From IMG/VR virus record IMGVR_UViG_3300042520_003271, positions 22,913 through 86,912 of that record: a stretch of 64,000 nucleotides of DNA; one strand, given 5' to 3'. The DNA comes from a virus. Made by a program: the position numbers and the translations under genes. This document shows, piece after piece, positions 1-64,000 of this stretch (positions within the stretch are counted from its first letter, which is position 1; each line of letters opens with the position of its first letter). The notes beneath the pieces were generated by a model. That model did not search any database and was not told the DNA's origin. It was given only the letters and a program-made list of their open reading frames with translations.

Positions 1-78
1 ATTCGAATTATAGTGCTTATTTCCATATTTAGTCATCCTTAGTCTACTTTAATTTTTGCACCGATTTATATACCATTC

Positions 79-1719
79 TTATGCATTATACAAAGGTAAT
101 TTGTAAACCGTACCGTTTACTCGTAGTCTAAAATATGCTGCTGGAGTAGCTGGAAGTGAAGAAGCACTACCAGAAGAGGCAGCGGATTCAACACCAGAGC
201 CATTAGGATTTCCGATAGGATATGCTGCACTGCCTATAGAGAACTCATAGTCAGCACCAGATGTGGCATCTACTCCCATGACGAAAGCATATTTATGGGT
301 CGAGCTAGCGCCAGTCCCGATTACAGTCGAGTACAATCCGAATCTCGAGTCTGAATTCGCACCTATGGCAATACTGCTAGTGTTTGATGTGGCCCCTGCA
401 CCTATGGCTATGCCGCCGTCGACAGCTGACGTTGGGTCATCGGCGACCGCCGCAGCATGTCCTATAGCTATGCTGTTGGTATTCGAATAACTGCCGTAGC
501 CTATGCTGGTGCATAATAGTGCGTTAGCTTTCGCGCCAGCACCTATAGCGATAGATTTCTCTCCGACTGTGCATGATGCACCAACGCCAACCCCGTCCGT
601 GCTTAGATGGCTTATGCTCGAGGCGCTATCGCCTACGATTACATTACCACTGTTGCCAGCCTTGGCCTCGTTTCCTATGATAATATTACGCACCGACACA
701 TTATAAGTATTATCGTTTTGTACATTAGTGCCAATCGCGACAGTATAAGTAATAGTATGGGCTGTATCCATCGCATTATAACCAACGATCACATTATCAT
801 TAGGCTGAGAGACAAATTTTGCTGCATTTACACCAATAACAACATTTCTGAGTGTGTTAGCTGTACTTGAATATAGTGAATAATTCCCGATCGATACATT
901 GTCAAAGGCCGTTACTGAGGTTTTAAGACTGGTTAAGGCATTAGTACCGATACTTATGTTCCGTTGGTTCGCCGAACCAGTATAGGCGGTGGTAGGGCCA
1001 ATGACGATATTTCCATTCTCCAATAACTTCGAACTACTATCTAAAACCATCTGAGATTTAAGACTTGTTCCAAGAGGATCAGTGCTAGATCCAGACCCAA
1101 CCAAGGTGAAGTCGTGACTTATGTCTCCTGCCGCGCCAGTAACTGGCACATTTATAGCGCTAGTTATGCGTCCGTAACTATCGACAGATATAACAGGTAT
1201 TTTAGATCCAGATCCGTAAGACCCAGCCAAAACGCCAGTTGCTGGTAAATTAATCTTTATTGTGCCGTCTGTTGTAACTGGCGACCCAACTATTTCAAGG
1301 GTCGTGGACTCTACAGTGATCGATTTTACAGTACCGCCGATATTAATCGGGACTAATTGTACATTTGTTAGTCGGCCATATTTATCAACGCTTACGACAG
1401 GGACTTGCCCGCCAGATCCATATGTTCCTGGCGCTACACCAGTATTCTGTAAATCGATAGTAACTGTGCCTGATTTAGTAACTGGTGCTCCAGACACTGC
1501 CAAAGATACAGACTTTACGTCTATTGATGTAACTGTGCCGCCAAACGAAGAATTATTGACCAGTTGGATATAAGTCGCTCTTGAATCGCCATTATCACCG
1601 CCGGCATAATATAAGGAATTATCGGGCTCAGAATAAACTAATGCGCCAGATGGGAATAAATTTGGTCTTAGACCTACTGGCGGTACCACTTTTAATCTGA
1701 TAATTGTGCTTAATTCCAT
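79..1719 (-). CDS. Tail fibre/adhesin-like protein (fibre repeats plus YadA-head-like repeats)
   Basis: 546-aa ORF with two GV.(P/A)G.YGS...PV.SVD.YGR.T fibre repeats and many SIAIG..A repeats typical of YadA/Hep_Hag beta-rolls. Confidence 0.7.
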   Translation of the reverse strand: MELSTIIRLKVVPPVGLRPNLFPSGALVYSEPDNSLYYAGGDNGDSRATYIQLVNNSSFGGTVTSIDVKSVSLAVSGAPVTKSGTVTIDLQNTGVAPGTYGSGGQVPVVSVDKYGRLTNVQLVPINIGGTVKSITVESTTLEIVGSPVTTDGTIKINLPATGVLAGSYGSGSKIPVISVDSYGRITSAINVPVTGAAGDISHDFTLVGSGSSTDPLGTSLKSQMVLDSSSKLLENGNIVIGPTTAYTGSANQRNISIGTNALTSLKTSVTAFDNVSIGNYSLYSSTANTLRNVVIGVNAAKFVSQPNDNVIVGYNAMDTAHTITYTVAIGTNVQNDNTYNVSVRNIIIGNEAKAGNSGNVIVGDSASSISHLSTDGVGVGASCTVGEKSIAIGAGAKANALLCTSIGYGSYSNTNSIAIGHAAAVADDPTSAVDGGIAIGAGATSNTSSIAIGANSDSRFGLYSTVIGTGASSTHKYAFVMGVDATSGADYEFSIGSAAYPIGNPNGSGVESAASSGSASSLPATPAAYFRLRVNGTVYKLPLYNA

Positions 1720-1726
1720 ATTTCAC

Positions 1727-4384
1727 CTAAATGTTGTAAAGTGGCAATTTATATTTTGTCCCGTTTATAGCAGTAGAAAGGTAAGCTGCAGGAGTACTGG
1801 GCAAACTCGATGCAGAGCCTGAATTAGCAAAATTTTCAGTACCTGTTCCGTCAGAATTCCCGAGAAGCTTACCGCCAGCGCCGCCAATAGAGAATAAGTT
1901 AGGGATCACTAAACCATCGGCTGCTAAGCATATTCTGTTAAACATTGCGCCAGCGCCAGCTAAAGTAGGCATGATCACAAGTGCGCCTGGTGTGAATCCG
2001 GTGCAAAGCGTGTTTGAACTTCCGAGTACGGTTAATGATGTGAATCGTGCTGGCTCCAAAGCCTGCGCCTTTCCTGTAAAGGTATTTGTGGGGCTTGTGC
2101 CTGCAAAGAAAGCACCGTCATCGCCTCTTCCTATAGCGTAGACTGTGCCGTTATTCATTTTAAAATAAACATCGTATTCATTTATGACTAAGCATTGGGT
2201 CGGTAATACAAAGTAAGGTGGTGTTGCTGTCGGCGTGATGATATCTAGTTTTGTATAAGATAATGAATTAAAGTATGGAAATATCTTGCCAGTCATAAAA
2301 GCATTTCCGACGGCTGTAACCACCACTGCACATTCATAGCCACAGGATATCGACACTATGCTAGATGTATCATATTCTGGAGTGCCTCCAAGGATCACTT
2401 TAATAAATAGAGGTACTATCTGTGGGGTGTTGTAATTTGTAGTATTCCCCAAGCCGAGCTGCCCGACATCATTTTTTCCAAATGCTATTAAACGATTATC
2501 GCTTCTAACAGCCATTATAAAGGACTTTCCGCATTTGACCTTTGTATAAGTAGACGATCCGACAAGGGCGAAAGTGTTAGTAGAGCCACCTGTTGTGCCA
2601 TTACCTAATTGACCAAATGTATTATCGCCCATCGTGTAAAGACTATTGCCTTTGATTCCAGCCCAAGTCGTCTTCCCAGTAGCGTAATCGCGCGCCGCTG
2701 AGATTGCTGTCCAAGCCCCAGTAGCGTTGGAGTCTATTAGAACTAAAGTATTACTTTTTGTCGCTGGATTAATCTGTCCACAACCATACAATGACCCGTC
2801 TGTTAGAATTACATAAGTTCCATTGGCATATGCACACACCTCTCTTATTCTTACACCTAAATCCCAGCCAGGATAAGTCCATGGTATAAGCGTATATGTA
2901 TACCTTGGTGTAGTATCGCCAAGCCCCAATTGACCAGCCTCATTATCACCGCAAACATATATCCTGTCTAATTCGACAGGGCTAGCATTGCTAGCTGGCT
3001 TTACCAATGCTACATTATGAGTCTGGCCGCCAGCCAACATGGAAACGTTATCTCCCACACTATAATCAGCGACAGGAATTATCGAAGCAGATACACCAAA
3101 CGGATAGACTTTAAGCGGTGATTCTGGTGGTCCGACGCCGAACTTACCGCTACCATATCCACCAGAAAAGGCAGCTCCCAGCGACCCAACGCCAGGCAAA
3201 TTATTATTGTTAGGTGTCAAAAAAGAACCAGATTTATATCCTATCGAAACGCCATTAGATGAGCCTGTAGAATAAACGCCTATAGCTATGCATCCGGCCG
3301 GTTTGCCTGTGGTGACTATGAAAGGTTTAATTATCCCAGCGCCACTTCCTAATATAACATGGTTAGTTCCATCTACTCGGTCTCTATAGAAGCTAGTAGG
3401 TGTAGCATCATTGCCAATATAAACAGACGATTCAAGTCCGTTCATTTGTAGTGAGCTATATGGCATAGTGTTAGACTGAAGGATAACTGTAGATGTTTTA
3501 AATATAAAATTAACAGGATAAGTGATTAAGGTAGTTATCGGATTTCCGATTAGTATTGATTGCACCATTCTTATGCTAATGTTTGATATCTTATTCCTAG
3601 GATGACCGCTCCATGTCTGGCCGATTATAATACCAGAGTAATCTGGTGTACCACCAAGGTTCGGATATCCTCCGATGCAAATTGAGTCACTTTGTGCGCT
3701 ACCGCCTGGTGTGTTTAGATCTTGAATATTACTTATAACGATCGATTTGGTGCCTGAATTGTTATAGATGCCGCTACCGAGCATAATATTATTAGAATTA
3801 CTTGGAAGATTATTCCCACCAACCGGAACGCTATAGCCAATGCTTATCGAATTATCATTTATAGATTTAGATACTGCATAACTACCTAAAGCGACACACT
3901 GCCTAGAATAAGCATCTTCCATCGCTCTTTGACCGACAGCGACATTGTTTTCGTTTATAGCATTGTTACTATTGCTCTTAACGCCGATGCTCATCGACCC
4001 AGATGCTTTGTCGTACATCCAACTGCTGGATGAATATAATGATTTTCCGTAGTTTCCGATAAAACCAGAAATATTTTCTTCTTCGTCTTGATCAGGATTA
4101 TAATTTTCAAGACTTGTGTATAAAGGGCTCGATAGATTATTCTGACCTTTTATGGTAAAGTCTGTTATGACTGGAGGTATTACAATTCCTGTCGTAGCTC
4201 CAGCAAAAGTCACAAAGCCCTTGGTATTTATTCTTAAAGTCGGCACTGTGCCGATCGATCCAAAGGTGCCAGAATTAACACCAGAGCATTTGAGGTCGAG
4301 TTGGTAATATGGATTGTCAGGGTCCTTTTGCGGTGGCGACACAAAGTTGATAGTTTTTAGATTGTATACAATATTATTGTTCAT
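1727..4384 (-). CDS. Tail fibre-like protein with beta-roll repeats and RCC1 repeats
   Basis: 885 aa; RCC1 motifs CGDNEAGQLGLG, MGDNTFGQLGNG, FGKNDVGQLGLG; C-terminus shared with ORF 79-1719. Confidence 0.7.
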   Translation of the reverse strand: MNNNIVYNLKTINFVSPPQKDPDNPYYQLDLKCSGVNSGTFGSIGTVPTLRINTKGFVTFAGATTGIVIPPVITDFTIKGQNNLSSPLYTSLENYNPDQDEEENISGFIGNYGKSLYSSSSWMYDKASGSMSIGVKSNSNNAINENNVAVGQRAMEDAYSRQCVALGSYAVSKSINDNSISIGYSVPVGGNNLPSNSNNIMLGSGIYNNSGTKSIVISNIQDLNTPGGSAQSDSICIGGYPNLGGTPDYSGIIIGQTWSGHPRNKISNISIRMVQSILIGNPITTLITYPVNFIFKTSTVILQSNTMPYSSLQMNGLESSVYIGNDATPTSFYRDRVDGTNHVILGSGAGIIKPFIVTTGKPAGCIAIGVYSTGSSNGVSIGYKSGSFLTPNNNNLPGVGSLGAAFSGGYGSGKFGVGPPESPLKVYPFGVSASIIPVADYSVGDNVSMLAGGQTHNVALVKPASNASPVELDRIYVCGDNEAGQLGLGDTTPRYTYTLIPWTYPGWDLGVRIREVCAYANGTYVILTDGSLYGCGQINPATKSNTLVLIDSNATGAWTAISAARDYATGKTTWAGIKGNSLYTMGDNTFGQLGNGTTGGSTNTFALVGSSTYTKVKCGKSFIMAVRSDNRLIAFGKNDVGQLGLGNTTNYNTPQIVPLFIKVILGGTPEYDTSSIVSISCGYECAVVVTAVGNAFMTGKIFPYFNSLSYTKLDIITPTATPPYFVLPTQCLVINEYDVYFKMNNGTVYAIGRGDDGAFFAGTSPTNTFTGKAQALEPARFTSLTVLGSSNTLCTGFTPGALVIMPTLAGAGAMFNRICLAADGLVIPNLFSIGGAGGKLLGNSDGTGTENFANSGSASSLPSTPAAYLSTAINGTKYKLPLYNI

Positions 4385-4392
4385 TTTTTGCT

Positions 4393-7300
4393 CTATAAGA
4401 CCGTTATACCTGTAGCATCTGTAGCCTGTGTGTCAAGTGCTATTTTTCCTATCACGTATCTCGTCATACCATTGGGCGTACCATTATTATCTCTTAGTAT
4501 CTCGATGTAACTTAGTTCGAACGCGCTGACTGTTTGCGTTGCAGTAGTATAGGTGATTGGCCCCATGATAGTATAAATCGCATCATTATTTCTGCCATTG
4601 AATGCTAAGCTACTACCGGCCCAACACATCCTTATCGTGCTTATACCTTGGCGCCCGACACCAGGGTCAGGTAATGGTATTACCCCTAACGAAATCGGTA
4701 TAATGTCTGCAAAAGGCCCAGCTGAATTATCGGTCTTAATATAATAAACGTACAATATGTTGCTAGGTAGCGGAGGGTAGCCAACCCAAGCACCACCGAT
4801 GGCAAACATTTGGCCGCTCGGACTAACTGTAATGTTATCGAAAGGCAAGTTAGCAAAATCAGCACCAATTTTTGTGATGCCGCCGCCAGCTGGTTTGGTC
4901 ATAAAATAAAAAGGAAGCGTTCTTATCGTAGGATAATCAACAACGGCTCTATATGAATTCTGGCCGACCATGCAATAGGGGCCAACCATATTATAATCGC
5001 TTGACGTATCGCCTAGCGATGTCCATGCGCCCGTTGTCGTATTAATAGTACCTACTTGTCGCTTAATATTATTAATGTCTGGGAATGAAATAGCATACAG
5101 AGTACCATTATAAGCTGATATCTGTCCGAATCTATTATAAGGCAGATTAACGTTAGATATGCTTAAAGTGGCTGCCGTTTGTTCATTTATTCTTCTCAAT
5201 TGTGATTGACCTGACACAAAAGTAGTGCCGATCACTAAATTCGTTCCAACTGGTAATCTTGGATATACTAATGGTGTAGGTGTTACTGGTGTTGGCGTTG
5301 GTGGGCAATATATTCTATCATATACTAAAATATCGCCTGTTGCTCCGGCGCCGCTGAGCACATAGAGCGTTGTATTAGCAGAGTTAATACTGATCTCATT
5401 TCCGTATACCACACTTAATAGTGTTTGCCCAGTCCAAGCAATGTTACCAGTAGATGGATATATGATGTATTCATAGAGCCTATTAAATTGAAAATCAGCA
5501 ATATACAAAGAATTATCGACTGTTGCGAGTATACCATTGGTGCGCGTCCCAGCAAGCCCGACGGACGTGCTTGGTGTCGACGCATAATTAATATCACCGC
5601 TAGAGGTATCTCTTGTAAAGGCCGATATTAAGCTATTACCTATGCCAGAAACGAAGATATATTTTTCAGAACAGGCAAATGTAGCTTGGCGAGGGTTTAA
5701 ACTTGCAACATTTAACTCTCGAATTAAAGTCAGAGCTCCATTGCTAGCAGTCCTGCTGAATGCTTTAATCTTAGCAGCGGTAGCTGATACATGATATAAA
5801 AATTTTCCATCGCTAGAACCGAGCATGTAACAGACTTCTCCGACAATAGGAGTCGATAAAATAACGCTTGTCTTATCTGGTATACCGGTGCTTCCTGAAA
5901 TCTTCACAATCCTTATAGCATTAGCCATAGATACGTAAAGATATGCATCGTCTGGTGAAACGTATATTCTCGCACCATTAAAAGCGTTGTTAAATCTAGT
6001 GTCTGTATCAAGCAATAATAGTAAAGCTGTACTGCCAGAATCTCTTTTGAATGTGATTAAACCGCTCTGTGTTATTATATAAATGAAGTTTTGAGAAGAA
6101 GTCATTGCTATATCATGAGGGTTTAAGGCAGCTAGGTATGAAGCATCGAAGCTTAATGAACCATCTGAATTTATAACAAACACAGATATAGAGTTAGATC
6201 CAATGTCAGCTGTGCACAGGATCTTGGTACCATATTTTTCTGATATAATCATAGCTATATGGCTACCGCCAGCAGAAGCTGTTTGTCTTAGCGTTAATTT
6301 ACCACATTGGACGATAGGTGTCGGCGTTGGCGTTGGCGTTGGCGTTGGCGTTGGCGTCGGTGTTGGAACTGGCACGCAGGTAATTTTGGCATACCTTATA
6401 TCGCTTGTATCAGTAATAAGGTAATTGCCGTTGACATTATCCCAGCTGGCCGGATCACCTTTAAATGACGGTATATTAATTGTGATGGTGTCACCGGCTG
6501 TAAACTTTTTCAAGCTTACGACAGGGAGGTTACTGTCTAACGTTGGCTGGCCGTTATTTAAAAAAGCGATGGAAAAAACACCAGAGCCAAGGTTATTTAA
6601 AGTTATCGAATATAGCGTTGTGCCGCTTGCAGCATAGCCATTGAATCCAGCACCATTGCTTGAAAGAATAGTATCACCAGTATATAGCGGAATTGTTATT
6701 TTTCCGATCGTAGAACTCCAACCAGAAAAGCAATCTGATCTGCGTGACGCTACGCTACAAAATATGTAAGGGTCATTGAACCCAAATGCCTCGACCGCCC
6801 CCGCGATATTTGGTATTTTAGTAAAATTATAAACGCTTTTATTCATATAATCAGCTAGGCCAGGAGGAAGAAACCCAGAAGCATATGCTGTCCCATCATT
6901 TTTTATAACTATGCTAAAGTCATCGCCAGCATGGACGGTTTTCCAATCTCTGTCAGTGCTTAATTGTATAAATTTATTAGAATCTAACCTTGAGTTGTTT
7001 CCGAGCTGGCCACTATTATTTCGGCCAGTACCGACCAAAAGACCGCCAGGAAGGATAGCTAAGGTATGGTTTCTGCCAGCTGATACTACTAAAGAATTAT
7101 CAAGAGCCTTTATATAAAAATTACTTACTGGTGTAATAGTGTTGCCTGTACCGCACTGACCGGAACTGTTGTCGCCGTATGCCGTCCAAGTCGTACCCCC
7201 AGCAATTGGATCCTTAGTCACTTTGAAGTAAGAGTCGTAGCCACTATATGCATATTTTGGGATCTCATCGATCGTATAAAGCGTTGAAGCCTCTTCCTCC

Positions 7301-9381
7301 ATGGTCATACTAGTCGGCGCGGTTCCTGGTCTGACGTCGATATTATAAATCGCTTGATAAACCGCACGATCAGAAGTGAAAGCCCTGAGTATTGGATACG
7401 GTTCAGTCGAGTTAGTACCTTGAAATTTAGTACATCTTACATCTATAAAGTTAGTAGGCGACGGATTTACTTCAATCAATCCTAGGCTGGTTTGTTTTTT
7501 AAAACTTGTAATCCTTTTTAGACCTGTGCCTTTTGAAGTATAAATATCACCTACCCATAGTGTACCATCAGTTTTAACGGCAGCTATAATACCATGGCCT
7601 GTCGCGACTTTTTTCCAAGCATATGTGTCAAATGGCTGTTTATATTTCGTAACCTTTTTGACATCATCGAGAGTAGCTCGGAATAAAGGAGCTAAGCCAG
7701 CACATTCAGGATTAGCGCCAGTAGTATAAATATTATTACCACTAAGATCTATCATACATGTAACGCCAGAGAGAAACGGGCCACCATAGAATGGATAGCC
7801 ATCACCTGATGACCAATATTCGACATCAGATGCTTGCTCGACATAACCGCCACGATATGCTCTAATTAAATAGCGTTTAGGATCAGTTAGCGTCGGTGTA
7901 GGCGTATTTGGCGAGCAGTTCTGCCTAGAAAACATCGTGATCGAATCTTTATATTCATTAGGCACATAAATATTTAAGCCATCATAGCTTATACATAGAT
8001 TAAAACCGCCTCTGGTGGCGATTAAACCGACAGCTGATAACGAGCCAGTGGTTATGTTGCGCTTGAAAATGCTTATGCTATTGCTTATACTTATCACATA
8101 GGCGCTAGTCCCATCGGCGCTAATTACGATACCGCAAGGCTCATTAGATGCTATAGTATCTCTTTTTGTTAGAAGGCCAGTTGTGGTGCTGCGATCATAG
8201 CATATTATAGTATTGTTATCGATCGCAGCGGCGGTGCCGCGGAAAGTGACGTAAACGTTTTTACCATTTGGGCTTATGGCGATGCCATTTCCTATACCAG
8301 TTGAAATGGTACTAGCTAGAGTGAGTAAACCAGATGAAATATTGCGTCCAAATATCGACAGCGTGCGCGATGAGCCACCGACGCTAAGAACATATGCATT
8401 CTTGTCGTCGGGACTTATGGCTATATAATATGGTTCGTTCCCTGCTGCTATAGCGCCAATTGATGCTAATAAGCCAGTAGCATTGTCTCTACTATACATA
8501 TAAACAGTATCATCTACTTGGTTTGTAACATAGACATTTTTACCGTCTGTAGATGAACTTATAGCTGTCGGCTGCAGCCCAGTCACTACTGTTCCTAGTG
8601 ATGTCAATGATCCAGTTGCCGTATCGCGCCTAAACATTTGAACTATGCATGAAGTATCACTTATTGTGCTGGCAATATATATGTTTCTACTGTCAGAGGT
8701 AATGCAAATAGCAGACGGATATCCTGTAACGATAATAGTGTCCAATACAGCCAATAAGCCGGTACCTGGTTTACGCTCATAAATTGTGATGATACCAGTG
8801 TTCGTGACATATATGAACTTATCGTCAGGGCTAATGCAAATACCGTGCGGAAAAGCACCGGTCAATATAAAACCTAAATCTGTAAGTTCATCGCATTGAA
8901 CCGGCGGAGGTGTTGCTGGCGGCGGGCAAGTCGGTAATTGTGTCGGGACACCGTATATTTCTAAGTCATCAGAGTCCATTTCCATCAGCGTTACTGTGCC
9001 GCCGGCTGTAGTATTCTGTACTTCACTGATTCTTGTAACAAATCCAAGTGAATTTGCTGTGATGATTGGGATTGTGGTTGATGAACCGTACTGTCCGACT
9101 ACAGCTTTATTTTCGATAAGATCTATCTTGATCGTGCCGGTTCTTGTTATTGGTCCGCCGCTTAATACGAGTGTGTTCGTGTCAAAGTTAAAACCATTTA
9201 CACTTCCAGCGCCAATGTTTATTTTACTGATGTAAGTGGCTCTGTTGTAGCCATTATTGCCGCCAGCGTAGAAGAGAAAAGCGTCATCTTCAAAGAAAAA
9301 GATAGTTCCAGAATAAAACTTATTTGGAGCTAGATTTGTCGGTACTGGGCCTTGCAGCCTTAATATAGTTCCAATATCCAT
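4393..9381 (-). CDS. Large virion fibre/adhesin with lactonase-type beta-propellers, RCC1 repeats and PT linkers
   Basis: 1662 aa; P.GI.ISPDGKNVYVT repeats, GDNSSGQCGTG and GRNNSGQLGN RCC1 motifs, PTPT linkers; N-terminus shared with ORF 79-1719. Confidence 0.75.
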   Translation of the reverse strand: MDIGTILRLQGPVPTNLAPNKFYSGTIFFFEDDAFLFYAGGNNGYNRATYISKINIGAGSVNGFNFDTNTLVLSGGPITRTGTIKIDLIENKAVVGQYGSSTTIPIITANSLGFVTRISEVQNTTAGGTVTLMEMDSDDLEIYGVPTQLPTCPPPATPPPVQCDELTDLGFILTGAFPHGICISPDDKFIYVTNTGIITIYERKPGTGLLAVLDTIIVTGYPSAICITSDSRNIYIASTISDTSCIVQMFRRDTATGSLTSLGTVVTGLQPTAISSSTDGKNVYVTNQVDDTVYMYSRDNATGLLASIGAIAAGNEPYYIAISPDDKNAYVLSVGGSSRTLSIFGRNISSGLLTLASTISTGIGNGIAISPNGKNVYVTFRGTAAAIDNNTIICYDRSTTTGLLTKRDTIASNEPCGIVISADGTSAYVISISNSISIFKRNITTGSLSAVGLIATRGGFNLCISYDGLNIYVPNEYKDSITMFSRQNCSPNTPTPTLTDPKRYLIRAYRGGYVEQASDVEYWSSGDGYPFYGGPFLSGVTCMIDLSGNNIYTTGANPECAGLAPLFRATLDDVKKVTKYKQPFDTYAWKKVATGHGIIAAVKTDGTLWVGDIYTSKGTGLKRITSFKKQTSLGLIEVNPSPTNFIDVRCTKFQGTNSTEPYPILRAFTSDRAVYQAIYNIDVRPGTAPTSMTMEEEASTLYTIDEIPKYAYSGYDSYFKVTKDPIAGGTTWTAYGDNSSGQCGTGNTITPVSNFYIKALDNSLVVSAGRNHTLAILPGGLLVGTGRNNSGQLGNNSRLDSNKFIQLSTDRDWKTVHAGDDFSIVIKNDGTAYASGFLPPGLADYMNKSVYNFTKIPNIAGAVEAFGFNDPYIFCSVASRRSDCFSGWSSTIGKITIPLYTGDTILSSNGAGFNGYAASGTTLYSITLNNLGSGVFSIAFLNNGQPTLDSNLPVVSLKKFTAGDTITINIPSFKGDPASWDNVNGNYLITDTSDIRYAKITCVPVPTPTPTPTPTPTPTPTPIVQCGKLTLRQTASAGGSHIAMIISEKYGTKILCTADIGSNSISVFVINSDGSLSFDASYLAALNPHDIAMTSSQNFIYIITQSGLITFKRDSGSTALLLLLDTDTRFNNAFNGARIYVSPDDAYLYVSMANAIRIVKISGSTGIPDKTSVILSTPIVGEVCYMLGSSDGKFLYHVSATAAKIKAFSRTASNGALTLIRELNVASLNPRQATFACSEKYIFVSGIGNSLISAFTRDTSSGDINYASTPSTSVGLAGTRTNGILATVDNSLYIADFQFNRLYEYIIYPSTGNIAWTGQTLLSVVYGNEISINSANTTLYVLSGAGATGDILVYDRIYCPPTPTPVTPTPLVYPRLPVGTNLVIGTTFVSGQSQLRRINEQTAATLSISNVNLPYNRFGQISAYNGTLYAISFPDINNIKRQVGTINTTTGAWTSLGDTSSDYNMVGPYCMVGQNSYRAVVDYPTIRTLPFYFMTKPAGGGITKIGADFANLPFDNITVSPSGQMFAIGGAWVGYPPLPSNILYVYYIKTDNSAGPFADIIPISLGVIPLPDPGVGRQGISTIRMCWAGSSLAFNGRNNDAIYTIMGPITYTTATQTVSAFELSYIEILRDNNGTPNGMTRYVIGKIALDTQATDATGITVL
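6317..6370. repeat. Hexamer microsatellite (GGCGTT)n encoding a Pro-Thr linker
   Basis: Tandem GGCGTT units seen directly. Confidence 0.9.
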
Positions 9382-9984
9382 TTAAGTTCCTAATATAGAA
9401 TCCAGTATATTTGTACTATTCGGAGCCATCATCTTCATTTCTTTGTCCATGCCTGCGAGTTTACAAAAATCGACTTGCTTGCGTGCCCATGGTGGAATTG
9501 GAGGCAGAATACCACCATAGCCCATAGCCGATGGCCCTTCCGATGGATTAACATAAGGATCGCCGCCGCCACCACTTGGACCAGGTTTAATCTCTGGATT
9601 GCAAAATTCGCGCTCTAGAACATCGCAGTCTTTTTCGACTACAATCGGATCAGTAATTTCACTAGCTATGCATCTCAACATGTTATACCAATCAGGTCTA
9701 TCTTCGCAAGGGCAACCAGCCATATAAGGGGGGAACACAAGCCAAGTTTGGTTGTACCCTAAATTAAAGTTCCAACCGAACTTTATATAGCTACCTGGGA
9801 TTTTGTCTAATATTAATTTAATTGGTACTTTTGGATGTTCACAACCATTAAGCGCTAATGAATAAGATAAAGCAGCGCTTGATATAGCAGAAGTCGGTTC
9901 GCATCCTGGAATGATAATGCTGTGGTCAGGAAGCACTTGCAATTGAAAGCATATTTCGATTGGTTCTTGGTCTACCATAGCCAC
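9382..9984 (-). CDS. Hypothetical Cys/Pro-rich protein, possibly structural
   Basis: 200-aa ORF coupled to both neighbours; no recognisable motif. Confidence 0.55.
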   Translation of the reverse strand: MAMVDQEPIEICFQLQVLPDHSIIIPGCEPTSAISSAALSYSLALNGCEHPKVPIKLILDKIPGSYIKFGWNFNLGYNQTWLVFPPYMAGCPCEDRPDWYNMLRCIASEITDPIVVEKDCDVLEREFCNPEIKPGPSGGGGDPYVNPSEGPSAMGYGGILPPIPPWARKQVDFCKLAGMDKEMKMMAPNSTNILDSILGT

Positions 9985-10754
9985 ACTCCATATGGTTCAC
10001 CGAGATCTATAGCAGATTTTATTATTTCTTCTTTCATTTTAATGCCCTCGTTCATTAGAGCATCGCCATCATATGATATAGTACCGCCATCTGGTGTTGG
10101 TAGACCAGAGATTTTTCTTCTTGCAGCACCTAACGAAGTCTTAGCTTCAGCAAGCATCATGTCATAACACAATTGTCTAGCTTGTGGGCTTCTAAAGCTA
10201 TTGACGACAGGGATGTATAAAACAGTCACTGGAAAAGCGCCTTTTGGCGTTGGATATAATCGTATTTTCTGATCTTTAGAACTTAAAGAATCACCCTGTG
10301 TAAACTTATTGTTTTCGTTAATCACTTCCCAGTGGCCTTCGGTGCCGAGTATTTTCTGAGAGAATTTTCTATATGCTTGAAGAAGGTGATAATCTAGAAG
10401 CATATTTTGAATACCAGACACTTGCCCGACATTAAATAAAAAGCTTTCAGCCCCAAACACATCGTTTATTCTAGTGGTAGCTGGATCCCAATGCACTTCT
10501 TGGACCCAGTAGGCGTCTTCTGGAAGAGGATATGTCGGTTGTAATGGGTTCGTCCAGAAAACAGCTAATTTTTGCTCTCTTGGAAAATAACTAGCTATAA
10601 AATCGCCAGCTACTCTCCATATGGTTTCGAATTGGTCTTCTTGTATCTCCACATCTACGTTTGGATATCCTAATTTAGTTAGGATATACTTTTTCATCGG
10701 TTCTGAACGAAGTTTTAATATAGAGGGTAGATCTGCTGGTCCAAATATAGCCAT
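9972..10754 (-). CDS. Neck/head-tail adaptor protein, T4 gp13-like
   Basis: KYILTKLGYPNVDVEI...Q, IRLYPTP and RRKISGLPTPDGGTISYDGDAL..EG match the gp13 family pattern. Confidence 0.8.
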   Translation of the reverse strand: MAIFGPADLPSILKLRSEPMKKYILTKLGYPNVDVEIQEDQFETIWRVAGDFIASYFPREQKLAVFWTNPLQPTYPLPEDAYWVQEVHWDPATTRINDVFGAESFLFNVGQVSGIQNMLLDYHLLQAYRKFSQKILGTEGHWEVINENNKFTQGDSLSSKDQKIRLYPTPKGAFPVTVLYIPVVNSFRSPQARQLCYDMMLAEAKTSLGAARRKISGLPTPDGGTISYDGDALMNEGIKMKEEIIKSAIDLGEPYGVWLW

Positions 10755-10756
10755 GT

Positions 10757-11287
10757 TTAATCAGGGAAGGTTAATCCCCTGTCCCCAAATACTAAGCCAT
10801 TGTATTCTAAACGAAATACACTATAAGGCACAGACGCAGGAAAAGCAGCATCGCAGGCGTCTCGCAATATCGACAGAATATCTGATACCTCTGAAGAGAC
10901 AGTATCTATTGGCATCACTTCATTTAAATGTGAAGCTGGGCCTGAGTATTTCTCATTTCCAGAAAATCGCATCACTTCTGGCTGGGTATATGCATTTTTA
11001 GCTTCCGATTTATAAAAACCTGACATTGTTAATTGCGCAGGTGATTGCCCAAATTGTGGTTTATATGCGGTACCGTTGGCGAAGGAGCTCAACGCTGACC
11101 CATTAGTTTGACTGTGTTGTTGACCACCGCTAGGCGACGATAGTTGGAATTTACCACCATCATAGTTCGGGATTTCTTCGAACAATGCTATCGATAGTTT
11201 TTGAGCATTTCTTATAATTTCGAATCTTTTTCCGTTTGCTAATGATGGCACAATTTTTATGAAGGCTGTAAATGGGACCCAGCGCAT
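10757..11287 (-). CDS. Hypothetical protein, probably virion-associated
   Basis: 176-aa ORF with a strong AAGGAG RBS, upstream of the neck gene. Confidence 0.6.
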   Translation of the reverse strand: MRWVPFTAFIKIVPSLANGKRFEIIRNAQKLSIALFEEIPNYDGGKFQLSSPSGGQQHSQTNGSALSSFANGTAYKPQFGQSPAQLTMSGFYKSEAKNAYTQPEVMRFSGNEKYSGPASHLNEVMPIDTVSSEVSDILSILRDACDAAFPASVPYSVFRLEYNGLVFGDRGLTFPD

Positions 11288-11351
11288 AGTCTGTCTCCTT
11301 GAGTTATATAATATATTTGTGGCTTGATTTATATTCGGATATGGTCTATAT

Positions 11352-11390
11352 AAGAAGACGGGGAGATTTTATCAATCTCCCCGTCTTCTT
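11352..11390. terminator. Intrinsic terminator hairpin, probably bidirectional
   Basis: Perfect 17-bp inverted repeat AAGAAGACGGGGAGATT / AATCTCCCCGTCTTCTT with a 5-nt loop, just downstream of ORF 11420-11824. Confidence 0.85.
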
Positions 11391-11419
11391 TTAATTCTCG
11401 ATAATCCGATTAAGGATTA

Positions 11420-11824
11420 TTAAGTGGTTATGTCAGATGCAAGACCTCGTGCATCACCAAACAGATCGCCAGTTAGGCCAGCTGCGGTGTTGGACAAGAA
11501 TTTATCAGAGCCGATCTGGAATGCGAAATTGATATCAGCAAGGTTAGTCTGAGCTTCAGCGAAGCTAGTCTGACCGAAGGTGCCGATAACAATTGGGAAT
11601 CCACGGCCAGCATTAAAACGTGCTTCGCCCATATATGAACTAAAATCTTTGACATTGGTATCTCTGTTAAGAACGCCCACGAGAATTTCTTCTCCTGGGA
11701 TGGTCATTACAAGAGGACGAAGCCTTTTGCAAATAGCAGCCAGAGACTCATGTCTGAGATCCCGCCTATAGGACCTCAGGTTCATAAACACCGAAATCGA
11801 AGAATTGGCAGGTTGTGCAGACAT
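11420..11824 (-). CDS. Hypothetical protein, possibly an abundant structural protein
   Basis: Start moved to ATG 11824 (MSAQPANS) because GAAAGGAG lies just upstream; followed by a terminator. Confidence 0.65.
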   Translation of the reverse strand: MSAQPANSSISVFMNLRSYRRDLRHESLAAICKRLRPLVMTIPGEEILVGVLNRDTNVKDFSSYMGEARFNAGRGFPIVIGTFGQTSFAEAQTNLADINFAFQIGSDKFLSNTAAGLTGDLFGDARGLASDITT

Positions 11825-11919
11825 TTTCTGTCTCCTTTCAATATAAGTAGCCAAAATTCTATTATATATTTGAAGAAAAATTAATAGCCTGCACAATCCA
11901 CAAATGATTAATTAATCAA

Positions 11920-12183
11920 TTACTTTTTGTCTGACTTAGGAGCAGCAGCAGGAGCGGCTTTCTCGTTTGCCTTGTCGCAGGCTGTGCAAGCAGAGGCTTT
12001 TGGAGCCGCAGCACAAGAAGAAGTGCGAGTCTTGCCACAGGAAAGGCCTCCGCGGGTGCGTCCTTCGAACACTTTAGCGCGGCTACTGCCACAAGAACCG
12101 CTTAAACGCTGACCACAACCGGCCTCAGCTTCAAACACGCCAATGGTTCCAAGAAATACGCAGGCCAAAACAAAAGTCTTCAT
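11920..12183 (-). CDS. Small secreted Cys/Gly/Ala-rich protein
   Basis: Signal peptide MKTFVLACVFLGTIGVFEAEA, six further Cys, Ala/Pro/Lys tail; AAGGAG RBS. Confidence 0.7.
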   Translation of the reverse strand: MKTFVLACVFLGTIGVFEAEAGCGQRLSGSCGSSRAKVFEGRTRGGLSCGKTRTSSCAAAPKASACTACDKANEKAAPAAAPKSDKK

Positions 12184-12297
12184 GATATCTCCTTCTTAAA
12201 CCGGTAAATGATAGGGCTCCAAACTAATGGATTTTTAACAACCTATCAATTATTTACCTTGGTAAAAAATCTTGACATCATTACAATACTTTCATAG

Positions 12298-13284
<987 letters not shown>

Positions 13285-13285
13285 T

Positions 13286-13855
13286 ATGAAATTGACTAAT
13301 ATATATGAGGCAGCAGGTAGTATCGCCAGCGGCGGCACGCCGGTTCTAAACATAAGTAAAATTTTTGGTCAACTTATAGAGCTGCTTTTTAATGATGATC
13401 GTTATAAAGATTCAGAATCAGCCAAATTATTGAGATCGTATTTTAAGCAGCCTAGCGCTGATACTTGGTCCACAATAAGTAATGATTTCATTTCGGGAAC
13501 TATAAAGATATTAGATTCGGACAAGGAAAACGCAAATAAGTATAAAGATTTAAAAAAATCAATGGCCGAATTAAAAACTTATGCGCCAAGTATTATAACA
13601 TCTTCTCTTTATGCTATTGAACCTAAATATCTATTGAAGACTGATTTAAAATCTTTGGCGCAGAGCACCCAAGATACAGCTAAAACGATGTTAGCATTGC
13701 AGCCTAACGGTTGGGTGGCAATGCTCTCTAACACCGATGGTGTCTCGAAAAGCGAACTAAAAGAAGTTAGAAAAAAGATAAGCGACGAAGGCAAGAAGAT
13801 AGCCAAAGATATAACTAAGAATTTTCCAGGTTCTATATTAAAGAAGAAATTCTAA
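13286..13855 (+). CDS. Hypothetical protein, possible internal head protein
   Basis: 189 aa, Lys-rich and helical; MKLTNIYEA N-terminus. Confidence 0.55.
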   Translation: MKLTNIYEAAGSIASGGTPVLNISKIFGQLIELLFNDDRYKDSESAKLLRSYFKQPSADTWSTISNDFISGTIKILDSDKENANKYKDLKKSMAELKTYAPSIITSSLYAIEPKYLLKTDLKSLAQSTQDTAKTMLALQPNGWVAMLSNTDGVSKSELKEVRKKISDEGKKIAKDITKNFPGSILKKKF

Positions 13856-13857
13856 TA

Positions 13858-14163
13858 ATGCCGACTACTGATATTACAAAAAAATTTCGCATATCTAGTC
13901 AATTATCTAGCGTTGCAGCTAGAGCAGTTGGTATAGACAGCATAGTCACCGATATAAATTTTAAGAGTAAAGCAAGTGATTTAAATCTCAGATTAAGACC
14001 TATCACACTTGATATTAGTGAAAAGACTATAACTGTCACCATGCAGGCCGCCTACAACGATGGCATTTATAACTTTAGTATAGTCCCATCTGAATGGTTT
14101 GAGTATATTGAAGCGACTTTTGCTCTCATGCTCGAAAAATATTTAAATAAAGATCTTTCTTGA
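13858..14163 (+). CDS. Hypothetical protein
   Basis: 101-aa ORF coupled to the upstream gene. Confidence 0.5.
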   Translation: MPTTDITKKFRISSQLSSVAARAVGIDSIVTDINFKSKASDLNLRLRPITLDISEKTITVTMQAAYNDGIYNFSIVPSEWFEYIEATFALMLEKYLNKDLS

Positions 14164-14955
14164 TGTTTTATAATATTTATAACCTGCCGTGCCATATAGA
14201 GAAAAAGCGCCGGGTTTTAGAGGGCTAGATCCAGCGTAATGCTGAAAAGCCGTTACATTTTTTACATTAGATAATTCCGATAAATAGAGCCCAACTAAGC
14301 GTTCAAATAAATGTGGTGTCCAGAGTCCCATCTCTGATGCTAATAGTCTGTCAAGCATGTTACGCATTCTCATCCCAAGCTTATTAAAGATCTCTCTCGT
14401 GGTTATAAACATATGCGAGTAGATCATCGGAGGGTTTTTAGACATTGCAAACTCATAAATCGGGCGATCAAGTCTTTTTATAGCATCCCATATAGATCTT
14501 TCTAAATCGAATTTATTATGCACCATTGGGTCTATTGATGGTCTTAGCACATATTCATCTTTTAAATCCCATTCGCCACGTTGGAGGATTTTATATTCTA
14601 CTGGAAATGAAACGCCAAGAGTAACATTATTGGGTGATAAAGAATTGATTATCTTAGCCCATAATTCATCTTTTGGGAAATATGGCTCGATATCCGTATG
14701 TAAGAATCCGATATATTCGCTATCGCTCATGTTCTCGATATGTTCCCATATAGTCAGTATTATCGAACTCTCAAAAATCGATGAATTTAATGAAGCATAA
14801 GTAGGATAAAAATCAGAGACTTCAGATAGATCATACTTTGGTGGTTTTGTCATCCCGCAGGCGATTCTCTTGGCATTAATTGATTTATGATCGAATATGC
14901 TGTCATCAAGACAATCATGGCCGGCGGTGTGACAATTTATAAACAGATCAATCAT
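14143..14955 (-). CDS. Putative glycosyltransferase (DUF4422-like)
   Basis: IFESSIILTIWEH, EYIGFLHTD, HMFITTREIF and HLFERL resemble the DUF4422/WbdD-adjacent GT-A pattern; lies in the GT cluster. Confidence 0.55.
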   Translation of the reverse strand: MIDLFINCHTAGHDCLDDSIFDHKSINAKRIACGMTKPPKYDLSEVSDFYPTYASLNSSIFESSIILTIWEHIENMSDSEYIGFLHTDIEPYFPKDELWAKIINSLSPNNVTLGVSFPVEYKILQRGEWDLKDEYVLRPSIDPMVHNKFDLERSIWDAIKRLDRPIYEFAMSKNPPMIYSHMFITTREIFNKLGMRMRNMLDRLLASEMGLWTPHLFERLVGLYLSELSNVKNVTAFQHYAGSSPLKPGAFSLYGTAGYKYYKTSRKIFI

Positions 14956-15779
14956 TCTTTTATTTCTCTAAATTCAGTATGGGTAGTCGATGCTTTAAAA
15001 CTATCGTTATCAGATTCGAATGGAATGTAAGAAGCGATTTCTCTACCATTCTTAGAAGTGGTCCAATGAAAATGCGTTCCGTAGCATTCTGGAAAAGCAG
15101 CTGACCACCTATCAAGTAATTTTCTAAACAAGGACCAGTAATTATCCTTGGTCTTAAGGCTGCTCGAGTAAGCTCCGTGGTGTATGCTTGGAAGATAAGC
15201 AGCATAGACTTTATAGCCGGCCGATCTCATAGAAAAAGCAAAATCACATCCATAAAAATGAAAACCATTTAATATTTCATTAAAAAAGATTTTGTGGCGC
15301 TTATTTATTAGAAACAGGCACTCATCTACAGTGTGCGCTTCTATTAAATCTCTATAACCATCCCAGCATTTTATAAGCTTTGTGTCGAAATCTTCACTTA
15401 GATCTCCAGGATGACCGTTATACACTACGCCAATGAATTTTGGTTTTTTAGTAACCTTATCCAATTCTAGTGAACGTCCTGCACTACCAATTATACCCCA
15501 ATCTTCGCCAGCTTTTTTCACAGATTTTTCTACTTCATCAAAGAATCCCGGTAAAAAAGAGACGTCTTGATGACAGCAAATTACTAAATCTGATTTTGCA
15601 ATAGTTAAACCATAATTTATCGCTTGAGGTGCTGTATATATCGACATTCTATTATCTATTGGTATTAATTCATAAAGGTCCTTATTAATCTTGCTGTTAT
15701 AAAAAGAATTTACAACACAGTCATTGTAAACATCATAATTGGACACACATGTCAATATGCTATAAATAGGCTTAATCAC
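14952..15779 (-). CDS. Glycosyltransferase, GT2-like
   Basis: AINYGL..AKSDLVICCHQDV, WGIIGSAG, VDECLF, GFHFYGCD; start moved to GTG 15779 after an AGGAG RBS. Confidence 0.85.
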   Translation of the reverse strand: MIKPIYSILTCVSNYDVYNDCVVNSFYNSKINKDLYELIPIDNRMSIYTAPQAINYGLTIAKSDLVICCHQDVSFLPGFFDEVEKSVKKAGEDWGIIGSAGRSLELDKVTKKPKFIGVVYNGHPGDLSEDFDTKLIKCWDGYRDLIEAHTVDECLFLINKRHKIFFNEILNGFHFYGCDFAFSMRSAGYKVYAAYLPSIHHGAYSSSLKTKDNYWSLFRKLLDRWSAAFPECYGTHFHWTTSKNGREIASYIPFESDNDSFKASTTHTEFREIKE

Positions 15780-15852
15780 GGTTACTCCTGTTCCTATTGT
15801 CAATGTTACTTACCATCGACTTGGGGACAATTATTAGTAACTCCAGTTTTAA

Positions 15853-16497
15853 TCAAAAAAGGATGTTCTGATCTATTTTAGTATTTTTATAATGTCTGTT
15901 TATAAATTCACCATCGGCCTTTAAAACACGCTCGTATGTCTCTTGGTTGTATTTTGCTATAGCATGCGCCGGTTTGTCATCATTTAAAGAAATGTTTAAT
16001 CTTGGTGATAACGGCAGATCAGTTTCAGAAATGATAGCTCCGCATTGAATCAGTGCTGATATCAAATCGTTGTGTAGATTCTCTTGCTTTCCGATGATTG
16101 TCTTTAATCCGTTTGGAATATTATTAATAAATTTATTCATCTTTCTTGAAGCCCAGCCTAATTCACCACCAGAATAATCTATACAATTGTTTACAAAAAT
16201 GTTAAAATCATTAGATGCGCAAGAGAAATCTAAATCGTTTCCTCGCCACCCATGCACAGATGATAATCGATATGCCCAACGCGATTGATACCAGGTTAGA
16301 GGATGCCTAATAAAGCAGATAACGGTTATTTCTAATAGATCTTCTAATGATAATATATTCAATAATTCTGGAAAACTATCATGGTGTTGGGCCTTTTCTA
16401 TCCCTTTAATAGAAAGCAGATCAAGAACTCTTCTTATATATGTGCCACCAGTTTTTGGTATGTGCATGAATAAAAATTTATCGGTTAATAGCGCCAT
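15853..16497 (-). CDS. Sulfotransferase family protein
   Basis: 5'-PSB motif FMHIPKTGGT and 3'-PB motif FIRHPLTWYQS. Confidence 0.85.
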   Translation of the reverse strand: MALLTDKFLFMHIPKTGGTYIRRVLDLLSIKGIEKAQHHDSFPELLNILSLEDLLEITVICFIRHPLTWYQSRWAYRLSSVHGWRGNDLDFSCASNDFNIFVNNCIDYSGGELGWASRKMNKFINNIPNGLKTIIGKQENLHNDLISALIQCGAIISETDLPLSPRLNISLNDDKPAHAIAKYNQETYERVLKADGEFINRHYKNTKIDQNILF

Positions 16498-16498
16498 G

Positions 16499-17452
16499 TT
16501 ATAATATTAAACCATTTGCATCATTTGGAAAACCAAGGCCATGTAATAGTCTATATAGTCTGTGATGATAAGTATGGGTTTTAGCGACGTAATCTCTTAA
16601 TCTTGCGCTTTTTTCTTTAAGCTCTTTTTCTGAGGCCGGAGCAAGATAATGTGCATGCAAAGCAAGAAAATCATTAGGATCTTTTGCGACCGGAAGACCT
16701 GGAATTACTCTTGATAATACCGGAACTGTGTCATGAATCGGCAGGCAGCCAGCCAAGCAGGCTTTAAAAACTCGCTCTGGAATATCAATATTGTGCGTAT
16801 GAGTATGAATTTCAGATATACATGGCGCCACCTTTCCGGTGTTATAAAATTCATTCGCTTCATGCTGTGGCAATTCTCCTGACGATACCCCTTCTGGCCA
16901 CTCCCCCCAGCCAAATAATTTCCATTTTCCCCTAAATGAATTTAAAACAGGCATAAGATATAAATCGATAGTTTTAGCTTTGTATGTCCATCTTCCGCCG
17001 AGGTAGATGATTTGATTTTTTCTGTCTTGGCCTAGATCTGAAAAGATCGTAGCATCGGCAGCGGTTGGCATTGGTATCCAACGCGTGTTTGCCCTTTGAT
17101 GCCAATAACTCCATAGTATAGAGTCTTCATCAAAACCGTAACCAAAAACTACTTCTGGTTTTTGCTTTTTAACCCAATCTACGCTATCTTGGCTTTCATT
17201 AATTCCGCCTGGTATAGAAACAGGGCCATATGGGTTAACATGTATGGCTACTTTCGCCCTTCGCCCTTCGATCGGAATGACTTCCCTGTGGCCCGAGCAT
17301 CCGATATAAATATCTGGATCAAATTCATCCCAGGTCCTCATTTCTCCATCAAATCGCTTTACTTCATGTCCTTTAGATCGTAAAGCATTAACCATTCCGT
17401 CTGTAATATAGCCAAATGCCCCACTAACTCGGCGCACCATTAAAATTCTCAT
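16499..17452 (-). CDS. Glycosyltransferase, GT-B fold (CgeB-like)
   Basis: MRIL start, ALRSKGHEV, P.AADATIF, IIYLGG, ERVFKACLAG, HTYHHRL. Confidence 0.8.
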   Translation of the reverse strand: MRILMVRRVSGAFGYITDGMVNALRSKGHEVKRFDGEMRTWDEFDPDIYIGCSGHREVIPIEGRRAKVAIHVNPYGPVSIPGGINESQDSVDWVKKQKPEVVFGYGFDEDSILWSYWHQRANTRWIPMPTAADATIFSDLGQDRKNQIIYLGGRWTYKAKTIDLYLMPVLNSFRGKWKLFGWGEWPEGVSSGELPQHEANEFYNTGKVAPCISEIHTHTHNIDIPERVFKACLAGCLPIHDTVPVLSRVIPGLPVAKDPNDFLALHAHYLAPASEKELKEKSARLRDYVAKTHTYHHRLYRLLHGLGFPNDANGLIL

Positions 17453-19410
17453 ATCGTTTTATATCCTTTCCGTATTAATAAATTCTTCGCGTCTGCGATT
17501 CTTGCAATGTCGGACATCGCTTTAAGAGTAGTTTCCAATTTTACGTTTTGGTCGTGAAATTTACGCCATTTGTCGCTTCTGGGATGATTCAAATGATATA
17601 GCGATACGCGACGATCATTTATGAAATTCCCGCCAGCAATCAATCTAGAATAGAAGTCGCAATCTTCGCAGCCATAGCCAGTATATGCTTCATAAAAACC
17701 GCCGATCTTACTGTAGTACTCTTTTGTACATGCTAACGATCCGCCTTCAAAATACGACACGTAACGGTCAAAATTTTGCGGCCTAAATACGCGCTTTTCG
17801 CGATTTATAATATTAGTATCATTTTCATCATAATAGCTAACATCTTTTCCCAGATGACAACTACTATTGAACAATAAGGTCTTATAAACTTCTGACGCAT
17901 AATAGTTTGGCACTAACATATCGGCGTCGTGTAAAATGAGAAAATCATCTTTTGCAATATCGACACCGCCATTAAAGGCTTTCGATTTATTAAATGGTTC
18001 TTCAGGTTCTGCATTTATTAGAAGATATTTCGACGGCAAGATCGATACTGCACTTATGGTAGATTTATGATCATGTTCTGATAATATAATGTTTATTGTG
18101 GGAAATAGTTGACCTTTAATGCTATCTATTACAGTAATAACTGATGCTGATCTATCTTGCGATCTATAAGGTATTACCACACTAATTGAATCTGTCTTCG
18201 AATCCTTTGAATGATTATATTTCTTAACTTCTCGATTCTTAAATATATTTCTAGCGAATTGTAACTTTTCACTTCTATCAGAAACTGAAGATTTTTCATT
18301 ATGTAATCTGAAATAGCGACTTGATCCAAATACATCAAAAAAACCACTAGTGCTATGTAGGCCAAAATCATTGAATTTCATCGACCAATCAACGTGTTCC
18401 ATCCCATATTGGCCATAGGCCTCATTAAAAAAGCCAATCTTTTCTACGGCCGATGTCTCATAAGCGAGAACAGCGCCCTGTGGCTGGTTATCGCTTTTTA
18501 ATAAATTGATACCTTTTATATTATATGGTTCGCCTATTGTGGCGCCATAGATGTTTTTTTCTCTATAGATAAAATGCTTAAAATCCGAGGCTACTATAGC
18601 ATCAGGGTAAAAATATTCCCATCCTGAGCTAGTTATTTCGACATCATCGTTTAGAATAATCCCGTATTTAAATCGTTGAAGACATTGTATAAGCCGATTA
18701 CTATTACCAGCTATGCCAAGATTTTTATCATTAAAAATAATGCAGAATCGATTAGACTCTGCAAGTTTATTTAAATATTTCTGTGTTTCTGGCTCTGTAC
18801 TACAATCATCGCTTATAAAAATGGTGGTCTTAGATAAATTCGTGTGCTTTATGATAGAATCGACTAATCGTTTCAGACTATGTTGTCTATTATATGAAAG
18901 TATCCCAACCCCGATATCATTGCTAATATTAATGATTCCTGATAAATTATCTGATTGCTCATAAATATGTGCATCTTTAGGGTTTGGTATAGACTTCCCT
19001 TTGAATTTGTTTTGGCTATCCTTTTGATTTGGCGATGTTGGTACCTTCTTTTGCCTGACGAAATTGGGCCTTTGGCTTCGGATTTGTGGTCTTTGGATTT
19101 CGGCTCTTTGTAAGTTTTGACGATTATTCTGGGTAGCTGGTATTGCTGGTTGGGTTTCTTGGCTTATCTTATTCGACTCTGTTTTATTTCTGCGTTCTAA
19201 TAAACTATTCGATTGTCTATTCTTAGTGTGATTAGTCGTATTACGCGTTCCTGTCGTTGGTGCTCTAGCGTGTACTAAATGCCCAGACGTAACATATTTG
19301 TCAAAGAAGTCTGGCAATAGAATCTTTTGGTTAGGCCGTACCAACACGACTTTACCTTGAGCGTCAAGTAATCTTTGGATATCCTTTTGATTATTAATAT
19401 ATAATTTCAT
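17449..19410 (-). CDS. Two-domain glycosyltransferase (GT2 plus GT2/GT7C)
   Basis: ILSYNR..ISDDCS..NLGIAG..ILNDD; second domain SVVIPYR, FNKSKAFN, HDAD, GGFYEAYTGYGCED; Gln/Arg-rich N-terminal region. Confidence 0.9.
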   Translation of the reverse strand: MKLYINNQKDIQRLLDAQGKVVLVRPNQKILLPDFFDKYVTSGHLVHARAPTTGTRNTTNHTKNRQSNSLLERRNKTESNKISQETQPAIPATQNNRQNLQRAEIQRPQIRSQRPNFVRQKKVPTSPNQKDSQNKFKGKSIPNPKDAHIYEQSDNLSGIINISNDIGVGILSYNRQHSLKRLVDSIIKHTNLSKTTIFISDDCSTEPETQKYLNKLAESNRFCIIFNDKNLGIAGNSNRLIQCLQRFKYGIILNDDVEITSSGWEYFYPDAIVASDFKHFIYREKNIYGATIGEPYNIKGINLLKSDNQPQGAVLAYETSAVEKIGFFNEAYGQYGMEHVDWSMKFNDFGLHSTSGFFDVFGSSRYFRLHNEKSSVSDRSEKLQFARNIFKNREVKKYNHSKDSKTDSISVVIPYRSQDRSASVITVIDSIKGQLFPTINIILSEHDHKSTISAVSILPSKYLLINAEPEEPFNKSKAFNGGVDIAKDDFLILHDADMLVPNYYASEVYKTLLFNSSCHLGKDVSYYDENDTNIINREKRVFRPQNFDRYVSYFEGGSLACTKEYYSKIGGFYEAYTGYGCEDCDFYSRLIAGGNFINDRRVSLYHLNHPRSDKWRKFHDQNVKLETTLKAMSDIARIADAKNLLIRKGYKTI

Positions 19411-20084
19411 CTGCTTATTTTCACATATAAAGGTGTATAAAGACCCTTTTCTAGATTGTGATATTGTCTAAATCTAGATGGTTTTAATATTATATCCCCT
19501 TCATAAATACCATTACCAGTGCTAATGGCATTTAAAGCTCTTTCATCGATTGGTTCGACCTTTATAACTTCTTGCGTCTTCATTATTTTACTGAATAGAT
19601 CTCTTATCATCCCAGGCCCACACATCTTATTAATAGAAGTCTGCATATCAACCAAAATCATATCTTCATATGTGGTTCCTGAGAAGAAATATTGTGCCTG
19701 TTTTACCTTTATCATTTTCATAAAATTAATGAGGATTTGTACGTTATTAGCTAAAAATGCATCTGCCATTATCACTAACTTATTTTCTTTATCTAAAAGG
19801 TCTAGTTTATTACCAAACCAATCAGCAAAAAGGATCATGATATTGTCAGATTTTTCATCCTTTGATATTATGACCGATAGTCCTTCTAAGATATATGGTT
19901 TTATAACGTAAGACAAAGTATCTTTAATGGCTGGTAGGTAATCCTCTCCAAGCATTTCTGGATACTTTAAAACTGCTGGCGGTCTTGGCATTGTGGCTAG
20001 TGCATTTGGCTGGCTAGATATACCAGATTGACGCACTTGAGGAATAATCTCTTTGCTGGACGGCGTACTTCCCTTTCGGCGCAT
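19407..20084 (-). CDS. Hypothetical protein
   Basis: 225-aa ORF within the operon. Confidence 0.55.
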   Translation of the reverse strand: MRRKGSTPSSKEIIPQVRQSGISSQPNALATMPRPPAVLKYPEMLGEDYLPAIKDTLSYVIKPYILEGLSVIISKDEKSDNIMILFADWFGNKLDLLDKENKLVIMADAFLANNVQILINFMKMIKVKQAQYFFSGTTYEDMILVDMQTSINKMCGPGMIRDLFSKIMKTQEVIKVEPIDERALNAISTGNGIYEGDIILKPSRFRQYHNLEKGLYTPLYVKISR

Positions 20085-20364
20085 TTTTTATAGCCTCTAA
20101 TTTGATGACTTTGGTTTCTTTCTCCTGTTCGGAAGGAGATAGAGTAAAAAGAACAAAAGGCACGCTATTAAAAATTATGGATATTTCTTTGGTTTCTTTA
20201 TTGTAATTGGTTACCACACCACACCAAGTTGAAATCCAGCCAGACCAGACTAGAAAATCGCCGTAAGCTGGAACGTAATTAGTAAGATCACGATACTGTA
20301 TGAGTGGTGGTAGAACTACTTCACGCGATTTTGGTTCTGGTAAGTTTGTGGCCATAAATCTCAT
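20014..20364 (-). CDS. Hypothetical protein
   Basis: 116-aa ORF; start may be the second Met (MATNLP). Confidence 0.55.
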   Translation of the reverse strand: MRFMATNLPEPKSREVVLPPLIQYRDLTNYVPAYGDFLVWSGWISTWCGVVTNYNKETKEISIIFNSVPFVLFTLSPSEQEKETKVIKLEAIKNAPKGKYAVQQRDYSSSASIWYI

Positions 20365-20827
20365 AGTTGTATTGATAACCGTCTTCTAATTTCCAAGTTA
20401 TCAAAAGACCTTCTCTTGCTGCCCCCAACCAATGACTGATCAAATTATCTACCCAAGCTCTCATGGTGGTGCGATCTAACATTCTTGCTGGCTTTACTTC
20501 GATACCATTTACCATTGTCACGATTGGTTCTTCTTCAGAAATCTCGATAGTCTTTCTGACTATCTCCATACCTTCGATAAGATATTCGCGTCTCGTCTTT
20601 GATCTCGTTTTAGCAGTGACTTGGTAACGCTGATTAGGATTACCGTTTGGCACATCCATAAGCGTCACTATATCTATGTCTTTACTCGCTACTGATCTTG
20701 CAGGATCTAAATCTGATAGAATTATCTTAATATCATCGACAGTCCTAACCACCGTCGGTCTCATAACCTCTGGCGATAGCCGCAAATCTTCTCTGCTTTT
20801 TAACTGTTCTATTTCATCCATCTTCAT
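20321..20827 (-). CDS. Hypothetical protein
   Basis: 168-aa ORF overlapping both neighbours. Confidence 0.55.
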   Translation of the reverse strand: MKMDEIEQLKSREDLRLSPEVMRPTVVRTVDDIKIILSDLDPARSVASKDIDIVTLMDVPNGNPNQRYQVTAKTRSKTRREYLIEGMEIVRKTIEISEEEPIVTMVNGIEVKPARMLDRTTMRAWVDNLISHWLGAAREGLLITWKLEDGYQYNYEIYGHKLTRTKIA

Positions 20828-21233
20828 TGACCCTTTTGTACCCGAGATTTATTTCGAAATATTTCGCTCTTCCTCTTCTAGCATATTCAAAGAGCACATG
20901 ATAAAAATTAGCAAAGCCGTGCACCACGAATACCATAATAATATAATTCAGATAAAAGTTTTCATTTATTAAAGCTGGCGTCAACCAAGACAAAGAAATA
21001 CTTACCCATACCGACATACAGTAGCCGCATTGAAACACACTATCCAAGAACCACCACAGTCCATAGTTAGAAATGCTAGTTATGTTTTTATCTCTTAAGA
21101 TATCTCTAAATGGTTGGACCAACTTACTAGCAACTAATATCTCGGTAATTCTCTCGGCGGCAACACTAATTAGTGCTAGGCAAATTAAATCTGCTATCAC
21201 GATAAGATTTTCCTGCAGTTGTTGTTCGAACAT
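20814..21233 (-). CDS. DUF1360-like membrane protein
   Basis: Three hydrophobic segments and the signature CGYCMSVWV. Confidence 0.7.
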   Translation of the reverse strand: MFEQQLQENLIVIADLICLALISVAAERITEILVASKLVQPFRDILRDKNITSISNYGLWWFLDSVFQCGYCMSVWVSISLSWLTPALINENFYLNYIIMVFVVHGFANFYHVLFEYARRGRAKYFEINLGYKRVNEDG

Positions 21234-21463
21234 TGAATTCTTTGACGTCCAGAAATATTTACACGAATTGTATGGCTATCGCATTTTGGGCACTTAATGA
21301 TGTTAGGTGCCGCAACTGATGCCATAGGCACGATCTCTGGCCTAGAAGCGCTTTTAAGCTGTATGACTCTCTGCGGCCGATTTTGCTCGGCAGCCTGTGG
21401 TCTAACTTGTTCGGTCACTGGTTGTGACCTTTGCACTCCGCTTGATCCGCATCCACATCCCAT
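21197..21463 (-). CDS. Small Cys-rich protein with C-terminal zinc ribbon
   Basis: MGCGCG N-terminus; CPKC...CSNNNC. Confidence 0.65.
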   Translation of the reverse strand: MGCGCGSSGVQRSQPVTEQVRPQAAEQNRPQRVIQLKSASRPEIVPMASVAAPNIIKCPKCDSHTIRVNISGRQRIQCSNNNCRKILS

Positions 21464-21465
21464 AA

Positions 21466-21615
21466 TTACACCCTATGCCTATCGATTTTGGTCGGGTATT
21501 TTGGTGGTGTTTTTCTGACATCTAAACGATCAATCACTGGTTTATGTTTAGCTGCAGACACCCTCTCGATATTATTAATCGGTATTACTCTGGTTTTATG
21601 TCCGCAGCAGCCCAT
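21466..21615 (-). CDS. 49-aa basic peptide missing from the ORF track (MGCCGHKTRVIP...)
   Basis: AGGAG RBS upstream of ATG 21615, open frame to TAA 21466-21468; fills the gap between genes exactly. Confidence 0.7.
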   Translation of the reverse strand: MGCCGHKTRVIPINNIERVSAAKHKPVIDRLDVRKTPPKYPTKIDRHRV

Positions 21616-21630
21616 GAAGTTCTCCTATTT

Positions 21631-22302
21631 TTATGTTTCCACGAAAAATGAAGTGGGGTCAATGTTGGATGCAAAATCCTTCCATCTACAGAAATACAAA
21701 GATGGTAATTGTAGAGACTCAAAGACCTTATTATTTTTGGAGTGGCTAACGTTTAGGGATATTTTGGGCGCGATATGGTAATACCCATATGAAATACTCG
21801 GGAACCAAATCGGTTGATTTACTTCTAAAGATTTAGCATAATTTGCAGCTGCTAAAACACTGGGCTTTAAGATGTTATATAAGAACAATCGCTGGTCAAC
21901 AGCGACCCAATCAAAGTTGGCGTGAGGCTTAAAAAATAGCATCGGAAAAAATAATCGTTTAAATACTGTTTCTAATATAGTGCAATCATATGTTGCTTGG
22001 TGCCACCAACTTGTAAAGATCGTAGTTTCATGGCTACTTAACAATGCGTCAAGACTGAAACCATGGCCAGATTTGGCCTCAATGGAGCAATGTACCATCC
22101 CTTTCACAGGTATAACATCAGCAGTGGATTCACGTTCGACCACTGTTGCGTCTCGACCTTCGACTCTTCGCCTTCTGAACTCGACTCCTGTCCAGTCAGT
22201 TAAAAGGTGAGCTACTCGCCGTTCTAATGTCTTACCTTTTCTAACATTAGATTTACCTATTCTCGACCTGTCCGGTTTTTTCGTCGTTTCTTCTTCTGGC
22301 AT
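21631..22302 (-). CDS. Holliday junction resolvase-like PD-(D/E)XK nuclease
   Basis: RKGKTLERRVA, ADVI, SIEAK, WWHQA, PMLFFK. Confidence 0.75.
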   Translation of the reverse strand: MPEEETTKKPDRSRIGKSNVRKGKTLERRVAHLLTDWTGVEFRRRRVEGRDATVVERESTADVIPVKGMVHCSIEAKSGHGFSLDALLSSHETTIFTSWWHQATYDCTILETVFKRLFFPMLFFKPHANFDWVAVDQRLFLYNILKPSVLAAANYAKSLEVNQPIWFPSISYGYYHIAPKISLNVSHSKNNKVFESLQLPSLYFCRWKDFASNIDPTSFFVET

Positions 22303-22405
22303 TTGGCGCTAGCCTTCACGGGGATTCCGTAGTATAATAGATAATATATTCCGCCATCAGTTGTTACCAATGATACAATACGGAAGTAATTCTTAATTAC
22401 TTACA

Positions 22406-22681
22406 TCAAGCGGAATTGACTTGTGATTGATTATATGTGATTATAATTGATTGGTCGATATGACTGACTACGAAGTTATCGTCTGCCTCTAACTTAATAA
22501 AATCCTTCATCGTAGGATAACCAGACGAATTAGGAACTGCGGCGTCAGGGATAACCAAAAATTCCATGCTTGTGGATTTCATGGTATTGATAGAAGCGCT
22601 GGGACCGCTTTTGTCGATCCTAGCGCCGTTGATATCAACTGTGAATAAACCCAAACGTACAAAATGTACACCAATAGCCAT
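22406..22681 (-). CDS. Hypothetical protein
   Basis: 91-aa ORF with a GAGG RBS. Confidence 0.6.
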   Translation of the reverse strand: MAIGVHFVRLGLFTVDINGARIDKSGPSASINTMKSTSMEFLVIPDAAVPNSSGYPTMKDFIKLEADDNFVVSHIDQSIIITYNQSQVNSA

Positions 22682-22692
22682 TGTCGGACCTC

Positions 22693-23646
22693 TTAATCGT
22701 CATTAAGCTGCCCAAGCAGATTATCGATTTCCGTATCGGAAGTCGCACTGTTGGGTTTACTTATTTTTTCCCCTGCACCCTTTGCTGGTGCTGGCTTCGC
22801 TGGTGTTTTACCTTCCAACTCATCAACATCAAAACTAGTATCAGCCTTGTTGTTGCTAGGAGGGGTATATTCATCACCATTGATAACACTATTAAGGAGT
22901 GATTTAAGAGCATCAGCGTCAGGCATCTGGACCTTTTCCCAAAGATTTACTCTAAGCTTTAGAAGGGCCGCTAACCCTTTAGGATTAGGCTTACCGTCAG
23001 CATCGACGACCATTGGGCCTGATTTTTCTTTTCTAAAAGCGCTGGTAGCATAGCTATTATTCTTGCCCTGTTTAAGGACAGATAATTCAAATAAACTACC
23101 ATTGTTTTCATCAAAGAAAGCACCAAATGCTTCTGGCTCATCTGGGTCGCCACAATCCTCACGCTCTAGTGCCTGAGACCATAGCTTAAAACAGGTAGAG
23201 GTGGCATTAAAGAATTTTACCTTGCCTCTGAGCTCTTCTGGATTACCTTTCCAGTTGGTGAAGTAGACATTAACAAGATAATTCTCAGAAGGCATCCAAT
23301 CGGATCGGATCTTTCGTCTCTTGTCTTCGTCTTTCTCATCACGCATTTGATCAAACCCGAACTGGCAGACTGGGCATTTTTCAGCCGATCCTGCTGCTCT
23401 AGGGCATGGGTGGGGGCGATTATTTATCCAATGTGAACCATGTTTTATATAAAACAAGTCCATCGCTTTTTTCACCACACCGCTTTTAAGAGCATCACCT
23501 TCAAGAAGCGGCGGCAAAACATAGAATCTATATTTAATAGGCTCTGTCGTGCTTTCGTTCTTTTTGGGGCGGAATTCATCCGCATCCATTTGCTTTCCAG
23601 TCATCTGATTTAACTTTTTGCGCATTGCATCAATATCGTATGCCAT
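22693..23646 (-). CDS. Single-stranded DNA-binding protein, T4 gp32-like
   Basis: RFYVLPP, H..C...CPVC Zn site, SYATSAF, acidic tail EIDNLLGQLNDD. Confidence 0.85.
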   Translation of the reverse strand: MAYDIDAMRKKLNQMTGKQMDADEFRPKKNESTTEPIKYRFYVLPPLLEGDALKSGVVKKAMDLFYIKHGSHWINNRPHPCPRAAGSAEKCPVCQFGFDQMRDEKDEDKRRKIRSDWMPSENYLVNVYFTNWKGNPEELRGKVKFFNATSTCFKLWSQALEREDCGDPDEPEAFGAFFDENNGSLFELSVLKQGKNNSYATSAFRKEKSGPMVVDADGKPNPKGLAALLKLRVNLWEKVQMPDADALKSLLNSVINGDEYTPPSNNKADTSFDVDELEGKTPAKPAPAKGAGEKISKPNSATSDTEIDNLLGQLNDD

Positions 23647-23654
23647 ATTGCACC

Positions 23655-24173
23655 TTATCTTTCTAATTTTTTAAAACCAGCCAGTGTTCTTGCCAATTCG
23701 GCTTTCATTTTTATAGCTTCGACCATGTTATACAGCTTACCGGCTTTCATCTGTATTTCACTATACGAGATCTCGGCTTTGGTTAATAATGTATCAGCTT
23801 CAACGATACTTTTAATCTGATCAACAGTCAATTTTACATTATTTGTCCTAGCTTCTTCCAGAACCGCTTTTGTCGCTTCGGCCCTCCTTACTTTGAGTTT
23901 ACGTTCAGCGATCGCCACGCCTAATCTAACTTCTGAATACACTGCAGACCAAAAGGCGAATTGGGCTGGAATATCACAGATATTCTCTTCGAGAGTCTCA
24001 TAATCTATGTCGACATTTGCCAACATATCGACAGTGATTACCTTATAGACGGGTTTATTATTTTCATCAAGCCTCTCGATAACTTGAAGCTTTACATTGA
24101 ATTTAAACAATGATGAATTAATAAGCTCGCGGGGCACATTAGCCAGTACCCAATCACGGTTCTCGTTTTCCAT
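23655..24173 (-). CDS. UvsY-like recombination mediator
   Basis: Helical protein with KLTVDQIKSIVEAD and EAIKMKAE motifs, adjacent to the SSB gene. Confidence 0.6.
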   Translation of the reverse strand: MENENRDWVLANVPRELINSSLFKFNVKLQVIERLDENNKPVYKVITVDMLANVDIDYETLEENICDIPAQFAFWSAVYSEVRLGVAIAERKLKVRRAEATKAVLEEARTNNVKLTVDQIKSIVEADTLLTKAEISYSEIQMKAGKLYNMVEAIKMKAELARTLAGFKKLER

Positions 24174-24435
24174 CGTTGAATAATTCCTTGTTAAAACCTA
24201 CCGTCTTATTCTTTGGTAATACATCATCACTATTAGATGATTTATCTCCAGACCAATTACCCCTACTAAATGATTTATTAGTAATTTCGTTAACGATACT
24301 ATTCCTGATCGTTTTCCTTATATGTTCTTTGCGCCCTTCGTCGAAGCGGCGTTGTGCCTCGATTTTACGTTTTGCTCGCAAAAGAGACTTTTCCTTAGCT
24401 CTCTGACGTATCTTCTGCAGTTTCTTGTTGTTCAT
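24154..24435 (-). CDS. Hypothetical basic protein
   Basis: Arg/Lys-rich ORF; start probably MNNKK after GAGGG (start approximate). Confidence 0.45.
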   Translation of the reverse strand: MNNKKLQKIRQRAKEKSLLRAKRKIEAQRRFDEGRKEHIRKTIRNSIVNEITNKSFSRGNWSGDKSSNSDDVLPKNKTVGFNKELFNDGKREP

Positions 24436-25594
24436 GTTCCCTCTGTATATTACTGTATTTATATTCTCGCCATTTCTTACCAATGCCGTATCTTAAAGGA
24501 AAATAAATATCTCTATCTATCAGCCCATCAAGCGGTTTCGACATAATCGATTTTACACTATTTATCATATATTGTATACTGCTCCGGTCGTTTTCACAAG
24601 ACATTACTAAAGAATCATGGATATCGCATATAATATGTCTTGGAAATAAAGCATTAACTTTTGTAATAGTGTTTTGCATAGCATGGGCTATAGACCCTTG
24701 TAAAACACCATTTATGCCTGATAATATTGTCTTTTCCTTTGGTATAACAAATTTACGGCCTAATAAAGTTTCTAAAGGTACATCCTCAGTCAATTTATGC
24801 GCACATTCAATAAGCCAAGTCTTTAGGTCGCCATAACATATGTCAAATATGCCACTATCGAAATTAAGAGAATTTATCGCTTTAAGAAGAGCTATCTTAC
24901 TGTCTTTGCGGTCTGTAAACATATTACCGGCACGATCAAAAAGATACTCGTAGGGATCACCATGCCTGAAAGCAGATTCCAATTCATCGTCTCCGGAAAC
25001 TACCGATGCGATTCTAAGATCGGCGCAGATCCAGTCGAAATGCAACAATACTTTATCCTCAAAACTCCCGTCCCTTGTGATGAAATCAGGCATGTTATAG
25101 CCTTGAATATTAAAACCTGTGCATTTGCTTCTGCCAGTAAAAGTGTCATGCGACCAAGATGATTTCAGTGGTGTATAATTTACATAAATTGGTAAATCTG
25201 AAAGCTTATCATAAACGCAACCAGCGTCGAATAATAGTTTTTTATATGGTTCTTGAACAGAAGCATCTGTGGATGCTAAAAATTCATCGAGGGCACTTGT
25301 TTCATGAATTATTTGGTTATGATCGAAGATGTTGTCGGCGATAGCTCTATTGCTATAACCCATAGCGGCGATCAGTGATGCGCGATCGTTTGTGACTATC
25401 GCGCATCTGGTGCTAACCGCATGATCGAATAATGTTTTAATCTTGGACTGGTCTATTCTAATATCACTTATGCATTTTGTGTTGCTATTATCAAAAAGGA
25501 TTTGTTTATATATCTTTTGGTCGCGTTTTATACCTATGATGGCTGGATATGCGACTTGTCTTCCTCTTTTGATAGCGAATAGAATTGGCTTCAT
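24395..25594 (-). CDS. Minimal family A DNA polymerase (polymerase domain only)
   Basis: TFTGR, NIQ, motif A FDWICADLR, motif B RKDSK, TLLGR, N.VLQGS.A, motif C IHDSL. Confidence 0.8.
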   Translation of the reverse strand: MKPILFAIKRGRQVAYPAIIGIKRDQKIYKQILFDNSNTKCISDIRIDQSKIKTLFDHAVSTRCAIVTNDRASLIAAMGYSNRAIADNIFDHNQIIHETSALDEFLASTDASVQEPYKKLLFDAGCVYDKLSDLPIYVNYTPLKSSWSHDTFTGRSKCTGFNIQGYNMPDFITRDGSFEDKVLLHFDWICADLRIASVVSGDDELESAFRHGDPYEYLFDRAGNMFTDRKDSKIALLKAINSLNFDSGIFDICYGDLKTWLIECAHKLTEDVPLETLLGRKFVIPKEKTILSGINGVLQGSIAHAMQNTITKVNALFPRHIICDIHDSLVMSCENDRSSIQYMINSVKSIMSKPLDGLIDRDIYFPLRYGIGKKWREYKYSNIQREHEQQETAEDTSES

Positions 25595-25608
25595 AATGAA
25601 TCAATACA

Positions 25609-26016
25609 TTATGTCGTTTTTGCGCCCATTACGAAATGCCTAGGTTTTGGGTCGTGTTTGCCTGCTTGGTCTAGCTTGATCTTTAAATCTTCGACTTCTC
25701 CGGGCTGGCGCATATGACCGTATGGGTCATTATTAACTAATGTATGCTTATGCATGTCTCTTCTAGCGCCAGCGCGATCTAAATATCCATTGCCTCTGAC
25801 ATATGATATAATATTATCATAACCATAAAACCTTTCTGCTCTTGATGCGCCGCAGCGTGGACATTTTAGGGCGTCAGCTAATTCTTTACCAGCAGCTGAC
25901 ATGCTATGACTTGTCTCAAAAAGAACTTGAGCATCATACGTATCAGCATCGACACTAGAATTATCTTCAGCTAGCTTTTCTTCGCATGGAACGCATCTAT
26001 AAATATATTCTGGCAT
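25609..26016 (-). CDS. FmdB-like zinc-ribbon protein
   Basis: MPEYIYRCVPC...CPRCG. Confidence 0.75.
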   Translation of the reverse strand: MPEYIYRCVPCEEKLAEDNSSVDADTYDAQVLFETSHSMSAAGKELADALKCPRCGASRAERFYGYDNIISYVRGNGYLDRAGARRDMHKHTLVNNDPYGHMRQPGEVEDLKIKLDQAGKHDPKPRHFVMGAKTT

Positions 26017-26453
26017 TATACGAACCTGTGGATGATAGGGTCTAATGTCATAATAATATTACGTTCAGATACGATAGTAATAGTCTTACCTTCGTATGGA
26101 TATTTGGTGCCTTTAATCTCAGTGATTATATTACGCGGCATAAAAGCTACAACATCGCCTATTATAACTTGCGCATTTGCAGTTGGAGGGACACCAGGCC
26201 CAACGCCAATCACCATGCCTTCGTTTTTAAGACGCTGATGATCAGGTATTTCGATTACCGATTCTTCTTCGAATCTTAATATAGCAACGAAATCATTAAG
26301 GCATTTGATTTCACGTATTTCAATTTCTTGGTATGTTTCTGACTCGCTGCCGCAACATTTCTTGGCTTTTGAGCATGCTTTCGGCTCATCGACGTTTACC
26401 TTGGTATTCGATGCAGTTTCTTCTTTGATTAACTTGGCGGTCTTCGGTATCAT
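26016..26453 (-). CDS. GroES-like co-chaperonin
   Basis: IKCLNDFVAI, EGMVIGVGPG, V.IGDVVAF, IVSERNII. Confidence 0.75.
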   Translation of the reverse strand: MIPKTAKLIKEETASNTKVNVDEPKACSKAKKCCGSESETYQEIEIREIKCLNDFVAILRFEEESVIEIPDHQRLKNEGMVIGVGPGVPPTANAQVIIGDVVAFMPRNIITEIKGTKYPYEGKTITIVSERNIIMTLDPIIHRFV

Positions 26454-26647
26454 TTTATCTCCTTTAAGATTGGTTCTTCCACAATTTCAGTAAACGTTAT
26501 CTTGCTTTTGCTTTTTGTGATCGCAGGGCTATTTGGGATCCTTATCCCTAACCCTGTTCCTTCTGGAATTACATTGAAACCATTCCTCTCCATTGTTTGC
26601 GCCAATGTTTTCGAAACATTGACATCAATTATGATGCGCATCTTCAT
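26450..26647 (-). CDS. Hypothetical protein
   Basis: 65-aa ORF with overlapping start/stop codons. Confidence 0.55.
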   Translation of the reverse strand: MKMRIIIDVNVSKTLAQTMERNGFNVIPEGTGLGIRIPNSPAITKSKSKITFTEIVEEPILKEIK

Positions 26648-27987
26648 TAGGCCATCTCCTTAACTACCATAGTGTCATAATTAATCTCACAGGTGATTAA
26701 TTCATTCTTTGGACCATTTCTATTTTTAGCAACATAAAACCTTATTCTAGGCGGTTTTTCTAACTTATCCTCGATAGATTGGTTCAAACTAATTACATAG
26801 TCAAGTGCGAATTGTTTACCATAACTTTCAGCGGTTTTTGATAAATCAATTGGCTCTGAACCTTCCCCCCCGCTACGATTGGTCTGAGTAGCAGTGAAGA
26901 CTAATACGCTTTCGTTTTTTGCTAAACCACGTAGCTCAGTGGCGATATGCTTCTGTCTGGTATAATCATCTTTGTTATAAGCCGCATTACGGCTGACCAT
27001 TAAATCGAGGTAATCGACCACAACCACGTCAGGTTTCCAACCTTCTTTCCGTTTTAGATTATCTATTAAAGCATAAATATGGTCAACGCTGCATTCGTCT
27101 GGAGGGAATTCATATATCAATAATCTCTTATTATAGGTGTCTTTAATAGTATTAATGACTCTCCTAATATAATCTTGGTTGTTAGCCACTTGGTCCTGTG
27201 GAATGCCAGTGGTAGCTGAAAGACATCTTAGAGCTGTCTTTATAGTATCCAATTCGAAAGTCACAAGCAGAACGTCTTGGCCATTTGTGCCATCGTTATT
27301 AGCACCTTTAAGTGAAGATATCGCGTTATTGACCAAGAGTATCGATTTGCCTGTGTTAGTCGGCGCCAGCCAGCATAAGACTTCTTTAGGTGACGGGCCG
27401 CCATTATTTAGGATGCGATCTAACCTAGGGAAGCCAGTGGTTCGGTGATCTATGGCGTCTGCTTGAAATAATTTTTCGTATTGGTCGAGTAACCAAAAGC
27501 CACCCTCACCTATGTCTGTTACTTTATTGGCCTCGGAGACTATTTTTTCTAATTCTTCAAAGCGACCTGATTCATAGGCTTGTATAGCTTCTTCGCTATA
27601 GATTAAACCATAAGCTCGGTTCTTGGCCCACTTCATTAAAGTGTCTTTGATGATCGGCACTTCTCTAGGATCTGATTTTCTATCAAGCAGTTTGAACACT
27701 ATCTCAAAAGGCTGGTCAGACGTTAGTTGTTTTTCAACTATATCTCTTAACAAAGGCCTTGTAGGGATAATATTATATTTTTCGTAATAATTGAGGAGAA
27801 CCGCCATAACGTATTTGCATTCAGTTCGCCCAAACATGTCGGGCTTAAGATATCTCCCGACATTTGAAAAGAATTCTGGGTGGTCGAGTGCTAACGAGAT
27901 TATCGCTTCTTCTTGGTATTTTCCGAATGGTTTTTCATCATCATTATCATTTGTGTTGCCAGCATCATAAGAAACGATCTGTGTCAT
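26647..27987 (-). CDS. Replicative DNA helicase (DnaB/T4 gp41-like)
   Basis: APTNTGKS Walker A, VTFE, VVVVDYLDLM, TATQTNR, KNRNG. Confidence 0.93.
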   Translation of the reverse strand: MTQIVSYDAGNTNDNDDEKPFGKYQEEAIISLALDHPEFFSNVGRYLKPDMFGRTECKYVMAVLLNYYEKYNIIPTRPLLRDIVEKQLTSDQPFEIVFKLLDRKSDPREVPIIKDTLMKWAKNRAYGLIYSEEAIQAYESGRFEELEKIVSEANKVTDIGEGGFWLLDQYEKLFQADAIDHRTTGFPRLDRILNNGGPSPKEVLCWLAPTNTGKSILLVNNAISSLKGANNDGTNGQDVLLVTFELDTIKTALRCLSATTGIPQDQVANNQDYIRRVINTIKDTYNKRLLIYEFPPDECSVDHIYALIDNLKRKEGWKPDVVVVDYLDLMVSRNAAYNKDDYTRQKHIATELRGLAKNESVLVFTATQTNRSGGEGSEPIDLSKTAESYGKQFALDYVISLNQSIEDKLEKPPRIRFYVAKNRNGPKNELITCEINYDTMVVKEMA

Positions 27988-27990
27988 TTA

Positions 27991-28356
27991 TTAGCCCGTT
28001 ACCCCGCAACTTGCGGAAATAAGTGATTGGATCGCCGTTAATTGACCAGCCAAATATCTTTCAGCGACCCCTAAAGCTTCACAATACGTCTGGAATTCGT
28101 CTTCCGTATAATAAACCTGCTGGGACCCAATACCACCAAAGCTAATTCTGTCGCCAAATACTCTTGGCGCACTTGGCTCGGCGGTTTTATACCTCAGACC
28201 ATATACCCATGTAGAATCGATTTTAGCCACTATACCGATTTTAACTGGTTCGATAAATCCTCTAGCGGCAGAGGATTTGAAATACACTATGTCATTAACA
28301 TCATATTTTGGACTATTTGCCATTGGGGTCATCCTCATCATCAAGATATTTGTCAT
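27991..28356 (-). CDS. Hypothetical protein, SH3/KOW-like
   Basis: PKYDVNDIVY start motif; true start probably MANSPK. Confidence 0.55.
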   Translation of the reverse strand: MTNILMMRMTPMANSPKYDVNDIVYFKSSAARGFIEPVKIGIVAKIDSTWVYGLRYKTAEPSAPRVFGDRISFGGIGSQQVYYTEDEFQTYCEALGVAERYLAGQLTAIQSLISASCGVTG

Positions 28357-29425
28357 CTAAGTCATCATCGACCTTTACTTGGCCGAAGTCTGGGCCGAAG
28401 GCCTTTAAATATATTTCATCTTTTATCTTATTAAAAAGCACTTCGTCGTTCCTAAGAGCTTTGGATGCATTCTGGGCGCCATTACCTAGACTTTTGCCAT
28501 CGTAATTGAAGAATGAACCGCTCTTCGAAATAACACCGACATCAAGGCCTACATCTAAAAGCGATGAAACGGCATCGATACCTGCTATTGGGTATGATTT
28601 TGTACCATAAAAGATGTCGAACTCAGCTACCCTAAAAGGGGCAGCTACTTTGTTTTTAACTATTTTCATGGTAGTATGATGGCCGATAACAGTATCGTCT
28701 GAAGATTTTATAGCAGTGCTACGTTTAATCTCTGCTCTGACAGAGGCATAGTATTTAAGCGCTCGGCCGCCAGGCGTTACTTCTGGGTTACCGAAGACCA
28801 TGCCTACCTTTTCCCTAAGCTGATTTACGAACACCAAAGTAGTGCCGCTATTATTGCATTTGCCCTTTAATTTGCTTAAGGCTTTGGACATAAGCTGAGC
28901 AAGCGCACCCATAGTGGCTTTACCGATGTCCTCTTCTAAAATAGCTTTTGGTATAAGTGCGGCCACGGAGTCTACCACCACAAGGTCAACTTGGCCTGAT
29001 TCTACCAATACTTCTATTAGCCGAAATGCATCTTCACCGCTGTCTGGCTGAGAAATACAAAGTGTTTCTGTATCGACTCCCAGCCTTCTTGCCCATTCTA
29101 TATCTAGAGCGTGTTCTGCGTCAATATATGCCACAACACCATTGCGTTCTTTACCTTTAAAATAGTGCTTTTGGAAGGCTGAAGCGATGTGGAGGCAGGT
29201 CGTTGTTTTACCGCTGCTTTCTGGCCCAAATATTTCCAACGTTCGGCCGATGGGCACACCACCAGCTCCTAGAGCCTTGTCGATAGATGGAATACCAGTT
29301 GGAACTATACTAACATTGACTATACTGCTTCTGCCACGCATAATTGTTCCTGGCCCGAAATCTTTATCAATCCTCTTCATCAGATCTTGAAGGGTCTTCG
29401 GTGGGTCTTTCTTTTCTGCTTTCAT
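28313..29425 (-). CDS. recA: RecA recombinase
   Basis: GPESSGKTT, YIDAEHALD, ISQPDSGE, VVVDSVAAL, NQLREKVG, GGRALKYYASVR, KNKVAAPF. Confidence 0.97.
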   Translation of the reverse strand: MKAEKKDPPKTLQDLMKRIDKDFGPGTIMRGRSSIVNVSIVPTGIPSIDKALGAGGVPIGRTLEIFGPESSGKTTTCLHIASAFQKHYFKGKERNGVVAYIDAEHALDIEWARRLGVDTETLCISQPDSGEDAFRLIEVLVESGQVDLVVVDSVAALIPKAILEEDIGKATMGALAQLMSKALSKLKGKCNNSGTTLVFVNQLREKVGMVFGNPEVTPGGRALKYYASVRAEIKRSTAIKSSDDTVIGHHTTMKIVKNKVAAPFRVAEFDIFYGTKSYPIAGIDAVSSLLDVGLDVGVISKSGSFFNYDGKSLGNGAQNASKALRNDEVLFNKIKDEIYLKAFGPDFGQVKVDDDLDDKYLDDEDDPNGK

Positions 29426-29708
29426 AATTATTAAACTTTCCTAAAGAATTTAAGATGTTTGTAAAGGTCCTATGATAATCTAATACTTTCTTTACATCAA
29501 CCGCAGGTATCCGTATTACTATTGATTCTTTGGTCAATAGTAATTCATTTCCAATAGCTGCCGCCACCATCCACATACCGTTTGGGTTAAGCTGTTGACC
29601 CTCAGGGGCAGATAAATAGCTAACCCTACGGGTAGTATTTATAGTAACTTGATCGAATCTGCTTATTCTTTCTTCGTTTTCCATCAGATAAATACCAATA
29701 ATTGACAA
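29367..29708 (-). CDS. Hypothetical protein
   Basis: 113-aa ORF; start possibly MENEE. Confidence 0.55.
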   Translation of the reverse strand: MSIIGIYLMENEERISRFDQVTINTTRRVSYLSAPEGQQLNPNGMWMVAAAIGNELLLTKESIVIRIPAVDVKKVLDYHRTFTNILNSLGKFNNYESRKERPTEDPSRSDEED

Positions 29709-29732
29709 TCAAATTTAAAATTTAAGTGAGGG

Positions 29733-30251
29733 ATGAATATGAGCCTTAATAAAAAACAAAAGACTTTTCTAGAAGCACTTGATACTTACCTTAATCAGGA
29801 TGCTCAGCTTGGCCTAAAAGGTAATGATTCTAATAAATTAGATGATCAAGAACGAGTAGGTGGTTATGAATATGCTCGAAATGATGTATATTCAAAGTTC
29901 AGAGACAAATTATTAAAAGCCAATATAGTATATATAGGCCCAATCATGCGAGCATTCAATAGCGCTCATAATATTAGGATCTTTGGATCGCCCACCTTTT
30001 TAAGTGCTATGGAACGAGAATTAAAAGCTCAACCTATTGCTTCATCAGAAGTCGAAAAGGCTTTAGATATTGCTGAAAAATTATCAGAAGAATTAAAGAA
30101 GAGCGATTGGGCAGAACAAGATGCCGGTTTGAATTCTGATATGGATGGTATAAAAGAGGTTTCACAGCCAGAGCAAGCCTCTGAATTCGACATCATCAAG
30201 ACTGACCTTAACAAGAAAAATGTAAAGGATGTTAACAATGAATTTGAATGA
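29733..30251 (+). CDS. Hypothetical acidic protein
   Basis: 172-aa ORF with a GAGGG RBS. Confidence 0.6.
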   Translation: MNMSLNKKQKTFLEALDTYLNQDAQLGLKGNDSNKLDDQERVGGYEYARNDVYSKFRDKLLKANIVYIGPIMRAFNSAHNIRIFGSPTFLSAMERELKAQPIASSEVEKALDIAEKLSEELKKSDWAEQDAGLNSDMDGIKEVSQPEQASEFDIIKTDLNKKNVKDVNNEFE

Positions 30252-30456
30252 AGGCTTTCTAGGCCAAAAAATGCGTGAAGTCTTCGACAATAATTATTTT
30301 AATCCTGGGAGACAGCCTTCAGGATTTCTACCTCCATCCGGCTTTGATATCGGTAACAGCCAGAAGGGTGCTACCTCCTATTCTACAGGAGTTCCAGTTA
30401 GCGAAAGGCACCGACAATTTTTTGGGATGGGAAATAGGCCATACACTATTAGATAG
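30229..30456 (+). CDS. Hypothetical protein
   Basis: 75-aa ORF, probable start MNLNEG at 30238. Confidence 0.5.
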   Translation: MLTMNLNEGFLGQKMREVFDNNYFNPGRQPSGFLPPSGFDIGNSQKGATSYSTGVPVSERHRQFFGMGNRPYTIR

Positions 30457-31249
30457 ATATCATACCACCGCCAGCACATTTTGGACAACTTGATTCGTTT
30501 TTACCATTTCTAACCAAACCGCTACCTCTACAAATCGGACAAGGCCTGGTCGTGTCTGCGTAGCCATTTTGGGAAAAATTCGCGAATTTATCGGATTTGC
30601 TCTCTTGAGCCATCTTTTTAAACCGCGCTTGTAATTTATCGTCATTTTCAGCTTTATTTATCATAATGTGCGTTTCGCCGAGACCATCTACCCTTTTCTG
30701 TGGGATAGCGATTGGTTGGCCGCCACGTCCTTCGACCATAGCCATCTTTACTTTTCCGATCCTAGCGTTTTCAGGTAGCTTATCTCCTAGACTATTAAAA
30801 TCATATGACTGATGAGCCGAGACATTACCCATTTCCGTCGATCCCCCCACTGATCTCATCACTTTTTTATCGATTATCTCTGTCGGGATCATATTCTCGT
30901 CGTCTTCCGTTATTATTTCTTTTGTAATTTGTACTCTAGCAGGCTGGCTGGTCGGTTGATTAGGAATATGTAAAACTTCTGGTGCTACGTGTATCTCCGT
31001 GGCCGTAAGAATCGATTTGCCAGACGGATTTAAAAGGCTAGATAGATCTATACTATATCCTAGCTCTTTAGCTTGTTTTATTAAATTATCTAGATCTACT
31101 TTTTTCTGAGCATATGCTTCCTTAAGCTGTTTAATCGAAGAATCAGAATGGACTTCACATAAATGGATGTCGACCTTCTTGCCGTCTTCCATCTGTATTG
31201 TTAGTTGAGAATTATCGCTGGCATCGTCGGTACATAAGAAACATTTCAT
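30449..31249 (-). CDS. Zinc-finger protein with DnaJ-type CxxCxGxG repeats
   Basis: N-terminal CxxC...CxxH; C-terminal CPICRGSG and CPKCAGGG. Confidence 0.65.
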   Translation of the reverse strand: MKCFLCTDDASDNSQLTIQMEDGKKVDIHLCEVHSDSSIKQLKEAYAQKKVDLDNLIKQAKELGYSIDLSSLLNPSGKSILTATEIHVAPEVLHIPNQPTSQPARVQITKEIITEDDENMIPTEIIDKKVMRSVGGSTEMGNVSAHQSYDFNSLGDKLPENARIGKVKMAMVEGRGGQPIAIPQKRVDGLGETHIMINKAENDDKLQARFKKMAQESKSDKFANFSQNGYADTTRPCPICRGSGLVRNGKNESSCPKCAGGGMISI

Positions 31250-31260
31250 AAAGGACCTCC

Positions 31261-31677
31261 ATGACTAAGTACACTATCATCGACATAGATCTAAATATTA
31301 ATATTGATGAATTAGCGACAGAGAATGCTCTGTATTTGACAGGTAAAGCCGGCGAAATACTTAAAGATACTATCCAAGACATTAAAGATCTAGCAGGTGC
31401 TGTCGAAGATAAGAAGAAAGAAAAAGACGTAGACAATGATTTTATTTATAAACTATTTAAAGATAACAAAGGCAGATTATCCAAAGCAGATCTATCTCAA
31501 TATATTCCCAAAAGATTTAAAACTTTCTCGACGATGATTATGAGATTTGGGAATTACCTCAGAAGGAGAGGAGAATTCGAGTATCTTCGCAAAGTAGAAA
31601 ACAAGGATGAATTCGCATATTATCTTGAAAGCATGCCATCAGACAGCGACACGCTTACTTCTCAAGAGCAGCCTTAA
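31261..31677 (+). CDS. Hypothetical protein, possible winged-helix DNA-binding protein
   Basis: 138 aa with an AAAGGA RBS; divergent from its neighbour. Confidence 0.55.
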   Translation: MTKYTIIDIDLNINIDELATENALYLTGKAGEILKDTIQDIKDLAGAVEDKKKEKDVDNDFIYKLFKDNKGRLSKADLSQYIPKRFKTFSTMIMRFGNYLRRRGEFEYLRKVENKDEFAYYLESMPSDSDTLTSQEQP

Positions 31678-32371
31678 ATGATTCTATGTTTTCGGGGGTG
31701 TCAATACCTATTGTTTCATAGTTAATTCTCACCATTTTTATGGCGTAGCCGTTCTCCAACCAAGATAATTGTTCAAGATTTTCTGATTTCTGATAATTAC
31801 TGCTAGTCGGTAAATCTGCCAAAACATCTCTTTTATAACCATAGATCCCGATGTGTTTACATGCTGAAGTGAATCCACCGTGTGGTATAGAAGATCTGCT
31901 AAAATATAACGCCATGTCGAAAACGTTTAACACTACCTTAACAGTATTCGGATCATTGTATTCTGCTTCGTTTCTGATAAAGGAATAGGCGCTGGCTAAT
32001 ACGATATCATTACTTATTTCGCCAAAAACGGCGTCGATACTATCGGCCTTAAATAGTGGTTCATCGGCTTGAAGATTTACAACTCTTGCATAGCCATTAA
32101 GCAATTCTTTTGATATATGCCTAACACGCTCGGTGCCGTTATTAAACTGTGGGGTCCGAATACAATCTACATCATAACCAAGACTATCGACGAATCTTTT
32201 AATATCTAAGTCTTCTGTCGCTACTATTATGCGATTTTTCTTCTTGCTAGCCAAAGCATTTTCAATAGTATACTGGATGATCGGCTTGCCTTTAACTTCG
32301 ATAAGCAGTTTTTTCTTTAATCTTGTCGATTTTAATCTGGCTGGAATAATAATAGCATTTGATTTAATCAT
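31655..32371 (-). CDS. kdsB: 3-deoxy-manno-octulosonate cytidylyltransferase (CMP-Kdo synthetase)
   Basis: IIPARLKSTRL..KLL, GTER, VNLQADEP, PNTVKVV, LYFSRS.IP, HIGIYGY, ENLEQL..LENG, GIDTPE. Confidence 0.92.
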   Translation of the reverse strand: MIKSNAIIIPARLKSTRLKKKLLIEVKGKPIIQYTIENALASKKKNRIIVATEDLDIKRFVDSLGYDVDCIRTPQFNNGTERVRHISKELLNGYARVVNLQADEPLFKADSIDAVFGEISNDIVLASAYSFIRNEAEYNDPNTVKVVLNVFDMALYFSRSSIPHGGFTSACKHIGIYGYKRDVLADLPTSSNYQKSENLEQLSWLENGYAIKMVRINYETIGIDTPENIESFKAALEK

Positions 32372-33297
32372 TTTTTAAATCCGGTGTCAAGGGTATTTAA
32401 TAATCTTAAAAAACAACTCGCAACATCTAAACAAGGGTCCCATATAGCATAGCTACCAATCGGATGTATGTTCTCTTTTTTGAATATGCTTATGTCGATA
32501 GAATTCCCAAGTATTAAAGCCTGTTTAACCATAGTACCGTCTATTATTTCGAATTTTTTTAGAAAATTCTGCATATATATACCAGGGTGTAACATGTCTT
32601 TCAGAAAATAGAATAGATAACGACTCGGCGCGATGTTTGATACTTTAAAAAACTCGATATTACTATCTGCTACCATGATCTGGTTCGCGCCCTCGAAATC
32701 TAATTCTTCGGTATACAAATGCACATAATGCATGTCTTTTGATTTTAGCAAGCTGGTACGTCCTGTAAGACCATAAAGCACATCAGCAGGGATGGTGCTA
32801 ATAATGTTATCATATGGTTTTCGTTCATCGCCAAAGTAAATGTATCCATCTCTGATCGAAGTCGGTAGGCCAGCGGTAGCATTTTGCTTTAGCATGGGTA
32901 AGTATAGATCTAATAATGCTTTATATATTTCACTTATTCTCACATTATTATAAATCTGAAAGATGTCTTTTTGTAAGAAATATGGTATGCTTTGACCTGG
33001 TACATCATTACCATACACTTTATCTAACCAATCATTTATTACTATCTTGTCGCCATTTGTCGACAATATTCCATTCATCGACCATGATCTTTTATAAAAT
33101 ATCGAATTTACTAACTTTCCTGGCAATAATTTATCTATAATATAGTCTAAACGCTCATGCCTGCATAAGAAGTTATCATCCAATGGTGGATTGCTTGAGA
33201 AAAATCTGCTCTTATAAAAAGGTACTACTTGCCAATCAGCCCCAAGAATGTGTCGAGCAGTTAGACCAACTATGCCAGACCCTAAGATGTAATTCAT
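32368..33297 (-). CDS. FAD-dependent oxidoreductase (UDP-galactopyranose mutase/PPO-like fold)
   Basis: ILGSGIVGL Rossmann motif, YDNIISTIP, IGSYAIW. Confidence 0.6.
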   Translation of the reverse strand: MNYILGSGIVGLTARHILGADWQVVPFYKSRFFSSNPPLDDNFLCRHERLDYIIDKLLPGKLVNSIFYKRSWSMNGILSTNGDKIVINDWLDKVYGNDVPGQSIPYFLQKDIFQIYNNVRISEIYKALLDLYLPMLKQNATAGLPTSIRDGYIYFGDERKPYDNIISTIPADVLYGLTGRTSLLKSKDMHYVHLYTEELDFEGANQIMVADSNIEFFKVSNIAPSRYLFYFLKDMLHPGIYMQNFLKKFEIIDGTMVKQALILGNSIDISIFKKENIHPIGSYAIWDPCLDVASCFLRLLNTLDTGFKK

Positions 33298-33301
33298 ATG
33301 C

Positions 33302-33826
33302 TTATTCTAATAGGTCATCGTCATTGAATGGTTCACTAGCTAATTTCATGATGTTGTCTTCATTCGAGACAACATCATTAGTCTTTGCTTTAATATCTAC
33401 CTTACATAGTTTCTTGGGCGTTACTTTTTTATCAGCCTTAATAGTTCCAGTCTTTACCGGTGTACTAGCTATTTGTGGATATAAGAAGGTATCTAGACTT
33501 AGATCTTCAAGAAATGGATTAAGGAATGGGTCTTCATAATGTATATTATCGGTCTGTATTTCATCTCTTGTTTTTCTTATACCTTTAAAGCATTCACAAT
33601 AATAGTAACCATTAAGGTCATACATATCTAATATTTCGACCAAAGAGGCGCAATTGGGGCATGTAAGAACAGCCTTCGTAGCTCTAACTTGATCGCCAAG
33701 CGCGCTCTTCTTGGTGTGTTGATCGACCATATAAGAATTCCATTCTGTCGGCCTCGCATGCGTTAAGACATTATTCAATAGTATTTCATGTAAATCGTAT
33801 GGGTTAGCTGGTAACATTCCAATCAC
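33302..33826 (-). CDS. Hypothetical zinc-ribbon protein
   Basis: CPNC...CEC. Confidence 0.55.
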   Translation of the reverse strand: MIGMLPANPYDLHEILLNNVLTHARPTEWNSYMVDQHTKKSALGDQVRATKAVLTCPNCASLVEILDMYDLNGYYYCECFKGIRKTRDEIQTDNIHYEDPFLNPFLEDLSLDTFLYPQIASTPVKTGTIKADKKVTPKKLCKVDIKAKTNDVVSNEDNIMKLASEPFNDDDLLE

Positions 33827-34349
33827 TTCCTTCTTGATGTTTATACTTTTCTTTTCTGACAGCGAAGCTATTCAAGATCTCTGGTGTTAAAAAGATCTCT
33901 ATTAACTTTTTATCAGTATGTACTTCAGCTTTCCTAACATATTTCACAGACCCGCACTTACATACTGTTGTCGGTGAGTGGGCTTGAAGACCGCACTGTT
34001 CGCAAGTGAATGGCACACCGGTTTGCTTTACAGTAGCACCAGTCACAGTAGCATAATAATATGTTTTTAATAGCATAAGGTCTATACCAGATAAATCACA
34101 ATATCTAGATCCTGTCTTTTTACTTGTATTTTGGTTAATTTCTACTATTTTGTCTTGAAGTTTTTCATAGCATAAGCTGCAATAATCGAACGTGTCGACC
34201 ACTGGTGACGAATCTAAATCTCGTAATGTTAAATGCTGCCCGAATTTCGATTTAGCGCTTCTAAAATCTATCGAATAGTATGTAAAATCTTCGTGGAACT
34301 GTAGCCCGCAACCGTCGCATTTAATCCCGTCTTTCGTCGGCAGCTGCAT
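33804..34349 (-). CDS. Hypothetical multi-zinc-finger protein
   Basis: CDGC, CSLC, CEQC, CKC motifs. Confidence 0.6.
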   Translation of the reverse strand: MQLPTKDGIKCDGCGLQFHEDFTYYSIDFRSAKSKFGQHLTLRDLDSSPVVDTFDYCSLCYEKLQDKIVEINQNTSKKTGSRYCDLSGIDLMLLKTYYYATVTGATVKQTGVPFTCEQCGLQAHSPTTVCKCGSVKYVRKAEVHTDKKLIEIFLTPEILNSFAVRKEKYKHQEGSDWNVTS

Positions 34350-37044
34350 TAATTTGCTTTCTCTTCAGGATGTTGATTGAGGTATTGCGCCGTAAAGAAA
34401 AACTATTTCTCTCACCATCATAATCGACAATTACTCTAATTCCAGCGCCAATAACTAATTTAGTCTTGTCTAAACCCGATAATTCTTTAGACCACACCAT
34501 AATGCTTGTCTTTAACATACCATCAGACGCAGATATCTTGGCGTATGGTTTATTATTCTTTGAAGTAGCGTATTCTATATTTACAATTATACCTTCGATG
34601 GCTATGATGTCTTGGCCAGATTTCGCATTAGATTTTGCGGCAGCGATTGTAAGGTCACCTCTACTGTAAAACAGCCCTAAAGGTGAATCGATATAATATC
34701 CCAAATATTCGTTCTGAAATTCTAATCTTTCCTCGAAACTGAAATCATCGCCGATAGCGCCAAGAACGGCACAAAAATCAATGATTGGCTCTGGTTTCCA
34801 ATTCAGTAATTTTTTGGGTATTGCCTTTTTCTTAGGATAGATTATTCTGTATTCGCTGACGAGTCTTTCTCTCTCAGCCGCAATAGAGCCCTCATTCCAT
34901 CCTTGTTTAGAAATAATGAGGTGGGAGATGAAGTTTTTAGTCTCCTTTGCTTCTGGCCCATTGCCATACTTCGTTTGATAATAAACCCACAAAGCCTTGC
35001 TATTATTGTGTCTTTCAAGATTTCTGAATGCCCCAAGCTTAATTAACCGTTCTAATACCGTTTTAGATTTTATTCCGGTTTTTAAAATAAAATCATCCAT
35101 GCTTGCATATTTGTGTGTAGTGATTAGACATTCAGCTATCTTTTCACCAAATCCCTTTATACTGCTGACACCAACAAATATCGTGTTATCTTTTACTATG
35201 AATTTTAATGACAAATTATTGATATCGATGGCTTCAAACCGTAACGGGTCATCTGATCTGCTTGAACCGAGTTTTGTTATCGCTGTTGGCTTCCATTCTT
35301 CAGATCTCGCTACACCCATGTAACGCACGAGCTTGTCCGGATGACAATCATTCATGACAGATGCCCAAAACTCTGGAGCAAAATGCGCCTTTAAAAATAA
35401 GCATCGAAGAGTTACTAAACAATAAGCGACAGAATGTGATTTATTAAATGCGTAGCGGCCGAAAGACACCATTTTAGACCATATAGCACGTGCTTCGTCT
35501 TCGCCGATGGTTTTTGATGCGCCGGCCACCCACTTCTGCTCAACGCTTCTAAGTTTATGTGTCCACTTTTTAGCAACGGCCTTTCTTGTCTCTTGTGCTT
35601 CTGGTGCTGTAAAACCCGCAAGCCTTTGCCATAATTGTGTCAATTGCTCTTGGTAAACTAATTGCCCATATGTTTCTTTAAGAATATTATAGACTTCTGG
35701 GTGCATGCGCTTCTTCCAAGCCATAGTGGGATCGTCGCGGTTAGCCATGGTTTCTGGTAACGCGGCGATCGGCCCTGGATGGCCCATGGCATTTATTAAC
35801 ATTAAATCTTCGAAATTTCTAACACCGTGAGCTAGTAGGGACATGGCCAATTCGGTATCGAATTGGAAGATGCCATCGCATTTTTGAGTATTTGCTAGCT
35901 TTAGAGCACCATCATCATCGAGACTTATAATATGCTTAACACCGGAAGCATCGATAAAAAAGCCGGCTTTACGTTGTTTAGGATCGATGTCTTCCCAGCC
36001 CGATAGATTCTCGCCAAAATTGATGTCACGATTAAACTTGACCATCTCACAACATCTAAAAATATATTCTAAGGTTTTTAATCCTAGCCAATCCCATTTT
36101 ACATAGCCAAATTTAGACAATTGTGTGCTTCTGCCCTCTGTCCACATGCTAACCCAGTAGCCTTTATTACTACTTTTGGCCATGGGTATATTACCAAACA
36201 GTGCTCTGTCTGTTATTAATAATGCGCCAGCGTGCATGCCCATGTTTCTTATTCTGCCTACTAATTTTATCGCTGATGCTATGATTTCTGGGTTTTTAGT
36301 AGCAAAATCTTTAAGAACTGGTAGTTCTTCGATAAGTTGGCCGATAGTCGGAGCGTCTGTGACGGATTGCTTACACGATGGGCATACAGCTTCGCCGTGG
36401 ATAGTGCCACACTCGGTCTCAACGCCTTCCTTTAGAAATTTACCTCTGCAGACTGATATGCCATTTTCTGGTAAATCATCAGCGTGCTCTGGTAATTGTG
36501 TGGTCGTTCTTTCAGCATCAAATCTAGACATTATTCCGAGAGCTACAGAGACATCAATTATTGCAGATTTAAATTTATAAGTTTGCCATGTGCCAACGCT
36601 GCAAACAGAACCATAACTGTCTTCCGATTTTTGGCCATATTTAGAGATCACGTATTCTTTTAAATGATCTCTGGCGCCAGGCAAGCAATCTATATCGATA
36701 TCCGGCATGTCAGAATCTCTGTAGATTCCTGTCGGCATTTTACCGTTGTTTTTATCTTTATATTTAAGAACATCATTAGCAGATATGCTAGTCATTATAT
36801 CGCTATGATCTGTAGAAATCGGATCTTCAGCTACTATATTTAAAAGATATGGCAGTAATAAACGATTTGGATTTTTTTCAAAAGATGCGCCTTCGGTCAC
36901 TAATTCTAGCCAATAGCGTTCTGCTCCTTGCTTCTCTATTTCATAAATTTCGAATTTGAGTCTGTCTTTATATATTTGTGGTTTGTCTAAAACAAATTCA
37001 CCAGCCTTCTCGACGATTTCTTCCCAAGATTTAATGTTTCGCAT
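34321..37044 (-). CDS. dnaE: DNA polymerase III alpha subunit, C-terminal part (palm aspartates, thumb, fingers, HhH, OB)
   Basis: MPDIDID, GMHAGA, KWDWLGLKTL, GIFQF, ETYGQLVYQEQ, YAFNKSHSVAY, IKGFG, C-terminal OB fold; no PHP domain. Confidence 0.93.
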   Translation of the reverse strand: MRNIKSWEEIVEKAGEFVLDKPQIYKDRLKFEIYEIEKQGAERYWLELVTEGASFEKNPNRLLLPYLLNIVAEDPISTDHSDIMTSISANDVLKYKDKNNGKMPTGIYRDSDMPDIDIDCLPGARDHLKEYVISKYGQKSEDSYGSVCSVGTWQTYKFKSAIIDVSVALGIMSRFDAERTTTQLPEHADDLPENGISVCRGKFLKEGVETECGTIHGEAVCPSCKQSVTDAPTIGQLIEELPVLKDFATKNPEIIASAIKLVGRIRNMGMHAGALLITDRALFGNIPMAKSSNKGYWVSMWTEGRSTQLSKFGYVKWDWLGLKTLEYIFRCCEMVKFNRDINFGENLSGWEDIDPKQRKAGFFIDASGVKHIISLDDDGALKLANTQKCDGIFQFDTELAMSLLAHGVRNFEDLMLINAMGHPGPIAALPETMANRDDPTMAWKKRMHPEVYNILKETYGQLVYQEQLTQLWQRLAGFTAPEAQETRKAVAKKWTHKLRSVEQKWVAGASKTIGEDEARAIWSKMVSFGRYAFNKSHSVAYCLVTLRCLFLKAHFAPEFWASVMNDCHPDKLVRYMGVARSEEWKPTAITKLGSSRSDDPLRFEAIDINNLSLKFIVKDNTIFVGVSSIKGFGEKIAECLITTHKYASMDDFILKTGIKSKTVLERLIKLGAFRNLERHNNSKALWVYYQTKYGNGPEAKETKNFISHLIISKQGWNEGSIAAERERLVSEYRIIYPKKKAIPKKLLNWKPEPIIDFCAVLGAIGDDFSFEERLEFQNEYLGYYIDSPLGLFYSRGDLTIAAAKSNAKSGQDIIAIEGIIVNIEYATSKNNKPYAKISASDGMLKTSIMVWSKELSGLDKTKLVIGAGIRVIVDYDGERNSFSLRRNTSINILKRKQINAAADERRD

Positions 37045-37375
37045 TTAAATGGTTCGTAAGCCCAGAAGTAGAGGTGAAGCTTTTACCGCATTTTTTGCAG
37101 CTTAGCTTCTTTATATCATTTTCAATACATTTAGATTCTTCAGCTGACGGGACAGAATCAAAATCGACGACAAAAGGTCTTTTAATGGTCATTTTCTTGG
37201 TTTTTTCATCTTGATGCGTAATGGCATAGTATAAATACTGTCCCTTAGAACGTATACCTTTAATCGTTTTAAGTCTTTCTTCGTTAGATTTTAATCTTAC
37301 TATATCAACAATATTTTCAGTGTGCGCTTCCATAATGATGAAAGCATATTTATCGTACTCACCTTTATGGTCCAT
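37031..37375 (-). CDS. Protein with a C-terminal classical C2H2 zinc finger
   Basis: CKKCGKSFTSTSGLTNHLNAKH; GAGG RBS. Confidence 0.75.
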   Translation of the reverse strand: MDHKGEYDKYAFIIMEAHTENIVDIVRLKSNEERLKTIKGIRSKGQYLYYAITHQDEKTKKMTIKRPFVVDFDSVPSAEESKCIENDIKKLSCKKCGKSFTSTSGLTNHLNAKH

Positions 37376-37431
37376 AATTTCCTCATAATATATAGAAGAT
37401 CTTAACTACGCATTCTACTAGTAAAATTATT

Positions 37432-37869
37432 TTAATCGATTAGTACGGTGCCGGTATCGTGATATTCTGATTTGGACATCAATAAATATTTTTTGATTTT
37501 ATTAACATATTCATTGCCCAAAGCTAGCATGTTAGCATCAAAAAATACACTGTTATGACGTTGGCATATTTTAATAATACGTTTTTTTAAATCGTCGAAA
37601 TAGAGTTTCTTATCGTCTGACGCGCCATATAAATCATTCGATTCAAACCCCAACATACTGATTCTGATCGTCTGATTGATATCTTTAATCGCTGATAGGC
37701 CGACGAAGATAGCTTGATACTTATATATAGTGTCATCAGTCATTTTTAATTTAAATGCGATATCGCGCCGTTGTGTCTTATTTTTTTTACCATTCTTCTT
37801 AATTAATGTAACGACAATCTTAGAATTAATTTTAGAATTATCTAATCTGTTTATTTGCATTTCTAACAT
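37432..37869 (-). CDS. Hypothetical protein with weak RNase H-fold resemblance
   Basis: 145 aa; YQAIFVGLSAI..IRI resembles an RNase H helix-strand unit, but catalytic acids are not evident. Confidence 0.45.
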   Translation of the reverse strand: MLEMQINRLDNSKINSKIVVTLIKKNGKKNKTQRRDIAFKLKMTDDTIYKYQAIFVGLSAIKDINQTIRISMLGFESNDLYGASDDKKLYFDDLKKRIIKICQRHNSVFFDANMLALGNEYVNKIKKYLLMSKSEYHDTGTVLID

Positions 37870-38294
37870 ATCTGGTTCCCATTTACATCTTTTATTTTAA
37901 TTTCTTCAGAAAGACCGCAGAAGTTAAATAGCGTCATCGCTTTAGCGACCTCAACTACAGCTTTGTCATATTTATCTTCTAGCTTAGTAACACCTACTGA
38001 CTTAACATCTATCGTATGAGAATTAAGAGCATTTCTGGTATTAAGCATTGCTGATCCTAGTACTTTAGCTGAATCGGCGGCCTCTTTTTCTAGACGATCG
38101 ATGGTCTCGACAATACTTGAAATGATATTGTTTATAATGTTTATTAGCAAATCGAAAGATTCTTTTTCTATTCTGACTTTATCGTCATCTACAAGAATAT
38201 CGATGAATTTTAGTGAAAAGCAACATAATGTTTCTGTTGGTTTTTGCATGACTTTTAAATGTGTTTTTAAAGCGTGCAATAAATACTTCTGCAA
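37863..38294 (-). CDS. Hypothetical helical protein
   Basis: 143 aa, TTG start after AAAGGAG. Confidence 0.55.
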   Translation of the reverse strand: MQKYLLHALKTHLKVMQKPTETLCCFSLKFIDILVDDDKVRIEKESFDLLINIINNIISSIVETIDRLEKEAADSAKVLGSAMLNTRNALNSHTIDVKSVGVTKLEDKYDKAVVEVAKAMTLFNFCGLSEEIKIKDVNGNQIC

Positions 38295-38295
38295 A

Positions 38296-39696
38296 CTAAT
38301 CTCCTTTTGTCATCTTAACATTAAGCATATAACCACCGCGGCTCGGTGCTAAAAACCTATCAAACGAAAGACCCCAAGAAAGTGGGTCAACAGATGTAAT
38401 ATTTAATAAGTAGCATATCAAAGAACCACCAGCGCTGCCTCTAGCAGTGAAAGGCCAGCCTTGTTCTTTGCCATATTCAATAATATTTTTAGTAATCAGG
38501 AAGTAACTAGCAAAACCTTTTTCTATGAAGCGATTTAATTCGATCTTGGCTTGGTCTAAGTACGTGACTTCTCGTCCATCGATCAAGTATTTAAGTTCGT
38601 TTTTATGGAGTCCTAGCGATATAAGCTTCGATGCGACCAAACGCCTTAATTCATTATCAGCGTCTACGATGGTCGGTATTTTAGGGTCAGTATCGAATTC
38701 GATATTTTCGCATTTGTCGGCTATTTCAAGCGTATGGTCACACATTAATTCGAATTCTCTAGCAGTATATCCTTTTGAATATTCAGTACCATTATATCTA
38801 CTCCACAGTTCGCTTCGCTGTTTAAAGTATTGCTCGTCACTGTTCGTGTGGAATAAATCCGGAGAGTCAACAGTTACGTCTTGAGCTATCGCCATCATGA
38901 TCTTCTGGATTTGAAAATCTTTTCTTTCCATGTAGTGCGAATCGTTTGCCAACACAGTCTTAATCTTGAAATGCTCGGCTAACATGATCGATGTCTGAAA
39001 TACAAACATATCGCCTTCTACCCCAGGCATTTGTAGTTCTATGTAATAGTCCTCTCCGAACGCTTCTTTGAATTTTTTGATGTTGGCGATAGCGTTTTCT
39101 AGCCTTTCTTTTCGGCTAATTTCTCTGATAATATCGCCGGCTTTATTAACTATCGATTTAGTACGCAATTCATGACTTACTGGACCGTTAAGACAACCTG
39201 ATAGAATGATAAGTCCTTCGCGATATTCGCATAGCTTCTCGAACCATATACGATTATACTGTTTGATAGATACGCCAAAAAGACCTGTCTCGTATGCTTG
39301 AGTAGTTAACTTTAGGAGATTCTCGAATCCGGTCTTGTTTTTGCAAATTACTGTAAGATGTCTATTTCTTATAATTCTTCCTGCTAACTCTGGATTCTCT
39401 TTTCTCCATTCTTGCGATCTAACATTTATTCCACTCGCTAAAAGCTCTTGTCTCTTTAGTTCGAAATCATTATAGTATATCTCACACCCAGGGATGTATT
39501 TGACACCATATTGTTTAAAAGCAGCGTAGGCTTCAGGAACACTGGCCATATGACCGTGTTCGGTAATAGCCATCGCTTGATACTTCCTTTTATAACAAGC
39601 TTCGGCATATTGGGCCGGAGAGGCTACTCCATCGAGCATACTATAAAGTGTGTGTGAGTGAAGATGAACAAAATCTGATGAGCCTTGATATTCCAT
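38296..39696 (-). CDS. dnaE: DNA polymerase III alpha subunit, N-terminal part (PHP domain plus first palm segment)
   Basis: FVHLHSHTLYSMLDG, AITEHG, PGCE, LSGC, NDSHY, ELNRFIEKGFASYFLI, RGSAGGSL, FDRFLAPSR, then stop. Confidence 0.93.
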   Translation of the reverse strand: MEYQGSSDFVHLHSHTLYSMLDGVASPAQYAEACYKRKYQAMAITEHGHMASVPEAYAAFKQYGVKYIPGCEIYYNDFELKRQELLASGINVRSQEWRKENPELAGRIIRNRHLTVICKNKTGFENLLKLTTQAYETGLFGVSIKQYNRIWFEKLCEYREGLIILSGCLNGPVSHELRTKSIVNKAGDIIREISRKERLENAIANIKKFKEAFGEDYYIELQMPGVEGDMFVFQTSIMLAEHFKIKTVLANDSHYMERKDFQIQKIMMAIAQDVTVDSPDLFHTNSDEQYFKQRSELWSRYNGTEYSKGYTAREFELMCDHTLEIADKCENIEFDTDPKIPTIVDADNELRRLVASKLISLGLHKNELKYLIDGREVTYLDQAKIELNRFIEKGFASYFLITKNIIEYGKEQGWPFTARGSAGGSLICYLLNITSVDPLSWGLSFDRFLAPSRGGYMLNVKMTKGD

Positions 39697-39709
39697 ATTA
39701 TCTCCTATA

Positions 39710-40420
39710 CTATGAAGATAATACAGTTTCTAATCCATTTTTCTTACCTTTTGGGGCTTTGATTTTCTCGAAAGATTGGATAATGTTAGGGTATCTAATG
39801 TTAGAAGTGTAGACTTCCTGTGTATTAAGAAACATGCTGGCAGAATTTATAAGGTCGTCGGGCGTTGCCATCTTTATGTCTACATGTTGCTCTTTTAACC
39901 GACCAAGAAAGCTATCAATAACTCTAGTCTCAGTAGGGTTCAATATAGCGATCCGGTCTCTAAGTCTTCTCAGAAAAAGCTCTAGACCTAATTCACCATT
40001 TTTTTGGCGGTGTGCTTCAAAATTATCTCTAAGATTAGGTAAAACTACTCTGTCGATTGTTTCTAAATTAAGTAATTCAACGTCATAGATTTTTAATAAT
40101 CCGCCAATCAGATCATTTTTAAATAGATGAGTGACAAATTCTGATAAAAGAATGGCAAGGTCCTTTATTACTATCGATTCACGTCCTTGCAGGAAAAAAT
40201 TAACAAAAAGCTTTAGATTTAAAATACCATGAGCCCATAAGGTGTTTTTAAATAACCAATCATCGATATTCTGGATCGCAAGCCTAGCTCCTGATTGATC
40301 ATGTACTGTAAAATTATCCATGTCAATGATATATATAGTCTCTTTTATTAGAATAGCTACTAAACTACCATCGACATGGATTATATTCATTATTCGAACA
40401 TCTCTGCTGCTGTCAAGCAC
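39710..40420 (-). CDS. Hypothetical protein
   Basis: 236-aa ORF; start possibly MNIIH. Confidence 0.55.
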   Translation of the reverse strand: MLDSSRDVRIMNIIHVDGSLVAILIKETIYIIDMDNFTVHDQSGARLAIQNIDDWLFKNTLWAHGILNLKLFVNFFLQGRESIVIKDLAILLSEFVTHLFKNDLIGGLLKIYDVELLNLETIDRVVLPNLRDNFEAHRQKNGELGLELFLRRLRDRIAILNPTETRVIDSFLGRLKEQHVDIKMATPDDLINSASMFLNTQEVYTSNIRYPNIIQSFEKIKAPKGKKNGLETVLSS

Positions 40421-41925
40421 CCAGCTGCAACTGTAAAGAGTGGTTTTTCAGCCACAGATACTTTATTTAAAACAAAAGGCAATTCATTATTATTAAATAT
40501 TAAAGCTACGCGCTCAGCAAAGCCTTTCGGACTGCTAGTACCGCCAGCCATATAGACATTAATGCCATTTTCGATTCTTGCCTGCGCCTCATTTTCCTTA
40601 AAACCGGCGACGATACCAGACACCACTTGATTAATAAGCACATCGTAGTGCAGCGATATATCTAACTGAAGCCTGTCGGCATACTGTATGCCGGGGGTAA
40701 GATCAATGTCCATTTTCACTTTAGATACTGTTGTGGGAGTTTCTTTACTGCTCTTCTTCATGCTCTTCATGGCATGTGCATCATAACCATGCCTTATCGC
40801 TACATTCTCGTCTATCCAGTCTCCGGCCCCAACCCAGCAGAAGCTATAAACTTCTAAACCATACTTTACATATGTCACGGTAACTGTACCAGCCCCCCAA
40901 CTGATGCCGATACCAGAGCCATCTGGACTCTGGTTTAGAACTATGGCATGGCTTTCTTTTATTTTTTGAAGCTTTATAGCACTCTGAGAATTATAGCTTT
41001 TAAGTATAATATCGATAACTCTCTCATGATATTCGATATTATTTGTTTTATTTAAAGCTGGAGCTGTTGTACAATAACACAATGTTAGATTGTTATCGAA
41101 CTTACCAACATCTCTCTCTGCTGTTTCTAATATTCCATGTATTATACTGCTTAACACAGTCATCGACATTTCGTCTGGGGTGATGCCGCCTTCCGCCATC
41201 GGTCTTTTCATCGTGTCATTTTTAGAATAAGCTAATTCTTCGGCGTCTCGTCCCAATACGATTAGCTGATTCGATTCTTCATGTTTAAAATAATGCGCAG
41301 GTCTGCTGGTGCCATCGGAACGGACTTTAGTCGGATCTTTAAGCATGTTTTCTATAAATGATGTAGCTCTTTCGAAAGGCCAAAACCCATTTATCTCAGA
41401 AATATAATTTATATCTCCGTTCTTGTTCTTAAAAGAAGCAACGATAGTTTTTGTGCCAATATCAAGCCCAAGATGCGGCATAGTAGGTTTCCTTTCGAGA
41501 GAAATTAGATCGCCCATTCTATATACTTCACCATCTTTAGGTAAAGATTTTAACCTAGGTTGGGTCTCAAATATCCCCAACACTAAGTCTTCTTTTGTCT
41601 TAACAGCTTCGTAATATTTCTTATCATATATAGTTTTATGATATTCGGCATATTTTTCATCTGGAATTATTTCTCCAGAATATAATTGTCTTATTACTTC
41701 TGGCTTTTCTATTAGCTCTTTTTGCTGTGGTTTAGGTATAATATTTTCTATTTTTTGGAGTCTTTCTTCTATTTTAATTGGCGCTATAGCAGGTATGACA
41801 TGAACAGGCGCCTTAATAATTAGCTCTGGAACTTTTGGTTTCTGAGTAATCAATTTTGAATCATTAACAAGCTTTTTTATAGAAAAATCATGGATCATTT
41901 TGATCGGTTTTATTCCCAAAACCAC
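40390..41925 (-). CDS. Actin-fold ATPase (MreB/ParM/MamK-like)
   Basis: Phosphate-1 LGLDIGTKT, connect-1 ESHAIV, phosphate-2 ISWGAGTVTV, adenosine MAGGTS, connect-2 AAGCL; start uncertain (41925, 41898 or 41481). Confidence 0.85.
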   Translation of the reverse strand: MVLGIKPIKMIHDFSIKKLVNDSKLITQKPKVPELIIKAPVHVIPAIAPIKIEERLQKIENIIPKPQQKELIEKPEVIRQLYSGEIIPDEKYAEYHKTIYDKKYYEAVKTKEDLVLGIFETQPRLKSLPKDGEVYRMGDLISLERKPTMPHLGLDIGTKTIVASFKNKNGDINYISEINGFWPFERATSFIENMLKDPTKVRSDGTSRPAHYFKHEESNQLIVLGRDAEELAYSKNDTMKRPMAEGGITPDEMSMTVLSSIIHGILETAERDVGKFDNNLTLCYCTTAPALNKTNNIEYHERVIDIILKSYNSQSAIKLQKIKESHAIVLNQSPDGSGIGISWGAGTVTVTYVKYGLEVYSFCWVGAGDWIDENVAIRHGYDAHAMKSMKKSSKETPTTVSKVKMDIDLTPGIQYADRLQLDISLHYDVLINQVVSGIVAGFKENEAQARIENGINVYMAGGTSSPKGFAERVALIFNNNELPFVLNKVSVAEKPLFTVAAGCLTAAEMFE

Positions 41926-42193
41926 CAGCTGACTTTGGTGGTTTTTTTAAATTCGGCGCTATAGAGAATGGATCTAAATCGGGGACTTTAAGTGGTTCAA
42001 ATTTTTTTATGGATTCTTTTTCATTAGATACTTGCTGATAACCGACAGTTTGTTGATCAATATGTTTTGTTGGTTTATTCTCAGTATTTATGATCTTGTT
42101 TAGTAATATGGTCGATTGCACCAATAATATCATAATAAGCGACATCATAATTATCAACATCGATACGAGTATTAATGTAGTAATATCAGACAT
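41888..42193 (-). CDS. Single-pass membrane protein with a Pro/Lys-rich tail
   Basis: N-terminal hydrophobic helix ITTLILVSMLIIMMSLIMILLV. Confidence 0.65.
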   Translation of the reverse strand: MSDITTLILVSMLIIMMSLIMILLVQSTILLNKIINTENKPTKHIDQQTVGYQQVSNEKESIKKFEPLKVPDLDPFSIAPNLKKPPKSAGGFGNKTDQNDP

Positions 42194-43568
42194 AATGATT
42201 CCTCATCAGTGATACGCCGAGAGATTCTGCTAACTCGCCAAGATTCCCTAATAAATTTAATGAATTCACATAGTCTTCACGATGGTATTCATTTTCAGCA
42301 ATATAATACCCATTATTGTAATAGCTGCTGGTAATATGACTTTTACCCTTCGACCATTTGAAGTCCGCCCCTAGTATTTGGATCCTCTTTGGTTTAGCTG
42401 ATATTAGCATATGAGTCAAACAAATAAGAGGGTTATTGTCAAGAAAATAAAGACCTGTGGTCATTATGCTGTTTTTATCTGTAGTAGTGTCGATAGCGGC
42501 TACCTTATTTGTGACATCTCTCAATAATACGAATTTATTTTGCATTTTATCATATATATAATCAGGTGCTATCAAAGACTGCTTATTGTATGTGCTCAGT
42601 AGATCTGATAATATGTGTAACTCCTGAGTAAAAACGAAGTCACATTTAAAAATCCTGCCAGTAAAATCGATGCCTATAACATAGTCATAGTGAAAAATAT
42701 TGATTGGCGCTATATCTTCTAGAGAGACGCCTGGATATAAAACCACGATATTTTTGTCGCGGAATTTTCTTTTTAGGTCTCTGTTTATTATAAAATTTGG
42801 GAAAAACCGAGCATAATAGTCATCTAACATCATATAATTGCCAATGATGCGTTTTCTATCTGTCATCGGATGGGATAAAGTATCAACAGTCATATCAAAG
42901 CCATATTGTGATCTTAAGTATTTTAAGTTTTCATCGTTCTTAGAGAATGCTTTAGAATCTGTTTTTATAGGTAAAGAATCATAAAAATGAATCTTGCTCC
43001 CTCTTCTAACTAGATCTATCGATAATGCTATAGCTGTTTCAGCCCCTAAAACTAGAGGAATGTCAAAGCCTTCAACATGTCTAAAAATATTTATATCAAA
43101 AATGAAAGCTGATGGATTTAAGATGGTTAAGTCAGTAGTATTATCTTTCTCTCTAATTATCTTAAAATCTGGATCAAAGGTAAGTCTTCCAGTTCTAGTG
43201 TTGTCGATATCACAGTTAAGGTCTATATCGATTATCGTAGAATCTATAGATACAATGTCAGATTTATTGGTAGCGATAAAGTTCAATACGCTTTCATAAA
43301 ACCCTGGCAAAAAGTAAGCTGAACCGTTTATGAACAGTACAAAATTAGATACTCGGCTATTGATAATGTGGTTTAATGATGCTGAATTAGTTGCAGTATT
43401 ATCCTTCAATTCCATGAACTGTATGCCATTTAGAACCATATTAGGCTTATGGTCAGTTTTGTGAATTACAATTATTTCTTGGCGCTGTTCTTGGCCGAAC
43501 ACTGATAATATGTTAAAGATGCTTGTATAGTCTATTTTTCCATCGAAATATTGAATTATGGTTAGCAC
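42186..43568 (-). CDS. Degenerate GT2-like domain fused to a Maf/sialyltransferase-like domain
   Basis: FRHVEGFD in the N-terminal half; NIVVLYPGVSL..YDYVIGID and IQILGADF..H in the C-terminal half. Confidence 0.55.
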   Translation of the reverse strand: MLTIIQYFDGKIDYTSIFNILSVFGQEQRQEIIVIHKTDHKPNMVLNGIQFMELKDNTATNSASLNHIINSRVSNFVLFINGSAYFLPGFYESVLNFIATNKSDIVSIDSTIIDIDLNCDIDNTRTGRLTFDPDFKIIREKDNTTDLTILNPSAFIFDINIFRHVEGFDIPLVLGAETAIALSIDLVRRGSKIHFYDSLPIKTDSKAFSKNDENLKYLRSQYGFDMTVDTLSHPMTDRKRIIGNYMMLDDYYARFFPNFIINRDLKRKFRDKNIVVLYPGVSLEDIAPINIFHYDYVIGIDFTGRIFKCDFVFTQELHILSDLLSTYNKQSLIAPDYIYDKMQNKFVLLRDVTNKVAAIDTTTDKNSIMTTGLYFLDNNPLICLTHMLISAKPKRIQILGADFKWSKGKSHITSSYYNNGYYIAENEYHREDYVNSLNLLGNLGELAESLGVSLMRNHYV

Positions 43569-43576
43569 TGTTCAAC

Positions 43577-45505
43577 CTAGTAGTAAGCTACTTTAAATGT
43601 TATAGTCGGTATGGCGAAAGCGCCTGAGAAATCCGAACTATTTACCCCATTGGGATTATATCTTGACCATAATTTCCAATCGAAAACTACGCCGATGCGA
43701 TATTCACCATATATTCTAGGTATTTCTACAGTACTTATTTGGGCTAGATCGGTGTTGCATGACTTGTTTCTTGATCTGATATATTGTAAACATTCTGTAT
43801 TACCATCCCAAGAAGGTAATATATTGTTCGATGAATCTGCCCCAAAATCTCGACATTGTATTCCGCTTTGTGTAAAATATATCGTATCTGTGTTCTTCAA
43901 AGGTTGGACTTTACAATAAGTGCTTGTATTCAGGACAAGTGCCCAGTTATAAAATGGATAAGTGATGTAGGCGCCAGCTAGATGGCCAAAATAATTCCAC
44001 GAGGCCTTAATAGACGCAGAGACTGACAATACCTTCATAATATTCTTATCATGGCCGATAGCGGCCTTTATATCTTCTTCATTTAAATTAACGGTTGTCC
44101 AAAATTCTGCGTATTGGGAATTGCTTATATATTGGTTAGCCGTCCATTGTGCTGAAGTTATGGAAGTTGAATTATTTCCTAGCGTATATGCGCTGTTTGA
44201 AAGAGGGCCAGTGAGTGTTGGCGCCAAAGCATAACTTATACCTCTACTAGAGTAGTCATATATTTTTTCAACAATCGCTTTAGGAGTATAATCAAAAACC
44301 TCATATTGAAAATTTGCTAATCTAGCTTTTTTTGTTTCTACTGCCGATTTTATTTCTGCTTCTGTCTTTGCTTCGCTTATATTCGACATAGCGCAGCCTT
44401 TTGGAATATCGGATAACACATAGCCAGTTCTTACCTTACATGTCTGGTTTTCTTCGATTTTATCGAATGAAAACATATAATCAAGATAGCTATTCGACCC
44501 GCTTATCGATAATTCGTAAAATGATTGGCAAATCAAGATCCTGCCGTCTGGGCTGACAGTGGCCTTAAAAGGAATAGTACCATCCGCTGTTGAACAGGCC
44601 TGTGTAAAGTTAGAGAATCCATTGCAAGGAGAAATTTCACTTAAAGCTAAATTTATAGTGTAGGCTATTTCTTCAGAAGTATATTTTTTGTTAGTGAATT
44701 TAACAGCAAGAATACCAGAGTAGACAGGTATCACTAAACCATCTGGAGCATCGCTGTTATAAATGATAGTACTTTTATTATACATCTTAATGAAGATGAT
44801 GGGGTTCGTCTGACCTCCTAAGTCCCACACCCCCCTTTGGTGAATCGTATTTGGAGTATAACCATCACAACACGTAATGTAGCCTAAAGTGTTTAATGTC
44901 TGAGATTTAGAAGTATTGTTAGGAAAGATACTTGGACACATAACATTACCCAAGATCGAAGTAGAAAAGCCAAATCCAGAATTACAAATGTTTTGGTTCC
45001 CGAAATCGGTATTACCAATTCTAGACAGCGGAAAGATAGAAGCTGACGTGATGGCATTCGAAGATAAATTAGATCGCTGAGCATCAAATTGCCTTGTATC
45101 ACCGCCAACCACTAAAAAGTCTACTGCGGCTTCTTCATCTGGATTAGACGTGCATCTGTCTGCGGTTAATACCAGCCTTAGATCAGAACTAACAGAAGCT
45201 CTAACAAATACTAATTGTGAATTTATAAAATCTGCGATTTGCGTGACGGCTGTCACTTTACCAGCTAAAAATGAAAAATTAAGCTCTTGCCAGCGGCCAT
45301 TAGCAGCATCCTCGAGCAATGGCCCATTACTTCTAGATTGTAACTTAACCGACATTTTAAAGAATGGTATAGAAAAACCAGAGGAATAATTGCTAAAATC
45401 GAAAACACCGGCTGTGGATGTAATAAGTGGATAGTCATTACCAGCATAAGATGAGGTCTGATATCCAAGTATAGATGCATAGTATTTGTGTGGTCCATAC
45501 TTCAT
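43577..45505 (-). CDS. Hypothetical structural protein
   Basis: 642 aa, Ser/Asn-rich, with IADFINSQL and IAYTINLAL motifs common in tail/baseplate proteins. Confidence 0.55.
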   Translation of the reverse strand: MKYGPHKYYASILGYQTSSYAGNDYPLITSTAGVFDFSNYSSGFSIPFFKMSVKLQSRSNGPLLEDAANGRWQELNFSFLAGKVTAVTQIADFINSQLVFVRASVSSDLRLVLTADRCTSNPDEEAAVDFLVVGGDTRQFDAQRSNLSSNAITSASIFPLSRIGNTDFGNQNICNSGFGFSTSILGNVMCPSIFPNNTSKSQTLNTLGYITCCDGYTPNTIHQRGVWDLGGQTNPIIFIKMYNKSTIIYNSDAPDGLVIPVYSGILAVKFTNKKYTSEEIAYTINLALSEISPCNGFSNFTQACSTADGTIPFKATVSPDGRILICQSFYELSISGSNSYLDYMFSFDKIEENQTCKVRTGYVLSDIPKGCAMSNISEAKTEAEIKSAVETKKARLANFQYEVFDYTPKAIVEKIYDYSSRGISYALAPTLTGPLSNSAYTLGNNSTSITSAQWTANQYISNSQYAEFWTTVNLNEEDIKAAIGHDKNIMKVLSVSASIKASWNYFGHLAGAYITYPFYNWALVLNTSTYCKVQPLKNTDTIYFTQSGIQCRDFGADSSNNILPSWDGNTECLQYIRSRNKSCNTDLAQISTVEIPRIYGEYRIGVVFDWKLWSRYNPNGVNSSDFSGAFAIPTITFKVAYY

Positions 45506-45519
45506 AAATTTAAGCTCTT

Positions 45520-48500
45520 TTAAGGATAAGGGTCTTCGAATGTAATTTCTATCTGGCCGCTCCCATTATTGCGGCCCGGCGAACCAATAGCTGTAATCGT
45601 CTTATACCCGAATTTAGTCGCCCCTGTTGTCGTAAAGAATCTATCGCTGGCTCTATCGCCTGTCTGGTCATTATTCTGCGGCGATTCTGGCCTATATGTT
45701 TTTAGTAATGTTGTACCATCTGATGAGTAAACATATATCGCTCCTACAAGTTCTTTAGTGCCTTGGTATGGCGAACGGGGCGCCGTAATTACGATATTGG
45801 CCAATCCATCTCTAGTAGTTTTTATCTCTCTACCAAAACCAGAATCTTTACCGTCAGGCGCCACAATAATACCGGTCGCTTCAAATGGTGCAGTGCTAGG
45901 CCCAGTTTTAGCGTACATTTTTACCAAGCCAGTGTCTGTTCCGACAGCGAGTGTCATAATTGACGTGTCAGGATTGATATAGATCTTAACAGCAGTTCCA
46001 AAGCTTTCTGTAACAGTATCACCCATCAAAATGTATGTGTCTGGTGTCGCTGGGTCACGTTCATCTACACGCCAGATCCATACTAATCCCTTTCCATCGT
46101 AAGCTTTAGGAGCTCCCACAGCGATCCATCTATTACCTATAGTGCCTAATATGCTAACAGAATAACCAAATAATGGGTATTTTAATTTAGCCTTATCAAC
46201 TGTCGCTGTTAGGAAGTCAGCGCCCTTAAAGATCGAAGCGGTAGTGTTATCCCAGCCAGCAAAACTAGCATCTTTGGTTACGTCTCTAGTATAAAGCTCT
46301 ATTGCGCCAGTCCCGTTATTAGAAAACAATGAACCAACTATGAAAGAAATACCGTCTTCACTCATCGCGACGCTAGCTTTTCCTGTAACAGGCCCATTTG
46401 TCCCTGTGGCGTTTGATGAAAACAATATGCTTCTATCATACGGAGGACCAGCAAGCCACGCTTCGTGCCATTGGCCAGGGCCACTATTGCCAAAACCTTC
46501 GTCTAGACGCCTAAAGATACCTAATAAATTGGCGTCAGTTCCGTAAATGTTAGTGATTTGTCCTAGACATTTTGAATCTGTTACGTATGAACCAGGTATA
46601 GGAAGATTAGTTATAGGATAAGTAGCGGTTGGCACGTTACTATAGAGGCTTCGTTGCTCTAGTTGGTTAAAGAATCGATTGCCCATTCTAGCATAAGTGC
46701 ATTTGCCAAGCACAACACTGCCACCAAGGCTCGCATCTAAACGTCTACCCCAAGTACAAGTAAAAAATCTGCCATCTGGGTTCATTTCTACTTGGCCACC
46801 AAACCAACCAGTGCCGGTCGGCGCAGTGATAATTTGTTTATTACTTTGGTTAAACAAAACCGATCTCAACCCGCCATTTATAAATGATCTTATAAATACA
46901 CTACCATCTCTACTAACTGATTGGTCGTTACCTACAAAAAAGACTGTATAGTCCTTAGAGCCAGTAGAGCGGTACTTTTGATCTGCGACAGGGATACCAC
47001 CATATCGTAAATCATAATAAAAGGTCTCATTGTTTACATTGTTCGGAGCTGCACTTTGGTCAGAAACTAACTGATATCTATCGGCTGCGCCTTTTGTTAA
47101 ATAGTTAGCACCTGCAGCAAGTGATTCTACCCCATTAAGTGTTTCATTCTTTAATATCGCGCTCGGGGTTGTGATGATATAGTATGGGACAGATAAAGAT
47201 TCTAAATAATATAAGCCATAGTCTAACATTGCTACTTTACCATCGCCGCTTAGGCCAAAAATCGGAGTATTGGTTATGGCGCCCGCAGCTAAGGTTAAAT
47301 GGTTAGTCAGGACAAAATTCGTCGATAGATTAGGTCTCTTATATAAGAATGATAATAAAGTGTTATAACCATAGCTCGCCAATAGTCGAAGACCATCATC
47401 GCTTATAGATAATGAAATACCGAATTCTCCGTAATTCATAGATTGAGGAAAGGTACATAATGCTAAACCAGTCCTAACCCATGTTTCACCTGTACCAGTG
47501 TCATTATACTGATAAACGGCAATATTACCAGCATATGTGGTTATTGGATCGTTAGTCGTTCTTTTACCGTCACTCCCTATCGGTTGTACTTGTATGTAGG
47601 GAGTCTCGTTTGTGTTGTTATTAGGATAAATAAGATCACTACTTTGATAGAAGCCAGTTAACCACGGAGCTGTATTAGTAACGTCTTCTATATAGATTAC
47701 ACCACCTTTAATCGTGCCATTAATCGCCTTCGGATTTATTAATATAATCTCTACTGCGCCGTTCTGATAGCGACGAAGAAGCGATGCACTTACTCCACTA
47801 ACCCCTAGGTATGTTCCTCCGGATGTATAGATATTTATTATTAATGTGTTAGCGCTGGTCTGTACGCCAGTATAAAATGGATAGGTCCAATCATCAAATT
47901 GCCTTGTATTGTCTCCTGGCGCGATGGAGTTAGGAGAAACTGTCGCTACAGTACGACCATCAGGGGTGCAGCATATACGAGTGCCCCAAGTTGTGCCGAG
48001 ATAAGAATAGGCACTTTTTGTAGTTATTTTCATGTCTGGAGTAATCGGTAATTCGCTGTCGTAGACGTATTGGCCTCCAGTATAATTAAACACCATGATT
48101 GCGCCAGGGCTATTAGGCTGACCAATAAATATTCGATTTCCATCATGTGAAATGGCTAAGCCTTCGCCAAAACCCAAAAATGGTATGCAACCGACTACTA
48201 ACGTTTGGCTGCTTGTTATTGGCCTGCTATTTGGTGGTCTAATATCTGAAATTATATCGATTATTTGATATCTTGCGCCTATTGTAAATCTGCCATTTAA
48301 ATCATAGTTGAATGTTATGTAGTCGCCCTTATTAAACACGGTGCCGCCTTGGTCGCCATCCATAAGTATAGGATAGGCAGTAGTGTTAGTCCAGTAAGTA
48401 GTATTACTGCCGTTGCGTGCACCAGAGTCTATGACACCTATAGATGTCGATTTTTTTGCCTTATTGGTGGTTGGTAAAACAGTCTCGATGACGACCTGAT

Positions 48501-50331
48501 TTGCACCGGAGCTAGGTACAGGTATAGCAATGGAGTCATATCTATTCAGATTTTTTATATAGCACTTCGTAGCGCTCTGGTTTGGAGAGTAAACCTTTTG
48601 AATATAATTCCAGATTTTATTAGAATCTCTTTTGTAGATGTAAACCGCACCACTCTGTTCTCCAGCGCTGTTAAGCGCTATTGGCGCGCCGACCAATAAA
48701 GTCATTCCATCGCCGCTTACAGCAATTGTTTTACCATAATTTTCATCAGCATAGTTAACCTTAAATTCTCCATTGTCAGCTGGGAATGACTTAAGCGTGC
48801 TTGGTATTGGCGTTGGCGTTGGCGTTGGCGTTGGCGTTGGCGTTGGCGTTGGCGTTGGCGTTGGTGTTGGTGTAGGTGTAGGTGTAGGTGTAGGTGTAGG
48901 TGTAGGTGTAGGTGTAGGTGTAGGTGTAGGTGTTGGAGTAGCGGTTGGTGTTGGAGTAGCGGTTGGTGTTGGAGTAGCGGTTGGTGTTGGAGTATTAGTT
49001 TGCACTATAGTAAATCCAGCCTGATAATAAGGCGTACCGTTTACCGTTATGATGGCTTGGCTTGCTCTAGGATCAGTATAATCTATAATGAATGTGTCTG
49101 GGACAGCGACAGTAGTCGTATGAGAACTCTTATATGATTCGATTTTTAGCTCTTGTGCCACCCTGTCGATTCTGTTAGCATATCCGGTTATATTATTACC
49201 AGCAAAAGCAATGCCTATTATTTTTTCCACTCCACCGATCACAGCTAACACCGGAGATCCAGAATCACCACCGGCTATAGGCCAATAGGATGCATCAGCA
49301 TTTTTAAAGACAATATTATCGCTCCAGGTGTTTGTTGATGTTCCATCAAGGTTTCCGACTGTAATTGTAGCGCCAATGCCCGTTATTATTAACTTGCAAG
49401 CAGCAGTTTGGGTAAATCCTTTAGGTCCTGTTGTACGGCCTGTGCTATAAATCGTCGTAGTATTGGCATTCGCTAAAAGGTCATTAATCTCACTCGATGT
49501 GGCAAATTGTGGTATCGGTTTAGCCGTATAATTATCGCTGCCGATTGGACGCCAAGTGTTATAAGATGAAGCAACATCGATATAAGAATTATTTGGAATA
49601 TAGATAGCACCGTCTACATAATTTATACCAGAAGTAACTGGAACATACCTTTTTAACCTACCTACTAAATTAAGACCATTAGATCCATTTAAGGCAGTAA
49701 CACTAGGCGGGTACTTTTTCCCGTCCACGACCCAAGGTAAATTTTCATATATATTATAAGGATCCTGAGTTTCTAGTGCTATGTCCCTGTCTGTAGCTAT
49801 ATTTCTTCTGTCAATTGCAACGTGGCTGTTTGTAAGGCCTACGACTCTAAAATCTATACTATCGAGACAGAACATACCCAAGGTCCCAACACCGAATGAA
49901 TAACCTGTCTGGCCGTTACTAGTCACGGCTGTCCAACCAGTAGGGAATTGGATTAATTCCTGCCCGCCTTTCATTGGTAAAAGAAGTGGAGTGTCATGTC
50001 CTTGTAGCCGTAATATATTGGGATCGGTGCCTACATATGAAGTCAGAGGTGTAGAACTCATGTTAGGATAACAAGGCATTAACTTTATAGGCAGAGCCTC
50101 AACGACATCAGTAATAATATCGACGCCATCTACTGTAATCGTAGAAGGTAAAACATCTGATGGTTTAAGTTCATTTTTATTCTTCTTCTTTAGCACATTA
50201 AAAACAACACCTATTTGGCCGGTATTATTTCCGCCTTTATGCTTATGCCCAAGACTAACACCATGAACGTCATCAGGTGTTATGTCATAGAGTTCTTCTA
50301 ATTTTATTCTTATACTATCAGTAAGCCTCAT
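45520..50331 (-). CDS. Trypsin-like serine protease fused through a PT linker to an FG-GAP propeller
   Basis: Triad TNSHV / VDGAI / GGDSGSPV; long PT linker; [25 protein letters not shown] and FGYSVSI..IAVGAP repeats. Confidence 0.85.
48809..48992. repeat. Compound hexamer/18-mer microsatellite encoding a PT linker of about 60 aa
   Basis: (GGCGTT)n, then (GGTGTA)n, then three GGTGTTGGAGTAGCGGTT units. Confidence 0.95.
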
Positions 50332-50343
50332 GGTTTTCCTTCT

Positions 50344-53300
50344 TTATTTCCACGCTGTGTAAAGTACTTTTAATTTTGATGTCGTTGGCGTTGGTGTCGG
50401 TGTCGGTGTCGGCGTTGGCGTTGGTGTCGGTGTCGGCGTTGGTGTCGGCGTTGGTGTCGGCGTTGGTGTCGGCGTTGGTGTCGGCGTTGGTCCAGAACCG
50501 CAATTAGGGTCAAATGTGACAGTATATGTAGCAGTCGATCCTGTCGGTAATGGCATTATCGATGCGCCGCCGGTCGATATTATACTCCTAAGATAAGGAA
50601 AAACAGCAGGAACAGTTACCAACCCAGGAGATGCACTAACTAAACAATTGCCATCTAGGCATTTTATTCTCATCCTCTTAATGGTTTTAGACCCACTAAT
50701 TATCTTTTCAATATTAGTGATTAAATACTTACCATTATATGGGTCTGTAATGCTATCTAGTTTCACCTCTATCGTGTCACCGATATAAAATTGAATACCG
50801 TTAGCATCGGTTATAGTATCGATCTTAGCGACATTATCGAATATAGTCATACATAAACCAGGGCCAACCGGTATTTGCGGTTTAACGAAGTCCTTCGCCA
50901 GTACGTATCCATTTCTTTCTGGCGACCCATGAGCTAATACAAAGGCACCATTTATAGACCCAAATCCGATCTGAACAAAACTAGATGAAAAAGTATCTGA
51001 AGCATTATTATTATCGATAATGCTATAACCATAACCATAAACATTTCCGCTCTTAAATACGACCAGACATCCTGAAGTATTAGGTTGATAATCTATCACA
51101 CCAGATTCTGGTAAATCTAATTTAATTGGTACGTAAGAGTTTCGCGGTAAACCGGTCTGACCAACAAAACCGCCCCAAAATAGCAAATCACCGTCACGAG
51201 TTAAAGCCATGACATTCGTTTTGGAAGTACGTACACCAAACCCAACACCAGCTCCCAAGCCTATACCAGATACTCCAGGTCCAGCACCAGATCCTATGGT
51301 CTGCACTGGAATCGGATTATACATTGGGATTACTTTATTGGTTGTATAGCCCTCTTTCTGGTTGATGCCTAGTACACCACATTTGTTCTCACCAATAACA
51401 TGCAGGCCGCCGGAAGCATCCACGATTATCAGCGCGGAATCACAAGCATATATCTGCTTGTATGATGGGTCGCTAGCTATTAGTGTGGGCTTATATAAAT
51501 AAGCGATTCCATTAGCATCTGTTCTTTCATAAGTAGTATCAGAAGTCCACTTTAGACTTACGCCAAGGTATGACTCCATGCTGTTCTTACCAACGTAGTA
51601 TATCTCACCTAGATTGGTTAGAAACGCTGTAAATCCGTTGCCTGGGGCTATTTGGTTATAGCTAACTTTTGATAGTTTAGGTAAGAATTCTGCCGTGACT
51701 CTGGTTGGCTCAGCGATAGTTTGGCCTTTTTTGTCGTGGCATGCCTCGCTGAATGTGTCTATACCCCAGGTATAAAGATCACTATTTCCATCGATAGCGT
51801 AAGCCATGCTACCGAATGTGTTAACATATCTCCACATGCCAGGCGCAGCAACCAATGGGTTAACTTTACCATCGATTCTTAACATTTGGGTAGAGTTATT
51901 CGGTCTTCCTGCCCAATAGCCTGAGCCATAAAGATACCCATCAAAATTCGGCATGCCGCTGCTAGGTGGATTAATTAGCAGCATTCCGCTTGAACCAGAT
52001 ACCAAATGATTTATACCAAAACTGGAAAAAGTATCACCATACCAAATATTACATTTTGCGGGTGGCGTTGGAGTTGGAGTAGTAATGACAGGATTACACA
52101 CAATAGTGTGCACGCCATCTTTAATATCAGAAATATAATAAAAAGTATTGATCCAATTTGATGGCGGATTCGAGTCTACACCGCCCGGGAAAGCGAATAC
52201 TATTTTATCGCCAATAGCAAATGGAGTGCTAGTAACTATAGTTCCATTAGAAGCATTTTCCCTCCAGAATTCTCTATAGTTATCTTGTCTTGGATTATAA
52301 TATAGATTAAGCGTCCTTATGATATACACGCTGGCTGAAGCGGTTATAGATGCTCCAGAGTTAACACTTGTTATTAGATCGCTATCGAAAGATTGATTGC
52401 GTATACCAACATATCCCCATTTGCTAAAGTCGCAAGTGACAGTAGATGTTGGAGTTGGGGTCGATGCACCGCAGAGTAGATTTATAAAATAAACTGGGTC
52501 TCCAGTTGTTTGGGTAGTTTTTAACTCAGCGCCGCTAGAAGATACTAAGGTGCGCCCAGCTAATAAAGGAACGTGTAAACTACCTTCACCCCAGCCAGTA
52601 AAGCACCCAAATGATAAACATTCAACATCCATCGTATTATTAGAAATACCAATAACTTTGAATGTACCATTTGGGTTAGGCCAAGACGCATCTATAGCTG
52701 GTATCCCAGAAAGCGTTAAAATATCTCCAACAGCAAACGACTTACCATTGCTTCCAACCAATGTAAGATCTTTACTATTATATATTGTTATAGATATTCT
52801 GTTTATAGTAGAGGTACAATTAGAGGATGGTGTAGGTGTCGGCGTCGGGGTTGGCGTTGGTGTTGGTGTTGGTGTGGTGACAGGCGGATTACACACGATG
52901 GTGTGAACGCCGTTCAGGATTTTAGTAATATAATATTCTTTATTTTCATAGCCTTGTGGTGGGGTTGATAATTGGGCGAAGGTTATTACATCCCCGACAG
53001 AGAAAGGAGTAGCTAGTATTGGCTGGATCGAATTCGCCGGCATCTGCCAAAATTCCCTATAATCATATTGGATAGGATTATAGTAATTAACCAAAGTTAA
53101 TTTGATAATAGTACCATTATTAAACGTATTGATAGTCGCGCCAGTTTTAACGCAATTGATTATTTGATTACCAGTATTAAAAAATGCTATAGGCCATGAC
53201 AAAAAACAATTAGTGGCAGTAGGGGTAGGGGTAGGAGTCGGCGTAGGCGTAGGCGTAGGCGTAGGCGCTGGAGGTGTGCCGGCGAGCACAGCTGCGGCCA

Positions 53301-56300
53301 AACCGGTTCTGGGGGTGCCGACGCTAGCCGTATCTGTCGCCACAACACCAGCGCTTGTGACCTGATTAGTCATACTAACGCAATTGTTGTTATTAAGGAG
53401 GCCAAAGCCGAATAGCGCTTTGCCTCCGCCATACCCACTAGCTGCTAAGCCAGATCTAGCAGTCCCTATACCGGCCGTGTCAGTGGCAACAACACCAGTA
53501 TTAGATACAACATTGGTAACATTAAGGAAAGCTGAAACGTCGGTTACACCAAAGCCAAATATTGCCTTGTCTACACCATATCCAGCAGCAGCTAAATTAA
53601 ATCTTGCAGTTCCAGCACCAGCCGTGTCCGTCGCCACAACACCAGTATTTGAGACTAAATTAGATATGTTAAACGCTGGATCGAAGCCGACAACATTGCT
53701 AATACCATAGCCAAAAATCGCTTTGTCGACCCCATATGCAGCAGCTGCCAAGAAGCCTCTGCCTGTTCCTACGCCAGTTTTGTCTGTTGTTACTACGCCC
53801 GCATTAGAAATGAGATTGGTAATACTTTGACTTGGATGCCCATCGCCAAAACCGACTATTGCTTTGTCGCCACCATATCCTGCAGCTGCTAAACCAACCC
53901 TAGCAGTGCCTAGGCTTAACATGTCGGCAGACACAACACCAACGTTAGAGACAAGATTTTTGGTGTTTACAATTGTTCCACTTCCACCGATAGAGTAAGT
54001 GCCAAAGCAAAATATGGCTTTATCTCCACCGTACCCAGCGGCTGCTAGACCAGATCTAGCCGTACCAACACCTACAGTATCAGTAGCAACTACACCAGTA
54101 TCAGTGACCTGATTTGTAGCACTAAAATAGGCATTTTTAATCACGCCATACCCAAAAATAGCTCTGGCATAGCCACTTGGTATAGGTGACGGAATTGGTG
54201 TTGGAGTAGGCGTTGGTGTTGGAGTTGGTGCTATATTCGGAGTGGGTGTTGGGGTAGGCGTCCAAGTAGCATCGATTCCAGCTGCAGCAAGTGACCACCT
54301 TGATGTGCCGACACCAGCAGTATCAGCAGCAACAACACCAGTGTTAGAAACAAGGTTTGTTAAACTTACAGTAACATTAGCAGAAGTCACCCCAAAACCA
54401 AATGTCGCTTTTCCACCCCCATATCCAGCAGCTGCTAAGCCTAATCTTGGTGTGCCGACACCTGCGGTGTCGGTCGCAACCACACCAGTGTTAGAGATAA
54501 GATTAGTTTTATTAACTAAGATAGTCGGTAAGCTAGCCCCGTAGCCAAATATGGCCTTATCCCCACCGTATGATGCAGCAGCCAGACCTGTCTTGCCTGT
54601 GCCTGCGCCGGCAGTGTCGGTCGCTACTACGCCTACATTAGAAACTAGATTTGTCAATGTTACAACTAGTTGTATGTCCGATCCTGGGGCGGTATCTAAA
54701 CTACCAAAACCGAATATAGCTTTATCGCCACCGTACCCAGCGGCCGCCAACCCAGCCCTTCCTGTGCCTACACCTAAAGTATCGGTCGAAACAACGCCGA
54801 CATTTGAAACAAGATTCGAAACATTAATATATGGTAACAAAGCAGTTATAGATCCAAAACCAAATATGGCTTTGTCTATACCATATCCGGCCGCTGCTAA
54901 TGATCTGGCTGTACCAACACCAGCTGTGTCGGTAGCGACAACACCAGTGCTAGAAACGAGATTGGATATATTATAACTTATTCCTGATCCAGATGATCGG
55001 CCATATCCAAATATTGCTTTACTGCCCCCATATCCGGCAGCTGCTAAGCCTAATCTAGGTGTGCCGACACCAGCAGTATCAGCAGCAACAACACCAGTGT
55101 TAGAAACAAGGTTTGTTAAACTTACAGTAACATTAGCAGAAGTCACCCCAAAACCAAATATCGCACGGTTAGGGCTGCTGGTAGGTGTGGGTGTAGAACC
55201 ACCGGAACTTAAACCACAAGTATTACAAGTGATCAATTGAGCTATACCATTTATAGTAAATGGATCACTTGCGCCAGCGGGAAGCGGGGCGGTCCTAGAT
55301 ACAACCGCATCTAGCGTTAAACTATTAATGAAATAAATAGTACGGTTTATAAAAGTAGTAGCGTATAACTGACTGTTATAACAAAATAAACCAGAGAAAA
55401 CATTGCCTGTATTCAATTTAGGCAATTGTTTAATATTCCATAATGTGCCGCCTAAAGTATATTCAGCGATCCAAGAGTCTAAGTTATTATTGATTACTAA
55501 TGTGGTAAATCTGTTAGTATTCTGATTATATAATATTTCGCCAAAGTTATCAGTCTTCCATGCGCCCGAATAACTTAAATCGAACAATTTGGTGACTATA
55601 GCCTGATTAGTTGAGATATCGATTTGAAATAAAGATTTTGATCCTAATAATAATGTGTTATCAGATTTATAACAAAATCCTTCCAAAAACCATGCGCCAT
55701 TAGCGACAGAAAAATCTAGACCTGGGTATGAGGTAGGTGTGCCTAATATAAAAATCCGGGCGGGTGTCTTAGAAATAGAAAAAGGGGTTAAACCTATATT
55801 ATATTCATCAATCCGATAATACATCGGCGAAGCATTTAGCTGGACGCTTAAAGTCCAGAATTTAAAATTAGACATGGTACTGTCTATTACTGTCCATCCG
55901 CTAATAGTCAGATCAGCAATATTCGTCGTGGTGTTAAAACCATAGTCATAATTCGACAGGGCTCCTCGCCCATTTGCTGAAAAAATGATTTGGCAAGCTA
56001 TATTAACTGGTGTTGGTGTTGGTGTTGGTGTTGGTGTTGGAATCGGTGTTGGAATCGGTGTTGGGATCGGTGTTGGGATCGGTGTTGGAATCGGGCTTGC
56101 AACAGGTGGAGGAGTCGTGCAACCGATAGAAACGGGCCTCCAAACCACCGTGCCATTCTCTTCAAAAGCGATATACTCGCAACTACCATTACAACCTGGC
56201 GAACAAGGACCAGAAAAGCTAGTACCGGGTTGAATGTTCTGATCATTTACCGGCACACCATCTAATGGACAAATTAAACAATTGACCGGAGACCCTGGCG

Positions 56301-59300
56301 TTGCGATCGGAGTGTTTAAAAATTCGATTCCACCGAAAGCAACAGGGTTAGCAATCTGAACCAAGTCTGGATCGCTTACAAATAATTCTTTCGATCCTGT
56401 ACCCAGCTGATATTCTATACCATTATAACCCCATGCTAATAATTTAGCGCAAATCGTTTTTGTAGTATAAGTCGGAGTAGGCGTTGGAGTCGGAGTCGGT
56501 GTGGGTGTTGGCGTTATAAAAGGACAAGCCAAAGAGACTTCAACGCCTTCCCATAATGGATTAAGTAAAGTCCCCTTTTTAGCTGTAATAGCCGTAACCA
56601 CGTAGTCAGCAGTATTCGACACACCACCTACTATAGTGATAGTCTCGTTTTGTAGAAAATTTCGGCCGTTTGATAGACCGCCATAAAAAGAATTCTTTTT
56701 CGTTAGAAAAACACTAAAGTCAGTGATAACTGGCGCGCAAGCGGCTATATGTAAAACATTACCATTTGCATCTACTTGAGTGCCTTTATAATATAAATCA
56801 ATGCTTCCAGTATTCGTGCTGTCAGGGATGCCAATAGTAACGGGTCCTGAACTCTGTTTAACGTTTTTTACTCTTATCAATTCATTTATAGTAAACGCAT
56901 AACTATTATTCAGCGCCACGCCGTTATTAAAATAAAAAGTTGAATCGTCTGGACAAATAACATATATCGGCGTGCCGCTTGCGCTAGAGACTATAACACC
57001 AGAGGATGCGCCTTTAATTTCACCACCGACGTCGACAGTAAACTTCGTACTAGTACCACGTGGTGGAGGTGGTGCAGTGGTGTTTCCTGAGATGTACCAG
57101 CCAATAGAACACGGTGTGGTAGTGCTTGCACTAGTCACAACAGCACCAGAAGTTTTACCAGTTGCTACTACATTGACGTAAGGCGTATCGCTACCACTAG
57201 GCCAATTTTGAAAACACGTTAAATCGGGATTAACATAAGGCGGTGGTGAAGCATCGCAAAGAGACACAGCAATATTGGCGAGATTTCCGCGTTCGGCCGT
57301 TGATGAAAAAGCCATAAATCGGTTATTTCCAAAAGCCACATCAGCATTGCTTATTATTAGCTGATTGCCGGCGTTGCGAATATACCAATTATAACCATCC
57401 GCAGAAACAGCTTCTATAGTATCTGTAGAAGTAATAAGGAATATGCTAGCCCCATATACAATCCGCTTCCATTGAACTGGGGGCGTCGCTCTAGGAGTAG
57501 GTAGTAAAACCTTTGTCCATTTTTTAGCATCCAAAGACACCGCTACATAATTAGCATCAAGAGCACTAGGTATCGCTATAAATACGCCACTACCATAGGT
57601 AATGTCTACCCAAGGGTTTATCTTGACTGGTAGATTGAAAGTGTTCCAATTAACGCCATCAGAAGATACCATCGCATAGCCGGCGTTAACTAAAGTTCCA
57701 TTTGCTAATTCTTGTGAAGCTAATGCCACAAAAACGCCATTTGCGAAAATCAACTCTGACCATATAGCAAAATTCGGTAGTGTCATCTGCGACCATGTCG
57801 CGCCATCGTCTACAGAGTATGCACCGATATTAGAAAAGCTTAAGGCTACATATTTCCCAGCTCCATAGCATATTTGGATCCAATTTTTATTAGCAGAGCT
57901 TGGGAGCGATGGTAAGGTAGAGAATATCTGCCAAGTCTTACCACCATCTATAGACCTAGCTATCTCTTTTTCTTCCGACAATAAAAGGTATGTCTTATCA
58001 GGACCAACAGCGATATCTTTCCATACAGTTGTTCCAGCAGTGGCACCACCATAGACATTAAAAGGTGACCAAGCAATGCCATCATCAGTTATCTGGAGGG
58101 CAGAAGTGGTAGTATTGAGCAATATAAAGTTAGAGCCATATGTAAAGAGCATATCGGCATAAGGAGACATTCCACTAATAGCACTCACAAAATCCGGAGC
58201 TTTACTAGCAGTCCAAGTTGTAAGACAAGTAATCGCTGAGCAATTTGATATGGAGGCCTTTGCACCCGTTACGTCACCACTAAAAATGGCCAAAAAGGTG
58301 TTGTTGCCTCTAAAGAAATTTAAAAAACTGATGCCGGGCGTCACGCTATTATAAGTCAATGTGGATATCAACCAATTAACACCATCAGTAGAGTGGATGA
58401 TGTCAGAATCAGTCACACGAGCTGGTACTTTTTTAGCCGCGACAAAAGCCGACCCTAAATATGAAGCTGAAGCAGTCGAAGCGCTTTTAATTATGCTTAG
58501 GGCTGTGACGTTACTTGGTAGAATTATGTCTTGCCATTTTGCCGGAGATCCGGTTTTAACAGCCGCGCCATTGTCTAAAGTAATTGCGACGATTATGCCG
58601 CTGTTACCCTCAATGCCGATCCATTTATCAGATCGTGAGAATTTCTCAACAATCCAGGTTACGCCATCTATCGATGTTAAATATGAGTCATAGGCAGAGC
58701 CATCAGAATTTTTGCCAATTAGATAAAATTTATCACTATAGCTAACAGTAGACCAAACATTGTTTTGTATTACCGGCAGATTAATCAGTGTGAATATAAG
58801 CATGGTCGCATCAACGGGATGAGTGCTATGCTTATACACTTTGCCATCCGAATGGATAGCAACTATTATAATCGAAGCTGGATTCCAACTAATTGATACG
58901 ATATTTAAATTTATACCAACTTGTGTAGAATCAAACGGCTTAGTCCAAGTAACGCCATCGTCGGTAGACTGGCGCACGACGCCAGACGTGCTATAAATAG
59001 CAACCGTCGGCAGTGTCCTATCAGCGAAAAATGCGATTTTATTCCAGTATCCTGTTGTTAACGCGGGTAATGTAAATGAAGTCCACGTTTTACCCGATGT
59101 GCTCTTATAGCCAACATCAGTAGTAGTTGTATTTCCATAAATATCATTATGTGAAATAGCATAATAATATAGGCCGTAAGTAGCAGTATCAACAATCACC
59201 CTATCTGACGGAATATCAGATCGTTCCCATATATATCCACAAATATTAGTGGCGGGCGTTGGAGTAGGTGTTGGTGTTGGTGTTGGTGTTGGTGTTGGGG

Positions 59301-62300
59301 TCGGTGTTGGTGTTGGTGTTGGTGTAACAGGAGTGCATGATAGAATCGCGGCTTCTCCTGGATATCTAATCCCGAGACTTGCAGCTTCGACTATCTGAGT
59401 GATATAATATGTTCCACTAACATTCCCAAAGCCACCGACACCCTGCCACATATTAGGCAAAGTAATAGAATTTCCAGCTTTTAAACCTTTTACTCTATTA
59501 ATATAATTCGGAAAATCAATTTTATCGTTAAAAGTGATGCTATATATATCCCTAGTGGTAGAATACGATAAAGTAGTTATTTCTGGGTTAGTAAACCCAG
59601 AAAGATTAGAAGTGATGACTCCAGAAAAATAGCCAGATTGACTCTGTTTATTCCAAGAATCAAAACATGGGCCATTTGGAGTTCCTAAACATTCAAACAC
59701 AAAATTAGAACCATAATTTAGCGGGGCACCCAAGGTGCCTTGAGTAACGGTGATTGGACTTATGATAAATTTTGAAACTAATTTATCAGATGTGGTGTAA
59801 CCAAAAGCTATGTTTGCGATACCAGGTATAGCATTAGGTGAAGAGGGTCTTGCAAAAATAGAACCAGTCAATTCCCAATTTAAGCCATCTCTGGAGGTAA
59901 TCGCATAATAGTTAGGTTTATTTCCACTAGCATCTGACGGAAGTAAAACAAAGGATCCGGATCCAAAGGCACCAAAGGAACAACGACTAGAAGTAAAATC
60001 GGTTGGTAATGAAGCTTTGGACCAAGTATTAGAATATAGATTAGGGTTAGAATAAACGCCACCTTCGGCTAATAAAACAAACCTACCAGCGCCATAAAGA
60101 ATGTCGTAGCATCGTCCAGCGGAGGCAGGCAAATTAAAAGGTATAAAAGCATTTGGGCCACCATCTGATGTATAGCCCTTGGTCGATATCGGAAGACTAC
60201 CGCTAAGATCAGGACTAGATGGTAATAAGATAAATAAATTATTAGTATAGGCCAAATTCCAAGCAGCGCCTTCTAACGATAGTCTAAAAGCAGCAGAATC
60301 AAATGTAGATCCGTCATTAGAGAAATAAAATCTAGACACGCTAGGCGAAGCGCCAGGAGATGAAGTCGATAATAAAAACTTATCCTTGCCAAATACGATG
60401 CTTAAAAGATATTCGTCAGTTGCTTTTCCAATAAATGTATAAGAATTTACTGTAGCACCAAAATCATCGGTATAAATAACCACTTGTTCTGTGAAAGCGC
60501 TACCTTTTGTTGCTATTAATACGATCCTTGTATTGCTGGCGGCGATTTTTGAACTAAGATAATAGTTTATATAGTCACCAAAATAAAACCCAGTAATCGC
60601 ATTATCTGTCCAGTTAACACCATCGACAGAAGTCTGCAAATATGTTGGAACTACTATTGAAGCAGATTCGGTTTGGGTAGCGGTGGTCAGCAGATTTATA
60701 AATCGCCCTTGACCATATTTTATTCCGTAAGAACTTCCGCTTGTAACTTTTGACGGCACAGCAGACCAAGTATTCACTCTGCAAGGATATAAAATAGGCG
60801 TAGGTGTCGGTGTCGGTGTCGGTGTGGGTGTGGGGTTTCCACCAACACTAGCCGCGGCTAGACCGTACCTCTCAGAGCCGATACCGGCTGTGTCTGTGGC
60901 TACAATACCGGTGTTATTGACAAGATTAGATATACTTATACCGGTAGTAGAGGTAGCCCTACCATATCCAAATATAGCTCTATCGCCACCATAACCGGCT
61001 GACGCTGATAGCATTCTTGGCGTTCCGATTCCGGTTACATCAGAAGAAACAACGCCGATATTGCTGACAAGATTAGTTAAAGAGACGTATTGGCCGGCGT
61101 TAAAACCATAGCCAAAGATAGCTTTATCATTACCATATCCGGCTGCTGCTGCGCCAGTCTTACTACTGCCAACACCGACCGTGTCTGTTGCGACGACACC
61201 GATATTGCTAACAAGATTTGTTATCGAATAAAGGTTATTATTGTCTTGTCCAAAGCCAAATATTGCTTTATCACCACCAAAGCCAGCTGCGGCTAAATAG
61301 TTTCTAATTTTTCCAATACCGGCGGTGTCAGAAGCAACAACACCAGTATTTTGTACAAGGTTTGTTGTGGCGACATATGCTGTAGAAAAACCATAGCCGA
61401 ATATAGCTTTATCTAATCCATATCCTGCTGCAGCTAAACCTATCCTCGCTGTTCCTACTCCAGACGTGTCGGACGCCACTATTCCCAAATTACTAACTAG
61501 ATTAGTAGTGGAGACCTTTACATCTACACTATAAGTAACCCCATATCCGAATATTGCTTTATCGCCGCCATATCCTGCTGCGGCCAAATAAAATCTTGCA
61601 GTTCCAACGCCAGTAGTGTCAGTTGCGACTACACCTGTATTAGAAACTAGGTTTGTAACGCTCGATGTAGCCAAGCTGTCACCGAGACCAAATCCAAATA
61701 TAGCTCGGCCGGTTGTGCTGGGCGTCGGTGTTGGAGTGGGTGTTGGTGTGGGCGTTGGAGTAGGAGTAGGCGTTGGAGTAGGCGTTGGAGTAGGCGTTGG
61801 AGTAGGCGTTGGAGTAGGTGAAGCTGTAGGCGTAGCAGTAGGCGTAGCCGGAGAAGGCGTTCCAGTACCACCACCAATATCAGTACAAGCACCCATCTGC
61901 ACATTAGGACAATAAAAGAAAGGTTCTTGACAACAATTATCGACTTCAGGAGACGCAGGAATTAGAATCTGCCAAGGAAACTGAGCGTTTTTTGGGCCGT
62001 CAGCACCATACCACGTTACACCACCAGTCTCGCAAGGTTCCTTGTTAGTTAAAGGTACCCAATCGAACGCATTCTTCTCATAATTATGCTTAGTAACACA
62101 ATTAGGCAAAGGCTGCCAAACAAAAAAATTAGTCTTAGGCGTTTCAGAGCCGATAATATTGGTTTCATGTACCCTTAGAGACTTATATCTATTGGCAGTA
62201 GTTTCGACACTCGCTAAAACGCTTTTAATCGGGCTTTCAAAAGCCAAATTTGTTGATCCTGGCACCAAAGAGATATTATCGACATTAGTTTCTAAACTTA

Positions 62301-63429
62301 TATCGCCAAACGATGATAATAAAGTCGAAGAACTCTTATCATATCTTAAGCCGATGAGAGGTTTTTTTGCTAAAACCGAACCGCCAGCTTCAATAGCGAT
62401 TTCACTAACACTTAGTTTAGAAGATCCAATATCACCCCTAGCTCCATCTGGGCCGCATTGTCTTGACTTTACAGCATAATTAGTATTCCAAGCACCGACT
62501 TTAAGAACAATTTTTCCGTAAGCGATATGATATTCTTTATTATAACCTATGAGGGCGGCAGATGCAGCTTCATCGATCAAAGCAGAAAGTTCGCCAGAAA
62601 AACGAACCGGAACTTCGCCGGTCGGATCGATTTTTATTTCTAACACACTCTGAGCATTTATAGAATCTAAGTCAAGATTTTTAATGACATCATTTAAACA
62701 GAAGTAAAATTGGTCATTACCAGCAGCGCATTTATTTCTAATATCGGCTTGAAGCCGCATATACTCTTCGTATTCATTATTAATAGTCAAGAAATATATC
62801 GGCAATTCGACATAAGATGGAAGAAGAGATGGAGCAAAAGAAGGATCGAGTTCATCTAACCTTACACTAATATCTGGTACATGACCGTTGGGAAGATATA
62901 TTTTCCCGCCGGCTGCAAGCGGCTGAGGAGTATAGACAGCAAACGACATGGTATTATTGTCAAATGTCGGATTGAATGATAATTCAGCGGGCGCAGCTAA
63001 GCCGTCTACCCCAGCAGCACCGATTAATCCGCGCTGGCCGGTAGGGCCTTTACACCTTTCATTATACAACAGACGATAAAGCCGCTGCATATTAATTTCT
63101 ATGCGCAATTGGCTTTTAGATTCAGCCTTGAATTTTATTAATCGGTTATTAGATCTAAAATAATAATAGTATGCACCTTTACCAGGCAATATCTTTAAAG
63201 GCGCTTGATTTAGGGCCTCTTTAAAATTTTTATAATATTGTATTCGTTTATAGATCTCTGGAGAAACAAAGCCATCATTCTTTTCATCGACAATTATAGG
63301 CGGCTGAAGATAGCCAATTGAGACCCAAGTATCAGTAGAAGAATAATATCTCCAAACATTTCCATACTTATCTGCGACTTCTTGACCATCTTTAGCGTTT
63401 CTAGGGAAACGAGGTGTAAATTTTGCCAT
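50344..63429 (-). CDS. Giant (4361 aa) modular virion fibre/adhesin
   Basis: Short collagen-like GXY runs, three blocks of AIFG(F/Y)G..TNLVSN.GVVATDT.GVGT.R..LAAAGYG.DK repeats, S.DG..W (BNR-like) propellers, an RCC1-like region and more than 10 PT linkers. Confidence 0.85.
50384..50490. repeat. GGTGTC/GGCGTT microsatellite encoding the terminal PT linker
   Basis: Tandem hexamers seen directly. Confidence 0.9.
54304..55159. repeat. Exact 100-bp direct repeat pair (54304-54403 and 55060-55159)
   Basis: TGTGCCGACACCAGCAGTATC...CCCAAAACCAAAT is identical in both copies. Confidence 0.9.
56009..56093. repeat. PT/PIPT linker microsatellite
   Basis: (GGTGTT)n followed by GG(A/G)ATCGGTGTT units. 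Confidence 0.9.
59254..59327. repeat. PT linker microsatellite
   Basis: (GGTGTT)n. Confidence 0.9.
61720..61862. repeat. PT linker microsatellite
   Basis: (GGCGTTGGAGTA)n and variants. Confidence 0.9.
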
Positions 63430-63544
63430 TTGTTTTCCTGTCGGTAAACCTTTATCTTTTAATTTTTATTTTAAATGGCGCATCTATTATATACCAAGCT
63501 CCTCCCCGCCCGCCCTAAAAGTCTTAAGAAAAAAGACCAAAGGA

Positions 63545-63970
63545 TGGCCGGAGGTGCAAAAGATTACTAATGCCTCGGTTTTATTATTTAACACTATCGG
63601 TCCGGCTCACCAAGTCGCTTATGGTTTGCGGGGTTTAGAGCCAGCTGATAGTCAACAATAATAATGGGATCTGCCGCCGTCGGTGAGGTTCAGTCACCCG
63701 TACACTCTATCAGGTTTGGTGTCTCAGATCTTTGAGTTAGGAACTATATATGGGGCAACTGATGGCTCGCAGACATGCCGTCCTCTGTTAAGCCACGCCT
63801 TCTCTAGTGATATAGTTCATCGCCGGGTTGGGGAGTTACAGGCATTTATTTATACAAACCAGATCATTGGAGATAACTTGCCTGAAAAGACCGAATCTGG
63901 TTTCCCAACTGCTTTTAAACTTACGACAAACGTGGTCGCTATGTTGTCAACACTAGACTGTTGACTGTGT
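63545..63970. ncRNA. Candidate structured non-coding element of unknown class
   Basis: No convincing ORF, GC-richer than the flanks, several complementary segment pairs including crossing ones. Confidence 0.35.
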
Positions 63971-64000
63971 GATAATACACTTATTCTATTTCTTGGGATT

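Follow-up and report, generated by a model that had tools for sequence, protein, structure and literature searches.

A DnaE-type replicase encoded by two separate genes with overlapping degenerate copies around the break in a lake-water giant phage

The window analyzed here (64,000 nucleotides of IMG/VR record IMGVR_UViG_3300042520_003271) derives from an uncultured giant phage of lake water, the main replicase of which was found to be encoded by two separate genes. Both polymerase ORFs lie on the minus strand, one at 38296-39696 (466 aa; dnaE-N, the N-half) and the other at 34321-37044 (907 aa; dnaE-C, the C-half). By comparison to Pfam, the N-half was assigned a PHP domain (E 2e-35) and positions 17-98 of the 260-position PF07733 model, while the C-half was assigned positions 99-260 of this model, DNA_pol3_finger (E 1.8e-27) and HHH_6 (E 6.6e-12). 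Thus, PF07733 is parted exactly at model position 98/99, and this complementary division of the profile confirmed the original prediction that a DnaE is split through its active site into two genes. The two pieces were the only PF07733 matches in the whole record, which is about 24% complete. The NTP-binding motifs RGSxxGS and FxRFLxxSR were confined to the N-half and the three catalytic Asp residues to the C-half. Together the halves form a full-size DnaE set of PHP, palm, fingers and HhH, the catalytic elements of which are distributed over two ORFs instead of a single polypeptide, in this phage and in its relatives alike. The pipeline label of both pieces was 'DNA polymerase III subunit alpha', and a cluster look-up added no other name.

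The N-half consists of a PHP domain, the NTP-binding part of the palm and a short tail. The PHP domain (residues 11-222; 39031..39666, minus strand) was found by Pfam and alignment to have its nine metal ligands complete, with H13, H15, D22, H47, E72, H113, D252 and H254 invariant and C168 present in at least 90% of 48 N-half rows. Judged by its residues, this domain fits the 'active' PHP ligand pattern HHDHEH[C/H]DH (PMC12926913) and is active-looking. The NTP-binding palm subdomain (residues 373-453; 38338..38580, minus strand) corresponds to PF07733 17-98 and includes RGSAGGS and FDRFLAPSR, of which R419, G420, S421, G424, S425, R447, F448 and R453 were invariant in the same 48 rows. In ordinary DnaE proteins, this helix, strand and glycine-loop unit is the binder of the incoming nucleotide. 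A dN/dS of 0.013 was estimated for dnaE-N by comparison to relative L004 (0.011 for the last 100 codons). Metagenomic proteins of similar length that matched the N-half at E<=1e-10 formed 638 clusters at 90% identity; among the best 120 of these 638, every one was 446-502 aa in length and 116 had the FxRF..SR motif.

The C-terminal end of the N-half reads ...FDRFLAPSRGGYMLNVKMTKGD, and its tail GGYMLNVKMTKGD (38299..38337, minus strand) was aligned by MAFFT to the YPDIDLDF of intact DnaE proteins. By this alignment, the tail corresponds to the catalytic DxD strand but has other residues in place of the Asp, and is a conserved pseudo-copy. All 116 motif-bearing clusters had GG and the following Leu in the tail, and 98 of the 116 had the N. 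In a second, more distant clade of relatives (the far clade, see below), RGG[KR]x[MI][KS]LxF was found at the same place.

The C-half was divided into a degenerate head, catalytic palm, thumb, fingers, HhH and a C-terminal region, and its profile could be aligned with residues 315-912 of E. coli alpha and 428-950 of Taq alpha. The catalytic strand MPDIDID (residues 113-119; 36688..36708, minus strand) stands within DMPDIDID at residues 112-119, and P114, D115, D117 and D119 were invariant among 60 C-half rows. The third catalytic Asp, D318 (36091..36093, minus strand), was likewise invariant in the 60 rows; it is part of KWDWLGL (residues 316-322), a block that aligns with the KfDfLGL of E. 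coli and Taq alpha. The palm of E. coli alpha is Pol-beta-like, and its metal-binding Asp residues are D401, D403 and D555 (PMC3919608), as stated in the original prediction; the roles that had also been given to G363, S364, R390 and R396 in binding the dNTP triphosphate were not found in the papers searched for them. For the C-terminal OB-fold region, HMMER gave only a weak second stretch, to Taq 997-1108 (i-Evalue 0.038) and E. coli 941-1053 (0.3). The dN/dS of dnaE-C was 0.028, and that of its head alone was 0.064.

The head of the C-half (residues 1-110; 36715..37044, minus strand) was identified by hhalign and HMMER as an NTP-binding subdomain copy that has decayed and has neither the RGS loop nor FxRFLxPxR. 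Residues 1 to ~110 of the C-half thus repeat, in degenerate form, the last ~95 residues of the N-half, and ~100 codons are represented in both halves. This homology appeared weak at first by pairwise BLASTP and shallow hhalign (E 0.03) and became clear with deeper profiles: the heads, trimmed of the DxD strand, matched the pre-DxD segment of intact DnaE proteins with Prob 98.9 and E 2.8e-17, and matched the N-half tails with Prob 96.6 and E 6.9e-10. When placed by HMMER on E. coli 315-405, the head had no counterpart of E. coli 355-359 and 361-365, the latter including R362-G363-S364. Two residues of the head, E32 and N58, were invariant among the 60 C-half rows. Among relatives, the heads of P0056, P0091 and P0025 began the PF07733 match in Pfam at position 4, 15 and 21, respectively. 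The prediction that a normally contiguous motif is cut in half therefore stands as to the division over two genes but not as a simple cut, because the halves overlap in homology. A head copy in the C-half and a pseudo-DxD strand in the N-half point instead to a partial duplication with complementary loss.

The gap of 1251 nt between the halves is tiled by three minus-strand ORFs, as had been predicted, with a single 56-nt spacer, and these ORFs were found to be under purifying selection. The operon layout is tight, with starts that are SD-coupled or overlapping. Translation of orfA143 (37863..38294, 143 aa) would start at a TTG that is 1 nt past the N-half stop and is preceded by AAGGAG at a distance of 6 nt. 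This ORF belongs to a family (A) present in the window and at related loci L005, L007, L009, L013 and L014 (dN/dS 0.145), and no match to it was found in Pfam, PHROGs, a PDB profile search or the Atlas. The variable middle ORF, orfB145 (37432..37869, 145 aa; dN/dS 0.052), was restricted to 95% relatives. Other relatives encode an RNase HI-like ORF between the halves, which was not detectable in the window; assignment of orfB145 as RNase H-like was unsupported (E 0.08 against the RNase HI-type gap ORF of these other relatives). The third ORF, orfC114 (37031..37375, 114 aa), encodes a small C2H2 zinc-finger protein (zf-C2H2, E 1.3e-5) and overlaps the start of the C-half by its last 14 nt; its family (C) was present in the same six loci as family A, with a dN/dS of 0.025. 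The description of the three gap ORFs as unrelated did not hold, as two of the three recur in relatives; dN/dS over all three was 0.025-0.145. A homing-endonuclease origin of the genes-in-pieces type was considered and rejected, as no endonuclease family, whether HNH, GIY-YIG or LAGLIDADG, was detected by Pfam or PHROGs in the three gap ORFs, where the C2H2 zinc finger of orfC114 was the sole domain match. A scan for promoters and terminators was uninformative (27 promoter-like sites vs 32.6 expected; 4 terminator-like sites vs 6.3 expected).

One alternative is that the split reflects a gene in decay, with pseudogene fragments, or a chimeric contig; fragmented dnaE genes arising from frameshifts are mentioned in the literature (PMC3919608), which motivated an examination of decay at this locus. 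No result supported this explanation. Estimates of dN/dS were 0.013 and 0.028 for the two halves at a dS of 0.78-1.08, and ranged over 0.013-0.145 for the five ORFs, all of which were under purifying selection; the catalytic residues were all invariant. An independently assembled contig of 4413 nt from another run spanned 35213-39625, and with it both junctions, with one differing base; no joints or indels were detected at the locus in the DNA contigs of 4 runs. The gene order was the same in 7 of 7 related IMG/VR loci, and an identical layout was found in many independent metagenomes. Thus, misassembly, named beforehand among the grounds to discard the split, was not borne out, and decay or chimerism is already refuted, with a residual probability that is negligible.

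A second alternative is that one ordinary DnaE chain is restored from the two genes, either at the RNA level (a spliced intron or trans-splicing) or in the proteins through an atypical split intein. Atypical split inteins have a short and a long piece similar in size to the 13-aa tail of the N-half and the 110-aa head of the C-half. Split inteins were also found in relatives at other sites of the gene (L087, P0056, P0091, P0025 and P0008), and fractured DnaE loci with split inteins have been described (PMC2677866). The head of the C-half, however, is homologous to the DnaE palm and not to a HINT domain. Searches of the two halves at E<=0.01, and of C-half residues 1-115 at E<=10, detected no intein family. 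At the break, a G follows the conserved SR of the N-half and D-S precedes the DMPD of the C-half, such that there is no Cys, Ser or Thr after SR and no His-Asn before the Ser-Asp that leads into MPDID. Rfam gave 0 matches at E<=1 over 33000-41000, and the gap is occupied by ORFs under purifying selection with the 56-nt spacer as its only noncoding stretch. Furthermore, a ligated product would contain the duplicated segment twice. The claim that neither intein nor intron is present was thus upheld, and joining of the halves into one chain is considered very improbable.

The same break was found, as the original prediction had suggested to look for, in related huge-phage contigs, up to 572 kb in length, that fall into two deep clades. 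In the near clade, N-half and C-half occurred together in 10 of the 10 loci that had upstream sequence. In the far clade, the N-half was within 8 kb in 34 of 62 short-head loci; of the other 28 loci, 15 had whole records that were searched, and the N-half was elsewhere in 13 of these 15. The two genes can be 9-15 kb apart in this clade. A homologous C-half head without the NTP loop was detected in both clades, and the break and the RGG-plus-strand tail were unchanged between them at a C-half identity of 25-28%. The split was absent from all cultured phages and cellular genomes searched; within this set, the best match of the C-half was an intact DnaE at 29-30% identity, with no close relative, and the N-half reached at best 32% identity on intact genes. 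Some variants were also observed. Loci L015 and L016 carry an extra interruption, and L087 has an intein break in the same gene at another site.

Two intact genes, L011 and L203, were found to nest inside the split clade in a tree of the post-DxD region (97* clade). An AU test of this nesting gave p 0.0089 on a reduced set of 26 of the 68 rows with a simpler model (LG+G4), the tested group being named after the tree was seen; the 42 rows dropped were all 14 cellular rows, 19 of the 25 intact rows, L066, L087, P0146 and 6 split rows. On a tree of the N-part, from which L193, L202, L210, L011 and L018 were removed by a motif filter, L203 was inside the split clade too (100*). In both L011 and L203, an N-half-type loop and FSRFLSxxR are directly joined to PDVDVDF, with no head or tail between. 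Since these intact genes use the N-half-type loop and have no head, the N-half copy appears to have stayed competent as the canonical one.

Based on these comparisons, we propose that the C-family replicative polymerase of this phage is made of two subunits from one operon. Subunit N (466 aa) would provide the PHP exonuclease with its full ligand set and the nucleotide-binding helix, strand and glycine-loop unit, and subunit C (907 aa) would provide the three metal-binding Asp residues, thumb, fingers and DNA-binding domains. A single, ancient event may have given rise to the pair, via partial duplication of the ~100 codons around the break; genes would then have come between the two copies, and each copy would have dropped what the other kept, the C copy losing the RGS loop and RFLxPxR and the N copy the Asp residues of DxD. 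The two chains are predicted to form a stable heterodimer in which the N-half loop is set against the C-half DxD strand, an apposition that would create a composite active site, and the fossil head and tail may act as folding or docking elements. The nested intact genes would then be re-fusions from which head, tail and intervening DNA were removed. Judged from sequence, the replicase is probably an obligate two-chain enzyme with an active site completed in trans. This reading is favored by precedents of phage enzymes that are split without an intein and regain activity as a pair, namely Aeh1 NrdA and phage 25 gp43A/B (PMC2988022) and the PhiKZ DNAP N+C (PMC13648687). A heterodimeric C-family replicase had been predicted, and the two co-oriented genes under selection, the parting of the motifs and the conservation of the break agree with this; the clean cut that the prediction entailed does not. 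That the split serves 'assembly-level control', as also put forward, is speculation. The chance is about even that the full account applies to a deep huge-phage lineage, with an active site formed in trans from two chains, fossils used as docking or folding pieces, and an arrangement that is reversible, the last point because a single chain would have been regained in one lineage or more (L011/L203) by deletion of head, tail and spacer.

Several observations may be read against a two-chain enzyme and in favor of a C-half that is a self-sufficient, PHP-less polymerase, in which an altered head (N-x-N motif) binds the nucleotide and the N-half acts as a proofreading or pyrophosphatase subunit, with its palm fragment used for docking or otherwise. 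The heads of relatives align as the start of PF07733, so that their palm is formally complete; no variation was seen at E32 and N58 over 60 rows, and N58 is at the edge of the missing loop. With a full PF07733-like palm in relatives and this N58, the C-half might bind dNTP alone. A head in the canonical place would, moreover, clash with the copy in the N-half. Genome G005 (430 kb, 97% estimated completeness) has a C-half-type gene, and neither PHP nor an N-half was matched in it at E<=1. In L066, of another lineage, PHP alone is split off, without an intein, and the polymerase has retained an RGS loop of its own, so that PHP can be a detachable unit; the PHP ligands of the N-halves are all kept. 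On the other hand, the head is without 10 residues that include the RGS loop and without FxRFLxPxR, and these missing motifs are invariant in the N-halves over hundreds of clusters, a constancy not easily reconciled with a lack of function. The intact genes nested in the clade rely on a loop of the N-half type and have no head, and almost every record searched that has a C-half also has an N-half. Taken together, a self-sufficient C-half is regarded as rather unlikely, and completion of the active site by two chains is the preferred reading.

The nearest precedent is a split 'minimal' DNA polymerase III alpha that was described from group 2.2 jumbo phages (Iyer, Anantharaman, Krishnan, Burroughs and Aravind 2021, PMC7824862). 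As described in the text of that paper, this enzyme likewise comprises an NTP-binding N protein and a Mg- and DNA-binding C protein without an intein, the break falls between the NTP- and Mg-binding subdomains (RGS on the N side, DxD on the C side) as it does here, and the two proteins are predicted to reconstitute one enzyme. The 9-15 kb separation of the two genes in the far clade is a further likeness. The minimal Pol III is, however, described there as hardly more than a nucleotidyltransferase and template-binding core that has no other Pol III domains and occurs with a family B polymerase (PMC7824862). By comparison to this description, the pair in the window differs in having PHP, fingers and HhH, and the overlapping decayed copies seen here are unmentioned for the minimal Pol III in the text of PMC7824862. 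In the article texts covered, no full-size intein-free DnaE split with overlapping copies was found; Figure 3b and the tables of PMC7824862 may also bear on this point.

Other split replication enzymes share part of this arrangement. Besides the split-intein DnaE of cyanobacteria, 'fractured' DnaE loci have been reported in which split inteins occur together with a free-standing endonuclease gene (Dassa et al. 2009, PMC2677866), and these resemble the present locus in having two neighboring genes with an ORF between. The split-intein proteins are described as having HINT halves, Cys1 and a terminal Asn, with a product ligated to one chain (PMC2677866); by contrast, no intein was detectable here, the break is elsewhere and the flanks are DnaE-derived. 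Among T4-like phages, nrdA of Aeh1 is split by mobE and gene 43 of phage 25 is in two pieces, 43A and 43B; the NrdA pieces reassemble into a fully functional enzyme, and 43A co-purifies with 43B as an active polymerase (PMC2988022). The likeness lies in an essential enzyme split in a functionally critical region without an intein, but a homing endonuclease gene lies within or next to the T4-like splits, and no duplicated segment is mentioned for them in the text of PMC2988022, whereas no such gene was found in the gap and ~100 codons are doubled here. The B-family polymerase of PhiKZ is described in a preprint as DNAP-N and DNAP-C, which form a stable 1:1 complex and work with an RNase H-clamp partner (PMC13648687). 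This too is a huge-phage replicase of two polypeptides, and its RNase H-domain partner recalls the RNase HI-like gap ORF of relatives; it differs from the present pair in polymerase family and fold, and the RNase H-like ORF was undetected in the window.

If the active site is indeed completed in trans, this phage lineage would provide a natural two-piece C-family replicase that can be assayed in pieces, and thus a way to probe the cooperation of the glycine loop, DxD strand and PHP proofreader, with the nested intact relatives as fused counterparts provided by nature for control. Such a replicase would, in addition, clearly exemplify how a partial duplication in nature can be followed by complementary loss within one catalytic fold, and would show sub-domain duplication, degeneration and complementation in an active site. 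With its 638 N-half clusters, the split form is abundant in metagenomes.

The N-half ORF dnaE-N (466 aa; 38296-39696, minus strand) was found to match the Pfam PHP domain (E 2e-35) and positions 17-98 of the 260-position PF07733 model, and the C-half ORF dnaE-C (907 aa; 34321-37044, minus strand) matched positions 99-260 of this model together with DNA_pol3_finger and HHH_6. The boundary between the two ORFs thus falls exactly at position 98/99 of the model for the polymerase III alpha catalytic domain, with RGSxxGS/FxRFLxxSR on one side and MPDIDID on the other. The halves are spaced by 1251 nt occupied by three ORFs, and no further PF07733 match was detected elsewhere in the source record, an 86.9-kb IMG/VR virus record with a CheckV completeness of 24%. 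The neighbors of the pair (DnaB-like, RecA, gp32-like, a short PolA-like ORF and the actin-like 'volactin') identify the locus as a large-phage replication module. A 511-aa actin-fold protein (40390-41925; Pfam Volactin, E 8.7e-38) is encoded two genes upstream of dnaE-N, and the same module includes a 399-aa ORF (24395-25594) whose match to a family A polymerase domain is confined to the C-terminal part of that domain (E 2.1e-9). The C-half palm has an inserted Cys/His cluster (C199, C212, H216, C221 and C224; 36373-36450) that did not vary among nine close C-halves and is missing from E. coli and Taq alpha; it may be a zinc-binding insertion.

The predicted break of the catalytic motif into two ORFs was upheld; a simple clean cut was not, since the two halves share a homologous segment. 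The C-half begins with ~110 residues (the head) that were kept in all relatives and were colinear with the N-half end. In shallow alignments this likeness was merely suggestive. Deeper profiles, built from 96 heads, 72 intact DnaE segments and 126 N-half tails and all trimmed before the DxD strand, aligned the heads to intact DnaE over 77 columns (hhalign Prob 98.9, E 2.8e-17) and to the N-half tails over 74 columns (Prob 96.6, E 6.9e-10), which settled, at the level of sequence profiles, the homology of the head to the NTP-side end of the N-half. Likewise, in three relatives the head matched Pfam PF07733 starting at model position 4, 15 or 21. By use of a 60-C-half profile, alignment to E. 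coli alpha was found to start at residue 315, and E. coli residues 355-359 and 361-365 (including R362-G363-S364) had no counterpart in the head. The last 13 residues of the N-half (the tail) aligned to the strand that reads YPDIDLDF in intact enzymes, with hydrophobic positions kept and Asp replaced. A word-based search at E<=1e-10 returned 638 clusters of proteins resembling the N-half, and the top 120 were all 446-502 aa in length (on contigs up to 438 kb); in 116 of these 120, F[DN]RF[LM]..SRGG was followed by an h-x-h-x-h strand and the protein terminated 9-25 residues past SR. Catalytic elements were distributed complementarily between the halves: nine PHP ligand positions and R419, G420, S421, G424, S425, R447, F448 and R453 were invariant or nearly so in 48 aligned N-parts, and catalytic-side D115, D117, D119 and D318 were invariant in 60 C-halves, as were head residues E32 and N58.

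The working and fossil copies were both under strong constraint. Compared to the 95% relative L004 (dS 0.67-1.29), dN/dS was 0.013 for the N-half and 0.028 for the C-half, with values of 0.011 for the last 100 N-half codons and 0.064 for the first 112 C-half codons. The gap ORFs orfA143 (37863-38294), orfB145 (37432-37869) and orfC114 (37031-37375), all on the minus strand, had values of 0.145, 0.052 and 0.025, respectively. The layout was that of an operon, with the TTG start of orfA143 one base past the N-half stop and preceded by AAGGAG 6 nt upstream, and with the end of orfC114 overlapped 14 nt by the ATG start of the C-half; promoter and terminator scans of the locus were uninformative. 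The stretch was present, in whole or part, in 20 runs, all DNA. In another lake-water run, a 4413-nt contig spanned 35213-39625 with one differing base, and no joints or indels were seen across 4 runs.

Intein families were detected neither in the two halves (Pfam, E<=0.01) nor in the N-terminal 115 residues of four C-halves (E<=10), and Rfam gave no match at the locus at E<=1. The original prediction of a break with neither intein nor intron was borne out by these negatives. Other dnaE positions in relatives do bear inteins: protein P0008 has a complete intein including a LAGLIDADG domain, and the C-terminal ends of P0056, P0091 and P0025 are N-intein pieces. At locus L087 (6083-13965), a split intein cuts dnaE inside the RG|S loop, and a 332-aa ORF separates an N piece that terminates in an intein part led by Cys from a C piece that opens with a part ending HN|S. 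These intein breaks match the 'fractured genes' described by Dassa et al. (PMC2677866); the break in the window is of a different kind.

The same breakpoint, which the original prediction proposed to seek in related phage genomes, was found in window-type loci and in a distant split clade (far clade). A full HMMER search with nine C-half queries gave 19,962 hits at E<=1e-3. In a set of 156 proteins (the 150 best hits plus 6 from another search), 89 have starts 55-135 residues ahead of DxD, 55 are C-terminal pieces lacking this motif, 6 have it at 136-329, and only 6 others look intact. Among 87 IMG/VR loci surveyed, the window-type split was found in 10, with the N-half 0.9-2.9 kb upstream, and intact genes were found in 66 (N-terminal part <=35% identical to the intact comparison query P0147); the others had other break types (3), contig-end cuts (5) or no motif ORF (3). 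Far-clade C-halves, with N-E-N-N in their heads, were 25-28% identical to that of the window. Short heads were found at 62 of 72 far-clade loci, with an N-half <=8 kb away at 34 of these 62. When 15 whole records from the other 28 were searched, 13 had an N-half elsewhere (452-490 aa, or 869/878 aa with an insertion), at ~9-15 kb in the three records with both positions readable. The two without were G006, in which the C-half lies at the contig start, and G005. Far-clade N-halves stop at the same place, FSRF[LM]SxARGG plus a short amphipathic strand. The 869- and 878-aa proteins (G003, C1:187419-189980; G007, C1:33123-35657) have a ~400-aa insertion just before the RGS loop that is probably an intein. 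No close C-half relative was found among cultured GenBank phages or 185,579 species genomes, where the best matches were intact DnaE at 29-30% identity; the N-half reached up to 32% identity on intact genes. In two related loci from different metagenomes (L016, 9438-9480; L015, 1640-1680), the codons for catalytic PDIDxD were interrupted by the same 2-nt insert (CCG GAT ATA TAG AT). Removal of TA gives LPDIDID again, and a +2 ribosomal hop or frameshift could take place at AUA_UAG; in both loci, the head and DxD strand are also separated by additional sequence.

In a quick IQ-TREE (68 rows, 520 residues downstream of the DxD motif), all 26 split rows fell in one clade (SH-aLRT 97) that also contained two intact genes, L203 and L011 (from the 595-kb uncultured phage LR756511.1), both placed inside the far clade by branches of 96-99. 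An AU test of a reduced 26-row set, with a simpler model and with the group named after the tree was seen, rejected a topology in which the split rows were constrained to a single clade (p-AU 0.0089). The N-part of L203 grouped with far-clade N-halves (100). In both genes, a far-clade-type N-half loop and FSRFLSK.RK run directly into D[YW]PDVDVDF, with no tail and no head. L203 and L011 are candidate re-fusions, and one ancient split followed by one later re-fusion by deletion is the most parsimonious history, with several independent splits at the same site a conceivable alternative.

The N-half and C-half co-occur, and the two chains would form a heterodimer in which the glycine loop of the N-half would complete the C-half active site, with head and tail as folding or docking pieces. 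A composite site is suggested by the invariance, in both clades, of N-half NTP-side residues that the C-half copy has lost, and by use of the N-half's copy in the putative fused descendant. The main rival, which stays alive, is a C-half that functions by itself, with the N-half serving as a detachable proofreader. Consistent with this, the C-half palm is formally complete, N58 of the head is invariant, and G005 (the 430-kb record of L195, rated 97% complete) has a C-half-type gene (C1:236536-237033), whereas neither PHP nor an N-half was matched in it at E<=1. A PHP-only split also keeps this rival in play: at L066 (6792-11859; also L063), dnaE is divided at the border of PHP and palm, again with no intein, giving a 407-aa PHP protein, then two small ORFs and a 1034-aa polymerase with its own RGS loop.

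Intein-free split phage enzymes that reassemble are already known, including Aeh1 NrdA and phage 25 gp43A/B (PMC2988022) and the PhiKZ DNAP N and C (PMC13648687). A split minimal Pol III alpha, consisting of an NTP-binding protein and a Mg/DNA-binding protein and adjoining a family B polymerase, was described in group 2.2 jumbo phages by Iyer et al. 2021 (PMC7824862). The break logic is common to that pair and ours; by contrast, the group 2.2 version is described without the other Pol III domains, and what is new here is a full-size DnaE pair with PHP and overlapping fossil copies. As for surveys of bacterial C-family polymerases, the available text of one (PMC3919608) names only intein splits and frameshift fragments, and that of another (PMC12926913) does not mention gene splits.

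The gap ORF orfC114 has a C2H2 zinc finger (Pfam), and genes like it and like orfA143 were found in the window and at L005, L007, L009, L013 and L014. No homing endonuclease domain was detected in the three gap ORFs (Pfam, PHROGs). The recurrence of gap genes and this negative result argue that the break is a long-established, stable feature of the operon and not a recent selfish insertion. A small ORF resembling RNase HI (PDB profile E 2.4e-5), not detectable in the window, occupies the dnaE gap of six relatives (L007, 4224-4730; L009, 4956-5411; L012, 8573-9004; L013, 7712-8176; L016, 8492-8941; L017, 8578-8973) and recalls the RNase H partner described for the PhiKZ split polymerase.

Follow-up and report, generated by a model that had tools for sequence, protein, structure and literature searches.

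The usual explanation for a split polymerase is either an intein or a clean break at a domain boundary, and in cyanobacterial DnaE the break lies far downstream of the active site. The cyanobacterial enzyme is described as the product of two dnaE genes with a naturally split intein, spliced to one chain (Wu 1998 and Caspi 2003, cited in PMC2677866 and PMC3919608). 'Fractured' DnaE loci, reported from marine and freshwater metagenomes, contain split inteins as well as stand-alone genes for homing endonucleases (Dassa et al. 2009, PMC2677866). A further form is described from group 2.2 jumbo phages, where a minimal Pol III alpha is split into an NTP-binding protein (N-terminal) and a protein that binds Mg2+ and template (C-terminal): it consists of the catalytic core and template-binding domain only, is encoded by distant genes and occurs alongside a family B polymerase (Iyer et al. 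2021, PMC7824862). The passages of that paper used here make no mention of a second copy of the NTP-binding subdomain, and a literature search found no description of an overlapping palm-subdomain copy in a split DnaE.

The locus described here lies in a window of 64,000 nucleotides (the whole stretch of viral DNA that was analysed), which comes from a large uncultured phage and carries a two-gene, intein-free DnaE (Pol III alpha). The ORFs for the N-terminal and C-terminal parts (N-half and C-half) lie 1.25 kb apart on the same (-) strand with three ORFs in the gap; because both are open under table 11, an alternative genetic code is unnecessary. The features of the locus, with their basis in brackets, are:

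38296..39696 (-): N-half of the split DnaE, 466 aa, PHP plus first palm subdomain (ORF, Pfam)
38299..38664 (-): N-half tail, residues 345-466, the duplicated palm subdomain in its canonical form, with the motifs (Pfam, profile, conservation)
38422..38442 (-): RGSAGGS, R419-S425, in the N-half only (conservation)
38338..38358 (-): RFLAPSR, R447-R453 (R447, F448 and R453 invariant)
38311..38337 (-): GGYMLNVKM, residues 454-462, conserved end of the N-half (G454, G455 and L458 invariant)
37863..38294 (-): first gap gene, 143 aa, kept in relatives (BLASTP)
37432..37869 (-): second gap gene, 145 aa, in a slot that differs among lineages (BLASTP)
37031..37375 (-): third gap gene, 114 aa, C-terminal C2H2 zinc finger (Pfam zf-C2H2, E 1.3e-5)
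34321..37044 (-): C-half of the split DnaE, 907 aa, with head, linker, catalytic palm, fingers and HhH (ORF, Pfam)
36811..37044 (-): head, C-half residues 1-78, second and motif-less copy of the first palm subdomain (BLASTP, HMM, structure)
36715..36810 (-): linker, C-half residues 79-110
36685..36708 (-): MPDIDIDC, M113-C120, catalytic aspartate strand, in the C-half only (conservation)
36373..36450 (-): four-cysteine insert (C199, C212, C221, C224) in the palm/thumb region of the C-half
33804..34349 (-): cysteine-rich gene directly downstream of the C-half (BLASTP)

Single-chain DnaE (E. coli 2HNH/5FKU, T. aquaticus 2HPI/3E0D, M. tuberculosis 7PU7/5LEW) has its PHP, palm, fingers and HhH in common with the window's pair, and the family profiles match such chains strongly (N-half, E 1e-47 to 9e-54; C-half, E 4e-65 to 6e-56). 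The window differs in having two polypeptides with three genes between them, in carrying the first palm subdomain twice, and in the four-cysteine insert of the C-half, all four cysteines of which are invariant in 77 sequences and may bind zinc. In the N-half, Pfam PHP (PF02811) covers residues 11-222 (E 2e-35), and E. coli alpha 83-397 is the stretch matched by the family profile. The C-half contains the finger domain PF17657 (residues 366-511, E 1.8e-27) and the HhH module HHH_6 (PF14579; residues 604-680, E 6.6e-12); no match to the OB fold PF01336 (tRNA_anti-codon) was found in it at E <= 0.1, and profile positions 777-861 align weakly to Taq 998-1089 (E 10 for the stretch). The MPDIDIDC strand aligns from Taq residue 461 on. 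The palm family PF07733 is divided between the two proteins, with positions 17-98 at N-half residues 373-453 and positions 99-260 at C-half residues 111-321, as is phrog_405, whose positions 42-439 match the N-half and 440-1048 the C-half, there again beginning at residue 111. Residues 1-110 of the C-half are thus left over. They correspond to 36715-37044 (-), the segment that the initial annotation had singled out, with correct coordinates and quoted strings that do occur in the translations, as resembling the end of the N-half.

Compared with the described cyanobacterial form, the window likewise has two genes, but a duplicated subdomain stands at the junction in place of an intein and the break is at another site. 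An intein was considered for the junction and rejected: neither half has a Hint/intein Pfam family at E <= 0.1, the last residues of the N-half are ...RGGYMLNVKMTKGD, and the C-half opens with the palm-like head, not with intein fragments. With fractured loci, as far as these are described in the source cited above, the window shares the aquatic metagenomic setting and a dnaE in pieces, and one relative (L046) has been invaded by an endonuclease-like gene; those loci have active split inteins with catalytic residues, whereas no such intein is present at the window junction, where the gap is occupied by conserved genes other than endonucleases. The boundary is functionally the same as that given for the group 2.2 form, namely an NTP-binding/Mg2+-binding split (as judged by the Pfam 98/99 division and the partition of motifs). 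Unlike that form as described, the window has PHP in the N-half, fingers and HhH in the C-half, and neighboring genes. A search of the 87-kb record (~24% complete) turned up no family B polymerase (PF00136).

The genes around the junction are kept to differing degrees. The 143-aa gap gene matches relatives of 163 aa (L003, BLASTP E 7e-12) and 160 aa (L007, E 8e-6); it has no Pfam match above threshold (FANCI_HD1, E 0.08, is below the cut-off) and no PHROG family. The 145-aa gene gave nothing at E <= 0.1 against the relatives' middle genes (best E 0.52, L041) and belongs to neither a Pfam nor a PHROG family. The C2H2 gene, which overlaps the start of the C-half by 14 bases, is kept immediately upstream of the C-half in relatives (L003, 150 aa, BLASTP E 1e-8; L005, 210 aa; L007, 202 aa). 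Downstream, the cysteine-rich gene's N-terminal part matches 76-77 aa genes that follow the C-half in L041 (BLASTP E 1e-8) and L046 (E 3e-11). Megablast of window positions 34000-40000 against the phage collection, which may lack the window's closest records, gave no match, and tblastn of the C-half against it gave none above 60% identity and none covering 80% of the query.

The arrangement belongs to a family of hundreds of clusters in aquatic metagenomes. The N-half lies upstream of the C-half on the same strand in 7/7 loci and in 44/52 of a larger set. The best 120 N-half relatives are 446-502 aa long, and finger and HhH domains are absent from the 39 closest longer relatives, after which the next matches are intact DnaEs (<=34% identity); none of the best 120 C-half relatives contains a PHP domain. 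In some loci (L040/41, L043, L045, L046, L050) the head is a separate gene, and 35/148 newly listed head-profile matches are of 111-200 aa. Other relatives (L022, L036, L044, L047-L049, L053, L054, L059, L061) have a short linker. More three-piece loci were sought with DNA patterns: the alignment of free-standing heads gave no stretch conserved enough, and a control DNA pattern without two extra bases had no match in viral contigs. At L046 an HNH/homing-endonuclease-like ORF has invaded the locus.

Comparison across this family shows that the two halves overlap by one palm subdomain and that the motifs are divided between them in complementary fashion. RGSxxGS is found in 117/121 N-halves and RF.xPxR in 109/121, and the earlier observation that the C-half segment lacks both motifs holds throughout (either motif in 0/121 heads). 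DxDxD occurs in 0/121 N-halves: PDIDID is carried by the C-half, where P114, D115, D117 and D119 are invariant and D279 nearly so (77 sequences). In the N-half R419, G420, S421, G424 and S425 are invariant (75 sequences), RGSAGGS presumably being the G[GS] nucleotide-binding loop of the Pol-beta-like fold, and mean pairwise identity over residues 373-462 is 78%. The commonest N-half endings are GGYMLN[VLI]xM; in the L072 lineage the N-part terminates ...GRLMQYDFGV. Judging by sequence, GGYMLNVKM may be a remnant of the catalytic strand that lacks the aspartates. As to the head, the term 'degenerate' used in the initial annotation is misleading, for it is found in 121/121 family members at 65.8 bits or more, the mean pairwise identity of its core is 50% vs 55% for the whole C-half, and it has invariant residues of its own (E32, Q39). 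The head, on this sequence comparison, is conserved and not decaying.

The parallel between the start of the C-half and the end of the N-half is real, both segments mapping to one canonical DnaE piece: in the head, the first palm subdomain of Pol III alpha (E. coli ~282-384) is present as a diverged copy. In direct comparison the top BLASTP alignment pairs N-half 369-440 with C-half 16-77 (25% identity over 72 columns), at an E-value of 3e-4 that applies to this single comparison. One check proposed with the original claim was a profile-profile alignment of the two segments; here the top hhalign match is the expected alignment but is not significant, either between family profiles of whole proteins (E 0.2, probability 0.3) or between the trimmed head and N-half tail segments (P 0.083). 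Judged by this check alone, the claim would fail; the measure is too narrow because each segment maps independently to the same canonical piece.

For the head this mapping comes from several directions. Since a model of the whole C-half 1-360 could not place it, the head was folded alone (AlphaFold2, pLDDT 96.2) and compared with 48,161 PDB representatives. All seven matches at Z >= 5 are C-family polymerases (Z 5.1-7.5, a range that helical units can also produce; rmsd 2.4-3.2 A; 74-76 of 76 residues), and they fall on E. coli alpha 282-384 and M. tuberculosis 309/311-404, the next row having Z 4.1. Among the 15 Foldseek rows listed, 14 are C-family polymerases, with E-values of 0.69 or worse. 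A head-only HMM placed its best domain just upstream of PDxDxD in 81/81 intact DnaEs, which are related to each other (maximum 14.8 bits, median 2.2; P < 1e-4 in 21/81), as against at most 0.5 bits on 81 reversed and at most 4.7 bits on 810 shuffled sequences. On the family's own N-half tails it reached at most 6.9 bits (window's tail, 5.1 bits, P 1.3e-3). Pfam searches of four heads gave one sub-threshold PF07733 match, at positions 6-45 on a relative's head (E 0.18), and two unrelated weak ones; the head of another relative gave a sub-threshold PF07733 match at positions 13-91 (E 0.047). By BLASTP, C-half 1-360 aligns collinearly with the intact DnaE of Bacillus phage DZ1 over residues 23-331, through PDIDID. 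The head profile had no match at E <= 10 among PDB sequences. Against 1.84 billion proteins it gave 180 matches at E <= 1e-3, and the 150 listed lie at the N-terminus of C-half-like or small proteins, save two (P0369 and P0372) matched at residues 63 and 51. None of these 150 is an intact DnaE with the match 300-400 residues inside, and thus there is no sequence bridge at library-wide significance.

How might such an overlap have arisen? From these comparisons we infer fission: the boundary subdomain would at first have stayed in both products, which then shed complementary motifs. An origin through duplication with complementary loss, as the initial annotation had proposed in outline, is plausible: homologous overlap at the boundary with complementary motif loss is what fission by duplication and degeneration would lead one to expect, and it is present. 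Neither a fused gene with an internal repeat nor two full-length paralogues was seen among the best-120 listings or the 69 loci. The monkey-king family of Drosophila is reportedly a case of gene fission by duplication and complementary degeneration (Wang et al. 2004). As there, two products each retain part of the ancestral gene, and the window shows the overlap together with complementary motif loss; monkey-king is eukaryotic and involves whole-gene duplicates, whereas the overlap in the window has conserved residues of its own and lies inside a catalytic fold.

The halves could instead derive from two different full-length dnaE genes – of co-infecting phages, or of phage and host – each truncated, with no internal duplication. 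We regard this as unlikely. In its favor, the head HMM scores intact DnaEs above the family's own N-half tails (13-15 bits on intact bacterial and other-phage DnaEs, against the ceiling of 6.9). That score gap could be explained by the changed first helix of the N-half tail alone (YLDQAKIELNRF vs canonical Y.xRL.xEL). The halves also diverge unequally (60-66% identity for the N-half and 48-52% for the C-half, to the same relatives), and no fused close relative was found among the relatives listed; against this, the ~60 alignable residues are too short for a tree, and the end state and function would be the same as under fission.

Whatever its origin, the overlap bears on how the enzyme would be assembled. 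In a Pol-beta-like fold the G[GS] loop must adjoin the metal-binding aspartates. Because the cut runs through this core and leaves the motifs on separate chains, the active site would have to be rebuilt from both, the N-half supplying the G[GS] loop and RFLxPxR, and the C-half the aspartates, fingers and DNA-binding parts. A model of the N-half/C-half complex scored ipSAE 0.85 in all three runs, against 0.00 for the best of 3 controls, with at least 93% of contacts common to the runs and partner pLDDT of at least 82. The pass mark is one reached by 116/157 solved complexes and 2/215 mismatched pairs; halves of a split enzyme can pass it through likeness to solved single-chain DnaE structures. 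The predicted interface comprises 408-422 (GS loop) and 451-463 on the N-half side, with 59/122 tail residues, and head 31-65, aspartate strand 106-121 and 277-280 on the C-half side; predicted pairs include N-half 458 with C-half 35, and N-half 456 with C-half 108. The contact part of an earlier suggestion, that the extra copy might serve as a folding cap or else as a domain-swap interface, is thus borne out in the model, where the head touches the N-half. Among head positions conserved at 90% or more, 10/14 are in predicted contact vs 11/64 of the others (Fisher P 1.5e-4). Both the binding of the head to the N-half and the contact residues are predictions, and the placement of the head relative to the N-half tail is deduced from the contact lists of the models.

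In the model of C-half 1-360, residues 108-117 are where rigid DnaE matches begin. With the head included, alignments reach ~12 A rmsd (10.7-13.3 across rows), while the palm core alone superposes on the top four DnaE matches at 3-4.4 A, a hint that the head is off its canonical position. From the motifs and predicted contacts we infer that the N-half copy is most likely in the canonical place beside the aspartates, and that the head and the conserved GGYMLNxxM terminus of the N-half may jointly form a docking surface by which the chains are held without a covalent link. The head would have lost its nucleotide-binding motifs but been kept under selection. A more elaborate version, which we consider decidedly unlikely, is an assembly switch: the head would first fill the canonical slot on the free C-half, be displaced by the N-half copy and re-dock as a clamp, acting in sister lineages as a free third subunit. 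If true, the head would keep the free half-palm folded and inactive, in a replicative polymerase with an active site common to two chains.

The roles might also be reversed, the head packing canonically on the C-half palm and the N-half tail being an added piece that lends the GS loop from outside. The canonical helices Y.xRL.FE...I...G..YW and LL.xLLG...DP are indeed better preserved in the head than in the N-half tail, PDIDID follows DP[ILV] in short-linker relatives at the canonical distance of 12-16 residues, and pLDDT of the head in the C-half monomer model is 89-97. We nonetheless hold this to be very unlikely: the monomer model has the rmsd discrepancy just given, N-half 408-422 and the RFLxPSR/GGYML end contact the aspartate strand in the predicted complex, and the invariance of the N-half motifs fits the canonical place. 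Finally, that the head is an unrelated helical N-terminal domain, alike by chance or convergence and not by homology, is scarcely credible: the hhalign values, the lack of a PDB sequence match, structural Z below 8 and the lack of an intact DnaE among the 150 listed library-wide matches would suit it, but the top 7 structural matches share one family and one segment, the best HMM domains are at the expected place in 81/81 cases with 14.8 bits vs 4.7 for shuffles, PF07733 – the only DnaE-type Pfam family – is the sole match on two heads and in the right profile range, and the head alignment to an intact phage DnaE is collinear.

We therefore return to the reading of a split DnaE with a conserved, motif-less docking copy, derived by fission and then complementary motif loss, to which as a whole we give a probability of about 0.6. 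The cut in the window's DnaE runs through the catalytic fold, and the motif-less copy at the boundary has long been conserved. On this reading the overlap would still show how an essential enzyme could be split with no lethal intermediate – overlap kept, complementary parts then lost – and the head would be a natural case of a pseudo-subdomain taken over as a protein-protein interface. With a family of this size, the arrangement would be a successful design and not an accident. It offers a natural two- or three-piece DnaE, open to reconstitution and study.

The two proteins of the split DnaE, an N-half with the PHP domain and part of the palm and a C-half with the catalytic rest, are encoded with three small ORFs between them.

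Features of the split DnaE locus in the window
38296..39696, minus strand: DnaE N-half, ORF of 466 aa
37863..38294, 37432..37869 and 37031..37375, minus strand: three small ORFs between the DnaE halves (ORF calls)
34321..37044, minus strand: DnaE C-half, ORF of 907 aa
N-half residues 11-222: PHP domain (Pfam)
N-half residues 373-453: palm part (Pfam PF07733 positions 17-98)
C-half from residue 111 only: palm part (Pfam PF07733 positions 99-260), then finger and HhH domains

PF07733 is shared out exactly between the halves, and PHROG 405, a family of intact phage DnaEs, places positions 42-439 in the N-half and 440-1048 in the C-half. Because both families resume at C-half residue 111, residues 1-110 of the C-half (36715-37044) – a head (1-78) and a linker (79-110) – are extra. 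Pfam detected neither an intein nor a Hint family in either half at E≤0.1. The C-half palm/thumb region also carries a four-cysteine insert (C199, C212, C221, C224; 36373-36450, minus strand), invariant in 77 sequences and with no counterpart in Taq DnaE where the two align. The source record, a viral contig of 86,912 bases, has a completeness estimate of about 24% and hence derives from a very large phage. Its split DnaE is not the sole polymerase-like gene there: at about 24464-24835, minus strand (G000:C1:47376-47747), PF00476 positions 248-381, the C-terminal stretch of the family A DNA polymerase domain, match an open frame of 401 aa (E 7.5e-8).

That the start of the C-half parallels the end of the N-half, as the initial annotation had noticed, is borne out by BLASTP, which aligns N-half 369-440 with C-half 16-77 at 25% identity (E 3e-4, single comparison). 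The significant profile-profile similarity proposed there as a check did not materialize: hhalign of 77 aligned C-halves (A1) against 75 N-halves (A2) ranks the same alignment top, but at E 0.2, and trimming to both segments gives P 0.083, so on that criterion the claim would fail. Direct similarity between the head and the N-half tail (345-466) is thus weak; a head HMM scores at most 6.9 bits on the family's own N-half tails.

Both segments map to one canonical stretch of DnaE. The N-half family profile aligns with solved DnaE chains through E. coli 397 and M. tuberculosis 412/418. The head alone, modeled with AlphaFold2 (pLDDT 96.2, four helices) and aligned to 48,161 PDB representatives without Foldseek pre-filtering, gave only seven chains at Z≥5, every one a DnaE or PolC polymerase (Z 5.1-7.5, rmsd 2.4-3.2 Å, 74-76 of 76 residues aligned); the next best row had Z 4.1. 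The matched segments are E. coli 282-384, M. tuberculosis 309/311-404 and PolC about 825-915. Foldseek returned no match at E≤0.001, and 14 of the 15 rows listed were the same polymerases. An HMM from a head-only alignment (A4, 44 distinct sequences) had its best domain directly upstream of the catalytic aspartate strand (PDxDxD) in all 81 intact DnaEs, a mutually related set drawn from the search for longer N-half relatives. Top scores were 13-15 bits (P about 1e-6, HMM positions 3-74), with P<1e-4 in 21 of the 81 and a median of just 2.2 bits; the maximum control scores were 0.5 bits for reversed and 4.7 bits for 810 shuffled sequences. The same site was found in two intact phage DnaE ORFs (14.4 bits in L008, 13.2 in L068). 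Aligned by BLASTP to intact DnaE from Bacillus phage DZ1, C-half 1-360 is collinear from residue 23 to 331: head, a gap opposite DZ1 ARGSAGGS, an insertion in the phage linker, then PDIDID. Pfam on relatives' heads gave PF07733 as sole match on two, both below cut-off (positions 6-45, E 0.18; positions 13-91, E 0.047). The head profile found nothing among PDB sequences at E≤10, and no intact DnaE among the best 150 of 180 matches (E≤1e-3) in 1.84 billion representatives: all were N-terminal heads. Our conclusion is that the first palm subdomain (E. coli residues about 282-384) is encoded twice, the head being its diverged homologue.

The initial annotation called this copy degenerate, lacking RGSAGGS and RFLxPxR. 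The motifs are indeed gone: RGSxxGS occurs in 0/121 C-half heads (117/121 N-halves) and RF.xPxR in 0/121 (109/121 N-halves). The copy is not decaying, however. The head (≥65.8 bits, start by residue 16) is present in 121/121 C-halves; in A1, E32 and Q39 are invariant, and conservation is 90% or more at R28, L29, F31, E35, K38, G40, W45, N58, P65, D74 and P75. Along the C-half, mean pairwise identity rises from 50% in the head core to 61% in the catalytic palm and 66% in the fingers, and drops to 41% over the last 200 residues; the N-half tail reaches 78%. Universal presence, conserved residues of its own and core identity together show that the motif-less copy is under selection. Most N-halves end in GGYMLN[VLI]xM, and none of the 121 has DxDxD in its last 60 residues.

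The N-half was modeled with C-half 1-530, a family alignment being supplied for each. All three runs gave ipSAE 0.85 (best of three controls 0.00), with at least 93% of contacts in common and partner pLDDT of at least 82; in calibration the pass mark was reached by 116/157 solved complexes and 2/215 mismatched pairs. The prediction supports binding of the two halves, and its score may in good part reflect solved single-chain DnaE structures. Its confident interface includes N-half 391-422 (first palm helix and the RGSAGGS, or GS, loop) and 451-463, and C-half 31-65 and 84-96 (head/linker), 106-121 (aspartate strand) and 277-280; among the predicted contacts, 1:458 pairs with 2:35 and 1:456 with 2:108 (chain 1, N-half). 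It holds 10/14 conserved head positions vs 11/64 others (Fisher P 1.5e-4). A monomer model of C-half 1-360 (pLDDT 87.1) superimposes its palm core on DnaE with Z 9.6-12 at 3-4.4 Å in the top four rows; alignments including the head give about 12 Å rmsd. Given both models and a GS loop that is invariant among N-halves, the N-half copy would most likely be the active-site copy, and the head would most likely form, with the conserved N-half end, a docking surface.

The split is widespread. None of the best 120 of 2484 C-half relatives (E≤0.001; 877-1397 aa, the long ones with intein families) has a PHP domain, and the best 120 N-half relatives measure 446-502 aa. The 39 longer proteins closest to the N-half (831-1324 aa, 40-70% identity, many with intein or Hint families) lack finger and HhH domains; below them, after a step from 352 down to 181 bits, come ordinary full-length DnaEs (at most 34% identity). 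No fused close relative is among the matches listed. An upstream, same-strand N-half accompanies the C-half in 7/7 loci of one set and in 44/52 of another (L010-L061); in the remaining eight a contig end cuts the locus or no N-half lies within the 5-kb flank. Inteins (Intein_splicing, LAGLIDADG_3, Hint_2) occur in many N-halves (P0391-P0429) and some C-halves (P0075, P0081, P0115, P0118): mobile elements often target this polymerase.

Gene order around the split is conserved (37031-38294 and 33804-34349, minus strand). The first gap gene (143 aa, after the N-half), the last (a C2H2 zinc-finger gene overlapping the C-half start) and a small cysteine-rich gene downstream of the C-half (N-terminal part conserved) are kept in lineages about 50% identical; all three recur at 35-50% identity, and their products may be polymerase accessory proteins. 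The middle slot holds a different, conserved gene of ~150-170 aa in several relatives.

Several branches have the canonical spacing, 12-16 residues, between the conserved head end (DP[ILV]) and PDIDID. L040/41, L043, L045, L046 and L050 encode the head on an ORF of its own, about 130 aa long (L040/41 4995-5390; L046 4962-5387; also proteins P0244-P0302), together with about 50 beta-rich residues ending ...GDEL: these DnaEs are in three pieces. The beta-rich stretch recalls a dead intein/Hint fragment, but Pfam finds no Hint family there. With 35 of 148 newly listed head-profile matches also measuring 111-200 aa, the head behaves as an autonomous, always-kept module. Between the free-standing head gene of L046 and the rest of its C-half lies a 307-aa ORF (5313-6236, minus strand) with weak homing-endonuclease, HNH and TnsA-like matches.

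L072 (2032-5571), a distant lineage of 26% identity, shares the position of the split and has its halves directly adjacent (GTT TAA ATG). The C-part opens with a weakly head-like segment that keeps the register (3.9 bits, P 3e-3), and the N-part ends ...GRMLNAGRLMQYDFGV (...GRLMQYDFGV), which resembles a catalytic strand minus its aspartates; from this we infer that GGYMLNVKM in the window may be a strand relic. In L073 about 400 bases (about 4140-4602) interrupt an otherwise canonical DnaE (...RFLNPERRSMP) exactly before (D)LDIDSDF, and look like an intron at the catalytic motif. In the free-head branch a ~47-aa ORF (MKIVKINIIRGN...GIPHR.EY..DLPDI) ends inside PDxDxD and the polymerase resumes in another frame (L045=L081, L046=L083, L050=L082, L085, L086; also L043 and L040/L041). 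CCG GAY ATA TAG AT is common to five contigs of three lineages, with 61-65% nucleotide identity around the site; no in-frame form was found in viral contigs. If the Ile tRNA re-paired two bases further along (AUA to AUA), canonical PDIDxD would result. L043 (GAT GTT TGA CAT) possibly has a +1 site like prfB, or an ATG restart giving MFDIDLL; L040/41 (GAC TAG T GAC ATT) possibly a GAC-to-GAC hop, or its own upstream GTG start. Programmed recoding may operate within the polymerase active site of this branch.

Among known split DnaEs, in the parts of the sources consulted, Dassa et al. 2009 (PMC2677866) describes fractured loci that contain split inteins as well as genes for homing endonucleases, and Timinskas et al. 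2014 (PMC3919608) has only intein-split and frameshifted forms. Group 2.2 jumbo phages have a minimal Pol III alpha of NTP-binding and Mg2+-binding proteins, their genes far apart (Iyer et al. 2021, PMC7824862): from the portion consulted, it shares this boundary but not the architecture, and that portion makes no mention of a second NTP-binding subdomain. A literature search covering the main texts of papers outside subscription journals found no account of a split DnaE whose halves overlap by a duplicated palm subdomain. The observation in the initial annotation is real – the head is a second palm-subdomain copy – and its interpretation, partial duplication followed by subfunctionalization with the copy perhaps acting as folding cap or domain-swap interface, is partly supported. 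Split phage DnaE was already known; the overlapping copy is a new variant.

Follow-up and report, generated by a model that had tools for sequence, protein, structure and literature searches.

Introduction

The four-bladed propeller of the hemopexin domain of MMPs is tethered by a disulfide that links its terminal blades to one another (PMC3045013), and in VWF the N-to-C disulfide of A1 and A3 has been linked to greater stability and mechanical resistance than is found in A2, which is without the bond (PMC3479114). These systems share with the protein described here an autonomous domain that has a Cys close to either end and is part of a multidomain chain; they fold, however, in the oxidizing secretory pathway, where dedicated catalysts act, and the bonds have been shown experimentally, whereas ours is a phage protein made in the bacterial cytoplasm, with no signal peptide by eye and no sequence relationship to them, in which the bond is proposed from the positions of the cysteines.

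Disulfide networks have been described in the sheath and baseplate of Agrobacterium phage Milano, the tail-tube rings of a siphovirus and the Qbeta capsid (PMC10811340, PMC13576161). The same reports present spontaneous disulfide formation in phage virions as an accepted route and, in their account, no phage oxidase for virion disulfides is known (PMC13576161; PMC10811340). These are structural proteins that are made in the cytoplasm yet bonded in the particle, as is proposed here; their bonds are inter-subunit, in capsid, sheath or tube lattices, whereas those considered below would be intramodule staples along one giant chain.

Virus-encoded cytoplasmic disulfide pathways of the Erv1/ALR type operate in poxviruses and mimiviruses. 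Pro/Thr-box linkers occur in fibrillar adhesins and in the modular enzymes that bacteria secrete, as (TP)n spacers between independently folding modules whose number and order vary between relatives; in contrast to these, the present protein is phage-encoded, lacks a signal peptide and has its modules systematically bracketed by Cys. With phage tail fibers it has in common a conserved N-terminal part, a variable distal part and a place in a fiber-gene block, but no tail-fiber domain is recognized in it by Pfam or PHROGs and it is arranged as beads on a string, not as a continuous trimeric shaft.

Results

A giant gene of modules strung on (TP)n linkers

The window analyzed here is a 64,000-nucleotide stretch of the viral record IMGVR_UViG_3300042520_003271 (positions 22,913 to 86,912). 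The reading frame at 50344-63429(-) runs uninterrupted across 4,361 codons and encodes, downstream of a conserved N-terminal domain, a chain of ~16 modules, each autonomous, with flexible (TP)n linkers between them. Among these are putative propellers of the Asp-box and RCC1-like types, small beta-barrels, AIFGFG repeat modules and the Cys-containing modules D and E. No signal peptide is seen by eye in the protein. Its features, all on the minus strand, are as follows.

50344..63429 (-) whole gene, 4,361 aa, 10 (TP)n linkers between its modules, 58 Cys
61822..63429 (-) module A, aa 1-536, N-terminal domain, conserved, 10 Cys
61720..61821 (-) linker 1, aa 537-570, (TP)n
60832..61719 (-) R1, aa 571-866, Cys-free, about six ~50-aa 'AIFGFG...' repeats
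60796..60831 (-) linker 2, aa 867-878
59689..60783 (-) B1, C883...C1247, Asp-box propeller-like, 4 Cys, bracketed
59335..59667 (-) B2, C1255...C1365, small, just 2 Cys, one per end, weakly F-like
59254..59325 (-) linker 3, aa 1369-1392
58240..59241 (-) C1, C1397...C1730, Asp-box propeller-like, just 2 Cys, its first and last residues
57256..58227 (-) C2, C1735...C2058, Asp-box propeller-like, bracketed, plus C1854
56524..57216 (-) C3, C2072...C2302, composite of small modules, 5 Cys
56473..56514 (-) linker 4, aa 2306-2319
56119..56451 (-) D, C2327...C2437, 111 aa, 7 Cys including C-x2-C and C-x3-C-x3-C
56008..56097 (-) linker 5, aa 2445-2474, (IPTP)n/(TP)n
55216..55995 (-) E, C2479...C2735/C2738, 260 aa, 5 Cys
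54262..55194 (-) R2, aa 2746-3056, AIFGFG repeats, Cys-free
54178..54261 (-) linker 6, aa 3057-3084
53269..54177 (-) R3, aa 3085-3387, AIFGFG repeats, 2 Cys, neither in bracket position
53221..53268 (-) linker 7, aa 3388-3403
52891..53208 (-) F, C3408...C3513, bracketed small beta-barrel, opens 'CFxxW', closes 'HTIVC'
52828..52875 (-) linker 8, aa 3519-3534
52471..52818 (-) G1G2, composite barrel, C3538, C3604-x4-C3609 and C3653 (Cys a, b, c and d)
52096..52434 (-) G3, C3666...C3778, paralog of F (45% identity), the two bracket Cys only
52063..52080 (-) linker 9, aa 3784-3789
50854..52053 (-) H1, aa 3793-4192, RCC1-like propeller, 5 Cys, one N-terminal (CNIW) and four internal
50500..50853 (-) H2H3, second G1G2-type composite with the identical four-Cys pattern, C4193, C4257-x4-C4262, C4310
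50386..50487 (-) linker 10, aa 4315-4348
50347..50385 (-) C-terminal 13-aa tail beyond the last linker, recurring in orthologs

A 717-aa protein encoded on this contig has the C-terminal tail too, in the form ...VLYTAWD.

Searches of the protein against Pfam gave no tail-fiber match, only sub-threshold RCC1-like and Sortilin matches, and PHROGs likewise gave none, only phrog_15511 on linker material; its Atlas look-alikes are collagen and Phage_tail_C clusters at 0.82-0.86 (lead level 0.9). The gene sits amid fiber genes, on a contig with four Mtd_N (PF18454) proteins that have many tail-fiber PHROG matches, and other giants of the contig are RCC1, FG-GAP and lactonase propeller proteins. Since the protein itself lacks a tail-fiber match in Pfam or PHROGs, we infer its virion location from these neighbors only; judged from sequence, it would be a giant structural protein of the fiber or adhesin type from an uncultured jumbo phage, with single chains reaching 3,575-4,418 aa.

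At 128-145 and 326-337, module A has short Gly-X-Y runs, both immediately preceded by a Cys. Its N-terminal 523-536 residues are 92-99% identical in three IMG/VR relatives, with 10/10 Cys kept, and more distant homologs (P0030, P0031, P0033) lie at 28-33% identity; with its collagen-like runs, the module is presumed to serve virion attachment and oligomerization, and probably fixes the protein to the particle. The modules had been described as plug-in cassettes on a flexible string, and comparison of the orthologs agrees: at this level of N-terminal identity they have the two ends in common, while entire modules differ in between and the breakpoints fall at linkers.

Folds of the modules

Asp-box-like motifs, expected 0.7 times in the whole protein, are concentrated in three modules (11 of 12 in B1, C1 and C2, with 2, 3 and 6, respectively), those of C2 being six S-x-D-G-x-x-W motifs at a spacing of ~46 aa. 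The Sortilin-Vps10 score of these propeller modules reaches 21.6 bits against a 33-bit cut-off in Pfam, and a PDB sequence search with aa 879-2062 gave no relevant match. H1 matches PF25390 (RCC1-like) with E 9.3e-19 and 68.4 bits, under the 150-bit cut-off, and its part of the model has a pLDDT of ~25, too low to be usable; the R3 model is all-beta and propeller-like, at low confidence.

The F model has pLDDT 86-95 in 10-residue blocks over most of the domain, with block means of 75 around C3408 and 91 around C3513. Structural matches to small beta-barrels of the PilZ-like or translation-factor type are weak, at Z values (<8) that may reflect just a common arrangement: F to a PilZ barrel (9fmv_A; VIA Z 6.1, rmsd 4.3, 80 aligned) and to 8u0i_A (Z 6.0, rmsd 4.8, 83 aligned), and G1G2, taken as one barrel over model residues 3-119, to 1s0u_A (Z 5.2, rmsd 3.5, 79 aligned). 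B2 resembles F with an hhalign probability of 59% over 89 columns.

Cysteines bracket the non-repeat modules

The preliminary description had held that most non-repeat modules open with C-x2-4-W and close with a Cys just ahead of the next linker, and all 13 strings that it quoted are present, each a single time and at the kind of position described. The openings are CRVNTW (883), CFDSW (1255), CGYIW (1397), CLTTW (1735), CFQNW (2072), CFLSW (3408), CDFSKW (3666) and CNIW (3793); the closing strings are ILSC-TPVTP (1362), SLAC-PFITP (2299), TIVC-NPP (3510), LLC-GASTP (3651) and DPNC-GSGPT (4307). C-x2-4-W is present 10 times against 2.4 expected, a count that 5,000 shuffles approached with a peak of 9.

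Around the 10 (xP)n linkers, 13/20 flanks have a Cys at <=8 residues, where random placement of the 58 Cys over non-linker positions would give 2.12; none of 20,000 such shuffles reached 13, the highest being 9. Counting the flanks of non-repeat modules only, the figure is 13/14. Seven flanks are bare: five adjoin the AIFGFG repeat modules R1/R2/R3, one lies where the N-terminal domain finishes, 22 residues from the closest Cys, and the last is that of the 13-residue C-terminal tail. Cys-spacer-Cys arrangements also mark junctions that have no PT linker (C1247/C1255, C1730/C1735, C2058/C2072, C3604/C3609, C3653/C3666 and C4257/C4262). B2, C1 and G3 have exactly two Cys each, one per end, while H1 is without a Cys at its C-terminal edge. 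Counts are odd in C2 (3), C3 (5), D (7), E (5), F (3) and H1 (5), so some Cys must be free or otherwise paired.

The same pattern had been noted in a second protein of the window, and it is borne out there at KITC-VPVPT (C1002), IVQC (C1026) and RIYC-PPTP (C1359).

4393..9381 (-) 1,662-aa fiber-like protein, permuted G2->G1 barrel bracketed C884...C1002, linker, then C1026

Two orthologs of the giant protein have Cys at 10/20 flanks (1/20,000 shuffles as high) and 11/22 flanks (0/20,000). Across all fiber-type proteins of the contig, 21/51 flanks have a Cys against 4.1 expected, and 114 kb of a 274.6-kb relative gives 26/61 against 5.2; brackets are kept, too, in the unrelated database proteins P0004 and P0005. 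They are absent from the AIFGFG repeats, from most RCC1-like propellers of a 3,929-aa protein and from a 651-aa protein, which has no Cys at all; in a 1,603-aa neighbor the linker is not bracketed either, its nearest Cys being 153 and 80 residues away. As other propellers and repeat modules of the phage do without bracket Cys, a staple is no general requirement.

Paired loss and circular permutation

The bracket Cys are under strong constraint in the ortholog comparison. Over the C1-D region, 17/17 Cys are kept at 86% identity and 16/17 at 65%, a distance at which no other residue type is as well conserved; the sole loss is the non-bracket C2159 of C3 (Tyr in that ortholog), and both Cys of C1 persist. 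The terminal Cys pair of the F family is kept in 10/10 complete domains, and in module E two Cys are replaced together in one ortholog (C2683->V and C2738->A in G002).

The composite barrel of G1G2 has its inner Cys b and c in 9/9 instances, whereas the outer a and d are both present in six and both absent in three (P0011, the 1,662-aa protein and the ortholog of the latter), and never split; P0011 has just the two junction Cys b and c. These paired losses are few, amounting to roughly three independent events. The barrel exists in two orders, G1->G2 (a...b-x4-c...d) and G2->G1 (c......b), the second having a direct strand-turn-strand join at the expected a and d sites. The sequences surrounding b ('hxhxC') and c ('CFxxW') are neighbors in the first order but form the chain ends in the second, such that, given a shared fold, the c...b termini must meet. 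By hhalign, the C-terminal half of F matches G1 as far as the terminal Cys (probability 85%, E 6e-6, 45 columns).

The stapled unit of G1-G2 is most likely the composite barrel, with an outer pair a-d and an inner C-x4-C pair b-c. An N-to-C staple for each domain, as originally put forward, fits the data in that the Cys pattern shifts with permutation as an end-to-end staple predicts; it needs amending in that the G1 and G2 halves are most likely not separate units. Support for intramodule N-to-C pairing is indirect, and comes from paired Cys loss, circular permutation and the bracket Cys of F in a confidently modeled fold.

Search for oxidases

The search for Erv/thioredoxin/Dsb-type oxidases proposed in the preliminary description matched none, in records of 24-70% completeness by CheckV (this contig 24%, the 274.6-kb relative 70%, a 97-kb relative 27%). 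Thioredoxin (PF00085), DsbA (PF01323), glutaredoxin (PF00462), Thioredoxin_4 (PF13462), DsbB (PF02600) and VKOR (PF07884) gave no match in these three, and a Pfam scan of the contig ORFs returned none of the listed thiol-oxidoreductase families. Erv1 (PF04777) gave no match in the 274.6-kb relative, the sole record searched, and was equally silent in the control genomes. That disulfides would be unexpected in a protein assembled in the cytoplasm was overstated, because the literature documents disulfide networks in phage virions and accepts that such bonds can arise by spontaneous oxidation once the particle has left the cell (PMC10811340, PMC13576161).

Discussion

We favor, as the fairly probable reading, that most non-repeat modules of this giant fiber-like protein are closed by an intramodule end-to-end disulfide once outside the cell. 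The chain would enter and exit most of these modules at one spot, with Cys on the first and last structured residues, and the bracket pair would form an intramodule disulfide that turns the module into a covalent loop. Bond formation may take place at cell lysis, by spontaneous oxidation or through host periplasmic oxidants, in which case a phage oxidase would be unneeded. Each module would then hang as a pendant on the string, with pulling force running via the S-S bond and not the fold, and with ends that cannot fray. Recombination in the repetitive linker DNA could add, drop or swap cassettes, leaving neighbors undisturbed because each module is self-contained.

The preliminary description also allowed for inter-chain bonds, and disulfides at the linker boundaries could tie parallel chains of an oligomeric (e.g., trimeric) fiber, or neighboring fibers, in the manner of the cystine knots that flank collagen helices. 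The two Gly-X-Y runs of the N-terminal domain, with Cys directly ahead, hint at an oligomer with Cys knots, and inter-subunit networks are the kind that has been documented in phages, at least in the reports on Milano and the siphovirus tail tube. A (TP)n linker, however, cannot make a collagen helix to hold chains in register, the three equivalent Cys of a trimer cannot all pair, and modules with exactly two Cys, one per end (B2, C1, G3), fit a single internal bond. Pairing within the module also suits the joint disappearance of a and d and a permuted barrel that retains just its two outermost Cys; we regard inter-chain bonding as unlikely. We also doubt that the Cys stay reduced and are conserved for domain-seam packing, metal binding, redox sensing or modification. 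Synthesis in a reducing cytoplasm, the lack of a match to the thiol-oxidoreductase families sought (in records 24%, 70% and 27% complete), the odd Cys counts of several modules and the C-x2-C and C-x3-C-x3-C spacings of D, which could bind metal, speak for it; yet two Cys by themselves cannot chelate Zn, exposed termini beside flexible linkers are unusual sites for conserved free thiols, and it is Cys that is best conserved at 65% identity and lost in pairs. Virions, moreover, live outside cells, where adjacent thiols oxidize and, according to the virion study cited, bonds can form spontaneously (PMC13576161).

Pairing could instead cross each junction, joining the last Cys of one module to the first of the next with the PT linker looped out. 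C-linker-C pairs do occur at 6/10 linkers (in full at 3, 4, 5, 8 and 9), three junctions that have no linker show C-x4-C, P0011 retains the junction Cys b and c alone, and b-c is taken as a pair in the intramodule scheme as well. Such pairing would leave the outermost Cys of each run unpartnered (C883 and C3408 each come after a repeat module, C4310 just ahead of the Cys-free tail), looping out linkers of 12-34 residues would undo their role as spacers, and the permuted barrel has c and b as its chain termini with no need of a neighbor's Cys, making this arrangement, to our minds, quite improbable. Nor do we give more than slight credence to a functionless pattern, whether compositional or inherited from one Cys-ended ancestral module. 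A single superfamily may take in F, G3 and B2 together with the end of C3 and the barrels of G1G2 type, so that several brackets could be inherited and not independent, but the rule is common to unrelated folds (Asp-box propellers, small barrels, modules D and E), composition is excluded by the shuffles, and bracket Cys persist down to 40-65% identity while adjacent residues change.

Intramodule closure thus remains the reading that we carry forward. Phage virion proteins stabilized by disulfides are known already, as are mosaic modules stapled from N to C, and the present protein, as its sequence suggests, would be a variant of both. As a more speculative extension, which we advance tentatively and consider possible rather than probable, the modules may be standardized fiber cassettes: binding modules whose ends meet, locked by disulfides after exit from the cell (redox maturation) and shielded from force as pendants on a Thr-Pro string, with the linker DNA acting as the joint at which they are shuffled, duplicated and circularly permuted within and between fiber genes. 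If true, this would be a prokaryotic-virus counterpart of the exon-shuffled, disulfide-stapled mosaic proteins of animals, evolved independently and without a secretory pathway.

Cysteines gather at the linker boundaries of a 4,361-residue protein

The open reading frame at 50344-63429(-) is open over 4,361 codons and encodes 58 cysteines (1.33% of residues) and 10 (xP)n linkers, on which the modules of the protein are strung. A cysteine lies within eight residues of a linker in 13 of the 20 flanks, where random placement of 58 cysteines gives 2.1; shuffling these cysteines yielded a maximum of nine flanks, and 13 was reached in 0 of 20,000 shuffles. Five of the seven bare flanks adjoin the three AIFGFG repeat modules, one is the end of the N-terminal domain and one is the 13-residue C-terminal tail. 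The cysteine-bearing strings cited in the preliminary description were all found in the sequence, and C-x2-4-W, with which it had seen most non-repeat modules open, occurs 10 times in the protein (2.4 expected). Two cysteines separated by a short spacer also mark six module junctions that have no PT linker.

The orthologues carry cysteine on 10/20 and 11/22 linker sides, and a census of fibre-type proteins found it at 21 of 51 flanks in the contig (4.1 expected) and at 26 of 61 in 114 kb of the large relative (5.2 expected). The rule is not universal: brackets are missing from the AIFGFG repeats, from a 651-aa protein (0 cysteines), from most RCC1 modules of a 3,929-aa protein and from the 1,603-aa neighbour. 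This neighbour (45520-50331(-)) comprises an N-terminal part that is protease-like (phrog_20754, also in a 448-aa contig protein), a PT linker of 46 residues at which no bracket cysteine stands, and FG-GAP repeats.

Module architecture

We cut the protein into A (aa 1-536), R1, B1+B2, C1+C2+C3, D, E+R2, R3, F, G1G2+G3, H1+H2H3 and a short tail. Modules B1, C1 and C2 hold 11 motifs S-x-D-G-x-x-W of Asp-box-like form, spaced like propeller blades, where 0.7 would be expected over the full chain, and a Sortilin/Vps10 match below the Pfam threshold, because of which we regard them as probable BNR-type propellers; a PDB sequence search with aa 879-2062 returned internalin K as its sole match, at linker level (E 0.007). 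An RCC1-like match of H1 is likewise below threshold. The AIFGFG module (R), free of cysteine apart from two non-bracket residues in R3, consists of six repeats of ~50 aa and has no Pfam match; its model is all-beta and propeller-like at low confidence (pLDDT about 40-60; 3kci_A at Z 11.0 but rmsd 16), and its BFVD relatives, at up to 58% identity, come from uncultured Caudovirales. The copies are as follows.

53269-54177 (window), main protein
54262-55194 (window), main protein
60832-61719 (window), main protein
2933-3826, 5694-6599 and 8829-9716 (sequence handle L001), three other contig proteins, 42-62% identity to R3

Within the N-terminal domain (window 61822-63429, aa 1-536) a cysteine directly precedes each of two Gly-X-Y runs, and the end segment is cysteine-rich (C499, C500, C507, C515); three distant homologues among the database matches (P0030, P0031 and P0033, 28-33% identity) keep, by eye, both the Cys-then-Gly-X-Y arrangement and 'CCQE.F..CPN'. 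Searching with this domain gave no homologue at E<=1e-5 among proteins of 2,398-7,632 aa, and five matches among shorter ones. At the other end, the segment after the last PT linker reads ...KVLYTAWK in the main protein and its orthologues and ...DVLYTAWD in a 717-aa contig protein unrelated to them; this shared tail may serve as a tag for assembly or docking. It occurs in:

50347-50385 (window), main protein
G000:C1:2798-4951 (source record, sequence handle L001)
L003 (a further sequence handle)
G001 187408-200661 (record with an orthologue)

The model of F is a small barrel, confident over most of the domain (block pLDDT 86-95), with a weak PilZ-like match among solved structures (9fmv_A, Z 6.1, rmsd 4.3, 80 aligned). 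That of G1G2 (pLDDT 64-88) is matched as a single barrel to solved structures (1s0u_A, Z 5.2, 79 positions aligned at rmsd 3.5, spanning residues 3-119). The usable part of the 780-residue model is residues 1-120 only; the scarcity of aligned relatives (one or none) keeps G3, H1 and H2H3 at pLDDT 22-41 in every 10-residue block except one, and a BFVD search with the model, most of it at low pLDDT, was therefore uninformative and discarded. Against 1.84 billion representative proteins, aa 3404-3783 gave 26 matches at E<=1e-3, several to many of them on linker material alone; having almost no relatives, the small barrels are therefore new structural targets. MAFFT, given F, G1G2 and G3 jointly (A1, A2), set the G1 rows against F or G3 in their C-terminal halves; these alignments were dropped in favor of separate ones (A3, A4). 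Database protein P0006, the last 12 residues of which resemble what we take to be translated sequencing-adapter read-through, was excluded from A2-A4 and from the structure predictions, its row standing in A1 only.

Conservation, paired loss and permutation point to a probable end-to-end pairing

Across the C1-D region (65% identity) 16 of 17 cysteines are kept, making cysteine the best conserved residue type, and the sole loss is the non-bracket C2159. The terminal pair is kept in all 10 complete F-family domains, and in module E both C2683 and C2738 are replaced in one orthologue. With its halves ordered G1->G2, the G-type barrel has four cysteines, a...b-x4-c...d (C3538, C3604, C3609 and C3653 in G1G2), in six instances; the barrel of database protein P0011 has b and c only. 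In the 1,662-aa protein (4393-9381(-), same contig) and its orthologue the halves stand in the order G2->G1, the chain runs continuously where a and d would sit, and the remaining cysteines are c (first) and b (last). Cysteines a and d are both present in six instances and both absent in three, and b and c are present in 9/9. The simplest reading of these sequences would pair a with d and b with c, such that the outermost pair closes the composite barrel in either half order. In one half order the 'hxhxC' and 'CFxxW' segments adjoin each other, and in the other they form the chain ends, so that under a shared fold the c...b form should have its two termini together. Modules F and G3 look like such c...b forms, and B2 perhaps likewise; the alignment of G1 with F in its C-terminal half extends as far as the terminal cysteine (hhalign 85%, E 6e-6), and B2 aligns weakly to F (hhalign 59%).

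Taken together, conservation, paired loss and permutation argue for an end-to-end disulfide with moderate rather than strong force, because the independent events are few. Cysteine counts are odd in C2, C3, D, E, F and H1, so some cysteines would be free or otherwise paired; H1 lacks a C-terminal bracket cysteine. Boundary cysteines might instead serve intein- or hedgehog-type self-cleavage, or lipidation, and these candidates were rejected on inspection by eye, which revealed no flanking motifs or signal peptide. Overall, we consider it rather probable that the modules are stapled by N-to-C disulfides.

Orthologues differ in their modules, with breakpoints at linkers

The three orthologues have in common A (92-99%), C1-C3, D, H1-H2H3 (67-97%) and the tail, and differ in the middle. 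One of them (G002, 3,575 aa) lacks B1, B2, R3, G1G2 and G3 and has two copies of F; another (G001, 4,418 aa) follows B1 with an F-type module in place of B2 and has additional modules without counterpart in the 4,361-aa protein. The breakpoints lie at linkers, whose DNA consists of degenerate repeats of 6 or 12 nt. This mid-protein difference by modules supports the earlier proposal of plug-in cassettes.

Genome setting

The window (bases 22913-86912) comes from a linear IMG/VR virus record of 86.9 kb with a CheckV completeness of 24%, the relatives of which are records of 274.6 kb (70% complete), 97 kb and 75 kb; from these sizes and completeness estimates we therefore take the virus to be an uncultured jumbo phage, the genome of which would by extrapolation measure roughly 350-400 kb. 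Genes for phage replication occupy the middle of the window (split DnaE, DnaB, RecA/UvsX, gp32-like, UvsY-like), and fibre-type genes lie at both contig ends, four proteins with an Mtd_N tail-fibre N-terminus among them. The fibre-type giants of the contig (3,929, 1,662, 1,603, 885 and 4,361 aa) are built of RCC1-like, lactonase-like, FG-GAP and other propellers. The 4,361-aa protein itself has no fibre domain match, the Atlas comparison serving as a lead only, and its assignment as a putative virion fibre draws on context, namely the adjoining genes and the combination of a conserved N-terminus with an otherwise mosaic chain. No close DNA relative of 50344-54343 was found among 50,697 phage records. 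Further loci of the window are:

79-1719 and 1727-4384(-), 546-aa and 885-aa proteins with a near-identical C-terminal segment, '...SGSASSLP.TPAAY...NGT.YKLPLYN'; a tail-spike PHROG weakly matches the 546-aa protein
12325-19410 and 31655-32371, sugar-modification genes: GDP-mannose 4,6-dehydratase, at least three glycosyltransferases, CMP-sugar-type cytidylyltransferase
34321-39696(-), DnaE (DNA polymerase III alpha) in two genes
38296-39696(-), DnaE part 1, PHP domain and start of the NTPase domain
37031-38294, three small ORFs between the DnaE halves, one with a C2H2/BED-type zinc-finger match
34321-37044(-), remainder of DnaE
40390-41925(-), 511-aa protein matching Pfam Volactin (PF25216; E 8.7e-38; 131 bits, cut-off 35 bits), without PHROG match

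The insert between the DnaE halves may be a mobile element. Volactin is an actin-like family, and the 511-aa product seems to be a jumbo-phage protein of actin-like type. The sugar genes and the hundreds of linker threonines raise the idea that the (TP)n linkers are putatively O-glycosylated.

Possible formation and role of the proposed staple

Bracketing disulfides had been called unexpected in a protein assembled in the cytoplasm, which is too strong: disulfide networks are present in the virions of phage Milano (PMC10811340), and according to PMC13576161 oxidase machinery is not known from phages and disulfides can arise spontaneously in oxygenated surroundings if cysteines are well placed. 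From these two precedents, a staple forming after lysis would need nothing special. The search for Erv/thioredoxin/Dsb-type oxidases proposed at the outset matched none in the incomplete records covered, namely Erv1/ALR in the 274.6-kb relative and thioredoxin, DsbA, glutaredoxin, Thioredoxin_4, DsbB and VKOR in this contig and two relatives; Pfam scans of the contig ORFs likewise gave no thiol-oxidoreductase family of those sought. With incomplete records, and with no control matched in the Erv1 search, this does not prove that an oxidase is absent.

In the hemopexin propeller a terminal-blade disulfide tethers the ring (PMC3045013), and the N-to-C disulfide of VWF A1 and A3 is tied to more stability and mechanical resistance than in A2, which is without it (PMC3479114). 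By analogy, a clamp at the point of entry and exit of the string in a module would bear tension along the string and keep the ends from fraying, which would be useful to a multi-thousand-residue thread facing shear and proteases. The closest functional counterparts are N-C stapled modules, as in the extracellular mosaic proteins of animals, and disulfide-stabilized phage virions; by sequence the main protein belongs to none of these families. We found no description of cysteine-bracketed modules in phage fibres in the full texts covered, which include few subscription journals; a term search of PMC12619734, on aquatic large phages, found no mention of disulfides or RCC1.

Giant proteins of this sort count among the most poorly understood components of jumbo-phage genomes. 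Should the staples be real, Cys-module-Cys between Thr-Pro linkers would provide a simple sequence rule for cutting such uncharacterized proteins into expressible, autonomous domains, and phage disulfide chemistry would widen from lattice cross-links to intramodule end-to-end clamps. The protein would then be a natural system in which to study the resistance of very long, thin adhesins to shear and proteases in open water, and would show a route by which modular receptor-binding repertoires can be reshuffled.
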